Shown here one piece after another: positions 1 to 64,000 of a stretch of 64,000 nt of DNA (the stretch's first letter is position 1; each line of letters starts with the position of its first letter). Both the position numbers and the translations under genes were made by a program. Under the pieces are notes generated by a model. That model saw only the letters and a program-made list of their open reading frames with translations. It made no database searches and was not told the origin of the DNA. The DNA is from Planctomycetota bacterium (lineage in GTDB: Bacteria > Planctomycetota > B15-G4), in assembly GCA_038212275.1 (NCBI GenBank), contig JBBQUR010000022.1, forward strand, positions 17,369-81,368. The letters run 5' to 3'.

Positions 1-1
1 G

Positions 2-802
2 CTCGGCGTGCTGTCGCTGCAGGCCCTGCTCATGGTGGCGATGTATCTGTTCAGCACGGTGCTGGCGCTGGCCGCGGCGGCGGTGCTGGGGCGCACCGTC
101 TTCCGCGGGAAGTCCGTGCCGCTGCTGCTGGAACTGCCGCCGTACCGCATGCCCGCGCCGCGTTCCGTGCTGCGCATGATGTGGGAGCGCGGCAAGCTCT
201 TCGTCACCGAGGCGGGCGGTGTCATCCTCGTGTGCACGATCCTGCTCTGGGTGCTGCTGTCCTTCCCGCGCGGCACGCTGGGGCCCACGCCGGTCGTGGC
301 GGCCGACGCCACTCCAGCGGCGATCGCTGCGGCGGATGACAACGAGCAGGCACGCGTCGCCGCCTTCGAGTCGGAGCGCCTGGCTGACAGCTGGGGTGGT
401 CGGCTCGGGCGCTTCATCGAGCCGACCATCGCGCCGCTCGGCTTCGACTGGAAAATCGGCGTCGGACTCATCGGCGCCTTTGCGGCGCGCGAGGTCTTCG
501 TGAGCACGATGGGCGTCGTCTACGGCGTGGGAGACAGCGCGGACGAGTCCTCGATGCCGTTGCGGCAGCGACTGCAATCGGAGCGCTGGCCCGACGGCCG
601 GCCGATCTACACCCCGCTGGTGGGCCTGTCGCTCATGGTGTTTTTCGCACTTGCGGCACAGTGCATGAGCACGCTGGCGGTGGTCCGGCGCGAGACGCGC
701 AGCTACGGCTGGCCGGCTTTCCTCTTCCTTTACATGACCGCGCTCGCCTGGATCTTCTCCTTTGCGACGTTCCAGATCGGCAGCGCGCTCGGCTGGGGCT
801 GA
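2..802 (+). CDS. feoB: Ferrous iron transport protein B, C-terminal part (5' truncated by window edge)
   Basis: LLELPPYRMP, PLGFDWKIGVGLIGAFAAREVFVSTM and FFALAAQCMSTLAVVRRET are FeoB C-terminal/gate motifs; frame open to window start. Confidence 0.95.
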   Translation, partial: LGVLSLQALLMVAMYLFSTVLALAAAAVLGRTVFRGKSVPLLLELPPYRMPAPRSVLRMMWERGKLFVTEAGGVILVCTILLWVLLSFPRGTLGPTPVVAADATPAAIAAADDNEQARVAAFESERLADSWGGRLGRFIEPTIAPLGFDWKIGVGLIGAFAAREVFVSTMGVVYGVGDSADESSMPLRQRLQSERWPDGRPIYTPLVGLSLMVFFALAAQCMSTLAVVRRETRSYGWPAFLFLYMTALAWIFSFATFQIGSALGWG

Positions 803-981
803 CGCCGCCGATGCCGCCGCCAGCGGCCGTGACGCCGCCGACGCCTGCTGCGGTCTGCCCGGTCCCGACGATGCTGCGACTCGGCACGGCTATACTGCGG
901 AAGCTCGGTGCGACGACGTGCATAGGGAGTGCGGACGTGCTCAAATTCCTGGTCGTCGGGCCCGCATCCCGGGGAAGATCC

Positions 982-3900
982 ATGTCGATCCACCACCCAG
1001 CGTCGGTCGGCGCGTCTCTGCTGACCGTGCTTTGCTTCTTCCTTGCGCCGCTGGCCGCGCCGCTGGCCGCGCAGGTCGACTCGCGCCCGGCCGCGGTGGC
1101 ACCGCCGTCGCCCGCCGCGACGGAACACGTGAAGCCTCTCGAGGCGCCGCCTGCGCCGCCGCGCGAGGCAGACGGCGACGTCGGCGCTCCGGAGTCCGGT
1201 GCGCAGTCCAGCGACTGCGGCTGCCATGCCTGCACCGCGGATGCAGACGGCGGTTGCGGTTGCGGCTGCACCTCTGCGCTGTCCATCGGACTGCCGGAGG
1301 GCTTCCTCGACGAGACGCAGCCCGGCGACCTCGAACAGGCGGTGGGGCTGGTGTTCGGCGAGGACGGGCACCTTTTCGTCTGGGAGAAGGCCGGCCGCGT
1401 GTGGTTGCTGGAGAACGGCGTGAAGTCGGCCACGCCCTTCCTCGACATCTCCGAGGAAGTGGGCGACTGGTTCGACTACGGCCTGCTCGGCTTCACGCTC
1501 GACCCGGCGTTCGCGGTGAACGGTTACGTCTACGCCTTCTATGTCGTCGACTACCACTACCTGACGAAGTTCGGCACGCCCGAGTACGACCCGCACGTCA
1601 ACGAGTTCAACAAGGACACGATCGCGCGCATCACGCGCTTCACGGCCAACGCCGCCAACGGCTTTCACAGCGTGCTCCCCGGAAGCCGCCACGTGCTGCT
1701 CGGCGAGAGCATCACGACCGGCATCCCGCTGTGCGGCACCTCGCACGGCGCGGGCAGCCTCGTCTTCGGCAGCGACGGCACGCTCATGGCCTCGTGCGGT
1801 GATGGCAGCTCCGGGCTCACGACGATGACCTGCCTCAGCGACGGCATCATCAAGCCCAAGGAAGACGTCGGCGCCTTCCGCCCCCAGCTCGTGGATTCGC
1901 TGTCGGGCAAGCTGCTGCGCCTCGACCCCGCCACGGGCGACGGCGTGCCGGGCAACCCTTTCTACGACGGGCTCGATCCGCGCGCGCCGAGGTCGCGCGT
2001 CTGGGCGCTGGGCCTGCGCCAGCCGTGCCGCTTCAACCTGCGCCCCGGCACCGGCAGCCTCAACCCGGCGGATGCGCAACCCGGCACCTTCTATGTCGGC
2101 GACGTGGGCGCCGGCTTCTGGGAGGAGCTGAATGTCGTGCGCGGCCCGGGGCTCAACTTCGGCTGGCCGATCTGGGAGGGCCCCAACCTCTTCGCGATGG
2201 CGACCAACCTGCAGGACAATCTCGACGCGCCCAATCCGCTCTTCGGCGGCGCGTGCACGCAGCCCTTCTTCCATTTCCAGGACCTGCTCGCTGCGGACAG
2301 CAACAATGCGCCGCAGTGGAAGAACCCCTGCAACCCGGCCGTGCCCATCGTCACGTCGGCGCCGCTCTTCGTGCACAAGCGCCCCGTGCTCACCTGGCAG
2401 CACGGCGGTGAGGCCTTCGTGCCGACGTATGCCTTGTCCGGCGCGGCCAGCCTCACGATGCTCGGCACGCCGGCCAGTCCGGTGGAAGGTGACTCCTTCG
2501 GCGGCAACTGTTCGATCGGCGGCACCTGGTACACGGGGACCGCGTTTCCCGGGGAGTATCAGGGCACGTACTTCCACGCCGACTATGGCGAGGGCTGGAT
2601 CCGCAACCTCGCGTTCACCGCCGATGACCGGCTGATCGAGGTGCGTCCTTTCGCCAGCACGGTGGGGCGCATCGTGAGCCTAAGCGAAAACCCCGTCGAC
2701 GGCAGCCTCTGGTACATCAACTACACGGACCTCGGCGCGTCGCGCCTGCACCGGATCCGCTACGTGGCGGGCAACTTCCCGCCGATCGCGAAGCTCGGCG
2801 CGAGCGCCTTGTGGGGGCCCGCGCCGCTCGTCGTGAACTTCGATGCTGGTGCATCGACGGATCCCGAACAGCAGCCGCTCGAGTACACGTGGACCTTCGG
2901 CGACGGCACGCCGGACAGCCATCTCGTCGCGCCGGTGCACACCTTTCCGTCCGAGGACATCACCGCGCTCGGGACCGTGCACGCCAAGTGCTACGACCTG
3001 AACCCGCCCGGCCCGAAGGGGCCCGGCAACCCGGATCCCGAGGTCATGCGCGACGGTGACTATCCGCCCGTCGGCACGCTCGACACGCAGCGACAGTTCC
3101 TCACGATGCACCTCGACGCCGGCGGCCAGAACGACAACGGCGGCGTGGACTACGTGGGCTGGACCTTCAGCCAGCCGCGCACCTTCGTCGGCCTGCTCTA
3201 CCAGGAAGGTCTCTACTACGCCGGCGGCGGCTGGTGGGACACGTGGCGCGTGCAGGTGCGCGTCAACGGCGTGTGGACCACGGTCAACAACGTCACATCC
3301 ACTCCGCCCTATCCCGGCCAGCTCTATCCGCACTTCGAGACCTTCGAGATGCGCTTCCCGCCGACGACCGGCACCGGCATCCGCCTCAATGGCAAGCCTG
3401 GCGGCATCGGCACGATCAAGTTCATCTCCGTGGGTGAGTTGCGCGTGCTCGCGACGCCGCTCGCGCCGGTGACGGACGCGACCAACTATCCGGTGTCCCT
3501 CGAGGTGACGGACTCGGCGGGCGGCAGCACGACGGCGGCGGTCTCGATCTCGCTCAACAACTCGCCGCCGAAGGCGAAGATCCGCGATCCGGCCGACCTC
3601 TCGCTCTACTCCAACAGCGAGCCGATGCTCGGCCTGCTCAAGGGCAGCTACTCGGATCCCGAGCAGGCGGATGCCGCGCTGAGCTGTCGCTGGGAGATCA
3701 TCGACCACCACAACGACCACACGCACCCGCAGCCGGTGCTGCACGACTGCGAGGCGCAGGCGGTCCTCGCGGGCGAGTGTTGCGATGGCGACGTGCACTA
3801 CATCGAGGTCGTGTACACCGTCACCGACCCGTTCGGGCTCTCCGCGAGCGATCGGCACTGGCTCATTCCCGATGTCGACCGCAACCTGAACGGCGTCGAT

Positions 3901-4104
3901 GACGTGCTCGAGATCGCCGCAGACCCGTCGCTCGACGTCAACCTGGATGGAATCCCCGACGACGCCCAGTGGGATTGCAACCAGAACGACCGGCCCGACC
4001 TGTACGACATCTTCTTCAAGTACGTGCCCGACGCGAACCGCGACGGACACCCGGACGACTGCGCGCCGGTGACCTGGAAGCTCCTGCAGACCAAGAGCTA
4101 CTGA
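982..4104 (+). CDS. Secreted glucose/sorbosone-dehydrogenase (PQQ-type beta-propeller) family protein with PKD domain, discoidin-like insert and C-terminal Ca-binding repeats
   Basis: Signal peptide after ATG 982 (GGGGAAG upstream); GLLGFTLDPAF, HGAGSLVFGSDGTL, SLSGKLLRLDP, VWALGLRQP, YVGDVG..WEELN, NFGWP motifs; PKD WTFGDG; DxNxDG-like repeats. The ORF-track start at 661 overlaps feoB. Confidence 0.85.
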   Translation: MSIHHPASVGASLLTVLCFFLAPLAAPLAAQVDSRPAAVAPPSPAATEHVKPLEAPPAPPREADGDVGAPESGAQSSDCGCHACTADADGGCGCGCTSALSIGLPEGFLDETQPGDLEQAVGLVFGEDGHLFVWEKAGRVWLLENGVKSATPFLDISEEVGDWFDYGLLGFTLDPAFAVNGYVYAFYVVDYHYLTKFGTPEYDPHVNEFNKDTIARITRFTANAANGFHSVLPGSRHVLLGESITTGIPLCGTSHGAGSLVFGSDGTLMASCGDGSSGLTTMTCLSDGIIKPKEDVGAFRPQLVDSLSGKLLRLDPATGDGVPGNPFYDGLDPRAPRSRVWALGLRQPCRFNLRPGTGSLNPADAQPGTFYVGDVGAGFWEELNVVRGPGLNFGWPIWEGPNLFAMATNLQDNLDAPNPLFGGACTQPFFHFQDLLAADSNNAPQWKNPCNPAVPIVTSAPLFVHKRPVLTWQHGGEAFVPTYALSGAASLTMLGTPASPVEGDSFGGNCSIGGTWYTGTAFPGEYQGTYFHADYGEGWIRNLAFTADDRLIEVRPFASTVGRIVSLSENPVDGSLWYINYTDLGASRLHRIRYVAGNFPPIAKLGASALWGPAPLVVNFDAGASTDPEQQPLEYTWTFGDGTPDSHLVAPVHTFPSEDITALGTVHAKCYDLNPPGPKGPGNPDPEVMRDGDYPPVGTLDTQRQFLTMHLDAGGQNDNGGVDYVGWTFSQPRTFVGLLYQEGLYYAGGGWWDTWRVQVRVNGVWTTVNNVTSTPPYPGQLYPHFETFEMRFPPTTGTGIRLNGKPGGIGTIKFISVGELRVLATPLAPVTDATNYPVSLEVTDSAGGSTTAAVSISLNNSPPKAKIRDPADLSLYSNSEPMLGLLKGSYSDPEQADAALSCRWEIIDHHNDHTHPQPVLHDCEAQAVLAGECCDGDVHYIEVVYTVTDPFGLSASDRHWLIPDVDRNLNGVDDVLEIAADPSLDVNLDGIPDDAQWDCNQNDRPDLYDIFFKYVPDANRDGHPDDCAPVTWKLLQTKSY

Positions 4105-4155
4105 GGCGCCCGCCTCCGGTCGGGTCACGCCGATCGAAGCCTGCCTCCCGACCGC

Positions 4156-5835
4156 TCAGCGCGACGCGTGTGGTGCGTGCGGCGCGAGCCGGGCCAGCCG
4201 CGTGCGGGCGGCTGCCACCGCAGCCGCGAAGATCGGCCCCGCAGCGGGCTGAGCGGCCATCAATTCGCGTCCGCGCACGGCGAGCATGCGCTGCACGTCG
4301 ACATCACCCGGGTCGGCCTCCGCCGCAGCGACCAGCAGTCCGAGATTGTCGGCTGCAATGCCCTCGGTCGCGGCCCGCAGGTAGAAGGCCCGCAGGCGCA
4401 GTTGAGCATCGAGCCGCGGGACGGCCAGCGCCGTCAGCGCCACGACCATCGCGAGGATGAGGGCGATCGTGGCGGTGCGAAGCGCCGGCGTTTCGTTGCG
4501 CAGCACGTGTTCGCTTGGCAGGCCGGTGCGTGCACGATCGGCGGCGAGCAGACCCCACACGGCGCCGGCGGCGGCGAAGATCGGCAGCGCGGTGCCGGGC
4601 GAGGTCCACGCGTTCTGCACGCATCCGACGACGACGCCCGTCGCGAAGACGCCCAGTGCGAGTCGCGCCATCGCCGGGCTGTCGTGGCGGCGGGCGAGCC
4701 GGAAGCCGTGCCAGAGCGTGAGCGCTGCGAACGCGGCGAGAGCGAGACCCGCCGCCAGGCCGCCCTCCGCGGCCGCCAGCAGGAACTCGTCGTGCGGATG
4801 GTCGACCTCGGTCGTCGCGCCCTGCAGGCCGGGCAGCGCGGCTTCGACCGGATCGCGGAAGGGCGGGAACTGCGCGCGGAAGTTGCCGAGTCCGTAACCG
4901 AGCAGCGGTCGCTGCGCGACCATCCTGCCCGTGGCGCGCCACACCGAGAGGCGCACGTTGGTGGTGAGGTCCCCGCCGGAGAGCACGGGCGCCGAAGCGG
5001 GCAGCTTGCCCGCCGTGAAGATCTCCGTGCCGCCAGCCAGCACGGCCGCAAGGATCGCACCCACCGCAAGGCGCGGCATCCACAGCTTGAACCGTGCGAG
5101 GACCGCCCCCCGGTTGCTGGCGGTGACGACCGCCACGCCGACCAGGGCGCCCAGCAGGCCGCCCCGTGCGCGCGTGAGCACGAGCGCCGCCGTGCCGAGC
5201 AGCAGCGCGGCGAGGGCGACGCGCATGCGGGCATCGCGCACCGCAAGCTCCGCCTGCGTGACGGTGGCAAAGGCCGCCACGACGCCCAGCGCCAGCAGCG
5301 CCCCGGCGCGCGTCGAGTTGCCCATCAGCCCGACGAACTCGCGCAGCAGGACGTCGGCGGTCGGCGGCGAGAAGCGCTGCTCGATGTCCACCGCCTGCAG
5401 CAGCACGACGACGGCCGTGAGCAGCGTGGCGAGCTGCAGCGCGGACGCGAGCGGCAGCTTGTCCGCGGCTGCGCGTGCGGCGCGCATGCCGAGGCTTGCT
5501 GCGAGCGCCGAGAGCAGCACGATCTGCACGCGGTCCGAGACGGAGGAGCTCCACGGGCTGGCCAGCGCCGCAGGCACCGCAAGCAGCGCCGCGAGCAGCG
5601 AGAGCTGTCCGCCGCGGCACGCGAGCCACGCGCGCACGTCGTTGCGGGCGACCAGCGCCGCCCAGGGCAGCAGCACGGCTGCCGCGAGCAGCGACATGCA
5701 CGCCGTCTTGAAGCTGTCCATGTCGAACAGGTCGGGCAGCGCGCAGCCGGCGGCCGCGACGAGCAGCAGCGCGAGCGCCCAGCCGGTGCCCGAGGGCGAT
5801 GCGGCGGGCCGGGGCGATGGCGCGGGACGGCTCAT
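4156..5835 (-). CDS. O-antigen ligase / O-oligosaccharyltransferase-like (Wzy_C) membrane protein
   Basis: Many TM helices; GLMGNST, LTRARGGLLG, RLSVW...RPLLGYGLGNF, DHPHDEFL..AAEGG motifs; 4-bp overlap with ftsY. Confidence 0.8.
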   Translation of the reverse strand: MSRPAPSPRPAASPSGTGWALALLLVAAAGCALPDLFDMDSFKTACMSLLAAAVLLPWAALVARNDVRAWLACRGGQLSLLAALLAVPAALASPWSSSVSDRVQIVLLSALAASLGMRAARAAADKLPLASALQLATLLTAVVVLLQAVDIEQRFSPPTADVLLREFVGLMGNSTRAGALLALGVVAAFATVTQAELAVRDARMRVALAALLLGTAALVLTRARGGLLGALVGVAVVTASNRGAVLARFKLWMPRLAVGAILAAVLAGGTEIFTAGKLPASAPVLSGGDLTTNVRLSVWRATGRMVAQRPLLGYGLGNFRAQFPPFRDPVEAALPGLQGATTEVDHPHDEFLLAAAEGGLAAGLALAAFAALTLWHGFRLARRHDSPAMARLALGVFATGVVVGCVQNAWTSPGTALPIFAAAGAVWGLLAADRARTGLPSEHVLRNETPALRTATIALILAMVVALTALAVPRLDAQLRLRAFYLRAATEGIAADNLGLLVAAAEADPGDVDVQRMLAVRGRELMAAQPAAGPIFAAAVAAARTRLARLAPHAPHASR

Positions 5836-6767
5836 GCCGCCTTGAACAAGGCGTCCACGAAGGCCTGCGCGTCGAAGCGCTCGATGTCCTCGGGAGATTC
5901 TCCGAGGCCGACGAAGCGCACGGGGATGCCGAGCTGCTGGTGGATGGACACCACCGCGCCGCCACGCGCCGTGCCGTCGAGCTTGGTGACCATGAGGCCG
6001 GTCACGGCCACCACCTCCTTGAAGGTGGCGGCCTGCGCGATCGCGTTCTGCCCCGTCGTGCCGTCGAGGATGAGCAGGACTTCATGCGGCGCGCCGGGAA
6101 TGCGCTTGCCGAGCACGCGACGGATCTTCTCGAGCTCCGCCATGAGCGGGCGCTGGGTGTGCAGGCGTCCCGCGGTGTCGACGAGCAGCACGTCGATGCC
6201 GTCGCGCACGGCTGCGTCGGCCGCATCGAAGGCAAGGCCCGACGGGTCGCTGCCGGTGGGGCGCTTCACGATCGGGATCTCCAGACGCTGCGCCCAGATG
6301 GTGAGCTGCTCGACGGCTGCCGCGCGGAAGGTGTCGCACGCGGCGAGCATCACCGCGCGGCCCTCGCCGCGGAACAGGTGAGCCAGCTTGGCGATGGAAG
6401 TCGTCTTGCCCGAGCCGTTCACGCCGACCACGAGGATGACGTGCGGCTTGTGCGCGAGAGGCGCAGCAGCGCCGGCCCCCGCCGTGGAGGAGCCGTCGCG
6501 GGATGCGGCGCCCATGAGCGCCAGCAGTCGCTCGCGCACGAAGGGCTCGATCTGCTCGGCCTGCGTGAGCGTGCCCTTGCGATAGCCCTCGCGGATGGAC
6601 GCCACGAGTTCGACGGCCGCGGGCCCGAGGTCCGCGGTGTAGAGCAGCTCCTCGATGCGGTCCAGCGTGGCGGCGTCCAGCGTGCCGCGGCCGAGCAGCT
6701 TGCGCAGGCCCGAGACCAGCGTCTCGCGCGTCTTCTTCAGGCCGGCGAAGAGCTTGCCGAAGACCAC
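5832..6767 (-). CDS. ftsY: Signal recognition particle receptor FtsY (NG domains, no acidic domain)
   Basis: GVNGSGKTTSIAKLA, DTFRAAAVEQL, DTAGRL, DGTTGQN, TKLDGTARGG. Confidence 0.97.
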   Translation of the reverse strand: MVFGKLFAGLKKTRETLVSGLRKLLGRGTLDAATLDRIEELLYTADLGPAAVELVASIREGYRKGTLTQAEQIEPFVRERLLALMGAASRDGSSTAGAGAAAPLAHKPHVILVVGVNGSGKTTSIAKLAHLFRGEGRAVMLAACDTFRAAAVEQLTIWAQRLEIPIVKRPTGSDPSGLAFDAADAAVRDGIDVLLVDTAGRLHTQRPLMAELEKIRRVLGKRIPGAPHEVLLILDGTTGQNAIAQAATFKEVVAVTGLMVTKLDGTARGGAVVSIHQQLGIPVRFVGLGESPEDIERFDAQAFVDALFKAA

Positions 6768-6771
6768 CGGG

Positions 6772-7299
6772 TCAGCCGTCCTGCGGGGGCGCGGAGAGCG
6801 GCGATGCGGGATGGAAGCGCGTGACGGCGGGCTCGGACGGCGCGGCCGCCTCGTCCGGAGCGGGCTCGCCTTCGCCGTCGCTGTCGGCGGGCAGGTTCAG
6901 GTCCCGGCGGATGCGGTCCAGGATGCCGTTGATGAAGGCGCCGGACTGCGCCGTGGAGAAGCGCTTGCCGAGCTCGATGGCCTCGTTGATGGAGACCTTG
7001 GCCGGGATGTCGCGGCGCCCGAGCAGTTCGTGGACGGAGAGTCTCAGGATGTTGCGGTCGACGACCGCGAGGCGCGAGAGGTCCCAGTTCTCCGCAGCGC
7101 CCGCGATGAGCCTGTCGAGCTCGTCGCGCTGGCCGAGGACGCCGTCGACGAGTTCCCGGGCGAAGGCCTTCACCTCGACCGAGGCCTCGGTGTCTTCCAG
7201 CGTGAGCTGCCACGCGCGGCTGTCCGGCCGGTTCTCGTGATCGCAGGAGTAGAGCACCTGCAGCGCGATCTCGCGCGAGCGACTGCGGCTGCCGATCAT
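6772..7299 (-). CDS. nusB: Transcription antitermination factor NusB
   Basis: RSRSREIALQVLY, NWDLSRLAVVDRNILRL, VSINEAIELGKRFS, FINGILD; ATG 7299 overlaps the ribH stop. Confidence 0.96.
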   Translation of the reverse strand: MIGSRSRSREIALQVLYSCDHENRPDSRAWQLTLEDTEASVEVKAFARELVDGVLGQRDELDRLIAGAAENWDLSRLAVVDRNILRLSVHELLGRRDIPAKVSINEAIELGKRFSTAQSGAFINGILDRIRRDLNLPADSDGEGEPAPDEAAAPSEPAVTRFHPASPLSAPPQDG

Positions 7300-7835
7300 G
7301 GTGCGTCGCCGGAAGGCGCGCGAGTGGGCGCGCCGGATGCTTTGCCGGACGGCGCTCGGGCAGCGGACAGCTTGCGCACCTGGCCGAGCACGTCGATCAT
7401 CTCGAGCGCGGCGCGCGCCGCCTCGACGCCCTTGTTCTTTGCGGCGCCGCCGGCGCGTGCCTGCGCCTGCGCGAGGGTCTCGCACGTGAGCACGCCGAAG
7501 GCCACGGGCACGCCGGTGTCCAGCGCCACGCGGCTGCAGCCCGCCGCCGTCTCCGTGCAGACGTAGTCGTAGTGGTCGGTCTCCCCGCGGATGACGGCGC
7601 CCAGCGCGAGGACGGCGTCGTGTCCGCCGTGCAGCGCGAGCTGCTGCACCGCGAGCGGCAGTTCCAGCGCGCCGGGCACGTGCACGACGGTGATCGCGTC
7701 GTCGGCGACGCCGGCCTGGCGCAGGCTTGCCAGCGCGCCGTCCAGCAGGCCGCGCGTGATGCTCTCGTTGTAGCTGGCGACCGCCATGCCGACGCGACAT
7801 GCACGGCCATCGGGATTTCCGCGGATGTCGCGCAT
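7296..7835 (-). CDS. ribH: 6,7-dimethyl-8-ribityllumazine synthase
   Basis: VPGALELP, LGAVIRGETDHYDYVC, PVAFGVLT, NKGVEAA. Confidence 0.97.
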   Translation of the reverse strand: MRDIRGNPDGRACRVGMAVASYNESITRGLLDGALASLRQAGVADDAITVVHVPGALELPLAVQQLALHGGHDAVLALGAVIRGETDHYDYVCTETAAGCSRVALDTGVPVAFGVLTCETLAQAQARAGGAAKNKGVEAARAALEMIDVLGQVRKLSAARAPSGKASGAPTRAPSGDAP

Positions 7836-7871
7836 GGGAGAGCCGGGTTCCAAAGGAGCGGGCGCGCGATC

Positions 7872-10800
7872 CTAGCGATCGCCCTGCGAGGGGGCCAGCG
7901 GCGTGTCGGCCGCGGCCTCAGCGGGAGGGGCAAGCAGGGCACTCGCCATGGCGAGGTGGTCGAGCGCCCCGGCGGTCTCTCCGAGGCGCATGAGCCGGAG
8001 GGCGCGCGCGTGCAGGTTGTCGGCGGCGATCCGCACCGGGGGCGCGAGCGGCGCGTCGCCCGACTGCCGCGCCTGCAGGGCGTCGGCAAGCGAGATCTCG
8101 GCGCGCATGAAGCGCTCGCGCTCGTCGCCGAGCGAGGCCTCATCGAGCAGCGTCAGCAGCTTGTGGCCCTCCTCGCTGCGGCCCCCGATCACGGCATCGA
8201 GACCTGCCGACTTGCGCGCGATCATCGCGCCCAGCTCGGGCAGCTCCTCGCGCGGGATCGGGCGGCCGGGCAGGTCCTGCTGCGCGAGGCGCTCCGCGAG
8301 GCCGAAGTAAAGCTGCGCGCGCCACACCATGCGCTGGATGCTGCCCACCATGTCGGGTGGAGGTGTCGCATCCACGGACGGAGGAGGCGCCGGCTTGCGG
8401 CTCGCGATGCCCGCGGCGTAGCGCACCACGTTCTCCAGCAGTCGCCTCACGAAGGGATCGGCCAGGTTGTTCGCATCGAAGGGCAGGGTGGACAGCACGA
8501 TGTGTCCCTTGCCGTAAGGCACCGCCTGCACCGCGGCGCCCGCAAAGCTGCCGTCCGAGGAGATCGCGCCGAGCTGGACGTCCACCGGCAGGCCGGCGCC
8601 CGCGAGCAGCACGTGCTCCGGGATGAGCGCCGAAAAGCGCTCGTCGGGAAGCGGCTGCGCGGACGGGATGTCCGCGAGCAGCAACGAGGCCGGCGTGAAC
8701 GCGAAGAAGCATTCCACGCCCGCGCCGCGCGTGCGGCGGCTGGACATGTCGAAGGGCAGGTCCGCGACCTGCCCGCAGCCGTCGGCTGCAGTGAAGTGCT
8801 GCGGTACCGGCTGGCCGGCGTCCGGTGGTGCGAGCCACAGCAGCGTGCCACCGTCGCGCACGAGACGCAGCAGCGCCACCGTGACGTTGATGTTCTTCGC
8901 ATCCCACGGCTCGGGGCGCGCACCCAGCACCACGAGGCGCGGCATGCCGCCGAAGGATTCGGGGCGGCGGTCCACCAGCGGCGACACGACGTCGGCGATC
9001 TCCGGCGTCAGGTCCACCAGCGATCCGGCAGCGATGGGGCGCACCGGCCGGTCGGCCAGCGCTGGAAAGGCATCGCGCACGGCGGGAGCCACAACGCCTG
9101 CAGTGCCGGTCGCGCTGGTCGCGCTGGTCGCGCCGGTCGCGCCGGTTGCGCTGGTTGCGCTGGTTGCGCTGGTTGCGCTGGTTGCGCTGGACGCGTTGGA
9201 TGCGCTGGCGCGGTGCAGCGACGCCAGCGCCGCCAGCGCGGGCTTGGGCGCACCCCAGACCGAGCACAGCCCGGCCGCGTCCTCCCATGCGGCGTCACGC
9301 CACGGCTCGAAGCAGATGCCGGCGACGCGCGGATTGGCGAGCAGGAGCCGCCCGAGCTCGTCGACGCCGCGCGCCTGGGACGCCGCGCCCAGCGCGGTGA
9401 GCTGCGTCGCGTCGCCCGCAAGCGCGGAGAGCGGCGTGCCCGCCTTGAGCAGCGGACCGACTGCTTCGAGTTTCCGCACGTATTCGCGCGCATCCTGCGA
9501 CTGCAGTCGCCCGCCGAAGCCGGTCAGCGCCTCCTTGAACGACGGCGTACCGGACACGCCCCACGAGGAGACCCACACGAGCCGGTCATGGCCGGCTCCC
9601 AGGTGCGCCACTTGCTCGCGGAGCGCGGCCGAGGGCGTGCCTGTCCGCGGCAGGTGCACATCGTCGATCTGCAGCGGCGTGTCGTCGTGCGGATTCCACG
9701 CGTGCGCGCTGCCCTGCCAGCCGCCGGATTCGTCGATGAGCAGGCGCTCGGGCATGCGCGCGCGCGCGCAGGCGACCAGCTCGTCCATCCGCTGCCAGAG
9801 ATCGCCGGAGAGTTCATCGAGCACGTTCACCATGACGACGCTCGGGTGGCCCGAGACGGCGTCGGCCAGCACCGTGACGGCTTGCAGCGCGGCAGGGCCC
9901 GTCTCCGGCAGCGTGTGCGTCACCACGCCGAGCGAGGCCTCGGCGCACACCATGAGGCCCAGCTCGTCGCAGAGCTCGTACAGATCCGGTTGCGTGCGCG
10001 AGGACGCGCGCACGAGATTGAAGCCCGCCGCGCGCATCGTGACCAGCTCGCGCCGCAGGAAGGTCTCGTCCGGCGGGTGCGCCAGGCTGCGCGGATAGCA
10101 AGGCGGATAGAGCACTCCGCGCACGGCCAGTGGATCGCCGTCCAGCGTGAAGCGACCGTCCTGCACGGCGAAGCGGCGCAAGGCGAGGTGGACGTTCCAG
10201 CGGGCGGCATGCTCTCCGTCGTTCACGTCGATGGACAGCGCATGTGCGACGGGCCGCGACGGGCTCCAGTGCTCCAGCGCCTCGGCACCAGGCAGTGGCA
10301 CGAAAAGTCGCGTCTCACCGGGCGGCAGCTCGGCTGCGTGGCGCCAGGTGAGCGTCCGGCCGGGCCTCGCGGCGAGGTCCAGCGTCACGGCGCGCGACGC
10401 CTCGCCGTGGTTCTGGAGGTCGAGGCGAAGCTGCACGGTGCCGTCGGGCAGGAGCTGGCTGTCGTGACGCAGCACCTCGACGAGCGGCACGCGGCACAAC
10501 CGCACGCTGCCGGTGATGCCGCCCCAGTTGTAGGCGCTGCTTTCCGCGGCGTTGGGCAGTCCTGCGAGCACGAGCCCGTCCACGGGCCGATTGCCGGGGT
10601 CGACGCAGCGCACGATGAGCACCACGCCCGGCTTGTCCAGCTTGCCCGTGACGTCGAAGCGGAAGGGCGCATCGCCGCCGTCGTGGCGCCCGAGGAACTC
10701 GCCGCCGAGCCAGACGTCGGCGCGCCAGTTCACGGCGGCGAACTCCAGCAGCAGCCGGCCCGCGTCTGCGGCGGGCGAATCGGCCCGAGGCAGCCTGGTG

Positions 10801-11264
10801 CGATACCACGCCACGCCGTCGTAGTCTGCCGAGGCCGCGCTGGCCTCGAGCACCCCTGGCACGAAGACGCGGCCGGCCTCGAACCAGGCGGCGTCCTCGC
10901 CACGGGGAAGTCCCTTGGCTAGGCCGCGGTTCTCGGGGTCGAGCAGCAGCTCCCACCGGCCTTCGAGCGACGCCACGATGGTGATTGCGTCGGTGCGCTC
11001 CGCGTCGCCCGCGTCGCCCGCGCTGCCCGCGCTGCCCGCGCTGCCCGCGCTGCCTGCGCTGCCCGCGCTGCTCGCGCTGCTCGTGCTGCCTGCGCTGCCT
11101 GCGCTGCCTGCGCTGCCCGCGGCAGCCGAGGCGGGCGCGTCGCCGTCGAAGCGGGTCGGGGGAACGCCGAACGGCTCTGCCTGAGCGAACAGTCCGGCCT
11201 GCGCACCGAGGGCGATCGCCAGCCCGAGGCAACGGAGAGCGAGCTTCCCGAGCGTCGTCGACAT
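7872..11264 (-). CDS. Secreted GH2-like glycoside hydrolase with degenerate active-site motifs; C-terminal GATase-like and helical domains
   Basis: Signal peptide; SLEGRWEL, YDGVAWYRT, LEFAAVNWRADVWLGG, GGITGSVRL, GFNLVR, YELCDELGLMV; ATG 11264 chosen because the longer ORF overlaps the divergent genes. Confidence 0.85.
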   Translation of the reverse strand: MSTTLGKLALRCLGLAIALGAQAGLFAQAEPFGVPPTRFDGDAPASAAAGSAGSAGSAGSTSSASSAGSAGSAGSAGSAGSAGDAGDAERTDAITIVASLEGRWELLLDPENRGLAKGLPRGEDAAWFEAGRVFVPGVLEASAASADYDGVAWYRTRLPRADSPAADAGRLLLEFAAVNWRADVWLGGEFLGRHDGGDAPFRFDVTGKLDKPGVVLIVRCVDPGNRPVDGLVLAGLPNAAESSAYNWGGITGSVRLCRVPLVEVLRHDSQLLPDGTVQLRLDLQNHGEASRAVTLDLAARPGRTLTWRHAAELPPGETRLFVPLPGAEALEHWSPSRPVAHALSIDVNDGEHAARWNVHLALRRFAVQDGRFTLDGDPLAVRGVLYPPCYPRSLAHPPDETFLRRELVTMRAAGFNLVRASSRTQPDLYELCDELGLMVCAEASLGVVTHTLPETGPAALQAVTVLADAVSGHPSVVMVNVLDELSGDLWQRMDELVACARARMPERLLIDESGGWQGSAHAWNPHDDTPLQIDDVHLPRTGTPSAALREQVAHLGAGHDRLVWVSSWGVSGTPSFKEALTGFGGRLQSQDAREYVRKLEAVGPLLKAGTPLSALAGDATQLTALGAASQARGVDELGRLLLANPRVAGICFEPWRDAAWEDAAGLCSVWGAPKPALAALASLHRASASNASSATSATSATSATSATGATGATSATSATGTAGVVAPAVRDAFPALADRPVRPIAAGSLVDLTPEIADVVSPLVDRRPESFGGMPRLVVLGARPEPWDAKNINVTVALLRLVRDGGTLLWLAPPDAGQPVPQHFTAADGCGQVADLPFDMSSRRTRGAGVECFFAFTPASLLLADIPSAQPLPDERFSALIPEHVLLAGAGLPVDVQLGAISSDGSFAGAAVQAVPYGKGHIVLSTLPFDANNLADPFVRRLLENVVRYAAGIASRKPAPPPSVDATPPPDMVGSIQRMVWRAQLYFGLAERLAQQDLPGRPIPREELPELGAMIARKSAGLDAVIGGRSEEGHKLLTLLDEASLGDERERFMRAEISLADALQARQSGDAPLAPPVRIAADNLHARALRLMRLGETAGALDHLAMASALLAPPAEAAADTPLAPSQGDR
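9103..9210. repeat. In-frame 9-bp tandem repeat (~12 units, GCGCTGGTY) encoding an (SAT)n linker in the GH2-like gene
   Basis: Units read directly from sequence. Confidence 0.95.
11002..11118. repeat. In-frame 9-bp tandem repeat (~13 units, GCGCTGCCY) encoding a (GSA)n linker in the GH2-like gene
   Basis: Units read directly from sequence. Confidence 0.95.
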
Positions 11265-11381
11265 CCCGGTGATGATACGAGACAAGGCGTGCCTGCGGCT
11301 CGGGCGCGGATTATCATCCCGCGGCGGATGCGGCGCCGCAGGGTTGCCGGACGTTGCGGTCTGTTGCGGGAGTGGATCGAC

Positions 11382-12581
11382 ATGCGCGTGGCCGGTGTGT
11401 CGTTGCTGATCGCGAGCCTGGTCGGTCCGGTCGCGGCACAGGATCCACCGGCGCCGCCCGCCGTGCTCGTGTGGGGGCATGGCGCCGCGCGCATGGACCT
11501 CGTGTCGGGCGCCACCACGCCGTGGCTCGACGACACGCACGTCGTGCAGAAGGTCTGCTGGATGGCCGGGCCGGGTCACGCCGCGGCCACCGTGTTCGTG
11601 GTGGAGGACGGGCAGGTCACGTCGCTGGATGCCGACACCGGCAGGCCCGTCGTCGAGCCGGCGAGCGGGGAGGGCGACGGCCGTCTCCCTGTCACGGCGC
11701 GACCGGTCGTGTCCCGCCACGTCATCGGCCTCGCGGCGCGGGGCGACCTGCTCTGCACGGTGCAGCTCGATCGCGCGCCGGATGGTGCTGGCAGCGGCCG
11801 GCCCTTCCAGTGGTGCGGCGATCCGATGCTGCCCTGGTTGCCCGCCGAGTCCGGCTGGCTGAACGAGGCGCCCGACCGGGTCGGCGTCAACCTCGCGCTC
11901 GAGCGGCGCGGCCTGGATGCCGTGGTCTTCGCCGCGCTCTCGCCGGCGCATGGGCTCGGCCCGCGGCTCTGGAACGCGGAGGGCGAGGTGCCGCGCCCGG
12001 AGCCGAAGCCCGTCGAAGAGACCTGGTTCGTGCAGGGCTTTGCCATGGCCGAGACCGCACCGCGCTGCTACGCGCTCATGGCCTCGCCCTTCGCCCAGAC
12101 GCGCCTCATGGCCTGCGACTTCACTGACGGTCTTGCCAGCGGCACGTGGACCACGGTCAACACGAAACCACCCGAGGCCGATCCGCAGTTCATGTCGCTC
12201 TACCTGTGTTCGGGCGACGGGGCGGCCGTGCTCATCGGCAACGGCTATCGCATCGACGTGATCGACGGAGTCCACGGCGGACGCCGGACGAGCCTCGCGC
12301 TGCAGGGCGTGGTGCGCGACAGCGATGCCGTGCTCGACCTGTGCCTGCTGCCTCTGCCGGACGGCAGCGTCTGGGTCGCCGGGTTGTGCCGCGCGCTCGA
12401 CGAGCACGGCAGCGAGACGGGCGGCCTGAAGGTTGCGGCCTGGGATCTCGCCACCGGCCAGCTGAAGCGTTGCTTCGACGCGCCGCGCGGCATGAGCCAG
12501 CTCACGGCGCTCGGTGCCGGCGCGACGGACACCGCCCGTGACGCCGTCCCCGGCGCGGGTCCCGGCGCCGGACCGCGCTGA
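11382..12581 (+). CDS. Secreted hypothetical protein, probable beta-propeller
   Basis: GGGAG upstream of ATG 11382; signal peptide ending VAA-Q; repeated xLDxxTG/WDLATG blade-like motifs. Confidence 0.65.
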   Translation: MRVAGVSLLIASLVGPVAAQDPPAPPAVLVWGHGAARMDLVSGATTPWLDDTHVVQKVCWMAGPGHAAATVFVVEDGQVTSLDADTGRPVVEPASGEGDGRLPVTARPVVSRHVIGLAARGDLLCTVQLDRAPDGAGSGRPFQWCGDPMLPWLPAESGWLNEAPDRVGVNLALERRGLDAVVFAALSPAHGLGPRLWNAEGEVPRPEPKPVEETWFVQGFAMAETAPRCYALMASPFAQTRLMACDFTDGLASGTWTTVNTKPPEADPQFMSLYLCSGDGAAVLIGNGYRIDVIDGVHGGRRTSLALQGVVRDSDAVLDLCLLPLPDGSVWVAGLCRALDEHGSETGGLKVAAWDLATGQLKRCFDAPRGMSQLTALGAGATDTARDAVPGAGPGAGPR

Positions 12582-12585
12582 GCGG

Positions 12586-13965
12586 ATGCTCGCACGCGTC
12601 GCCGCGCGACTCGCGGATCTCGCGCAGCGCTTCGTCCCCGACCCGTTCGTCATCGCGCTGGGGCTGACCGCGGCGACCTTCGCGCTGGGTTGGTCGACCA
12701 TGCCTCCTCCCGCGACGGGCAGCGGCGTGGCGGTGCTCGCGGCGGGCTGGTTCCAGCGCTTCTCCAGCACCGAGACGCTGGCCTTCACGACGCAGATGGC
12801 GCTGGTGCTCGTCGCGGGCTCGGCACTCGCGCGTGCCCGACTCGTGCGCAGCCTGCTGGCGCGCCTGGCCGACGTGCCGCGCGGCACCGCGGGCGCTGCG
12901 GCCCTGACGGCGCTGGTCGCGCTGCTTGCCTCCTTTCTCAACTGGGGTTTCGGCCTCGTCGTCGGTGCGCTGCTGGCGCGCGAGATCGGTGCGCGCGCAT
13001 CGGCTGCACGGCGCCCGCTGAATTATCCGCTCGTCGCGACGGCGGGTTACGTCGGACTCATGGTGTGGCACGGTGGACTCTCCGGCAGCGCGCCGCTGAA
13101 GATGGCGGAGGCCGCGCCCTTCGGCCTCGCGACGATTCCGCTCTCGGAAACGACCTTCTCGCCGCTGAACCTCGCGCTCGGCGCGGGGCTGCTCGTGTTC
13201 GTGCCGTGGCTCTTCGCGCGGATGGCCGCCGCGCAGGGAGCCGCGCCGCGCGTCTGGGAGGTGCAGAGCCTGGTCGCGGGCGACGCGGCCGATGCGGTCG
13301 ATGCGGAGGGCACGGCCCCTCGCCGACGCGCACTGCCGCTGCTGCTGCTGCTCTTCGTGCTGGCCCTCGGCGCGCTGGCGCTGGGCGGGCTCTTCGCCGA
13401 GGCGGGCGTGCTGCGCGCGCTGTCCCTGAACACGGTCATCCTCATGCTGATGCTTGGCGGCCTCGCGCTGTTCGGCTCGCCGCAACGCTATGCGGCCGCG
13501 TTCGTGTCCAGCGTGGGCGAGGCGGGCGGGATCCTGCTGCAATTCCCTTTCTATTTCGGGATCCTCGGCCTGCTCGAGGCCTCCGGTCTCGGGGTCCGGC
13601 TCTCGGGCGGCACCGTCGACGCGGCGCGCGGACTCTCTGCGCTGGGCTTCCCGCTGGCATGGAGCTTCGACATGGTCACGTGGCTCTCGGCCGCGACGGT
13701 CAATCTCTTCGTGCCGTCGGGCGGCGGGCAGTGGGCCGTGCAGGGGCCGATCGTCGTGCACGCCGCGGGCGAGCTGCAGCTCCCGGCCGCGCGCGCCGTG
13801 ATGGCCTTCGCATATGGCGACGAATGGAGCAACATGCTGCAGCCCTTCTGGGCGTTGCCGCTGCTCGGCATCACCGGCTTGCGGGCGCGTGACATCCTGG
13901 GCTACTCGCTGACGGTGATGCTCGCTTCGGGCGCACTCTTCGCGCTGGCGTTCGCGCTCTTCTGA
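12586..13965 (+). CDS. atoE: Short-chain fatty acid transporter AtoE family
   Basis: PDPFVIA, LAFTTQMAL, NWGFGLVVGALLARE, WHGGLSGSAPL, QFPFYFGI, VPSGGGQWAVQGP, NMLQPFWALPLL. Confidence 0.95.
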   Translation: MLARVAARLADLAQRFVPDPFVIALGLTAATFALGWSTMPPPATGSGVAVLAAGWFQRFSSTETLAFTTQMALVLVAGSALARARLVRSLLARLADVPRGTAGAAALTALVALLASFLNWGFGLVVGALLAREIGARASAARRPLNYPLVATAGYVGLMVWHGGLSGSAPLKMAEAAPFGLATIPLSETTFSPLNLALGAGLLVFVPWLFARMAAAQGAAPRVWEVQSLVAGDAADAVDAEGTAPRRRALPLLLLLFVLALGALALGGLFAEAGVLRALSLNTVILMLMLGGLALFGSPQRYAAAFVSSVGEAGGILLQFPFYFGILGLLEASGLGVRLSGGTVDAARGLSALGFPLAWSFDMVTWLSAATVNLFVPSGGGQWAVQGPIVVHAAGELQLPAARAVMAFAYGDEWSNMLQPFWALPLLGITGLRARDILGYSLTVMLASGALFALAFALF

Positions 13966-14090
13966 GCCCGGTCCGTGCGCGGGTGCGGCGCGCGCCGCCC
14001 GCAGGCCCGTGACCCTCCGGCGGCCCAGTCCTAACTCCAGACTTCCGCGTCCCCGCGCCGGTCGGCCTGCTTCATTCACACCACCGCAAA

Positions 14091-14120
14091 TGGACGCCTG
14101 CGGTACGGTCTTGGTAGCGT
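14091..14120 (+). promoter_or_regulatory. Possible sigma70-type promoter of the pilin cluster (TGGACG-18-TAGCGT, extended -10 TG)
   Basis: Partial consensus match in the intergenic region upstream of 14157. Confidence 0.3.
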
Positions 14121-14156
14121 GCCCTCCCCGAACGCCCGAGGATCACAGACTCCGCC

Positions 14157-16052
14157 GTGGCCCGTATCAACCCGATCGACGATGAGCAGGTGCACGTCCT
14201 GCACGTGGACGAGCCGGGCGCTGGCGGCGGCCGGTTGCCGATGCTCCTCGCGGGGATCGCGCTGCTGGTCGTGGCCGGGGCCGGAGTGTGGCTCTGGCTG
14301 CACCCCGAACTGCTCGAGGGCTTCACCTCGACCTCCGTGAAGACCGCGCCCGCCCCAGGCGAGGAGAATCGCCTCGGCGACAGCTGGTCCTTCGAGACCA
14401 CGGAGTCCACCAGCGCGAGCCAGGCGTGGGTGGTGCCGCCCGAGGCTCCGTCCGGCTTCCGGTTCGCGGCCTCGGGTGCGGTGAGCGGTGAACTCGGCGC
14501 CGTTGCCGAGCCGGGCGTGGTGGCTGCCGCCGCAGAGGCACCCGCGGGCGCGGCCGGTTCCCCGGCTGCCGCTGCGCACGGGAGCGCGGAGGCGGAGAAC
14601 GCCGGCTGGTGTCGCATCGTCACCGAGAAGGCCGTGCCGCTCGGGGCGCATCGCGGCGCCGTGCGCCTCTCGGCGATGTCGCACGCCCCGGGCATCGAAT
14701 TGCTCGTGCGCTTCGTGGGCAGGGATGGCCGCCCGCTCGACATCGTCGTGGCGCGCGGCGAGGGGCCGATCAGCGGCGAGGTGCTCGTGCCGCCGGGCGC
14801 CACGGCCGTGCAGGCCGGCTTGCAGTGCATCGGCCCGGGCAGCGCGGACGACCTGAGCCTGGAATTCGTGCCGGCGGGCGGGCTGTCCCTCCAGCGGCGC
14901 GGCATCTTCGACATGCTCGCCTTCGCGGACGGCGCCGCCGTCTTCCGCGGCGAGCAAGGCGTGCTCGCGGTGTCGGGCCTCTCCGCCGCCGACCCGTCCG
15001 GCGCGCTGCCGCCTGCGAGTCTGCGCGCCGCGAGCGGCGAGCCCGGCGCGGACCTCGGCCTCACGCTGCCCGATGGCCGCGTGCTGCCGCGGCACGCAAG
15101 CCTCACGCGCGACGAGCGCAGCGTCACGTTGAGCGAGACGGTGGACGATGTGCCGGCGGACGTCACGCTGGTGCGCACGCTCATCGTGTCCGGCGCGCTG
15201 GCGGACGCCGCCCTCGGCATCGTGTCGGCGCGCGGCATCGAGCAATTCGCCGGCGACTTCCGCGTGGAGGGCGTGAGCTCCCTCGTGCTCGGTCACACGC
15301 AGGACCGGCTCGCGCTGCGCTTCGAACCGGAGACAACGCTCTCGGCCGTGCGGCAGCCGGACGGGGCAGTCGTCGTGCGCGCGGAGCTGTCCGGCGGCGG
15401 CCGCGTGTCGCAGACCATCGTGTCTCAGACGAGCTTCCAGGAGGAGCGCGTGGCGGCAGCGCAGCACCGCGATGCGGCGCTTGCGGCCGAAGCCGCCGGG
15501 CGTTTCGGCGAAGCGCTGGGAGAGGCCGGCATCATCGTCACGCAGTTCCCGCACGACGAAGACGTGCTGGCTGCGGCGCAGGCGCTTCGAGGACGCGTGC
15601 AATTGCTCATGCAGCAGCGCCTCGACGTGATCGACCGCGGCCTGTCCGATGCGCTGTTCCTCGACTCCGCGAGCCGCTGCCGCGAGGTGCTCGCCGACTG
15701 CCGGGCGGCGGCCGTCACCTTCGCGGGCAGCGATGCCGCCGCACTCTTCGAGGAGCGCGCGCTGAGCGTGGAGCAGCGCGCCGCGAAGCTGCTCGAGGAC
15801 GACCGTTCGCGCCGTGAGCGACGCCTTTCCGCGATCATGGAGTCCTTCCGCGCGACGGGCCGCCATGCCGCCCCTGCCGGCGAGATCGAAGACACGCTGG
15901 AGCGCTTTCTCGCGCCGCCCGCCGCCGACTCCGAGGCCGGCAAGACGGGACGAGGCGCGCCGCCCGCCGGCACGCCGCCCGCCGGCGCGCCGCCTGGCGA
16001 CGGCAGGCTGGCCACCGAGGGCACGCCGGACGCTGCGGAGGGCGGGCGATGA
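14157..16052 (+). CDS. Membrane-anchored hypothetical protein (N-terminal TM, beta-sandwich/CBM-like region, C-terminal helical TPR-like region); first gene of pilin cluster
   Basis: TM LLAGIALLVVAGAGVWLWL; stop overlaps the ATG of the pilM-like gene. Confidence 0.75.
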   Translation: MARINPIDDEQVHVLHVDEPGAGGGRLPMLLAGIALLVVAGAGVWLWLHPELLEGFTSTSVKTAPAPGEENRLGDSWSFETTESTSASQAWVVPPEAPSGFRFAASGAVSGELGAVAEPGVVAAAAEAPAGAAGSPAAAAHGSAEAENAGWCRIVTEKAVPLGAHRGAVRLSAMSHAPGIELLVRFVGRDGRPLDIVVARGEGPISGEVLVPPGATAVQAGLQCIGPGSADDLSLEFVPAGGLSLQRRGIFDMLAFADGAAVFRGEQGVLAVSGLSAADPSGALPPASLRAASGEPGADLGLTLPDGRVLPRHASLTRDERSVTLSETVDDVPADVTLVRTLIVSGALADAALGIVSARGIEQFAGDFRVEGVSSLVLGHTQDRLALRFEPETTLSAVRQPDGAVVVRAELSGGGRVSQTIVSQTSFQEERVAAAQHRDAALAAEAAGRFGEALGEAGIIVTQFPHDEDVLAAAQALRGRVQLLMQQRLDVIDRGLSDALFLDSASRCREVLADCRAAAVTFAGSDAAALFEERALSVEQRAAKLLEDDRSRRERRLSAIMESFRATGRHAAPAGEIEDTLERFLAPPAADSEAGKTGRGAPPAGTPPAGAPPGDGRLATEGTPDAAEGGR

Positions 16053-17692
16053 GCTCCGTCGTCGGTCTCGACATCGGCGAGGGCAGCACGCGCCTGGTGG
16101 AGGGCCGCCTCAAGAAGGGGGCCTTCGAGATCCTGCGCGCGGAGAGCTTTCCCACCGGGCAGCTGCGGGCGAAATTCGGCGAGTTCAAGCTCAAGGGCCG
16201 CCGCACCATCGTGGGCGTGACGGGCCGCGACATGATCCTGCGCATCACGCAGGTGCCCTCCGTTCCGGCCTGGCAGCTCCGCGACCTCATGGCGCTGGAA
16301 ATCGAGGACATCGCCGAACAATCCGGCGACGAACTCTCCGCGGATTTCGGGCTGCTGGCCGCTGCGGGCGACGACGAGGACCGGGTGCTGCTCGCGCTGG
16401 TGCGCAACAGCCTCATTGCGGAGCGCACCGAGGCCATCGCGGTCGCAGGCGGCAAGCTGCTGGCCTTTTCCCCCAATGCGATCGCGCTTCACAACGCGGT
16501 GGTGGCCACGGACGGCGGTGACGGCACGCTGCTCGTCGCGGCGCTCGGCGGTCGCAACACGGACATCGCCTTGCTGCGCGACGGCGAGCTGCTGTTCGCG
16601 CGCAATCTCGCCGGTGGCGGAGATCTGTTCACCGACGCGATCGCCGACAGCTTCCGGCTCGACTTCGACAAGGCCGAGAAGGCCAAGCTGAGCCTCGGCG
16701 TCTTCCCGGCTCGCGGCGAAACGCTGGCCGGTCAGCAGGGCGCCGTGGCGCGCGTGCTCGAGGCGCCGTTGCGACAGGTGGTCGGCATGCTGCAGTCGTC
16801 CACGGTGCTCGCGCGCAGCCAGCTCAAGCTGCCCGATCTGGAGGTGGAGCGCGTGCTGCTCTGCGGGCCCGGCGCCTCGCTGCCCGGCTTCGCGGAGGCA
16901 CTCTCGTCGGCGCTCGGCCTGACGGTCACGCGCTTCGATCCGACCGACGGCTATCTCGTCGGCGGACAGAGCGTGCAGCCCGCGCGCGGCCCCGACTTCG
17001 CGGTGGCGGCCGGGCTCGCGCTCATGGGCGTGCTGCCGTCGGCGTATCGCGTGGCCATCCTCCCGGACGCGCTGCGCAAGCGTCAGCACTTCCGGACGCG
17101 CACGCTGTGGTTGCTGCTCGCGGCGGCGCTCGTGTTCGGGCACCTTGTGCTGGCCTTCGTCACCGCGCGCGAGAACTCGGCGGCCGCTGCCGCGGATCTC
17201 GGGCGGCTGCGGCGCGAGGTCGAATCGCGCAAGGCCGACATGGCGGGCCACGCCCGCGTGCTCGCCGAGACGCAGGAGCTGGCCGCCAAGCTGTCCACGC
17301 TGGAGGACCTGACGGCGCCGGGCAGCGGCGTGCTCACGGCCCTCGGGGAGCTCGAAGCCAGCCTGCCCGCGGAACTGTGGATCACCAGCATGAAGAGCAC
17401 GCGCGGCATCGAGCCGCAGCTCGGCCACGGTGGAGCGCGTCGCCCGTTCATCGCGGTGGATGGTCATGGCAAGGAGCAGTCGCGCAACCTCTCCGATGCG
17501 GTGACCGAGCTCACGACGCGACTGCGCGGGCAGCCGGGCATCTCCACGGTGCTGCCGCGCGTGACGACCGACAGCCGCGGCGCCTTCAACTTCAGCCTGA
17601 CCATCGACACCAGCGTCACGCCGAAGAGCGCGGACGACGATGGCTCGGAAGCGGACGCCCGCGCCACGCCCGCGCAGGGGAGCGGTGGCTGA
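16049..17692 (+). CDS. pilM: PilM-PilN fusion (GspL-like) type IV filament alignment-platform protein
   Basis: Actin-like VVGLDIG, FARNLAGGGDLFTDAIA..AEKAK, VLLCGPGASLPG, AVAAGLAL; then PilN-like ILP..R, TM, coiled coil, LPAELWITS. Confidence 0.85.
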   Translation: MSSVVGLDIGEGSTRLVEGRLKKGAFEILRAESFPTGQLRAKFGEFKLKGRRTIVGVTGRDMILRITQVPSVPAWQLRDLMALEIEDIAEQSGDELSADFGLLAAAGDDEDRVLLALVRNSLIAERTEAIAVAGGKLLAFSPNAIALHNAVVATDGGDGTLLVAALGGRNTDIALLRDGELLFARNLAGGGDLFTDAIADSFRLDFDKAEKAKLSLGVFPARGETLAGQQGAVARVLEAPLRQVVGMLQSSTVLARSQLKLPDLEVERVLLCGPGASLPGFAEALSSALGLTVTRFDPTDGYLVGGQSVQPARGPDFAVAAGLALMGVLPSAYRVAILPDALRKRQHFRTRTLWLLLAAALVFGHLVLAFVTARENSAAAAADLGRLRREVESRKADMAGHARVLAETQELAAKLSTLEDLTAPGSGVLTALGELEASLPAELWITSMKSTRGIEPQLGHGGARRPFIAVDGHGKEQSRNLSDAVTELTTRLRGQPGISTVLPRVTTDSRGAFNFSLTIDTSVTPKSADDDGSEADARATPAQGSGG

Positions 17693-18456
17693 TGGATCGC
17701 GACCTGCGCCGCACCCTCATCGTCGCCGCCGCGCTCCTCGTGGCGCTGTTCACGGGCCTCGCGCTCATCTCCGCGCTCTACGACGAGGGCGATGCGGCGC
17801 GACAGGCCACCGCGTTGCGCACCAAGCTGCGCGCCGGCGGCGAGGCCGACAGCCGTCCCGCGGCGGGGGACATGGCGGCGGCCACGGCACTGCGCGACGA
17901 GTTGTCCGCGGAGCTGGCCGCGCTCGTGCCGGGCCTGTCGTACACGCAGCCGGCGAACTTCTCCGTCGGGGCCGGCGAAAGCGCCGACCTGCGCTACATC
18001 GAGATCGTGCGCCGCGAGCAGGAAGCGCTCGTGAAGGGCGGCGCCTTCCGCGGGCAGTCGGTGCCGAGCAATCTCGGCTTGCCGGAGCTGAACCCGACCG
18101 GCCTCGAGGACGTGCTGCGCACCTTGCGCTCGCTGCACATCGTGCACCTCGTGGTGGACGCGGGCCTGAAGTCCGGCATCGAGGGCGTGGACGAGATCCG
18201 CATGCCGCCGGTCACGCGCAAGGGCAAGGCCGAATCCGGTTTCGTGCGCCAGCAGAAGGTGGATTTCGAGCTGCACGGTTCGCCGGCCGCCGTGCGGCGC
18301 ACTCTGGCCGCGATCGCCGGCGGCACTCCTTATCTCGCGCTGGATGACGTGCGCCTCGATCGCCTCGACGACGACGGCGCCCGGCTGCGCGCACGCTTTT
18401 CGGCCGCCGCGCTGAACCTCGATGCCGAGCAGGCCGTCCAGGAGATCGGCGGATGA
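17692..18456 (+). CDS. PilO/GspM-like inner-membrane assembly protein
   Basis: N-terminal TM, coiled coil, C-terminal VDFELHGS....RRTL....YLALDDVRL ferredoxin-like pattern; follows pilMN with TGATG overlap. Confidence 0.7.
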   Translation: MDRDLRRTLIVAAALLVALFTGLALISALYDEGDAARQATALRTKLRAGGEADSRPAAGDMAAATALRDELSAELAALVPGLSYTQPANFSVGAGESADLRYIEIVRREQEALVKGGAFRGQSVPSNLGLPELNPTGLEDVLRTLRSLHIVHLVVDAGLKSGIEGVDEIRMPPVTRKGKAESGFVRQQKVDFELHGSPAAVRRTLAAIAGGTPYLALDDVRLDRLDDDGARLRARFSAAALNLDAEQAVQEIGG

Positions 18457-21251
18457 AGGACGGGGCGCGCGAGCAACTGCTGTTCGCCGGCGTGGCCGTG
18501 CTGGTGGGGCTGCTCACGTGGCAGCGCCTCGCCGACAGCTACACGGCGGCCGGCGTGCCGTCGCCGAAGCGCGTGGAGGCCGCCGTCGTGGAGCGGCCGG
18601 CGCTCGCGCACATCGGCGCGGTGGCGGAACTGCCGCCGGGCACGCGCGAGGAGTCCGTCTTCGCGCCGCCGCGCGAGCTGCTGCCGCTCGATCCGCTGCA
18701 GCTTCCGCCGCCGCCGTTGCCGCCGCTCTCCGTGCGCCGCCCGGCGGTGCAGCCGTCGATGGCCGGCCAGGCGGCGCGCGCCTATCGCGTGGCGCCCGAT
18801 TCGCTGGGTTCGCTCGTGCTTTCGGAGCGGGTTCTGGATGCCTCCGAAGGGGACATCGGCGACGACGATCCGGACGCCGCCCCGGGTGGAGTCGGCGCGC
18901 CGAAGCAGGCTGCGACTGCTTCCGGCGGCACGAAGGACCCGTCCGGCAAGGGCGTCGGCGCCAAGCCTGCGCCGAACGGCAAGGCCGGCGTGGCCGACAA
19001 GACGGCCGGCGGCGCCAAGGCCGGCGGCGCCGCGCTCGACGAGACGCAGGAGAAGGCCGCCGAAGCGCGCTTCGACTGGATCGCGCGCGCCGACAGCAAG
19101 GGCCGTCTTTACGGCACGCTGCTGAACGAGGACCCGATCGGACTCGCACAGCGCCCCGGCGAGGATCTCGTCCTGCAGCAGTTGTCCGAGAGCACGGGCC
19201 GCGCGCTCGGCGCGCCCTTCGTCGTGGCGCGCACCGACGTGCTGGAGTTCGGACTCGCCGCGACGTTCGACAACGCGTATCTGCTGAAGTCGCGCGCACT
19301 GGGCGCGGGCGGTTCGGCGTCCGCCCGGCGTGCGCTGGCGCTGGAGATGCTGGCGGCCGAGGAGCTCGAGCCGCACGCGCTGGACTACGCCCTCAAGGAA
19401 GCGACGGCTGCCCTTGCCGCGGGTCCGAGCGATCCCGCGAATCTGCACCTCATGGCCCATGTCTACCGTCGCGCCTTCGACCTGCAGGGCGAGCTGTCCG
19501 TGTGCGAGGAGGCGCTGCTGCGCGGAGCCGCCGACCCCGCGCTCGTGGCGGCGCACGTGCGCCTCGTGCGCTCGCTCGGACTGACCGAGCGTGCCTGGGA
19601 GCTGCTCGCAGCGGCGCGCACGCTGGGCCGCCAGACGGCGGAGGTCGGCGTGGCGCATGCGCTGCTGCTCTGCGACGACGGCCGCTGGCAGGACGCGGCC
19701 GTCGTGCTGGCCGAGGCCGAAAACCTGCCTTTCCTCGGGCCGTTCGAAGAACTTCAGAAGCGGGAGCTCGCGCTGCTCGGTGGCGAGGTGCAGCTGGCCC
19801 TCGGCAAGCCCGACGAGGCTCTGCGCGCCAGCGCCCGCGTGCTGCTCGACGAGCCGCGCGATCTGCGCGCGCTGCTGCTGGCCGGCGCGGCGCAGGCAGC
19901 GCAGGATGCGCTCGTGCCGGCAGCCGAGTCCTTCGAGGCCGCGCTTGTCGTCGAATCGCGTGACAGTCGTGCGCTGACCGACGCCGGCATCATCGCGTGG
20001 CGCCAGCGCGACGGCGACACCGCGCGGCGACGCTTCCTCGATGCGGTCTCCGCCGATCCCTGGCGCGCCGTGTCGCCGCTGCTGGCGCTCGGCTTTCTGT
20101 ACGAGGATGCGAGCGACGCCAGCAAGGCAGCCGATGCCTACGCTGCGGCGCTGGACATCGATCCCGAGAATGCCGAGGCGCTCTACCGGCTCGGCCGCAG
20201 CCAGCGGCTGGACGGCGACCCCGAGGCCGCCACGCAGACCCTGCGTCGCGCGCTGCGGCTGGCCGGCCCGGATCTGCTCGTGCTGCTCGAGCTGGGCCGC
20301 GCGGCGGTGGATGGCGGCCGTCACGACGAGGCGCTGCGCTACTTCCGCGAGGCCGAGCGGCTCGAGCCGGACAATGCCGAAGTGCAGTGGTCGCTGGGGC
20401 TGGCCGCGCTGGCGTCGGGCGACACGCTCGGCTGCCGGCAGCCGCTCGGCTTCGCGGCGGCGCACGGCAAGCCGGGAGCCCACGTCGCGCTGGGCGTCGC
20501 GAGCTACCGCCGCGGCGATGCGCAGGAGGCGCTCGATCACTTCGACGAGGCGCTGAAGGCCTACGCCGGCCACGCCGACGATCCGCAGGCGCGCTACGCC
20601 GCCGAGCAGTCGGTCGCGGTGCGCGACAACCTCGCCAAGCGCCAGTGGCTCGACCGCTTCGGACGCAGCTCGCTGCAGCGCGGCTGGGTCGAGCATGCCT
20701 GGGACGGCAGCCCGCGCATCGTGAGCGACGCCGGCCACGTCGCCATCACCGGGCGCATGGAGAAGCCGCGCGACGACGAGCGACCGGGCATCGGCCGCAC
20801 GCTGGACGGGCGCGCCTTCTTCGGCGCCGCTGCGGAGCTGCTGCTCGCGGAAGGCGGCGACACGCGTGCCGGACTCTCGCTGACCTACAGCCAGGTCAAG
20901 GGCGCGCAGGGCCGGCTGCCCAAGGCGCAACTGGACATCTGGCTGGACACCGACGGCCAGGTGCGCCTCTCCGTCCTCGACAACTTCGACACGCGCGTGC
21001 TCGACGGCGTCGCGGTGACGGGGGCGGTCGCCACGCCCGGCACGCCGATCGTGCTCGGCATCGAGCGGCTCGATGACGTGACCGGCCGATTCGCTTTCAG
21101 TGTGGACGGCCGGCGTGTCGGCGCGCCCGTGGAGGTCAAGAGCTTGCGCAGTTTCAAGAACCCGCTCGACCTGCAGGTCTGGGCCGAAGCCGCGCCCGGT
21201 CGCACCGTGTCCGCCTCCGTCGCACTCGTGCGCATCGTGCAGGCGCCGTGA
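18453..21251 (+). CDS. Membrane-anchored TPR-repeat protein with Pro-rich linker and C-terminal ConA/LamG-like beta-sandwich
   Basis: N-terminal TM; TPRs (ALDIDPENAEALYRLG, LEPDNAEVQWSLG); C-terminal LDRFGR..W, FAFSVDGRRVG. Confidence 0.8.
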   Translation: MKDGAREQLLFAGVAVLVGLLTWQRLADSYTAAGVPSPKRVEAAVVERPALAHIGAVAELPPGTREESVFAPPRELLPLDPLQLPPPPLPPLSVRRPAVQPSMAGQAARAYRVAPDSLGSLVLSERVLDASEGDIGDDDPDAAPGGVGAPKQAATASGGTKDPSGKGVGAKPAPNGKAGVADKTAGGAKAGGAALDETQEKAAEARFDWIARADSKGRLYGTLLNEDPIGLAQRPGEDLVLQQLSESTGRALGAPFVVARTDVLEFGLAATFDNAYLLKSRALGAGGSASARRALALEMLAAEELEPHALDYALKEATAALAAGPSDPANLHLMAHVYRRAFDLQGELSVCEEALLRGAADPALVAAHVRLVRSLGLTERAWELLAAARTLGRQTAEVGVAHALLLCDDGRWQDAAVVLAEAENLPFLGPFEELQKRELALLGGEVQLALGKPDEALRASARVLLDEPRDLRALLLAGAAQAAQDALVPAAESFEAALVVESRDSRALTDAGIIAWRQRDGDTARRRFLDAVSADPWRAVSPLLALGFLYEDASDASKAADAYAAALDIDPENAEALYRLGRSQRLDGDPEAATQTLRRALRLAGPDLLVLLELGRAAVDGGRHDEALRYFREAERLEPDNAEVQWSLGLAALASGDTLGCRQPLGFAAAHGKPGAHVALGVASYRRGDAQEALDHFDEALKAYAGHADDPQARYAAEQSVAVRDNLAKRQWLDRFGRSSLQRGWVEHAWDGSPRIVSDAGHVAITGRMEKPRDDERPGIGRTLDGRAFFGAAAELLLAEGGDTRAGLSLTYSQVKGAQGRLPKAQLDIWLDTDGQVRLSVLDNFDTRVLDGVAVTGAVATPGTPIVLGIERLDDVTGRFAFSVDGRRVGAPVEVKSLRSFKNPLDLQVWAEAAPGRTVSASVALVRIVQAP

Positions 21252-21904
21252 GCTGCGCTGCCGCCACGCGCTGCGCGATGCCGGCCCGCCGCGCGGGCTT
21301 CACGCTCATCGAGATTCTCGTCGTCATCTCGATCATCGGGCTGCTCATGGGCCTCGTGGCCGTGGCCGTCAGCCGTCACGGTCAGGCGGGACGCATCGCC
21401 GACTGCAAGGCGCGCATCGACACGCTCTCGCTCATGGTGGCCTCGTGGGCGGATCGCAACGGCGACGTGCCGCCCTCACGCCTCGCCCAGGTGGGCGTGA
21501 CCGACGGCAACGGCGTCAACGAGGGCATCGAGGCTCTGGTCGTCGCGCTCAAGGGCAAGGCGTGGGCCGGGCGCCGCCCCGAGGAGCGCTGGCTGGCCAA
21601 CGTGGACGGCGACTCCAGCAAGGGCCTCAAGCTGGCGGACGGCAGCAGCGCGCTGCTCGAGGTGGTCGATCCGTGGGAGAATCCCATGGTCTACATCTCC
21701 AGCGCGGACTACGGCGCCGAGTTCACCTACCGCTTCGAGACGGAGAGCGGCGCGGACGACCAGACGGTGCACAGCGCCATCGATCGCCTGACCGGCGCGC
21801 CGCATCAGTTCGATTCGTTCCAGATCCTGTCGGCGGGCCCGGACGGCGTGCTGGGCACGGAAGACGACCTTGCCAACTACGAGATCGACACGGGCGAGCA
21901 CTGA
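21248..21904 (+). CDS. GspG/PulG-like major (pseudo)pilin
   Basis: Class III signal G|FTLIEILVVISIIGLL; DPWENPMVY and ILSAGPDGVLGTEDDL GspG C-terminal motifs. Confidence 0.9.
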   Translation: MSCAAATRCAMPARRAGFTLIEILVVISIIGLLMGLVAVAVSRHGQAGRIADCKARIDTLSLMVASWADRNGDVPPSRLAQVGVTDGNGVNEGIEALVVALKGKAWAGRRPEERWLANVDGDSSKGLKLADGSSALLEVVDPWENPMVYISSADYGAEFTYRFETESGADDQTVHSAIDRLTGAPHQFDSFQILSAGPDGVLGTEDDLANYEIDTGEH

Positions 21905-22895
21905 GCGCCGGAGCGCCGGCTTCACGCTGCTCGAGCTGCTGGTGGTGATGGCCATCATCGGCACGCTCATGGGCATCGGGGTCGGAGCCTTCGCCAGCCT
22001 CGGGCGCGCGGACCGCCAGGCCACCGGCCAGGTGAAGGACGCCCTGCGCGCGGCGCGACTCTATGCGTTGCGCGCGAGCGCACCCGCCGCCGTCGTCGTC
22101 GATCCCGCCAACCGCGAGGTCTTCGCCACGGGGCTCACCGCGACGGGCAACTGGCACTTCGAGGACGACGCGGGCACCGGCTGGCCCGTGCCGGCCCGCT
22201 ACGAACCCGGCACGCTGCTGCGCGAGGGCGTCATCGGCTCGGCGCTCTCCATCGGCGGCGACGACGTGCTGCTGATCACCGACCTGCCCTCGCGTTTCGA
22301 CTCGCCGCAGGGCTTCGGCGTGGACGTCTTCCTGCGCCCCGCCGCGGAGCCGCGCCCGATGACGCTGCTCGAACGCCCGGGCCGCTGGCAGCTGCGCCTC
22401 GACGACAACGACCGGCTCGAAGTGCGCCTCATGCTCGCCGCGCACCCCGAGCCCGAGGAATTCCGCGTGTCCTTCGATGCGCAGCTGCCCGACACGCGCT
22501 TCACCGAGCTCTCCGTGCTCTTCGACGGGCGCGTCCTGCACGTGGCGCTTGACGGGAGGCGCGTCGGCGAGGACACGCTGCTCACGACGCCGCGCACGCT
22601 GGCCGCCGCGCCGGGCTCGGTGCTCCGCAGCGGCGACGGCGTGCTGCGCTTCCGCGGCGCGATCGATGAACTCTCCGTGGCCGCGGTGGTGGAGGGCGAT
22701 CACCGCCCGCTGCCGGCGGACGTCACGCTGGATGGCGCCCTGCGCGTGCTGCGCCTCGACGGCTTCGGGCACCTCGATCCGGCCTGGCATCGCACGCCGC
22801 AGCAGGTCTCGTTCGAGACCGGCGAACCGCCGCGCCGCACGGTCATCGAACTGGGCGTGCTGGGCACCGTGCGCAGCTGGACGGATGCGCCATGA
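21870..22895 (+). CDS. GspH/FimT-like minor pilin with inserted LamG domain
   Basis: G|FTLLELLVVMAIIG; LRAARLYAL; LamG motifs WHFED..FRGAIDEL; start uncertain (TTG 21870). Confidence 0.85.
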   Translation: MPTTRSTRASTERRSAGFTLLELLVVMAIIGTLMGIGVGAFASLGRADRQATGQVKDALRAARLYALRASAPAAVVVDPANREVFATGLTATGNWHFEDDAGTGWPVPARYEPGTLLREGVIGSALSIGGDDVLLITDLPSRFDSPQGFGVDVFLRPAAEPRPMTLLERPGRWQLRLDDNDRLEVRLMLAAHPEPEEFRVSFDAQLPDTRFTELSVLFDGRVLHVALDGRRVGEDTLLTTPRTLAAAPGSVLRSGDGVLRFRGAIDELSVAAVVEGDHRPLPADVTLDGALRVLRLDGFGHLDPAWHRTPQQVSFETGEPPRRTVIELGVLGTVRSWTDAP

Positions 22896-25800
22896 GCGAG
22901 GCGCCGCACGGGGGGGGATCTCGCGGCGAGCGCGGCATCGCGCTGATCACGGTGATCCTCGCGCTGGTGGCGCTGGCGGTCATCGCCACGCCCTTTGCGC
23001 TCTCCATGCGCGGACTGCAGGCGCAGGCGCTCTACGGCTTCGAGCAGGAGGCTGCGCGCGCGGATTGCGATCTCGCTCTGGCCGCGGCGCGCGCTCATCT
23101 CGAGCAGACGCACCCGTTCCTCGACTCGGCCACGCCCTGGAGCGACGACCGGAGCGAGCTGTCCCCGCCGGACCTCGCGCAGCGCTATCCGGAGCTGCTG
23201 TCGCGCGCGCCACTGGGCACGATCCGCTCCGTGAGCATCACCGACGAGCAGGGCAAAGTGGACCTCGCGACGGCCTCGCCCTACCTGCTCGGAAACATCC
23301 TCGGCGGGCGCACGCTGCTCACGGCGGACATCGACGAGCGCGCGACGTCGCTGCCCGTCGCCTCCACCGCGGGTTTCCCGGACACGGGCCTCGCGTGGCT
23401 GGGGCGCGAGCAGGTGGAGTATTCGCTGCGCGAACCGACGCTGCTGGGTGAAGTGCGGCGCGGCCTTCCCAGCGCGGCCATGCCGCTCTCGCCGGCGCTT
23501 CCCCACGCCACGGAAGACGACGTGCTCGACGGGCGGCTGCTGCTGCTGTGCCAGCACGGCTGGCGCATCCGACCCGGAGTCTTCGACGGCTTCCGCCGCG
23601 TCGACGGCCTCAAGGAGATTTCGCTCTACGGCGAGCTCGCCTACACGGCGGAGGATCTTGACCGCGCGCGCGCCTCGCTCACCGTCGCGGGCGGTCCGCT
23701 GCGCTTCGTCGCCAGCCAGCGCGTGCTGACGCTGGCCACCGGGCGAGAGGGCGGGCCCGAGCTGGTCGTGCCGGACGGACGGCGCTTCGGTGCCGGCACC
23801 GTGCTGCAACTGACCACCGGCGGTGGCGACACGGAGTGGAATCTTGCGCTGGACTGCGTGGACTGGGGTGGCGGTGAGGGCTGGCACGTGGCCCTGCTGC
23901 TGCCGACGACGCTGCGGCACGACAGCGGCAGCACGGTGGCCGCGCTCGCGCGACATCCCGTGAACGTGGCCTCGGCGAGCCCGCGCGTGCTGGGGGCGCT
24001 CTTCGCGGGCGTGGGCCGCTCGCCGACGACCGACGTCATCAACGCACGCGAGGCCGCCGTGCTGTCCACCGCGCTGCTCGCGGTGGATGCCGGCACCGAC
24101 AAGAATGACCTGTTCGATGCGCTGGCGCCGGCGATCCGCCGCGGAGAGTTCAGCCTGGACGATCTGGACACCGCGCTCGACGCGATCGGCGGGGCGCGCG
24201 GGCTGCGGACGGCTCCCGATGCGGAGGCGCTGGCCGGCCAGCTGGCCGGGCTGGTCACGCGCCGGTCGCCGCAGCGCGTGAGCACCGTCGCAGCGCGCGA
24301 GCTTGCCGAGCGCCTCACTGCCAGGCCGCCGCGCTCACATGAAGACTTCGCCCTGCGGCTCGACGAAGCCGTCGCGCAGGGTGTGCTGCGGGCACCGCAG
24401 CGCGATGCGCTGCTGCGCAACGCCCTCGACAGCAGCGACGCGGCACTGTCGGGCGGGACCGCGCCGTTCACCTACGCTTCGGGCGGCGTGTTCAGCGTGG
24501 ACGCCGCCGTGAGCCGCAACTTTCCCAACGGGCGCGAACAGGTGCGCGCGCTGCGCTCGCAGATCCTGTCGGTGGCGCCGCAAGGCGAGAGCGCCCACAC
24601 GCTGGTGAGCCAGCGCGATTTCGAGGAGGCCAGCGAACCCGGTGCGGGGCAGCACGGCTGGAGCAGCGCTCCCCGCCTGCTGCAGTCGGGGCCCGGACCG
24701 GCGGGCACGGCCGGCGGTGTCGACGCCTTTGCCGAGGCGCTGGCTCTCGGCGGAGCCGGCGTGTCGCGCGCCGGCACGCTGGTCGCCGGTCGGCCGGGTC
24801 CCGCGGAGGACGGCGCGTCGGCCGTGTCGCCGTCCACGCTGCGCAGCACGCTGCCCGACACGCTGCACTTCGACGAGGGGCTCGTCGGGCTCACGGGCGA
24901 CTCGCCGAAGGGCTACTCGTTCGCGCAGGGGCCGGTGAGTCTTCCGCTGGCGGGGATCGTGCCGTCCCTCGTCAGCAAGCAGCCGCTGCTCGGGACCTTC
25001 GCGGTGGAGTTCTGGTGGCAGGTGCCCGACACGAAGGCCGAGGTCATCCTCTTCGACGGTGGTGCCGGCGAGCTGGAAGACCGCATCCTCATCGCGCTCA
25101 TCGGCGGCGAGCTGGTGCTCCGCGTCAGCGACACCAGCCTCCCCGACTTCGAGGCCGTCATGCCGAAGGGGCACGCGCCGCCCGCCGGCGAGATCCGCTA
25201 TGCCTTCGATGACGGCCTGAAGCTGCTGCCCGACACGCCCTACCACGTGCTCGCGTCCGTCGGCGGCGCACGCGACACGCAGCTTGCGCTCTTCGTCGAC
25301 GGCCTGCCGCGCGGACACCGCTCGTTCACGACCGCGCTCGCGGAGGACCTCGCGTCCGCCAACACGCAGCTCGAGGGCATCGCGGGGTACGGCGGCGAGG
25401 AGAAGGTGCGCGTGGAATCCACGGCGGGCTTCCCGGATCGCGGCGCCGTGCGCATCGGCACCGAAATCCTCGAGTACGTGGAAAAGACCGACGACAGCTT
25501 CGTGGTGCGGCGCGCCGGCGAGGTGGACAGCTTCGGCGGACGCGGCCGCCGCGGCACCGCTGCGCTGAAGCACGACGCCACCGAGCTCGTGGAGCTGGTC
25601 GGCTGGAGCCGCGCGCTCGGCAGCGAGCGGGCGAGTCAGGGCATCGCCAGTCTCAACGGCGACATGGACGTGTTCACGATCGCGGAGCTCGACCCGACGC
25701 GCCTCACCGACGAGATTTCCGTGAGCATCGTGCCGAACAGCGGCGGCGCACCGGTCACCGTCCCGCTGGGCACGGGGCTCGCCTACGGCAACAGCACCCT

Positions 25801-28075
25801 GCCGCTGCGCGGTGGCGGCGGCTCGGCGTTGAAGTCCGGCTCCTTCCAGTCGGGCGGCGGCTTCGCCATCCTGTTCTGCGATTACGGCCGCAGTGCGGTG
25901 GCGGGCCAGCGGATCCCCAACCCGAACGCGCCCAACAATCCGCAGGACAGCGTCACGCTGCCGGCGCAGACGACGGGCGGCTGGCTCGGCGGCGGCGAGA
26001 TCGTGCGCTACTCCGGCTTCGACGGCAGCCAGCTCACCGGCGTGCAGCGCAACCAGGCGGGCATCCCGGTGGCCACGGGGGGGAAGGGCAGCAGCCTCGC
26101 GGGCACCGATCAGGTGGATTCGGTCTCCGGCGGCAGCACGGGCTGGGCCGAGCAGCGCGAATACGTCACCACCTTCGATGCGGCCATTCTCGGCGCCATC
26201 CAGGGGCTGCCCGAGAATCCCCGCGTCTTCGTGTTCCCGCTGTCGGTCGGCGTCACCGGCAGCAACCTGTTCGAGGACTTTCATCCGGCGCCCGACGGCC
26301 GCCTCAGTGCGCCGTCGGCCGTGGTGCAGGTGGGCATCGATTTCGAGGATGCGGACAACGCCACCGAGTGGATGCGCTGGAACACCGCCACCGACCTCGG
26401 CTTCGTGCGCGACGACAGCACGGCACTCGACAGCGGCCTGACCTACCTCATGGCCACCGGCCTGTGGGACCCGGGCAACGGCGCACCCGACGACGACACG
26501 GCCAAGGCGCTCAACGACGAGCTGGACTTCCGCGCCCAGGATGGCACGCCGATGAGCCATCACGGCAGCGGTGACCGCGTGCTGCCGACGATCGTGCTCG
26601 GCCGCTGGTTCTCCAGCGGCAACGACCCGCTCGTGGGCATTCCCGGCCGCCACGATTCCGTGACGCTGGTGAACACCGACGGCGACAAGGAATGGAACCG
26701 CATCAATCACGCCAGCAACCAGGATCCCGAATGGGGCAGCAACTTCTGCCTCGTCGGCCTGCGCGAGGCGGTCTCCGGCGAGTTCCTCTACACCGACGAG
26801 ACGGACGACTCGAACTACGCGCTGGCGGGCCTGCCGCTGCAGGGCCAGGTCAGCGCGGACAGCACGGCCTTCGACATCATCAAGTCGCTCAACGCCGACA
26901 GCCGGCTGTACACGCGCATGCTCTGCTCGCCCTCGGGGGAGCTGCCCACGGCGCCGATCGAGGCCTTTCACATGGGAGCCGACTGGAGCGGCCGTCCGAG
27001 CACGGGACTCGCCATCGTGGACGAGCTGCGCTTCCACGCGCCCGTCGGATCCGGCGAATACCTGCCCGACAACGGCCGCTGCCTGCTTGGCGAGGATCTC
27101 GAGCTGGAGGAAAACCGCCAGCTGCGCCTCGGCGTCGAGGCGCTGGCTTTCCCGTACGGTCAGCGGCGCGATCCCGTCCTCGGCGGCGGGGCGCTGGAGG
27201 TGCTCGGCTCGCTGGGACAGGCGGGCGGGCTGCTGCTCGTGGGCGAGGAGATCGTCGGCTACGCAGGGCTCGACGCCGTGGACTCCGGCAATGTCTTCCT
27301 CACGGCGCGCGGGCTCTACGGCACGCAGCGGGCCTTCCACCGGGCCGGCGAGGCCGTCACCGCGCTGCAGTTCTGGCCGGTGTCGCCGCTGGCGTCGTCG
27401 GTGACGGCCAGCTCGGGCCACCTGCCGCTCGCAGACAGTTCAGGCTTTCCCGCGGACGGCGGCCTGGTGTGGGTCGGCGACGAACTGATCGACTACACCT
27501 CGCGCGACGAGAGCGGTCTGAACCTTCCGGTGGCCACCACCGGCTCGCGCCTGCAGCTCTCGTCGGAAGGCCTGCTGCGCGGGCGCTTCGGAACCGTCGC
27601 CGCCGAGCATCCGGCCGGCACGCTGGTGCGCTGGATGCCGGCGCGCGTGGCCGACCGCGCGATGCTCGGCCACGACGTGCCGGAGTCCGAGAGCCTGCGG
27701 CTCACGGTGCGTGCGCCCGGAGCTTTCTTCACCGACCTCATCGTGGACGCGTTGCTGCCGGACAGCAAGGTGTCGTTGCAACTGCGCGCCGTACTCGACG
27801 GCCGCGCCTCGGCGCACGACGACGCGACGAAGCACCCCGGGCTGCTCGCCCTCGCACCGGCCGACGGCCGCGTGCAGCCTTCCGGCCGCATGCAGTTCGC
27901 GCTCGGCCGACAGGCCGACGTGCTCGAGCTTTTCCTGTTCTCCGAGTGGGCGCGCGACGCCTTCGATGCGCGCAGCTACACGAGCAATGCCTGGAAGCTT
28001 GCGCCGGAAGTGCGCGCCCTCGTGGTGGGGCACGCCCAGCCGACGCTCGTGCTCGAGCAGGAGGATCGTCGATGA
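22892..28075 (+). CDS. Giant (1727 aa) GspK/PilX-like minor pilin with LamG domain and repeated tail-protein-like beta modules
   Basis: RG|IALITVILAL (no Glu5); ITDEQGKVDLATA, FRRVDGLKEI, VNVASASPRVL, SGGVFSVDA GspK motifs; long C-terminal extension. Confidence 0.85.
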   Translation: MSEAPHGGGSRGERGIALITVILALVALAVIATPFALSMRGLQAQALYGFEQEAARADCDLALAAARAHLEQTHPFLDSATPWSDDRSELSPPDLAQRYPELLSRAPLGTIRSVSITDEQGKVDLATASPYLLGNILGGRTLLTADIDERATSLPVASTAGFPDTGLAWLGREQVEYSLREPTLLGEVRRGLPSAAMPLSPALPHATEDDVLDGRLLLLCQHGWRIRPGVFDGFRRVDGLKEISLYGELAYTAEDLDRARASLTVAGGPLRFVASQRVLTLATGREGGPELVVPDGRRFGAGTVLQLTTGGGDTEWNLALDCVDWGGGEGWHVALLLPTTLRHDSGSTVAALARHPVNVASASPRVLGALFAGVGRSPTTDVINAREAAVLSTALLAVDAGTDKNDLFDALAPAIRRGEFSLDDLDTALDAIGGARGLRTAPDAEALAGQLAGLVTRRSPQRVSTVAARELAERLTARPPRSHEDFALRLDEAVAQGVLRAPQRDALLRNALDSSDAALSGGTAPFTYASGGVFSVDAAVSRNFPNGREQVRALRSQILSVAPQGESAHTLVSQRDFEEASEPGAGQHGWSSAPRLLQSGPGPAGTAGGVDAFAEALALGGAGVSRAGTLVAGRPGPAEDGASAVSPSTLRSTLPDTLHFDEGLVGLTGDSPKGYSFAQGPVSLPLAGIVPSLVSKQPLLGTFAVEFWWQVPDTKAEVILFDGGAGELEDRILIALIGGELVLRVSDTSLPDFEAVMPKGHAPPAGEIRYAFDDGLKLLPDTPYHVLASVGGARDTQLALFVDGLPRGHRSFTTALAEDLASANTQLEGIAGYGGEEKVRVESTAGFPDRGAVRIGTEILEYVEKTDDSFVVRRAGEVDSFGGRGRRGTAALKHDATELVELVGWSRALGSERASQGIASLNGDMDVFTIAELDPTRLTDEISVSIVPNSGGAPVTVPLGTGLAYGNSTLPLRGGGGSALKSGSFQSGGGFAILFCDYGRSAVAGQRIPNPNAPNNPQDSVTLPAQTTGGWLGGGEIVRYSGFDGSQLTGVQRNQAGIPVATGGKGSSLAGTDQVDSVSGGSTGWAEQREYVTTFDAAILGAIQGLPENPRVFVFPLSVGVTGSNLFEDFHPAPDGRLSAPSAVVQVGIDFEDADNATEWMRWNTATDLGFVRDDSTALDSGLTYLMATGLWDPGNGAPDDDTAKALNDELDFRAQDGTPMSHHGSGDRVLPTIVLGRWFSSGNDPLVGIPGRHDSVTLVNTDGDKEWNRINHASNQDPEWGSNFCLVGLREAVSGEFLYTDETDDSNYALAGLPLQGQVSADSTAFDIIKSLNADSRLYTRMLCSPSGELPTAPIEAFHMGADWSGRPSTGLAIVDELRFHAPVGSGEYLPDNGRCLLGEDLELEENRQLRLGVEALAFPYGQRRDPVLGGGALEVLGSLGQAGGLLLVGEEIVGYAGLDAVDSGNVFLTARGLYGTQRAFHRAGEAVTALQFWPVSPLASSVTASSGHLPLADSSGFPADGGLVWVGDELIDYTSRDESGLNLPVATTGSRLQLSSEGLLRGRFGTVAAEHPAGTLVRWMPARVADRAMLGHDVPESESLRLTVRAPGAFFTDLIVDALLPDSKVSLQLRAVLDGRASAHDDATKHPGLLALAPADGRVQPSGRMQFALGRQADVLELFLFSEWARDAFDARSYTSNAWKLAPEVRALVVGHAQPTLVLEQEDRR

Positions 28076-29241
28076 GACGCCCGCGCGGCTTCACGCTCAT
28101 CGAGGTGCTCGCGGCCACCGCGCTTTTCGCGCTGCTCGGCACGATGTTGTTCACCGTGGTGCGCGGCGCGATGGACCTGTGGACGATCGGCGAGCGCAAT
28201 CGCGAGCTCAACGACCGCGCCAGTGCCGCGCTCGACCTGATGGCGGAGGACCTGCGCACGACGTGGCCCGGTCTGCCCGGCGCGACCGAGCAGGACAGCC
28301 GCTTCCTGGTGGCGCAACGCACCGACGATCGTCCGCCGGGCGCGACGGGGAGCTCGTCGCTGCTGGCCTTCGCGCGGCTCTGCCACGAACAGCGGGCGCT
28401 GGACTGGTTGCGCCGTGCGGGTGACACGCCGGGGGCGCAGGGCACCGCCAGCCTCGCGTCGCCGTCGGATCCCGCGCAGCTGCAGCCCACCGGCGGACTC
28501 GCCGAGGCGCTGTTCATGCTCGCGAGAGCACCCGGCGACGTGCTGCCCTCGCTCATCCGCCGCGTGCGCACGCCGCTCGGCGGCACGGGCTCGCTGCTCG
28601 ACGAGGACAGCTGGGTGACGCCCGCCGGCGCACCGTCGGGCGGAGGTCTGCGCGACCAGCTGCAGGCGGCCGAAGCGCGCGGAGCCGGCGTGTGGCGCGA
28701 CGGAGTGGTCCTCGCCGACCGGGTGCTGTGGTTCGGCGTGCTCTGCTGGGGCGCCGACACGACCTGCTGGGATCGACTGCCGACCGACCCGGCCGATGCC
28801 GTGCCGGCGCTGCCCGTGTGGGACAGCACGCGCGGACTCGCTCCGGCCGGCACGGAGGGATTTCCGCTGGCGGTGGGCCCGGCCTCGCTGCTCGACGGCA
28901 GCGACGACGTCTTCCCGCAGCGCGTGCGCCTGACGCTCGTGCTCGAACGCGACGAGGGCAATGCCACCACGGGCGTACTGTCCGATGAGTTGAGCCTGAC
29001 GGGCCGCACGCTGACCCTGGCCTCCGCCAGAATTCTGGAGGACGAGCAGGCTCCCGACTTCGTGCTCGTGGACGCCGAATGGCTGGGCGTGACGGCCGCC
29101 GACGGGCGGAACCTGACCGTCACGCGTGGCGCGCGGGGCACGCGGCCGGCGCAGCATTCCAGCGGGACGAAGCTGCGCGTCGGCCGGCGCTTCGATCGCG
29201 TGGTGGACCTGCCCTGCGGGCGGGAGAACTGGAACCCGTGA
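28072..29241 (+). CDS. GspJ/PilW-like minor pilin with C-terminal tail-protein-like module
   Basis: ATG 28072 (ATGA overlap, GGAGG upstream); G|FTLIEVLAA; ALDLMAEDLR; VVLADRVLWF; PQRVRLTLVL. Confidence 0.87.
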   Translation: MRRPRGFTLIEVLAATALFALLGTMLFTVVRGAMDLWTIGERNRELNDRASAALDLMAEDLRTTWPGLPGATEQDSRFLVAQRTDDRPPGATGSSSLLAFARLCHEQRALDWLRRAGDTPGAQGTASLASPSDPAQLQPTGGLAEALFMLARAPGDVLPSLIRRVRTPLGGTGSLLDEDSWVTPAGAPSGGGLRDQLQAAEARGAGVWRDGVVLADRVLWFGVLCWGADTTCWDRLPTDPADAVPALPVWDSTRGLAPAGTEGFPLAVGPASLLDGSDDVFPQRVRLTLVLERDEGNATTGVLSDELSLTGRTLTLASARILEDEQAPDFVLVDAEWLGVTAADGRNLTVTRGARGTRPAQHSSGTKLRVGRRFDRVVDLPCGRENWNP

Positions 29242-29675
29242 ACCAGCGCGGCTTCACGCTCATCGAGGTGCTCGTGGCCATGCTGGTCTTTGTGACCGGC
29301 GTGGCGGGGTTGCTCGCGCTCATCGTCACGGCGCTGGCGCTGCACCGCGACGGCCTCAACCTGGCGCGGGCCACACGGGACTTCGACGCACTGCGGGCGA
29401 CCATCGTCGCGGAGGTGGCGGCGGGCGGGCACTTCGACGCGGACCGGCACGCCTTTGTCGATGTGGCCGTCGCGGCCCTGCCGGACGGCACCACCTACGC
29501 GGTGCACTTCATCCCGGGCGACGGGGTGGAGCCCGACCGGGCCGAACTCCGCTTCGGGGCCAACGAGGCCGAACTCCGCACCGCGCGGCCGGTGGTCTTC
29601 GCGCTGCCGACCGGCCCGCCCCTGGCGTCCACGGTGGCGCGCTGGCGGGAACGCCAGGCTCGCCCGGAACACTGA
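29238..29675 (+). CDS. GspI/PilV-like minor pilin
   Basis: GTG 29238 (GTGA overlap); QRG|FTLIEVLVAMLVF. Confidence 0.87.
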   Translation: MNQRGFTLIEVLVAMLVFVTGVAGLLALIVTALALHRDGLNLARATRDFDALRATIVAEVAAGGHFDADRHAFVDVAVAALPDGTTYAVHFIPGDGVEPDRAELRFGANEAELRTARPVVFALPTGPPLASTVARWRERQARPEH

Positions 29676-29701
29676 TCCCGATCACTAGAATGCGACGACC
29701 C

Positions 29702-31213
29702 ATGCACACACCCGGCTCATGCCCGACTCGATTCCTCCGCGCCGCCGTCGCCGCTGCCGTCGCGCTGCTGCTGCTGCTGCCGTCGCTGTCCGCGGAGATC
29801 ATCCGTCTGCGCGACGGCACGCTGGTGCACGGCGAGATCACGGAGTTCGACGAGGGCACGGGCTTCACGGTCGTGCGCGCCGACAACGGTGGGCAGGTGC
29901 ACCTGCGCTGGGAGCACCTGCCGGCCGCCGAGGTCAAGCGCCTGAAGGAGGCGCGCGGCTTCACCGGCGAGGATCCGCAACCCTGGCTCGTGGACGTCGT
30001 GCAGCTCGTGATGAAGAACGGCACGACCGAGGCCGGCGTGCTGGTGGACAACGGCAGGCCCGACGTCTACTCGCTGCGGCGGCGCAACGGAGTCGACACC
30101 TTCCCTCGGCAGTACGTGCACACGCTGGAGACGAGTCGCGTGGACGGGCTCTCCGTGTACTCGCCCGACGACCTGTACGGCGTCATCGTCGCGGAGCTGG
30201 GCACGCCGAACACAGCCGCGCAGCACTTCGCGCTGGCCGTCGCGTGCGAAGGCGCCGGGCTCTACAACCAGGCGCTCGAACAGTATGCGGCCGTGCAGGC
30301 CCTCGACCCGACGCTGAAGACCGACCTCATCGCGGCGCGACTTCCGCGCCTGGCGATCAAGCTCGAGGACAAGGCCGAGACCGCGTTCCTGGACGACATC
30401 CGCAACAAGCTGTACCGCCGCCTCTTCGACGACGCGCTCGCGATGGTCAAGCAGTTCCGCACGCAATACCCGGCCAGCCGGCAGCTCGGCGAGCTGGCCG
30501 CGCTGGAAGGCGATGTCGCACGCCAGCGCAAGGCCTTCTACTCGGCCAGGATCGTCTCGGACTACTTCTCGTTTCTCGGCAAGGCGCTCAACGAGATCGC
30601 CCGGCGCGACGGCATGACGCTGGGCGCGGCGGTGCAGCTCGTCGACGAAACCGTGCACAAGGACGTCGTGAAGCGCATCTCCGCGTCGTACTCCACCTCG
30701 GAGGAGCAGACCGAGCAGCTGTGGAAGGCGCGGCACGGCGGCAGCGTGAGGACCAGCTCCTACGGCACCGGCACCTTCGTGCTGGGCGAGCAGAAGGCGC
30801 TCGACTTCTTCGATCACTCGAACGCCGCGGCCGACAAGGCGCCCGACGAGGAGAAGGCGCCCGACGAGAACGCGAGCCTCGAGCAGCGCATCGAGGACGT
30901 GCTGAAGCAGCGCGCGGCCCAGGCCGATTCGCGCGCCAAGTCCAAGTCCTCCCAGCGCGATCTCTCGGAGGGCCTCACGCCCGACGGCTGGTGGGCCTCG
31001 GTCTCCATCGACGACAAGGTCGCCTGGCTCTCCGGCTACTTCGCCGAGTTCTCCGGCCAGGTGAACGTGGTGCGCGCCAAGCCCAGGCCGTGCCGCACCT
31101 GCGACGCGCTCGGCACGGTCGACCAGCTGAACGAGGAGAAGGCCCAGATCGAGGCGGTGACCTGCCCGACCTGCAAGGGCCTCAAGATCGAGCGCCTCGT
31201 CAACTACCGCTGA
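29702..31213 (+). CDS. Secreted protein with SHD1-like N-terminal repeats, TPR-like helices and C-terminal paired CxxC (DnaJ-type Zn-finger-like)
   Basis: Signal peptide ending LSA-E; IRLRDGTLVHG and LVMKNGTTEAG; CRTCDALG..CPTCKG; strong coding bias. Confidence 0.8.
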   Translation: MHTPGSCPTRFLRAAVAAAVALLLLLPSLSAEIIRLRDGTLVHGEITEFDEGTGFTVVRADNGGQVHLRWEHLPAAEVKRLKEARGFTGEDPQPWLVDVVQLVMKNGTTEAGVLVDNGRPDVYSLRRRNGVDTFPRQYVHTLETSRVDGLSVYSPDDLYGVIVAELGTPNTAAQHFALAVACEGAGLYNQALEQYAAVQALDPTLKTDLIAARLPRLAIKLEDKAETAFLDDIRNKLYRRLFDDALAMVKQFRTQYPASRQLGELAALEGDVARQRKAFYSARIVSDYFSFLGKALNEIARRDGMTLGAAVQLVDETVHKDVVKRISASYSTSEEQTEQLWKARHGGSVRTSSYGTGTFVLGEQKALDFFDHSNAAADKAPDEEKAPDENASLEQRIEDVLKQRAAQADSRAKSKSSQRDLSEGLTPDGWWASVSIDDKVAWLSGYFAEFSGQVNVVRAKPRPCRTCDALGTVDQLNEEKAQIEAVTCPTCKGLKIERLVNYR

Positions 31214-31233
31214 GCCGCAGGAGAGTGCCCACG

Positions 31234-32256
31234 ATGTCTTTCGCAAGCTGCCGGGCTGTCTGTGTCCGGCTGGTGTTCGCCCTGTGCTGCGCGCGGGCCG
31301 TGTCGGCGCAGGATGCGCCCGTGCCCTCGCCGGACGAAGCGGCTGCGTCCGCGGCGCCGGCCGATACGGCGTCGCCCGGCACGGCGCCGGCAGACAGCCT
31401 CGTCACGGCGGACGGCCGCATCGGCGTGGCGTCGCTGGAGTCGCTCGCCCGCAACGACGATGGCCTCGTGGCGCGAGTCGGTGACATCGAGCTGCGGCGC
31501 AGCGATGCCTTCCGCATCCTCGACCTGGCGGCGCCGGCGCGTTCGGCCGAGGTCATCCGCCAGATGGTGCTGACCACCGGCGCCCAGCTCGAGGCCGCCC
31601 GCGAGGGCATCGACGTGCCGGCCGGGCAGCTGGCTGCCGACATCGAGTCCGCCATCTCGGCCCAGAAGGCGAGTTTCGCGCTTGAGGTGGACGAGCACAT
31701 GCCGCTGGAGGAGTACCTGCGCCTGCGCCACGGCCTGAGTCCCGAGGAATACCGCGCCGAGGTCCGCCGCATGGTGCTGGCCTCGCTGCTCATGGAGCGT
31801 GCCGCGCGCCTGGATCAACTGCGCTCGGACCACGACGAACTCGAGCTCATCGTGGTGGAGGACGAGGTGCTCGCGCGCGACCTGGCCTCGCAGCTGGAGG
31901 GCGGTGCGTCGTTCTCGGTGCTGGCGAAGAAGCATTCGGTGCATCCGTCGGCCTCGTCGGGCGGGGCCTTGCCGCCCGTCCCGTCCAGCGGAGAGATCCC
32001 GCTGCTCGACGGCAGGGCGGGGCTGGCGCCCGGGGAGCGCCTGGGGCCCGTCTCCATCGTCGTGAAGGGCAAGACGCTGTGGCGGCTGCTGCGACTCGTG
32101 GAACGGGTGTCGGCGACGGCCGCACCGTGGTCCGAACTGCGGGACAGGATCGAGCGGAGCCTCGCCGAGCGGCCGCTCACTCCCGACGAGCTGGCTCTCT
32201 TTGAAGCGCACATCGTCGACCGCTATGGTGTGACCCGTTTCACGAGGCCGCCATGA
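31234..32256 (+). CDS. Secreted parvulin-type PPIase (PrsA/SurA-like foldase)
   Basis: AGGAG upstream; LVARVGD, GASFSVLAKKHSVHPSASSGGAL parvulin motif. Confidence 0.8.
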   Translation: MSFASCRAVCVRLVFALCCARAVSAQDAPVPSPDEAAASAAPADTASPGTAPADSLVTADGRIGVASLESLARNDDGLVARVGDIELRRSDAFRILDLAAPARSAEVIRQMVLTTGAQLEAAREGIDVPAGQLAADIESAISAQKASFALEVDEHMPLEEYLRLRHGLSPEEYRAEVRRMVLASLLMERAARLDQLRSDHDELELIVVEDEVLARDLASQLEGGASFSVLAKKHSVHPSASSGGALPPVPSSGEIPLLDGRAGLAPGERLGPVSIVVKGKTLWRLLRLVERVSATAAPWSELRDRIERSLAERPLTPDELALFEAHIVDRYGVTRFTRPP

Positions 32257-32984
32257 TCGAGAAAGCCCAGGACCTGCTGCCGGCCGAAGATGGCGATGCC
32301 ACGCCCGAGGGTCCGCCTGCGCCTGGCCGGGGGCGCCTGTCGGATCGCGTCGACGACGAAGCTGCCGGTGCCGATCGGGGCGAGACCGCGATCGATGCCG
32401 CTGATGCGACGGACGCGGCCGGTCATGAGCCTGAGGACTCCGTGGCGGACGCCGAGGCGTCCGCGCTGCTGCCGCTCGGGGCGCGGATCGAGGCCCTGTT
32501 GTTCGCCTCCGCGCAGCCGCTCTCGCCCATGCGCCTGGCCAATGTGCTCGGCGTGGACGTCGCCGCGGTGCACGCGGCGCTTGCTGGCCTCGTCGCGGCC
32601 TGGCAGCAGCGCGCCGGCGCCGTGGATCTCGTGGAGATTGCCGGAGGTTTCCGCTTCCTCACGCGGCCCGAATACCACACCGATGTCGGCAACCTGCGGG
32701 GCAAGGTCGGCACCGAGCGGCTCTCGCCGGCCGCGCTCGAGACGCTGGCCGTCGTGGCCTATCGCCAGCCCATCGGGCGCGCGGAGGTCGAGGCCGTCCG
32801 CGGCGTGCAGGTCGGGCCCGTGTTGCGGCTGCTGCTCGATCGTGATCTGATCCGCATCACCGGCCGTTCGGCCGAACCCGGCCATCCCCTGCTTTACGCA
32901 ACCACGAGGCGCTTCCTCGACCACTTCGGCCTGAAGTCGCTCAAGGCGTTGCCGGACCTCAAGGATCTTCTGGAATCACCATGA
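32253..32984 (+). CDS. scpB: SMC-Scp complex subunit ScpB
   Basis: IEALLFAS, LVEIAGGFRFLT, LSPAALETLAVVAYRQPI, PGHPLLYATT..FLDHFGL. Confidence 0.96.
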   Translation: MIEKAQDLLPAEDGDATPEGPPAPGRGRLSDRVDDEAAGADRGETAIDAADATDAAGHEPEDSVADAEASALLPLGARIEALLFASAQPLSPMRLANVLGVDVAAVHAALAGLVAAWQQRAGAVDLVEIAGGFRFLTRPEYHTDVGNLRGKVGTERLSPAALETLAVVAYRQPIGRAEVEAVRGVQVGPVLRLLLDRDLIRITGRSAEPGHPLLYATTRRFLDHFGLKSLKALPDLKDLLESP

Positions 32985-34840
32985 GTTTTGTCTGGTTTCG
33001 CAAGTACCACAAGCCCTTCCTGTGGTTCGCCGTCATTTTCACCATCGTGGTCTTCGCCACCTTCTCGGGCATGTCCGACCTGAAGACGATGCTCTCCGGG
33101 CACCCGTCCGACCGGGTCGTCGGCGAGTTCACGGTGGCAGGCACCGGCGCGGTGAGCGTCGTCAGCATCGACGACTTCCAGCGCGTGCGCACCGAGTTGA
33201 ACCGGTGGAACTACCTGGTTTCGCGCGGTGGAAGCATCAACGACGACTTCGTCTGGGCGCACATCATCGCGCTGACCGATGCGCGGGCCGCGGGCCTGAA
33301 CGTCGCCGACAGCGACGTGAGCACGGTGGTCACGCGTTTCGTCGGGCAGATGGTGCAGCCCGGCGTCACGCCCACCAAGGACGACTACCGCCAGCTGTGG
33401 AGCACCAACCTGCAGTTTCCTTCCGCCCGTGACTTCGAGGAGTTCATCAGGGGGCTGCTGCTCGCGAACCGCTATCGCGAAGTGACCGTCGAGGCGGCGG
33501 GGCTCGTGGACGCCGACGAGGTCTACCTGCGCTGGCGCGCCGACAACGAGCTCTTCGATGTCGACGCCGTCGTCATCCCGGATGTCGAGCTGGACAAGGT
33601 GCCCGATCCGACGCCGGAGGTGCTGGCCGCGTGGTGGGACGCCATGCCCGAGGCGAATCGCGATGCGCGCTTCGTCGAACCGCAGAAGCAGGACATCGTC
33701 TACGCCTGGCTGCCGCTGGATGCAGGCCCCGAGCTGATCGCCGATGAGTTGCTCGCCGCGCTGGCCGAGCCCGATCCGCAGGAGGTCGAGGGGCGCTTCC
33801 AGCAGTTCCGGACGACCCGCTGGCCCGATGCCAACGAGCTGGACGACACCGTGCGGGCCGCGATCGTCCGCGAGCTGAAGATCGTGGCGCTCGCGCAGAA
33901 GGCGCAGGACGAGTTCGAAGCGCGCACCGACAAGGCTGCAGCGACCTTCATCGAGGCCATGACGGCGGCCGGCCTGAAGGTGGTGAACCCCGAGGGCGAG
34001 ATCGGCCCCGAGCAGTTGAAGTCGCTGGAAGGCATCGGCGACGAGACGCTGCAGTACTGGCTGGGCCAGCGGAAGGCCGGCGAGACGCATTTCGGCTACC
34101 CCTACGGCGGTCAGAACTTCGTGGACGTCGTCTATGTCGAGACGGTCACGCCGAGTCATCCGCTCAGCTTCGAAGCGGCGCACGACGCCGCCGTGAAGGC
34201 GTGGAAGGAACTGCAGCGCGACAAGCCTGCCGAAGAATTCCGCGAGAAGATCCGCAGTGCGACGCGGGCCTTGCCCGAGGTCGCCGCCGTGCTGGCTCCG
34301 CTCATCGAGGCCGCCGACAAGCGTGCCGACGAAGCCGTCGCCGCGGCCACGGAGCTCGACGACGCCGCCAAGGCGGCCCTGCGCAGCCAGATGCTGGCCG
34401 ACTCCGAAACGAACGACATCGTGCCGCGCCTCGCCGAGTACGAGCACCTGGTCTGGAAGGACATTCCGCTGCCCGGGGGAGCGCGCCGGATCGAGCTGAA
34501 GGACGTGTCCCACGCCTACGCCCGCAAGCCGGACGATGCGCTGGAGGCGGCGAACAGCATCGAGCGCTTCCTGAAAACCAACGGCGCCATCTTCAGGCTG
34601 GGCGTGGATGCGATCTCGGAGCCGCTGCGCCACGCCGCGTCCAACCAGTCGGTGGTGGTGGAAGTCGTGGGGCGTTCGTTCCCCGACAAGGCGGTCATGC
34701 TCGGCGATCCGGCGAGCCTTGAAGTCGCGCGCAATCAGCTGGCCGCTCAGAGGCAGAACGAGGCGAACGCCAGCTTTGCCGCGGACATCGTCAAGACCAG
34801 CCATCACCTGAAGCTGGCAGCCAAGCCCGAGGTGAACTGA
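32981..34840 (+). CDS. PpiD/SurA-N-like membrane-anchored periplasmic chaperone
   Basis: WFRKYHK + TM N-terminus typical of PpiD; FEEFIRGLLL, RFVEPQKQDIVY, PLSFEAAHD motifs. Confidence 0.7.
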   Translation: MSFVWFRKYHKPFLWFAVIFTIVVFATFSGMSDLKTMLSGHPSDRVVGEFTVAGTGAVSVVSIDDFQRVRTELNRWNYLVSRGGSINDDFVWAHIIALTDARAAGLNVADSDVSTVVTRFVGQMVQPGVTPTKDDYRQLWSTNLQFPSARDFEEFIRGLLLANRYREVTVEAAGLVDADEVYLRWRADNELFDVDAVVIPDVELDKVPDPTPEVLAAWWDAMPEANRDARFVEPQKQDIVYAWLPLDAGPELIADELLAALAEPDPQEVEGRFQQFRTTRWPDANELDDTVRAAIVRELKIVALAQKAQDEFEARTDKAAATFIEAMTAAGLKVVNPEGEIGPEQLKSLEGIGDETLQYWLGQRKAGETHFGYPYGGQNFVDVVYVETVTPSHPLSFEAAHDAAVKAWKELQRDKPAEEFREKIRSATRALPEVAAVLAPLIEAADKRADEAVAAATELDDAAKAALRSQMLADSETNDIVPRLAEYEHLVWKDIPLPGGARRIELKDVSHAYARKPDDALEAANSIERFLKTNGAIFRLGVDAISEPLRHAASNQSVVVEVVGRSFPDKAVMLGDPASLEVARNQLAAQRQNEANASFAADIVKTSHHLKLAAKPEVN

Positions 34841-34852
34841 AGCGCTCGCGCC

Positions 34853-35098
34853 TCAGGCCTGCGGCGAGGGCCGGCACGGCGGCCGGCTGCGGATCACGGG
34901 GTCGAATCCGCCCTTGCACAGCGGGTTGCAGCGCAGGACGCGCCAGGCGGCAAGAGGCAGCCCGAGGCACAGGCCGCGGCGCATGACCACCTCCGCTGCG
35001 TAGTGCGAGCAGCTCGGCGTGAAGCGGCAGCTGTCCGGCACCAGCAGCCCGAAGCTGTGACGCCACAGGGAGCCGAGCGCCGAGAACAGGGCGCCCAT
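34853..35098 (-). CDS. yidD: Membrane protein insertion efficiency factor YidD
   Basis: CRFTPSCSHY, RVLRCNPLCKGGFDPV. Confidence 0.95.
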   Translation of the reverse strand: MGALFSALGSLWRHSFGLLVPDSCRFTPSCSHYAAEVVMRRGLCLGLPLAAWRVLRCNPLCKGGFDPVIRSRPPCRPSPQA

Positions 35099-35517
35099 CA
35101 GCTCGGGCTCTCCGGGCGTCGCGGCTGCGCTGCTGCGCGTGCTGCGGCCCGCGCCCAGCGCTCCAGCACGCGCTGAAGGGCGGCGCGCGCCTCGGGCAGG
35201 CTGGTGGGGGCGGAGCCGGCGCGCGCCACGAGCACGAGGTCGCAGGCGCCCTGCAGCGCAGCGCGCTCGTGGCGGAAGGCCTCGCGCAGCACGCGCTTGA
35301 CCCGGTTCCGGGCGGGCGCTCCGCCGACGCGCCGGCTCACCGAGAGGCCGATGCGCCAGCCGCGTGCGGCGTCCTCCGGCGGAGCGGCGAGCACGAAGGC
35401 CACGACGGCGCGGTCCACGAGCTTCAAGCCGTCGCGATAGGTCACGTCGAAGCCGGCCTGCCCGCGCAGCCGTGCCTCCGGCGGATGACTGCGCTCAGCG
35501 AGGCGTTTGCGCGACAT
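35098..35517 (-). CDS. rnpA: Ribonuclease P protein component
   Basis: RIGLSVSRRVGGAPARNRVKRVLREAFR (RNR motif), DLVLVAR. Confidence 0.93.
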   Translation of the reverse strand: MSRKRLAERSHPPEARLRGQAGFDVTYRDGLKLVDRAVVAFVLAAPPEDAARGWRIGLSVSRRVGGAPARNRVKRVLREAFRHERAALQGACDLVLVARAGSAPTSLPEARAALQRVLERWARAAARAAAQPRRPESPS

Positions 35518-36571
35518 CGCTCGCTGCGCGGGCACGGAGCGTCTCGATGCGTCGGAACACCTCGGGCGCCATGTCGTCATCCTCGAAGCTGAGGCGCTTC
35601 ACGCGCAGTCGCAGGAATTTCTCGAGGTCGTCGGCGGCGGCGGCATAGTGGCCGAGCTGCTCGTTGACGTCGGCGCGGTTGTAGTACTGGAGCTCGCCGA
35701 TGAGCTTGCGCTGCTCCAGGATGGCCATCTGCGCAAAGAATCCGTCCAGGTCGCCGGCGTTGTAGCTCACCGTGGCGACGAGGTCGCGCAGCATGACTTC
35801 CTTCTGGCGGTTGTTCGCGATGCGTTGCTCGAGGTCCACCTTGGCCGACGCGGAGATCTTGGAGTTCTTCTGAAGCTGGCTCTGCGTGAAGTAGGTGTCG
35901 GAATCGAGCTGCCCGAGCGCGCGCAGCGCAAGCGGAAGTGATTCCTTGTCGCGATCGCCCAGGGCGTTGAGCGTCAGCACCAGGTCGACCATCGCGAAGG
36001 CATTGTCCTTCTGCAGCGGGTCCGCGAGCACGCGGCGCAGGGCGGCCTCGCCCTGCTGCAGGCGGTCATGACGCGCGGACTGTTCCTGCAGCAGCGCCTG
36101 TTCGTCCTGCTGGCGCGTGCCGACCGAGAGGAAGTCGCTGGCAAGCCGCTTCTGGATGCGCTTGATTTCGCGGTCGTGCTCGAAAGCGCGTGCGAGGCTG
36201 GCGCTGCCGAGGCCCATGGAGGCGCGGAAGTCGTCGCGACCTTCGCTCGTGTCGAGGATCGCGTCGAAGATCGAGATCGACTCGTCCAGCAGGATCGAGT
36301 TGTTGGAGATGTTGCCGATCTTGATCAGGCAGAAGGCCTTGATCAGCAGCATGTTCTCGTCGTCGGGCTCGATGGCGAGCGCCATGTTGGCCTGATGCAA
36401 CGCCTGCGGATACGAGCCGCGGTCGTAGTAGCTCTGGCTGTTCTCGCGAAACAGGCCGAAGCGCTCGTTCGAGCCGTCCGGGGTGGATGAGCAACCCGAG
36501 GCGGGAAGGAGCAGCGCAAGCAGCGCGAGCGTCGCGAGCTTCAGGAGAGGTCTTCCGCGTCGTAGACCCAT
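35495..36571 (-). CDS. TPR-like lipoprotein
   Basis: Lipobox-like LLPASG-C; YYDRGSYPQAL..ALAIEPDD; YYNRA..LGHYAAAADDLEKFL; start uncertain. Confidence 0.8.
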   Translation of the reverse strand: MGLRRGRPLLKLATLALLALLLPASGCSSTPDGSNERFGLFRENSQSYYDRGSYPQALHQANMALAIEPDDENMLLIKAFCLIKIGNISNNSILLDESISIFDAILDTSEGRDDFRASMGLGSASLARAFEHDREIKRIQKRLASDFLSVGTRQQDEQALLQEQSARHDRLQQGEAALRRVLADPLQKDNAFAMVDLVLTLNALGDRDKESLPLALRALGQLDSDTYFTQSQLQKNSKISASAKVDLEQRIANNRQKEVMLRDLVATVSYNAGDLDGFFAQMAILEQRKLIGELQYYNRADVNEQLGHYAAAADDLEKFLRLRVKRLSFEDDDMAPEVFRRIETLRARAASDVAQTPR

Positions 36572-37005
36572 GTGTGCCCTGCGGGTTGCCACTCGACGAT
36601 TTCGTTCGCGTCGAAGAAAAGGCCGATCTCGCGCTCCGCTGCCGCCGGAGAGTCGCTGCCGTGGATGAGGTTGTACGAGCGCGAGACGCCGAAGTCACCG
36701 CGGATGGTGCCGGGCTCGGCGTCGCGGCCGAAGGTGGCACCCATCATCTTGCGGCAGACGGAAATGGCGCCGACGCCTTCCAGAGCGAGCACCAGCACGG
36801 GGCTTTCGCTCATGAAGCGCACCAGGCCCGGGTAGAACGAGCGGCTTTTGTGGGCTTCGTAGTGCTTCTCGAGCAGACTGGGAGCAAGGCGCGTGAAGCG
36901 CGCGGCGACGACCTTCAGGCCCTTGGCCTCGAAGCGCGCCAGAATGGCGCCCATCAGGCCGCGCTGGATCGCATCGGGCTTGAGGATGATCAGCGTACGT
37001 TCCAT
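36541..37005 (-). CDS. ndk: Nucleoside diphosphate kinase
   Basis: ERTLIILKPDAIQRGL, PGTIRGDF, NLIHGSDS. Confidence 0.98.
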   Translation of the reverse strand: MERTLIILKPDAIQRGLMGAILARFEAKGLKVVAARFTRLAPSLLEKHYEAHKSRSFYPGLVRFMSESPVLVLALEGVGAISVCRKMMGATFGRDAEPGTIRGDFGVSRSYNLIHGSDSPAAAEREIGLFFDANEIVEWQPAGHTWVYDAEDLS

Positions 37006-37109
37006 GGACACTCCGTCGTGCGGGGGCTGGCGGCTGCAGGCCTTGCTTGCCGGCGACCGGAAAAGCGGCGCATTGTAGGCCGGGCCTGCGGAGAAGGGGA
37101 AGGCCGGCC

Positions 37110-37145
37110 CCACGGCGCCACCGCGCCACGGCGCCACGGCGCCAT
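37110..37145. repeat. Short 8-bp tandem repeat (CCACGGCG, ~4 imperfect copies) in the divergent intergenic region
   Basis: Read directly from sequence. Confidence 0.6.
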
Positions 37146-37214
37146 GCCCCGGGATTTTCCCGTCCGTCGGGCGGTCGGCCTTGAGCCGGATGGCGGGGTC
37201 GCTAGTCTGTTGGC

Positions 37215-37928
37215 ATGCCAGTCCGCATGCCGCTGACCCCGCGCCGTCTGTTCGCGCCTCTCCTGGTCGGCGCAGTGCTCGTTGCGGGCTGCGGCGTGCC
37301 GCGGTCGACGCCGCCCCCGGGGCTGCTTGCCGACGACTCCACGGTGCCGAATCTCCGGCGCGGCCAGGAGGCGCTGCGCGACCGCATCGCCCTCGAAAAG
37401 GAACACGTCGAGGCCCTCAACCTGCAGCTGTCGGGCCTGCGCGGCGACGAGGAGCGCCTGTACGCGACGTATCTCGCGGCCGAGGCCGACTATCAGCTGC
37501 GCGCGCAGGATCTCGCCGGCGTGGAGAACGACATCGCCGGTGTGCGCCATCAGCTCGAGGACACGCGCGCGCAGCTCGCGGCCTCGCGGATAGATCTCGC
37601 GCAGTTGCAGGCCGACCTCACCGCCACCGGAATCGAGGTCGTGAGCCTGCGCCAGCAGCTCGACGCCGCGCACGCCCTGCGCGACGTGCTCGCCACGCAG
37701 CTCGGGGGCGAGTCGGCAGCCGGCGCGGTGACCGAATCGCCGAAGCCCCCGGCGTCGGAGCCGGATCCCGCGGCCGAAGCGCCGCAGCCGCCAACCGAGG
37801 AACCGACACCCGCGGCGGAAGAGCCGGCGCCCGCGGCCGAAGAGCCGGCGCCCGCGGTGGCGGAACCGGAACCGCCCGCCACTCCCGGCTCCGTCGGCAG
37901 CGGCGGTGGCGGGGGCAGCAACGCGTGA
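37215..37928 (+). CDS. Coiled-coil lipoprotein with Pro/Glu/Ala-rich tail
   Basis: Lipobox LVAG-C; heptad-rich helix; (AEEPAPA)n 21-bp repeats near 37773-37870. Confidence 0.75.
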   Translation: MPVRMPLTPRRLFAPLLVGAVLVAGCGVPRSTPPPGLLADDSTVPNLRRGQEALRDRIALEKEHVEALNLQLSGLRGDEERLYATYLAAEADYQLRAQDLAGVENDIAGVRHQLEDTRAQLAASRIDLAQLQADLTATGIEVVSLRQQLDAAHALRDVLATQLGGESAAGAVTESPKPPASEPDPAAEAPQPPTEEPTPAAEEPAPAAEEPAPAVAEPEPPATPGSVGSGGGGGSNA

Positions 37929-37937
37929 CGGCCGCAC

Positions 37938-37972
37938 ACCCGCCGGGAGACCTTCGGGTCCTCGGCTCGGGT
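37938..37972 (+). terminator. Stable hairpin with C(UUCG)G tetraloop; possible terminator
   Basis: GACC-TTCG-GGTC core extended by GCCGG/TCGGC and ACCCG/CGGGT; weak T tail. Confidence 0.4.
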
Positions 37973-38010
37973 TGTTCTCCCGCGCACGACACGCGGGCGA
38001 GAAAGGCCGC

Positions 38011-38038
38011 TTGACCCAGCGAAGCCGACCCGTACGAT
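38011..38038 (+). promoter_or_regulatory. Sigma70-type promoter of the atp operon (TTGACC-16-TACGAT)
   Basis: Close consensus match upstream of the first atp gene. Confidence 0.6.
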
Positions 38039-38128
38039 GTCGCCCTTTTCTGTACCTAGGCCGGAAAATCGGGTACGCGACACACGCCGCGGCCTCGCGA
38101 GCCGGGTCCTTCGCGGGGCCAGGTCAAC

Positions 38129-38452
38129 GTGCCTAAGTTGCGTAAGAAAAACGACTTGGATCTGCTGCTGTGCGGCTCGCTGGGCCTTGAACTGGCGCTC
38201 GCCCTCGGCTGCGGTGCCTGGCTCGGAATCAAACTGGACACATGGCTCTCAACCACCCCAATCCTGCTCGTGACCGGCTGCACGCTCGGCCTTCTGGCCG
38301 GGATGCTGCGAGTCGTCCGTACGGTGTCGGGCCTGCAGGCCCGCGGGCCGCGCAAGGAGCCGCCCGGTGATGACGGCCCCGACCAGTCCGCAGGTCGGCC
38401 AGCAGGGGAGCCCCGTGTCCGGCGACCGGAGCAACCCACGGACGAGCCGTGA
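38129..38452 (+). CDS. AtpZ/AtpI-family accessory protein
   Basis: LGLELA...G.WLG..LDTWLSTTP.LLVTG..LG pattern; first gene of atp operon. Confidence 0.85.
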   Translation: MPKLRKKNDLDLLLCGSLGLELALALGCGAWLGIKLDTWLSTTPILLVTGCTLGLLAGMLRVVRTVSGLQARGPRKEPPGDDGPDQSAGRPAGEPRVRRPEQPTDEP

Positions 38453-38834
38453 CCTGCGCTTTGCCCTGGGCGCGCTGCTGCTGACCGTTCTCGTCCCCGG
38501 CGTGCTGCTGCTCGCGACTCCCTTTGGCGAGGCGCGCAGCCAGCTCGGCACGCTGGCAGGCTGGGGCTCGGCCCTCGTGATCATGGTGCCCAGCTACCTG
38601 CTCGTCGTGCGCTCGATGGAGAGCACGGACAGCCACCGCTTCCTGCGCGCGTTCATGCTCGGAACGCTGATGCGGCTGCTGCTCACCGTCGCGGCCGTGC
38701 TGCTGTTCGTGACGCAGGTGCCGGACGCGCCCTCCAAGTCCTTCGTGCTCGCTTTCTTCCTCGGCTACATGCTGCTGATGGGACTCGAACTCATGCTGAC
38801 GGTGCGAGTCGGCGTCCGGAGGGCGGACGCATGA
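38415..38834 (+). CDS. ATP synthase protein I-like 4-TM protein
   Basis: Four TM segments; directly precedes atpB with ATGA overlap; start uncertain. Confidence 0.7.
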   Translation: MSGDRSNPRTSRDLRFALGALLLTVLVPGVLLLATPFGEARSQLGTLAGWGSALVIMVPSYLLVVRSMESTDSHRFLRAFMLGTLMRLLLTVAAVLLFVTQVPDAPSKSFVLAFFLGYMLLMGLELMLTVRVGVRRADA

Positions 38835-39964
38835 GCCTGCTTTCGGCTCTGCTTGCTTCGCTGTTCGCACTTGCGCTCCAGCACGCGCCTGCGCCCCAGG
38901 CTGCTGCGCCGCAGGTCGCCGCGCCGCAGGCCCAGTCCGCCGTGCAGCACATCGAGGAGCAGGTCGAGGGACTCGAAGACGAGGCCGAGCACCTCGAGAG
39001 CCAGATCGCCGCGCACGCTCCCGGCCACGACGGCAAGCCGACGTCGAGCCAGATCTTCCAGGGGCTCTTCAAGCACCTCGAGCCACACGCCGTGACGGCG
39101 TTGTGGTTCGGCGGCAGCAAGAAGATGTTCGGCCTCGTGCCGGCCTACGCGGCGGACACGGACGGCAACGCCCTGCACGAGGACGAGCACGGGAATCCGG
39201 CCGTTTTCCACAGCCGCGCCGAGCTCAACGCCCACTACGCCGCCGACTTCGGCGGGGGGCAGGGCATCCTGATCTACAACATCAACACGGCGCAGTGGCT
39301 CGCCGCGATCACGCTGGTGATCGTCGTGCTGCTCGCCGCGCGCTCGGCGCGACGGCAGTCCGGCCAGGCGCCGCGCGGCACGGGCTACCACATCCTCGAA
39401 TCGATCGTGCTCTACGTGCGCGACGACATGGTCTACACCGTGATGGGGAAGCACCACGGCGAGCGCTTCGTGCCGCTTTTCCTCACGCAGTTCTTCTTCA
39501 TCCTGTTCATGAACCTGTTCGGGCTCATGTATCTGGGAAGCATCGGCGGCACGGCCACGGCCAACCTCGCGGTGACCGGCGGCATGGCGCTGACCACGCT
39601 GCTCTTCATCCATTTTTCGGGCATGCGGGAGCACGGCTTCCTCCATCACTGGAAGAACTTCGTGCCGGCCGGACTGCCCTGGTTCGTGCTGCCGATCATC
39701 ATCCCGGTCGAGCTCATGGGCATGATCGTGAAGCCTGCCGCGCTGACCATCCGCCTCTTCGCGAACATGACCGCGGGGCACCTGGTCGTGCTGGGCTTCT
39801 TCGGCCTGATCTACCTGTTCGGCAGTTATGCGATCGGCGTGCCCGTGCTCGGCATGAGCATCGCGATCTACTGCCTCGAACTCTTCGTCTGCTTCGTGCA
39901 GGCGTACATCTTCACCTACCTCTCGATCATCTTTGTCGGGGCGTCCGTTCACCCCGAACACTAG
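38831..39964 (+). CDS. atpB: ATP synthase Fo subunit a (N-terminally extended)
   Basis: FFFILFMNLFGL, TATANLAVT, KPAALTIRLFANMTAGH, VQAYIFTYLS. Confidence 0.97.
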   Translation: MSLLSALLASLFALALQHAPAPQAAAPQVAAPQAQSAVQHIEEQVEGLEDEAEHLESQIAAHAPGHDGKPTSSQIFQGLFKHLEPHAVTALWFGGSKKMFGLVPAYAADTDGNALHEDEHGNPAVFHSRAELNAHYAADFGGGQGILIYNINTAQWLAAITLVIVVLLAARSARRQSGQAPRGTGYHILESIVLYVRDDMVYTVMGKHHGERFVPLFLTQFFFILFMNLFGLMYLGSIGGTATANLAVTGGMALTTLLFIHFSGMREHGFLHHWKNFVPAGLPWFVLPIIIPVELMGMIVKPAALTIRLFANMTAGHLVVLGFFGLIYLFGSYAIGVPVLGMSIAIYCLELFVCFVQAYIFTYLSIIFVGASVHPEH

Positions 39965-40027
39965 TCGTTCGCACCAGTCACGTTCCCTGGGGGCAACTGC
40001 TCCCGAATATTCCTGGAGATTGTCTCG

Positions 40028-40270
40028 ATGGACATGAATGTCGGTCTCGTTGGTATTGGCGCCGGTATCGGCGCGGGTCTGGCCATCATCGGCGGCGGCG
40101 GCGGCATTTCGCGCCTCGCAGCTGCGGCGATGGAAGGCATGGCGCGCCAGCCGGAGGCCGCTGGTGACATCAAGGGCACCACGATCATCACGGCCGCATT
40201 CATCGAGGGCGTCACCCTCTTCGCCGTCGTCGTGTGCCTCATGCTCGCGCTGAACACGGTTCAGAAGTGA
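40028..40270 (+). CDS. atpE: ATP synthase Fo subunit c
   Basis: ARQPEA loop, FIEGVTLF carboxylate; GGAG upstream. Confidence 0.97.
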   Translation: MDMNVGLVGIGAGIGAGLAIIGGGGGISRLAAAAMEGMARQPEAAGDIKGTTIITAAFIEGVTLFAVVVCLMLALNTVQK

Positions 40271-40457
40271 CCTTGGCGTGGGTCAGGCCGGGCCGGTGCG
40301 ACCCCGCGGCGCACCGCCCGACCTGACGAACGCGGCGATTGTGGCCGGCGGCACCTGGCGCCGCCGGCTCCCAGTCGCATCCCTGTTCGAATCGCGCGCT
40401 CCGTGAGGAACGCGCTCGTCTGACTTTCAGCGACCGATCTGCTCCAAAGGATCCGCG

Positions 40458-41021
40458 ATGCTCGCGACATACGCAGCCATGTTCCCGACTGTCCTGCTGA
40501 GCGAAGGCGCTGGTTTCAACCCGCTGAACTTCGATCCGGCGGCCATGGTCCTGACGCTGATCACGTTCTTCGGTCTGCTGTTCATCCTCACCAAGTTCGC
40601 GTGGAAGCCGATTCTGGCGGCGGTCCACACGCGCGAGAAGAAGATCGACGATGCACTGGCCAAGTCTGCGGCGGATCAGGCCGAGGCGGCCCGCTTGCTC
40701 GTCGAATACAAGCGCAGCCTCGCCAACGTGGACGCCGAGCTGGGTGCGCTGCGCGAAAAGGGCCGCGTCGAGGCCGAAGCCATGCGCCGCGAGCTCATCG
40801 CGCAGGCCGAGAAGGATGCCGGCGCCGTGGCCGAGAAGGCCCGCCGCGACATCGAGCTGGCCCGCAACCAGGCGCTGCAGGACATCCGCAAGGAGGCCGT
40901 CACGCTCGGTCTCGCGGTGGCCGGCAAGGTCGTCGGCCGCAGCGTCGACAACGCCGACCAGCGCCGCATCGCCACCGAGGTCGTCTCCGGCCTGAGCACC
41001 GTGGCGCACGGGGGACGCTGA
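40458..41021 (+). CDS. atpF: ATP synthase Fo subunit b
   Basis: TM + KFAWKPIL..V..REKKI, coiled coil; start uncertain. Confidence 0.95.
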   Translation: MLATYAAMFPTVLLSEGAGFNPLNFDPAAMVLTLITFFGLLFILTKFAWKPILAAVHTREKKIDDALAKSAADQAEAARLLVEYKRSLANVDAELGALREKGRVEAEAMRRELIAQAEKDAGAVAEKARRDIELARNQALQDIRKEAVTLGLAVAGKVVGRSVDNADQRRIATEVVSGLSTVAHGGR

Positions 41022-41025
41022 ACCG

Positions 41026-41586
41026 ATGTCCTCCGGCAACCTCGTCCTCCAGCGGTATGCGACCGCGCTGCTCGAGCTGGCCACGGCGGCCGGCGCGACC
41101 GAGCGCGTGCAGGCCGATCTGGCGGCGCTCACGGCGCGCATCATGGAAGACCCCGCGATGGGCCGGCGGCTGGCCAGTCCGCGCCTGACGCGGCAGGCCA
41201 AGCGCGCGCTGCTGCAGTCGCTGCTGGCGGCCGACGGCAACGACCTCGTGCGCCGCACCGTGCTGCTGCTGACCGACAAGGGGCGCGCCGCCATGGTGGC
41301 CGACCTGTCCGCGGTCTTCACCGCCGTGGCGATGACCGCTGCGGGTCGCGCCGTGGGCTTCGTGTCCACGCCGGCGCCGCTCGATGACACCACGAAGCTT
41401 GCTCTCGCGCAGCGCCTCGGCGCGATCACCGGCCTGAAGGTGACGCTGGAGGAGCGCGTGGAGCCCGAACTCGTCGCGGGGATGCGCGTCGTCGTCGGCT
41501 CGCAGATGATCGACGGAACGGTGAAAACGAGGCTCGAACGGATACGCGAAGCGCTGCTGGCTGTCCCCCTGCCGGCCGCGGATTGA
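41026..41586 (+). CDS. atpH: ATP synthase F1 subunit delta
   Basis: [34 protein letters not shown]. Confidence 0.95.
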
Positions 41587-41641
41587 CCGGCGCCGCACGG
41601 CACCGCACGGACACACGACATCAACGGATCACGAGGAAACC

Positions 41642-43183
<1,542 letters not shown>

Positions 43184-43195
43184 GGCAGACCTCCG

Positions 43196-44110
43196 ATGGC
43201 CAAGGGCACCAAGGAACTCAAGCGCCGGATCACGGGTGTCAAGAACATCCAGCAGATCACCAAGGCGATGGAGATGGTCGCGACGCAGAAGCTGAAGAGG
43301 CTTCAGTCGCGCGCCGAGGCCGCGCGTCCGTTCAGCGACAAGATCCAGCAGATGGTGGCGCGGCTCGCGGGCTCGGTGCGCAGCGACCTGTCGCCGCTGC
43401 TGCAGGCGCGCGCCGAGATCAAGCTGCGCAGCGTGCTCGTCGTGTCCTCGGACAAGGGCCTGTGCGGCGGTTTCAACAGCAACCTCGTGCGCCTCGTGCA
43501 GCACGAGGTGCCGCGCGATGCGGCGGCCACGCACCGCACGCGGGTGCTCGGCAACAAGGGCGCGCTGCTGCTGCGCGGCAAGGGCATCGCGCTGCACCAC
43601 AAGTATCCCGACCACGTCGAGAAGCTCGACTTCACGCGCGTGCGCCAGCTCGTGCGCGAACTCGTCGCGGAGTTCATCGAGGGCAAGGTGGACGAGGTCT
43701 CGGTGATCTACACCTCGTTCAAGTCTTCGGTGAGCCAGAAGCCGGTGGCCGTCACGCTGCTGCCGATCCGCCCCGAGACCCTGTTGTCCGCGGTGCCGTC
43801 TGCCAAGGGCGCCAAGGACTCCAGCGCGGGCGGCGACGAAGCGGCCGGCGCGACCGACGTGATCATCGAGCCGTCCACCGACGAACTGCTCAAGCAGCTG
43901 CTGCCCAAGTTCCTCGAGGTCAAGGTCTACTCGGCCATCCTCGAGTCGCTGGCCAGCGAGTTCACCTCGCGCCGCAACGCCATGAAGCAGGCGACCGACG
44001 CGGCGGACGAGATGATCAGCAGCCTCAAGCGCCAGTACAACCGCGCCCGCCAGGAGAGCATCACCAAGGAGCTGCTCGAAGTGGTGAGCGGAGCCGAAGC
44101 CCTGAAGTGA
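43196..44110 (+). CDS. atpG: ATP synthase F1 subunit gamma
   Basis: QITKAMEMVA, SDKGLCGGFN, YNRARQESITKELLEVVSGA. Confidence 0.98.
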   Translation: MAKGTKELKRRITGVKNIQQITKAMEMVATQKLKRLQSRAEAARPFSDKIQQMVARLAGSVRSDLSPLLQARAEIKLRSVLVVSSDKGLCGGFNSNLVRLVQHEVPRDAAATHRTRVLGNKGALLLRGKGIALHHKYPDHVEKLDFTRVRQLVRELVAEFIEGKVDEVSVIYTSFKSSVSQKPVAVTLLPIRPETLLSAVPSAKGAKDSSAGGDEAAGATDVIIEPSTDELLKQLLPKFLEVKVYSAILESLASEFTSRRNAMKQATDAADEMISSLKRQYNRARQESITKELLEVVSGAEALK

Positions 44111-45652
<1,542 letters not shown>

Positions 45653-45656
45653 ACCG

Positions 45657-46172
45657 ATGGCGACGCACGACACAGGCATCGCAGGCAGGGAAGGCGCCGG
45701 CAGCGCTCGCGCGGCCGGCGATCTGTCGGCGCCGCCGGAACCCGGCGCGGACCTCTTCCACGCGGGGCGCCTCTGGGCGGAGATCCGCAGCCCGGACGGC
45801 GTGCTGTTCGCCGGCTGGGCCGACTCGGTCGTCGTTCCTGGCGCGAAGGGCAGCCTCGGCGTCATGCCGCGTCATGCCCCGCTCATGTCCTCGCTGGTCG
45901 TCGGACTCACGAAGGTGCGCGCGAGCGACGGCAGGGAAGTGCGCCTCGTCACCGGGGCGGGCTTCGTGGAGGTCGCGCGCAACCGCGTGCTGCTCCTGGT
46001 GGATTTTGCGGACGATCCGGCCAAAGTGGACATCAAGCGCGCGACGGCCGCACGCGAGCGGGCGCAGAAGCGCCTGCGTTCCGGTGCGGAGGACGTGGAT
46101 CTGGCCCGTGCCGAAGCGGCGCTGGATCGCGCGCTCATGCGCCTGCGCTTCGCCGGCTCTCCGCGGCTCTAG
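45657..46172 (+). CDS. atpC: ATP synthase F1 subunit epsilon
   Basis: VPGAKGSLGVMPRHAPL, GFVEV, C-terminal helix pair. Confidence 0.95.
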   Translation: MATHDTGIAGREGAGSARAAGDLSAPPEPGADLFHAGRLWAEIRSPDGVLFAGWADSVVVPGAKGSLGVMPRHAPLMSSLVVGLTKVRASDGREVRLVTGAGFVEVARNRVLLLVDFADDPAKVDIKRATAARERAQKRLRSGAEDVDLARAEAALDRALMRLRFAGSPRL

Positions 46173-46175
46173 GTC

Positions 46176-47876
46176 TCAGCGCTTCGGGCGCACCCAGAAC
46201 GCGAAGCCTGCGCCTGTCTCGGCCAGCCGGTAATGGCGCGCCACGGCTGCGAGCACCGCTCCCGTCGGACCTCCGAGAGGCCGGGTCGGATCGAGCTCCG
46301 CCGGCAGCAGCACGAGGTCCGCTGCACCGCGCTTGAGCGCCGCCACGAGCGGCGTCGGGCTGAGCGTGCCTTGGCCCCAGAGGATGCTGTAGAGCCACGG
46401 ATCGTTGAGGAATCCTGCGCGCCACAGCGAGTCCGTCCGCGGTGATCCGCCGCCCGGGGGCCGCTCGCCGGCGAGTCGCTCGCCACTCAGCCACTCAAAG
46501 GTGTGCTGAAAGCCGAAGACATCCAGGATGACGGCGTCCGGCCCGGCGAGGCGAAGGCAGCGCGTCCGCAGCTCGTCGGCAAGCGCCACGCGGTACGAGG
46601 CCGTCTCCGGGTCGGCAAAGGACACGTCGCGCCCCGAGGCGACGAAGAGGTCCGCGGAGCATGCGGCCAGCAGCGCGAGCCCCGTGACGAGCGCTGCTCC
46701 GCGGTGCGCACGGTGTGCGCCGCCCGCGGTGCCCTCATGCCGCCCGCAGAGGGCTGCCGCGCCGCTCACGGCGAGGAACATCGCGGCCGCCAAGGCCAGT
46801 TCGAAGACGTAGTTGGTCGAGGATCCCTGCTTGCCGATGGTGGCGGCGAAGCTGAGCGCCGCGCAGAGCACGTAAAACGCCAGAAGCGACGGCGCAACAT
46901 CGTGTCCCGGGCGCCTGAGCTGCACACCGAGCGCCAGCAGGGTTGCGCCCGCCAGCACGGACGCGAGCGGCTGGCGCGCAAGCTCGGCCAGGACAGCCCG
47001 CGCCGTCTGCAGCGACATCGGATGGTGGACGGCCGTCACGGTGCAGAACCAGAAACCGCTGCCCCAGAGCGCCGTGGCCGTGAGCGCGAAGAGTGTTCCG
47101 AACAGTGCGAGCCACGTCACGAAGGCCAGGCCCCGGCGTCGATCCGCGATCAGCAGCTGCAGCGCGCACGCCAGCGGCGCCGCGACGTAGCTCTGCTTGG
47201 CGGCCGCGGAAAGCACGCACAGCAGGGCCGGTGCCCAGAGGTGGCTCGCCGTGCGCTTGCCGGTGCCACGCGCGATGAGCACCACGGCGCCCGCCGCACA
47301 CACGAGCGCCAGCGAGTCATTCTTCAGGAAGGCCGCATTGCTGGTGACCGGCCACAGCGCGAGGAAGCAGGCAGCCGCCAGCGCCGCCCAGCTCGCGCTG
47401 CGCAGGCTCGTCACGACGCGTGCGGCCCAGGAGGCCTGCGGCCGCGCGCTCGGCTGGCCGGTCACGGGGCGGGGCAGCGCAAAGAGCAGGCCGGCGCTCG
47501 CCAGCATGCATGCGAGCGCGACGAGTCGCCCGCTGAGGAAGGGGTTCTCGCGCGAGGCGGGAAGGGCCGCCACCAGCACGTGATACAGCGGGGTGTAGAC
47601 CGTGAAGACGAAGGGAGCATCGTCGTACACGGCGGGGCTGTAGGGGTTGCCTCCCGCGCGCACGACCTCGATCGTCGAGAGGTTGGGGGACTCGTAGACA
47701 AGGTCGAAGGGCGCGGCAAGCTGCCAGGCGACCACGGTGCCGACGCGCGCGAGCACGGCGGCCAGCACCAGCCAGCAGAGGAGCGCGAACCACGCGGGCG
47801 GGCTGCCGGATTCCTCGTGCGCCGCCACGGCGCCGTCGGCCTGATTCACGGGTGCTTCGATGCTCGGTTCCGGCAT
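46176..47876 (-). CDS. Multi-pass membrane protein, GT-C (ArnT/PMT-like) glycosyltransferase-like
   Basis: DLVYE after TM1, VYTPLYH, GRLVAL, KNDSLAL, AKQSYVAAP pattern; many TMs. Confidence 0.6.
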   Translation of the reverse strand: MPEPSIEAPVNQADGAVAAHEESGSPPAWFALLCWLVLAAVLARVGTVVAWQLAAPFDLVYESPNLSTIEVVRAGGNPYSPAVYDDAPFVFTVYTPLYHVLVAALPASRENPFLSGRLVALACMLASAGLLFALPRPVTGQPSARPQASWAARVVTSLRSASWAALAAACFLALWPVTSNAAFLKNDSLALVCAAGAVVLIARGTGKRTASHLWAPALLCVLSAAAKQSYVAAPLACALQLLIADRRRGLAFVTWLALFGTLFALTATALWGSGFWFCTVTAVHHPMSLQTARAVLAELARQPLASVLAGATLLALGVQLRRPGHDVAPSLLAFYVLCAALSFAATIGKQGSSTNYVFELALAAAMFLAVSGAAALCGRHEGTAGGAHRAHRGAALVTGLALLAACSADLFVASGRDVSFADPETASYRVALADELRTRCLRLAGPDAVILDVFGFQHTFEWLSGERLAGERPPGGGSPRTDSLWRAGFLNDPWLYSILWGQGTLSPTPLVAALKRGAADLVLLPAELDPTRPLGGPTGAVLAAVARHYRLAETGAGFAFWVRPKR

Positions 47877-47955
47877 GTCCGACCGATCGTATCCGCCGCG
47901 ACCCGGCCCGCCGTCGTTCGCGTCCCGTGCGCGCAGCGCATAAGATCTGCGGCCC

Positions 47956-49869
47956 ATGGTTTCCCAAGGCGTGCGTACTCATACCTGCGGCCAGCTCCGC
48001 GCCAGCGACATCGGACAGCCGGTGGCCCTGTCGGGCTGGGTCAACTCGTGCCGCGAACTCGGCGGCGCTCTCGTCTTCGTGGATCTCCGCGACAAGTACG
48101 GCATCACGCAGGTCGCCTTCGACGACAGCGTGTCGGCCGAGCTGCGGGCGGAGGCCAGGGGCCTGAAGCCCGAGTCGGTCATTCACGTGACCGGCATCGT
48201 GCGCAGTCGTCCGGCCGGACAGGCCAACAAGGAGCGCGCCACGGGAGAGGTCGAGGTCCTGGCCCGTTCGCTCGAGGTGCTGGGCGCGGCGCAGACGCCG
48301 CCCTTCGATCCCGCCACGGCGGACAAGTCGGGCGTCTCCGAGGAGTTGCGCCTGCAGTATCGCTACCTCGACCTGCGCCGCGAAGGGCCTCAGGCGGCGC
48401 TCGCCATGCGCCACACCGTGCTGCTCGCGCTGCGCAACCGGCTCTCGGATCTCGGCTTCATCGAGGTCGAGACGCCCATCCTCACCAAGGCCACGCCGGA
48501 AGGCGCACGCGACTACCTCGTGCCGTCGCGCGTCAGCAAGGGCAAGTTCTACGCGCTGCCCCAGTCGCCGCAGATCTTCAAGCAGATCCTCATGGTGGCG
48601 GGCGTGGACAAGTACTTCCAGATCTGCCGCTGCTTCCGCGATGAGGACCTGCGCGCGGACCGCCAGCCGGAGTTCACGCAGCTCGACGTGGAGATGAGCT
48701 TCGTCGAGCAGCAGCACGTCATCGACATGATCTCCGCGGCGGTGGCGCACGCGGTCACGAGCGTGCGCCCGGGCGATGGCCCGTCGTTGCCGCTGCCGGT
48801 CATGACCTGGACGGACGCGATGCGCCTGTACGGTTGCGACAAGCCCGATCTGCGCTTCGGCGTGCCGCTCGCGGACGTCACGGAGCTCGTGAAGGACTCC
48901 GGCTTCGGCGTGTTCAGCGGCACGGTCGCGAAGGGCGGGCGCGTGCGCATGCTCGCGGCGCCGGCCGGCGGCAGCTTCTCGCGCAAGGACATCACCGCCT
49001 TCGAAGACGTTGCGAAGGCCAACGGCGCCAAGGGACTCGCGTGGTTCAAGGTCGCGCTTGCGGCGGACGGCCCGGGCAGCCAGGTCGAGGGCTCCGGCCT
49101 CGGCGTGATCGGCGGGACGTCGCCGCAGCTCGGGCTGGTGCTCGAGGGCGGCTCGGCCAAGTTCCTCTCCGAGGCGGAGCAGCACGCGCTGCTCGTGGCC
49201 ACCGAGGCAAGGGCGGGTGACGTGCTGCTCGCCGTCGCGGACACGTTCGCCGTGTCGGCGCGGGCGTTGTCCGCGGTGCGGCTCGCGGTGGGGCGGCAGC
49301 TGAAGCTTGTCGACTCGTCTTGCCTCGCCTTCACCTGGATCGTCGACTTTCCGATGTTCGATCGCGACGAGGAGACCGGCGCGTTGTCGCCGGCGCACCA
49401 TCCTTTCTGCATGCCCAAGGAGAGCTACCCGGGGCAGCTCGAGCAGGATCCGGCCGGCACGCTCGCGAACAGCTACGACCTCGTGCTGAACGGTGTCGAA
49501 CTCGGCAGCGGCTCGGTGCGTATCCACGACAGCGCGCGTCAGCAGCGCATCTTCGAGGCGATCGGCCTGCCGGCGCACGAGATCCGCGAGCGCTTCGGCT
49601 TCGTGCTCGACGCCTTCAAGTACGGCGCGCCGCCGCACGCGGGTTTCGCGGTGGGCCTCGACCGCCTCGTCATGCTGCTGGCAGGCAAGGAGAGCATCCG
49701 CGATGTCATCGCGTTCCCGAAGACGGCGACGGCGGCGTGCCTGATGACGGGCGCCCCGACACCGATCCCGGCCGCGCAGCTTGCGGAGGCGGGTGTCGCC
49801 GTGCTGCCGTCGCTGACGCAGCCGGCGCCCCGACAGGGTGGAGAGGCCCCGCAGGAGATGGACGCATGA
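47956..49869 (+). CDS. aspS: Aspartate--tRNA ligase
   Basis: RTHTCGQL, LQYRYLDLRR, TPEGARDY, FYALPQSPQ, CFRDEDLRADRQPEFTQLD, GAPPHAG. Confidence 0.98.
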   Translation: MVSQGVRTHTCGQLRASDIGQPVALSGWVNSCRELGGALVFVDLRDKYGITQVAFDDSVSAELRAEARGLKPESVIHVTGIVRSRPAGQANKERATGEVEVLARSLEVLGAAQTPPFDPATADKSGVSEELRLQYRYLDLRREGPQAALAMRHTVLLALRNRLSDLGFIEVETPILTKATPEGARDYLVPSRVSKGKFYALPQSPQIFKQILMVAGVDKYFQICRCFRDEDLRADRQPEFTQLDVEMSFVEQQHVIDMISAAVAHAVTSVRPGDGPSLPLPVMTWTDAMRLYGCDKPDLRFGVPLADVTELVKDSGFGVFSGTVAKGGRVRMLAAPAGGSFSRKDITAFEDVAKANGAKGLAWFKVALAADGPGSQVEGSGLGVIGGTSPQLGLVLEGGSAKFLSEAEQHALLVATEARAGDVLLAVADTFAVSARALSAVRLAVGRQLKLVDSSCLAFTWIVDFPMFDRDEETGALSPAHHPFCMPKESYPGQLEQDPAGTLANSYDLVLNGVELGSGSVRIHDSARQQRIFEAIGLPAHEIRERFGFVLDAFKYGAPPHAGFAVGLDRLVMLLAGKESIRDVIAFPKTATAACLMTGAPTPIPAAQLAEAGVAVLPSLTQPAPRQGGEAPQEMDA

Positions 49870-63998: not shown

Positions 63999-64000
63999 CT

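What the first reader, a model, noticed from the sequence alone, without database searches (positions are those of the whole stretch)
22892..28075. 1727-aa GspK-like pilin carrying ~6 copies of a phage/GTA tail-like beta module
Seen: a recurring module L..D/S.....(L/V).(V/L).ST.GFP..G....G.E...Y......RG..GT....H..G..V. Clear copies are at ~23312-23523 (VASTAGFPDTG..GREQVEY), ~25328-25603 (VESTAGFPDRG..GTEILEY..GRGRRGTAALKH), ~27083-27362 (VGEEIVGY..RGLYGTQRAFHRAG) and ~27383-27634 (ADSSGFPADGG..GDELIDY..LLRGRFGTVAAEHPAG). Degenerate copies are at ~25778-26062 and ~26366-26587 (RAQDGTPMSHHGSG). The first copy is inserted inside the GspK core. Known: GspK is ~300-350 aa. From memory, RGxxGTxxxxHxAG motifs occur in tailed-phage structural proteins and GTA tail/hub proteins (Rcc01698-like). 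Inference: a virion-type module has been recruited to a pilus tip.
Basis: partly seen in the sequence, partly recalled or inferred. Interest (0 to 1): 0.8.

Follow-up and report, generated by a model that had tools for sequence, protein, structure and literature searches.

The report
Giant pilus-tip protein with phage-tail barrels
This is a real, conserved 1727-residue version of the small protein that caps secretion and pilus filaments, and its oversized head is built partly from small barrel domains otherwise found in the tail tips of bacterial viruses.

Summary
The ORF 22892-28075 (+) is real, with 21 full-length homologues at 43-56% identity. It sits in a pseudopilin operon whose gene order is kept in 17 of 17 long Planctomycetota loci.

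- **Core:** residues 44-564 fold like GspK/XcpX (Z 13.2).
- **Repeat:** four copies are significant (aa 150-215, 837-905, 1434-1495, 1507-1585). A fifth (aa 1034-1074) is marginal, and a sixth (aa 1214-1232) is only suggestive.
- **Insertion:** copy 1 does lie inside the GspK core. A second inserted barrel (aa 268-354) is visible by structure only.
- **New copy:** the adjacent GspJ-like pseudopilin carries a further copy.
- **What the module is:** a small beta-barrel. Its sequence matches are phage tail, baseplate and virion families plus Pfam Rcc01698_C. Its best structural matches are phage tail-tip, baseplate and capsid proteins (Z 8.1-9.6).

The direction of transfer, the tip location and the ligand remain inferred.

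This scan has already reported the same giant-GspK family on other genomes at least eight times. What is new here is the dissection of the repeat, the copy in GspJ and the phylum-wide spread (82 of 121 genomes). I rate it a new variant of a known kind (a modular pilin).

The parts
22892..28075 (+). Whole ORF: 1727-aa GspK-class modular pseudopilin
   Evidence: It has 21 homologues at 43-56% identity. The alignment has a mean column identity of 58%.
22928..23104 (+). Prepilin-type hydrophobic N-terminal helix (aa 13-71). Thr, not Glu, stands at position +5 after the Gly.
   Evidence: Sequence. Helix at model residues 2-59. NCBIfam GspK matches aa 13-123 at E 0.0038, far under its cut-off.
23021..24583 (+). 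GspK-fold core (aa 44-564), interrupted by two inserted barrels
   Evidence: VIA-align: 5vtm_X Z 13.2, rmsd 3.3, 215 aligned; 3ci0_K Z 13.2, rmsd 3.6, 236 aligned; model range 32/40-552. Weak PF03934 hit at window 23960-24064.
23258..23551 (+). Module copy c1 (barrel aa 123-220; HMM match aa 150-215), inserted in the GspK core
   Evidence: i-E 1e-18. Structure: 9in6_M Z 9.6; 8vjh_A Z 9.5, rmsd 1.8; 8jov_1 Z 9.4; 8rk3_o Z 9.0.
23693..23953 (+). Second inserted beta-barrel (aa 268-354). Same fold class, no detectable sequence likeness to the module.
   Evidence: VIA-align: 7w1c_A tailspike Z 9.9; 9n71_B Z 9.2; EF-Tu domain 2 Z 8.5-8.9; lambda gpJ 8iyk_J Z 8.1; R4C hub 8gtc_P 159-244 Z 7.3. hhalign to the module profile only 2.4%.
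24584..24961 (+). Linker (aa 565-690), Gly/Ala/Pro-rich and predicted disordered
   Evidence: pLDDT 47-65 for model residues 551-628. Poorly conserved in A1.
24989..25345 (+). LamG/concanavalin-like lectin region (aa 700-818)
   Evidence: Laminin_G_3 matches 15 of 21 homologues. Three homologues' hits map to aa 700-818. This protein itself does not reach E<=1.
25400..25606 (+). Module copy c2 (aa 837-905)
   Evidence: i-E 3e-23. phrog_4406 and phrog_2885 match aa 832-879.
25991..26113 (+). Degenerate copy d1 (aa 1034-1074); first half of the module only
   Evidence: i-E 4.7e-4 against controls of 0.02-0.036. hhalign 82-84%.
26531..26587 (+). Possible degenerate copy d2 (aa 1214-1232); second half of the module only; not established
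   Evidence: i-E 0.78. hhalign 49-52% against a background of <=4%.
27191..27376 (+). Module copy c3 (aa 1434-1495)
   Evidence: Found by an HMM that did not include it, at 3.4e-6. i-E 8e-18 with A4. Strands at model residues 57-102.
27410..27646 (+). Module copy c4 (aa 1507-1585), the copy closest to Rcc01698_C
   Evidence: Pfam PF23666 on aa 1504-1578. phrog_1101. VIA-align: 9in6_M Z 9.1, 8vjh_A Z 8.7, 8jov_1 Z 8.7, 8rk3_o Z 8.1, 8gtc_M Z 6.0. tblastn matches 14 phage records.
27647..28042 (+). C-terminal beta-sandwich (aa 1586-1717), of jelly-roll / carbohydrate-binding-module type
   Evidence: Model pLDDT is mostly >90. VIA-align Z 5.6-7.0 to the DDR1 DS-like domain, GOLD domains, CBMs and collagen-binding domains. 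These are generic matches only.
28072..29241 (+). Adjacent GspJ-like pseudopilin (389 aa) with its own module copy at aa 331-369 (window 29062-29178)
   Evidence: N_methyl and weak GspJ hits. Module i-E 2e-6; genome-level E 9.8e-4. Motif residues E336, W337, R352 and H362 are invariant in 17 of 17 homologues.
21248..22895 (+). Upstream GspG-like (21248-21904) and GspH-like+LamG (21870-22895) pseudopilins
   Evidence: Present in 17 of 17 loci.
29241..29675 (+). GspI/PilV-like small pseudopilin
   Evidence: Present in 16 of 17 loci.
16049..17692 (+). PilM-like ATPase-fold protein (Amuc_1101 family) at the head of the conserved cluster
   Evidence: Present in 17 of 17 loci.

Best explanation
The gene encodes a modular GspK-class minor pseudopilin of a type IV filament system (type II secretion-like or pilus-like) that is conserved across Planctomycetota.

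**Architecture.**
- The hydrophobic N-terminal helix and the GspK fold (aa 13-564) are the carrier part. They would seat the protein at the filament tip with the neighbouring GspI-, GspJ- and GspH-like subunits.
- Two small beta-barrels are inserted into that core.
- After a disordered linker of about 130 residues comes a head of about 1,000 residues. It holds a LamG lectin region, four to six further barrels and a C-terminal sandwich domain.

**The barrels.** They are homologous in sequence and fold to a small six-stranded barrel of tailed-phage tail-tip, baseplate and fibre proteins (Pfam Rcc01698_C; PHROGs 4406, 2885, 1101). In phages this barrel docks fibres or braces neighbouring domains. 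In giant phage fibres it is strung together many times.

**Most likely function.** The head is a large binding device held out from the filament tip. The barrels serve as rigid beads or docking units. The lectin-type domains are the likeliest ligand binders, probably for polysaccharide or a cell surface.

**Shown:** the gene, the repeat, the GspK fold, the insertion, homology to phage modules, and conservation of the operon.

**Inferred:** the tip location, assembly with the neighbours, a binding function, and the direction of domain transfer.
For: **Gene and family.**
- 21 full-length homologues.
- Gene order PilM-TPR-G-H(LamG)-K-J-I-PpiC-ScpB is kept in the 17 loci of >=19 kb: K, J, G, H, PilM and ScpB in 17 of 17; I and TPR in 16 of 17.

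**GspK fold.** Z 13.2 to 5vtm_X and to 3ci0_K. These are the two top hits among 48,161 chains.

**Repeat.** c1 and c4, folded in two separate models, show the same order of strands.

**Phage homology by sequence.**
- PHROG E 2.3e-9, 9.5e-7 and 1.2e-6.
- Among 118 excised copies, 19, 17 and 14 hit phrog_4406, phrog_2885 and phrog_1101 at E<=1e-3. No non-structural annotated family was hit.
- Pfam Rcc01698_C matches 9 of 21 homologues.
- tblastn of c4 matches 14 phage records, 13 of them T4-like Synechococcus phages. In S-H34 the match lies in a 1942-aa baseplate wedge protein within the baseplate gene block.

**Phage homology by structure.**
- For c4 the top five of 48,161 chains are all phage structural proteins: Z 7.5-9.1, rmsd 1.8-2.1 over 71-78 residues, 8-23% identity.
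- The same four entries lead for c1.
- Foldseek against BFVD gives 36 viral hits at E<=1e-3.
- The R4C megatron match (8gtc_M 1196-1294, Z 6.0) falls inside its fibre-binding domain, residues 1131-1447 (PMC10276861, passages read).

**Module spread.**
- 5518 cluster representatives match at E<=1e-3.
- Of the best 150, 108 carry the GspK core and 42 do not.
- I scanned 20 of those 150, chosen by length before the GspK-core test; all 20 later fell among the 42. Of these, 19 hit tail or virion PHROGs, and 2 end in a phage tail collar domain.

**Specific to this operon.** Within this genome, five of the six matches at E<=0.01 lie in this operon; the sixth is a weak hit (E 0.0035) elsewhere.
Against: - Nothing here shows that the protein is exported, processed by a prepilin peptidase or built into a filament.
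- No ATPase or secretin gene lies in the window. The genome has 8 of each elsewhere, so the assembling machine is unknown.
- Sequence-level GspK signals are weak: NCBIfam 16.8 bits against a cut-off of 130, and PF03934 13.9 bits against 24.2. Foldseek did not list GspK among its 50 best for the N-terminal model.
- Rcc01698_C stays under Pfam's cut-off in this protein: 20.6 and 18.7 bits against 27.
- The structural Z scores of 8-9.6 for a 76-residue barrel are close to what the tool says unrelated models can reach. The same barrel class also matches EF-Tu domain 2 and ATPase N-terminal barrels. Fold alone would therefore not prove a phage link; the sequence profiles carry that claim.
- c2 alone found no phage by tblastn.
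- No ligand is known for the module in any phage.
- Residues 906-1433 were not folded.
Confidence: 0.6

Rival explanations
1. Docking-hub reading. As in the megatron of the Rhodobacter gene transfer agent and phage R4C, the barrels are sites where other proteins attach. The tip would then be a multi-protein, baseplate-like assembly, with the copies in both K and J holding extra fibres or lectin subunits, rather than a single-chain adhesin.
For: In R4C, two of the three regions of the megatron fibre-binding domain form the interface for the tail fibres (PMC10276861, passages). c4 matches inside that domain. The neighbouring GspJ-like subunit carries a conserved copy. The JBD30 hub, which has a small six-stranded barrel, provides attachment sites for fibres and receptor-binding proteins (PMC11445458, passages).
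Against: No candidate fibre gene with a matching N-terminus was identified in the operon. The R4C match is the weakest of the phage matches (Z 6.0). No interaction was tested here, because the complex predictor was not available.
Confidence: 0.12
2. Anchored, not filament-borne. The pilin-like N-terminus acts only as a membrane anchor or export signal. The head then works at the inner membrane or in the periplasm, for example holding polysaccharide, without ever being assembled into a fibre.
For: The head is very large for passage through a secretin. No ATPase or secretin is linked to the operon. A disordered linker of about 130 residues would suit a tethered domain.
Against: The complete GspK fold, including its helical domain, is kept. 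The gene is always flanked by G-, H-, J- and I-like pseudopilins and a PilM-like protein, which is the gene set of a filament tip. Other large modular pilins are thought to be displayed at the tip (PMC8179133, passages).
Confidence: 0.15
3. No recruitment from a virus. The barrel is an old cellular domain that phages took from bacteria, or that both inherited. The 'virion-type' label would then reflect only where it was first annotated.
For: The module is in 82 of 121 sampled Planctomycetota genomes, so it is ancient there. The barrel class is shared with EF-Tu domain 2 and ATPase N-terminal barrels. No tree was built.
Against: Outside this pseudopilin family, every annotated sequence relative found is a phage structural protein. 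These span sipho-, myo- and podophage proteins. In this genome the module is nearly confined to one operon.
Confidence: 0.1
4. Prophage or tailocin remnant misread as a pilin gene.
For: Only the phage-family hits.
Against: The same 12-gene housekeeping-linked synteny, next to ScpB, is found in 17 of 17 loci from genomes only 24-59% identical. No other phage gene was found among the 18 neighbouring ORFs scanned. There is a GspK fold and a prepilin N-terminus.
Confidence: 0.01

Closest known systems
GspK / XcpX, the tip minor pseudopilin of type II secretion systems (PDB 3CI0 chain K, 5VTM chain X; NCBIfam NF037980; Pfam PF03934)
   Same: It has a prepilin-type N-terminal helix without Glu at +5. 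It has the pilin fold with the inserted helical domain (Z 13.2 to both structures). It sits among G-, H-, I- and J-like pseudopilin genes.
   Different: It is five times longer. Two beta-barrels are inserted in the core, and a head of about 1,160 residues (linker included) follows it. Sequence models score far below their cut-offs. No ATPase, platform or secretin genes are linked.
Modular type IV pilins (PilB and PilC of Streptococcus sanguinis, CofB, ComZ; Raynaud et al. 2021, PMC8179133, passages read)
   Same: A pilin carrier is fused to functional modules, including concanavalin/LamG-type lectins. Such pilins are proposed to be displayed at the tip for binding.
   Different: That survey's most extreme case is quoted as an 860-residue protein. 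Here there are 1727 residues, with modules both inserted in and appended to a GspK-type carrier, and the modules are of phage-tail type, which the passages I read do not mention.
[quoted passage not shown]
   Same: It is the only Pfam family that the protein matches. c4 superposes on R4C megatron residues 1196-1294 (Z 6.0, rmsd 2.2, 70 residues, 19% identity), inside the fibre-binding domain.
   Different: The score is under the Pfam cut-off in this protein. The carrier is a pseudopilin rather than a baseplate hub. The module is repeated and dispersed instead of lying at the C-terminus.
Siphophage tail-tip and baseplate hub proteins (phage Chi 8VJH chain A; JBD30 8RK3, a 727-residue chain; lambda gpJ 8IYK)
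   Same: They are among the best structural matches for c1 and c4: Z 8.1-9.5, rmsd 1.8-2.2 over 76-78 residues. The JBD30 hub is described as having a small six-stranded barrel that braces the baseplate (PMC11445458, passages). I did not confirm that this is the matched stretch.
   Different: The rest of those proteins (hub domains, fibronectin-like domains) has no counterpart here. Profile search of PDB sequences gave only E 0.19 for 8vjh_A.
Giant virion, baseplate-wedge and fibre proteins of T4-like cyanophages and related uncultured phages (phrog_4406, phrog_2885, phrog_1101)
   Same: They are the closest sequence relatives of the module. The module is repeated in them too, with up to 17 copies at i-E<=1e-3 in one protein and up to 23 matched stretches.
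   Different: Those proteins have no pilin part. Some end in a phage tail collar domain.

Membership tests
GspK (T2SS minor pseudopilin K) | Prepilin-type hydrophobic N-terminus lacking Glu at +5 | tested here: met
   The sequence reads R-G | I-A-L-I-T, with Thr at +5, followed by a hydrophobic helix. The helix occupies model residues 2-59.
GspK (T2SS minor pseudopilin K) | Pilin fold with a helical domain inserted in the beta-sheet, superposable on solved GspK | tested here: met
   5vtm_X: Z 13.2, 215 of 259 residues. 3ci0_K: Z 13.2, 236 of 280 residues. These rank 1 and 2 of 48,161 chains.
GspK (T2SS minor pseudopilin K) | Score over the curated cut-off of NF037980 or PF03934 | tested here: not met
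   NF037980: 16.8 bits against 130. PF03934: 13.9 bits against 24.2. 5 of 21 homologues match at E<=0.01.
GspK (T2SS minor pseudopilin K) | Encoded with GspG/H/I/J-type pseudopilins | tested here: met
   Conserved in 16-17 of 17 loci.
GspK (T2SS minor pseudopilin K) | Forms the I-J-K tip complex | not testable with these tools
   The complex predictor was not available.
GspK (T2SS minor pseudopilin K) | Encoded in a gsp operon with ATPase, platform protein and secretin | tested here: not met
   None lies in the window. The 8 ATPase and 8 secretin matches are elsewhere in the genome.
Pfam PF23666 Rcc01698_C | Score at or over the gathering cut-off (27 bits) | tested here: not met
   20.6 bits and 18.7 bits. 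The best homologue reaches 26.5 bits. The collection's precomputed tables list PF23666 for two relatives.
Pfam PF23666 Rcc01698_C | Same fold as the corresponding part of a solved megatron protein | tested here: inconclusive
   8gtc_M 1196-1294: Z 6.0, rmsd 2.2, 70 residues, 19% identity. The RcGTA fibre-binding domain itself was only modelled by its authors (PMC7296036, passages).
Phage tail/baseplate barrel module (phrog_4406, 2885, 1101) | Significant profile match to the phage families | tested here: met
   E 2.3e-9, 9.5e-7 and 1.2e-6. 19, 17 and 14 of 118 single copies match at E<=1e-3.
Modular type IV pilin (sense of PMC8179133) | N-terminal pilin module plus extra modules not specific to pilus biology | tested here: met
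Pfam PF13385 Laminin_G_3 | Profile match in this protein | tested here: inconclusive
   No hit at E<=1 in this protein. 15 of 21 homologues match, and their hits map to aa 700-818. All the scores seen are under or near the cut-off of 27.6 bits.

The most novel reading that the evidence does not exclude
The tip of this planctomycete filament is a chimera of a pseudopilin cap and a siphophage-style adsorption device. Barrels of the kind that hold tail fibres on phage and gene-transfer-agent baseplates are present in both the K and J subunits. They dock further lectin or fibre proteins, giving a multi-armed tip that captures polysaccharides or other cells. The module entered the phylum from a phage early and became a fixed part of the machine.
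Probability: 0.12. Interest if true: 0.8.

Novelty: new variant of a known kind. Interest (0 to 1): 0.55.

Why it matters
Tip pseudopilins are normally small and have no known ligand-binding part. Here a whole phylum carries one with a head of about 1,000 residues, built from domains shared with phage tail tips. Bacterial filaments and phage tails, two machines that both probe cell surfaces, therefore draw on a common set of small barrels.

The finding gives a concrete candidate for how Planctomycetota filaments bind substrates or cells. It also gives Pfam's Rcc01698_C, and several function-poor PHROG families, a large cellular branch with more than 100 representative clusters. Finally, it defines a 70-residue unit with conserved Glu, Arg-Gly, Gly-Thr and His positions, whose function could be studied in a non-viral setting.

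Tried and rejected
**Searches that found nothing useful**
- Profile of the whole family against PDB sequences: 0 hits at E<=1.
- Profile of aa 1390-1727 against PDB sequences: only a chance TetR-like hit, E 0.36.
- Module profile against PDB sequences: nothing significant. 8vjh_A reached E 0.19 with a motif-like alignment.
- tblastn of c2 against phage records: no match.
The scan with c4 alone gave 40 pattern matches, none confirmed.
- Search for shorter proteins with aa 1430-1590: 7 hits, all short proteins 55-64% identical on small contigs, read as fragments of the same family.
- ESM Atlas on aa 906-1425: best score 0.82, below the level the tool calls meaningful, and no structure was held.
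- Foldseek against PDB with the C-terminal model: 0 hits at E<=1e-3. The top rows were podophage nozzle and tail proteins at E 1.8e-3 and above.
- Foldseek against PDB with the N-terminal model: no GspK among the 50 rows shown. The all-against-all aligner found it.

**Not available**
- The phage Chi structure paper (PMC11246221) is not held.

**Other dead ends**
- The GP4 capsid paper (PMC9698820, passages) describes a 157-residue cement protein. That does not fit the 116-residue chain 8jov_1, so I could not name that chain.

**Corrected step**
- My first sort of the 150 representatives was flawed. The N-terminal profile contains c1, so it scored multi-copy phage-like giants as family members. 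I redid it with a profile of aa 357-565 only.

**Readings rejected**
- Prophage remnant, because of the synteny.
- Common bacterial adhesin repeat, because no such family was hit.

Full report
**1. The gene**

The ORF 22892..28075 (+) encodes 1727 residues. The window has about 72% G+C, so long spurious frames abound. This frame, however, has 21 full-length homologues at 43-56% identity and 1487-1763 aa, which align with 58% mean column identity.

Related loci came from two scans: 27 loci in the species-genome collection and 15 in metagenomes. Of the 27 genome records, 25 are titled Planctomycetota, Phycisphaerales, Phycisphaeraceae or Phycisphaera, and 2 are titled simply 'bacterium'. Identity runs down to 24%.

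This scan has reported the same giant GspK-like family at least eight times on other genomes. I treated those notes as leads only and tested each point here.

**2. The repeat**

Four copies are beyond chance.
- Segment-against-protein BLASTP gives E 3e-7 to 1.5e-4 between them.
- An HMM seeded only with c1, c2 and c4 from 21 homologues finds c3 at 3.4e-6. The best hit on reversed sequences is 0.23.
- Profile-profile probabilities are 97-98% for most pairs and 58-89% for c3 against c1. Elsewhere along the protein they are <=8%.
- With a 118-copy profile (A4) the four copies score 1e-18 to 6e-25.

The two degenerate copies are weaker.
- d1 (aa 1034-1074) scores 4.7e-4, against 0.02-0.036 for the best reversed or shuffled control, and 82-84% by hhalign.
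- d2 (aa 1214-1232) scores 0.78 in this protein, and 49-52% by hhalign against a background of <=4%.
- d1 aligns only to the first half of the module and d2 only to the second half. Two decayed copies, or one copy split by about 160 residues, both fit.

All four clear copies are kept in family members as distant as 21-31% identity. Among the 108 representative clusters that carry the GspK core, the number of copies at i-E<=1e-3 is:

| Copies | Clusters |
|---|---|
| 3 | 5 |
| 4 | 91 |
| 5 | 7 |
| 6 | 5 |

**3. Structure**

Both fold jobs gave confident models.
- aa 1390-1727: pLDDT 87.2, pTM 0.83, from 29 sequences.
- aa 13-640: pLDDT 86.9, pTM 0.83, from 32 sequences.

*N-terminal model.* Its two best matches among 48,161 PDB chains are XcpX (5vtm_X: Z 13.2, rmsd 3.3, 215 of 259 residues, 20% identity) and ETEC GspK (3ci0_K: Z 13.2, rmsd 3.6, 236 of 280 residues). 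Both span model residues 32/40-552. The GspK fold therefore covers aa 44-564 and carries about 300 extra residues.

Those extra residues are two barrels.
- c1 (model 111-208) is the first.
- The second lies at model 256-342 (aa 268-354). It has no detectable sequence likeness to the module (2.4%) but belongs to the same fold class. Its matches are a Klebsiella phage tailspike (Z 9.9), a phage tail-tube decoration (Z 9.2), EF-Tu domain 2 (Z 8.5-8.9), lambda gpJ (Z 8.1) and the R4C hub at residues 159-244 (Z 7.3). The R4C authors call that last stretch an oligosaccharide-binding domain (PMC10276861, passages).

Residues 568-640 are predicted disordered.

*Copy c4 in the C-terminal model.* c4 (model 103-202) takes the top five places, and all five are phage structural proteins:

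| PDB chain | Source | Z | Other |
|---|---|---|---|
| 9in6_M | VP1 capsid | 9.1 | rmsd 1.9, 76 residues, 22% identity |
| 8vjh_A | phage Chi tail tip | 8.7 | |
| 8jov_1 | GP4 portal-tail complex | 8.7 | |
| 8rk3_o | JBD30 baseplate | 8.1 | 23% identity |
| 9n71_B | phage Mystique tail tube | 7.5 | |

The R4C megatron (8gtc_M 1196-1294) follows at Z 6.0. The first four entries also lead for c1, at Z 9.0-9.6.

*Caveats and further fold evidence.*
- Foldseek on the N-terminal model lists IF2, V-ATPase N-terminal barrels and L35Ae. The module is therefore a small six-stranded barrel of the EF-Tu-domain-2 kind.
- Z values of 8-9 for so small a domain are near what the tool says unrelated models can reach. 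The fold result supports the phage link but does not carry it alone.
- c1 and c4 show the same order of strands in two independent models.
- The last domain (aa 1586-1717) is a jelly-roll sandwich that resembles many carbohydrate-binding modules only generically (Z 5.6-7.0).

**4. Sequence relatives of the module**

- Pfam gives only Rcc01698_C: E 5.7e-4, 20.6 bits, under the cut-off of 27. It matches 9 of 21 homologues.
- All six PHROG matches are tail, baseplate, virion-structural or unannotated families, at 2.3e-9, 9.5e-7 and 1.2e-6 for the top three.
- Of 118 excised copies, 19, 17, 14 and 8 hit phrog_4406, phrog_2885, phrog_1101 and phrog_22827.
- c4 finds 14 phage records by tblastn, 13 of them T4-like Synechococcus phages, at E 2e-4 to 5e-3. 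In S-H34 the match is near the N-terminus of a 1942-aa baseplate wedge protein in the baseplate block.
- c2 finds none.

Against 1.84 billion representatives, the module profile matches 5518 at E<=1e-3 and 1022 at E<=1e-10. The strongest are proteins of 3849-7633 aa with 10-23 matched stretches.

Of the best 150, 108 have the GspK core and 42 do not. I scanned 20 of the 150, chosen by length. Of these, 19 hit tail or virion PHROGs and two end in a phage tail collar domain. Many of those PHROG hits run through the module itself. The independent phage markers are the collar domains and the long tail-spike and virion-protein alignments in five of them.

Rcc01698 is the 'megatron' of the Rhodobacter gene transfer agent, whose C-terminal part is its fibre-binding domain (PMC7296036, passages). 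In R4C, two of the three regions of that domain hold the tail fibres (PMC10276861, passages). The JBD30 hub has a small six-stranded barrel said to brace the baseplate (PMC11445458, passages).

**5. Context**

The gene order is: 631-aa unknown, PilM-like (Amuc_1101 family), 235-aa ORF, 932-aa TPR protein, GspG-like, GspH-like+LamG, the giant, GspJ-like, GspI/PilV-like, 845-aa PpiC-like, ScpB, 619-aa ORF. This order recurs in the 17 loci of >=19 kb.

- It lies at aa 331-369 and scores i-E 2e-6.
- The motif residues are invariant in 17 of 17 homologues.

In this 4.65-Mb genome the module occurs at E<=0.01 only at the four clear copies, at that J copy, and at one weak site elsewhere. Across the phylum, 82 of 121 sampled genomes (this one included) have it at E<=1e-5. 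The figure is 53 of 78 among genomes at least 90% complete and at most 5% contaminated. The matches mostly lie as several hits in one frame of 1300-2300 aa.

No ATPase or secretin gene is in the window. The genome has 8 matches of each elsewhere.

**6. Reading**

The carrier is a GspK-class tip pseudopilin. The cargo is a lectin-bearing head built largely from phage-tail-type barrels. It fits the 'modular pilin' idea of Raynaud et al. (PMC8179133, passages) but goes well beyond the cases quoted there.

I think a binding head displayed at a filament tip is most likely (about 0.6). The barrels would act as rigid or docking units, and the LamG and C-terminal sandwich domains as the likeliest ligand binders. 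The rivals are a docking hub for other proteins, a tethered non-filament protein, and the reverse direction of domain transfer. A prophage remnant is excluded by the synteny.

**7. Novelty in print**

I found nothing on this family.
- 'GspK' + 'Planctomycetes': two papers hold both terms and one was listed, the modular-pilin paper.
- 'modular pilin' + 'tail fiber': none.
- 'Planctomycetota' + 'pseudopilin' + 'type II secretion': two versions of an unrelated Verrucomicrobiota paper.

These searches cover only the held open-access library.

**8. Limits**

- Residues 906-1433 were not folded.
- No complex could be predicted.
- No tree was built.
- Supplementary files of the papers were not opened. 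The residue ranges of the JBD30 hub domains may be given there.

Noticed in passing
window 29062-29178 (in the GspJ-like gene 28072-29241): The neighbouring GspJ-like pseudopilin carries a copy of the same module at its C-terminus. Its motif residues are invariant in 17 of 17 homologues.
   Followed up: yes
window 23693-23953: A second beta-barrel is inserted in the GspK core. It is visible only in the model and has no sequence likeness to the module. It resembles phage tailspike and hub 'oligosaccharide-binding' barrels and EF-Tu domain 2.
   Followed up: partly
window 14157-34840: A twelve-gene order, from a 631-aa unknown protein through PilM, TPR and five pseudopilins to a PpiC-like protein, ScpB and a 619-aa ORF, is kept in 17 loci whose giant-gene product is 24-54% identical to this one.
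   Followed up: yes
L044 (G000:C2:273956-277054), minus strand: This is a second large GspK-like frame in the same genome: at least 715 aa in the locus, within a 976-aa open frame. It has a T2SSK hit at E 3.9e-4 and may be the shorter giant type noted earlier in the scan.
   Followed up: partly
L057 (G000:C12:116957-120157), plus strand: The only module-like match outside the operon (E 0.0035, first half of the module) lies here, in an ORF of at least 935 aa with no Pfam family.
   Followed up: partly
proteins P0023-P0032: These proteins of 3849-7633 aa carry up to 17 (local count) or 23 (server count) copies of the module. Two of the three scanned end in a phage tail collar domain. They look like giant phage fibres.
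   Followed up: partly
window 16049-17692: The best NCBIfam match of the PilM-like protein is the Amuc_1101 family of the Akkermansia pilus-associated cluster (E 1.6e-29, far under the cut-off).
   Followed up: no
window 7872-12941 (-): This 1689-aa frame has weak glycoside hydrolase family 2 hits and a collagen-repeat hit. It overlaps long plus-strand frames, and I did not resolve which strand is coding.
   Followed up: no
window 58655-63952: A complete rRNA operon (16S, two tRNAs in the spacer, 23S, 5S) lies here. G+C drops from about 70% to 53-58%.
   Followed up: no
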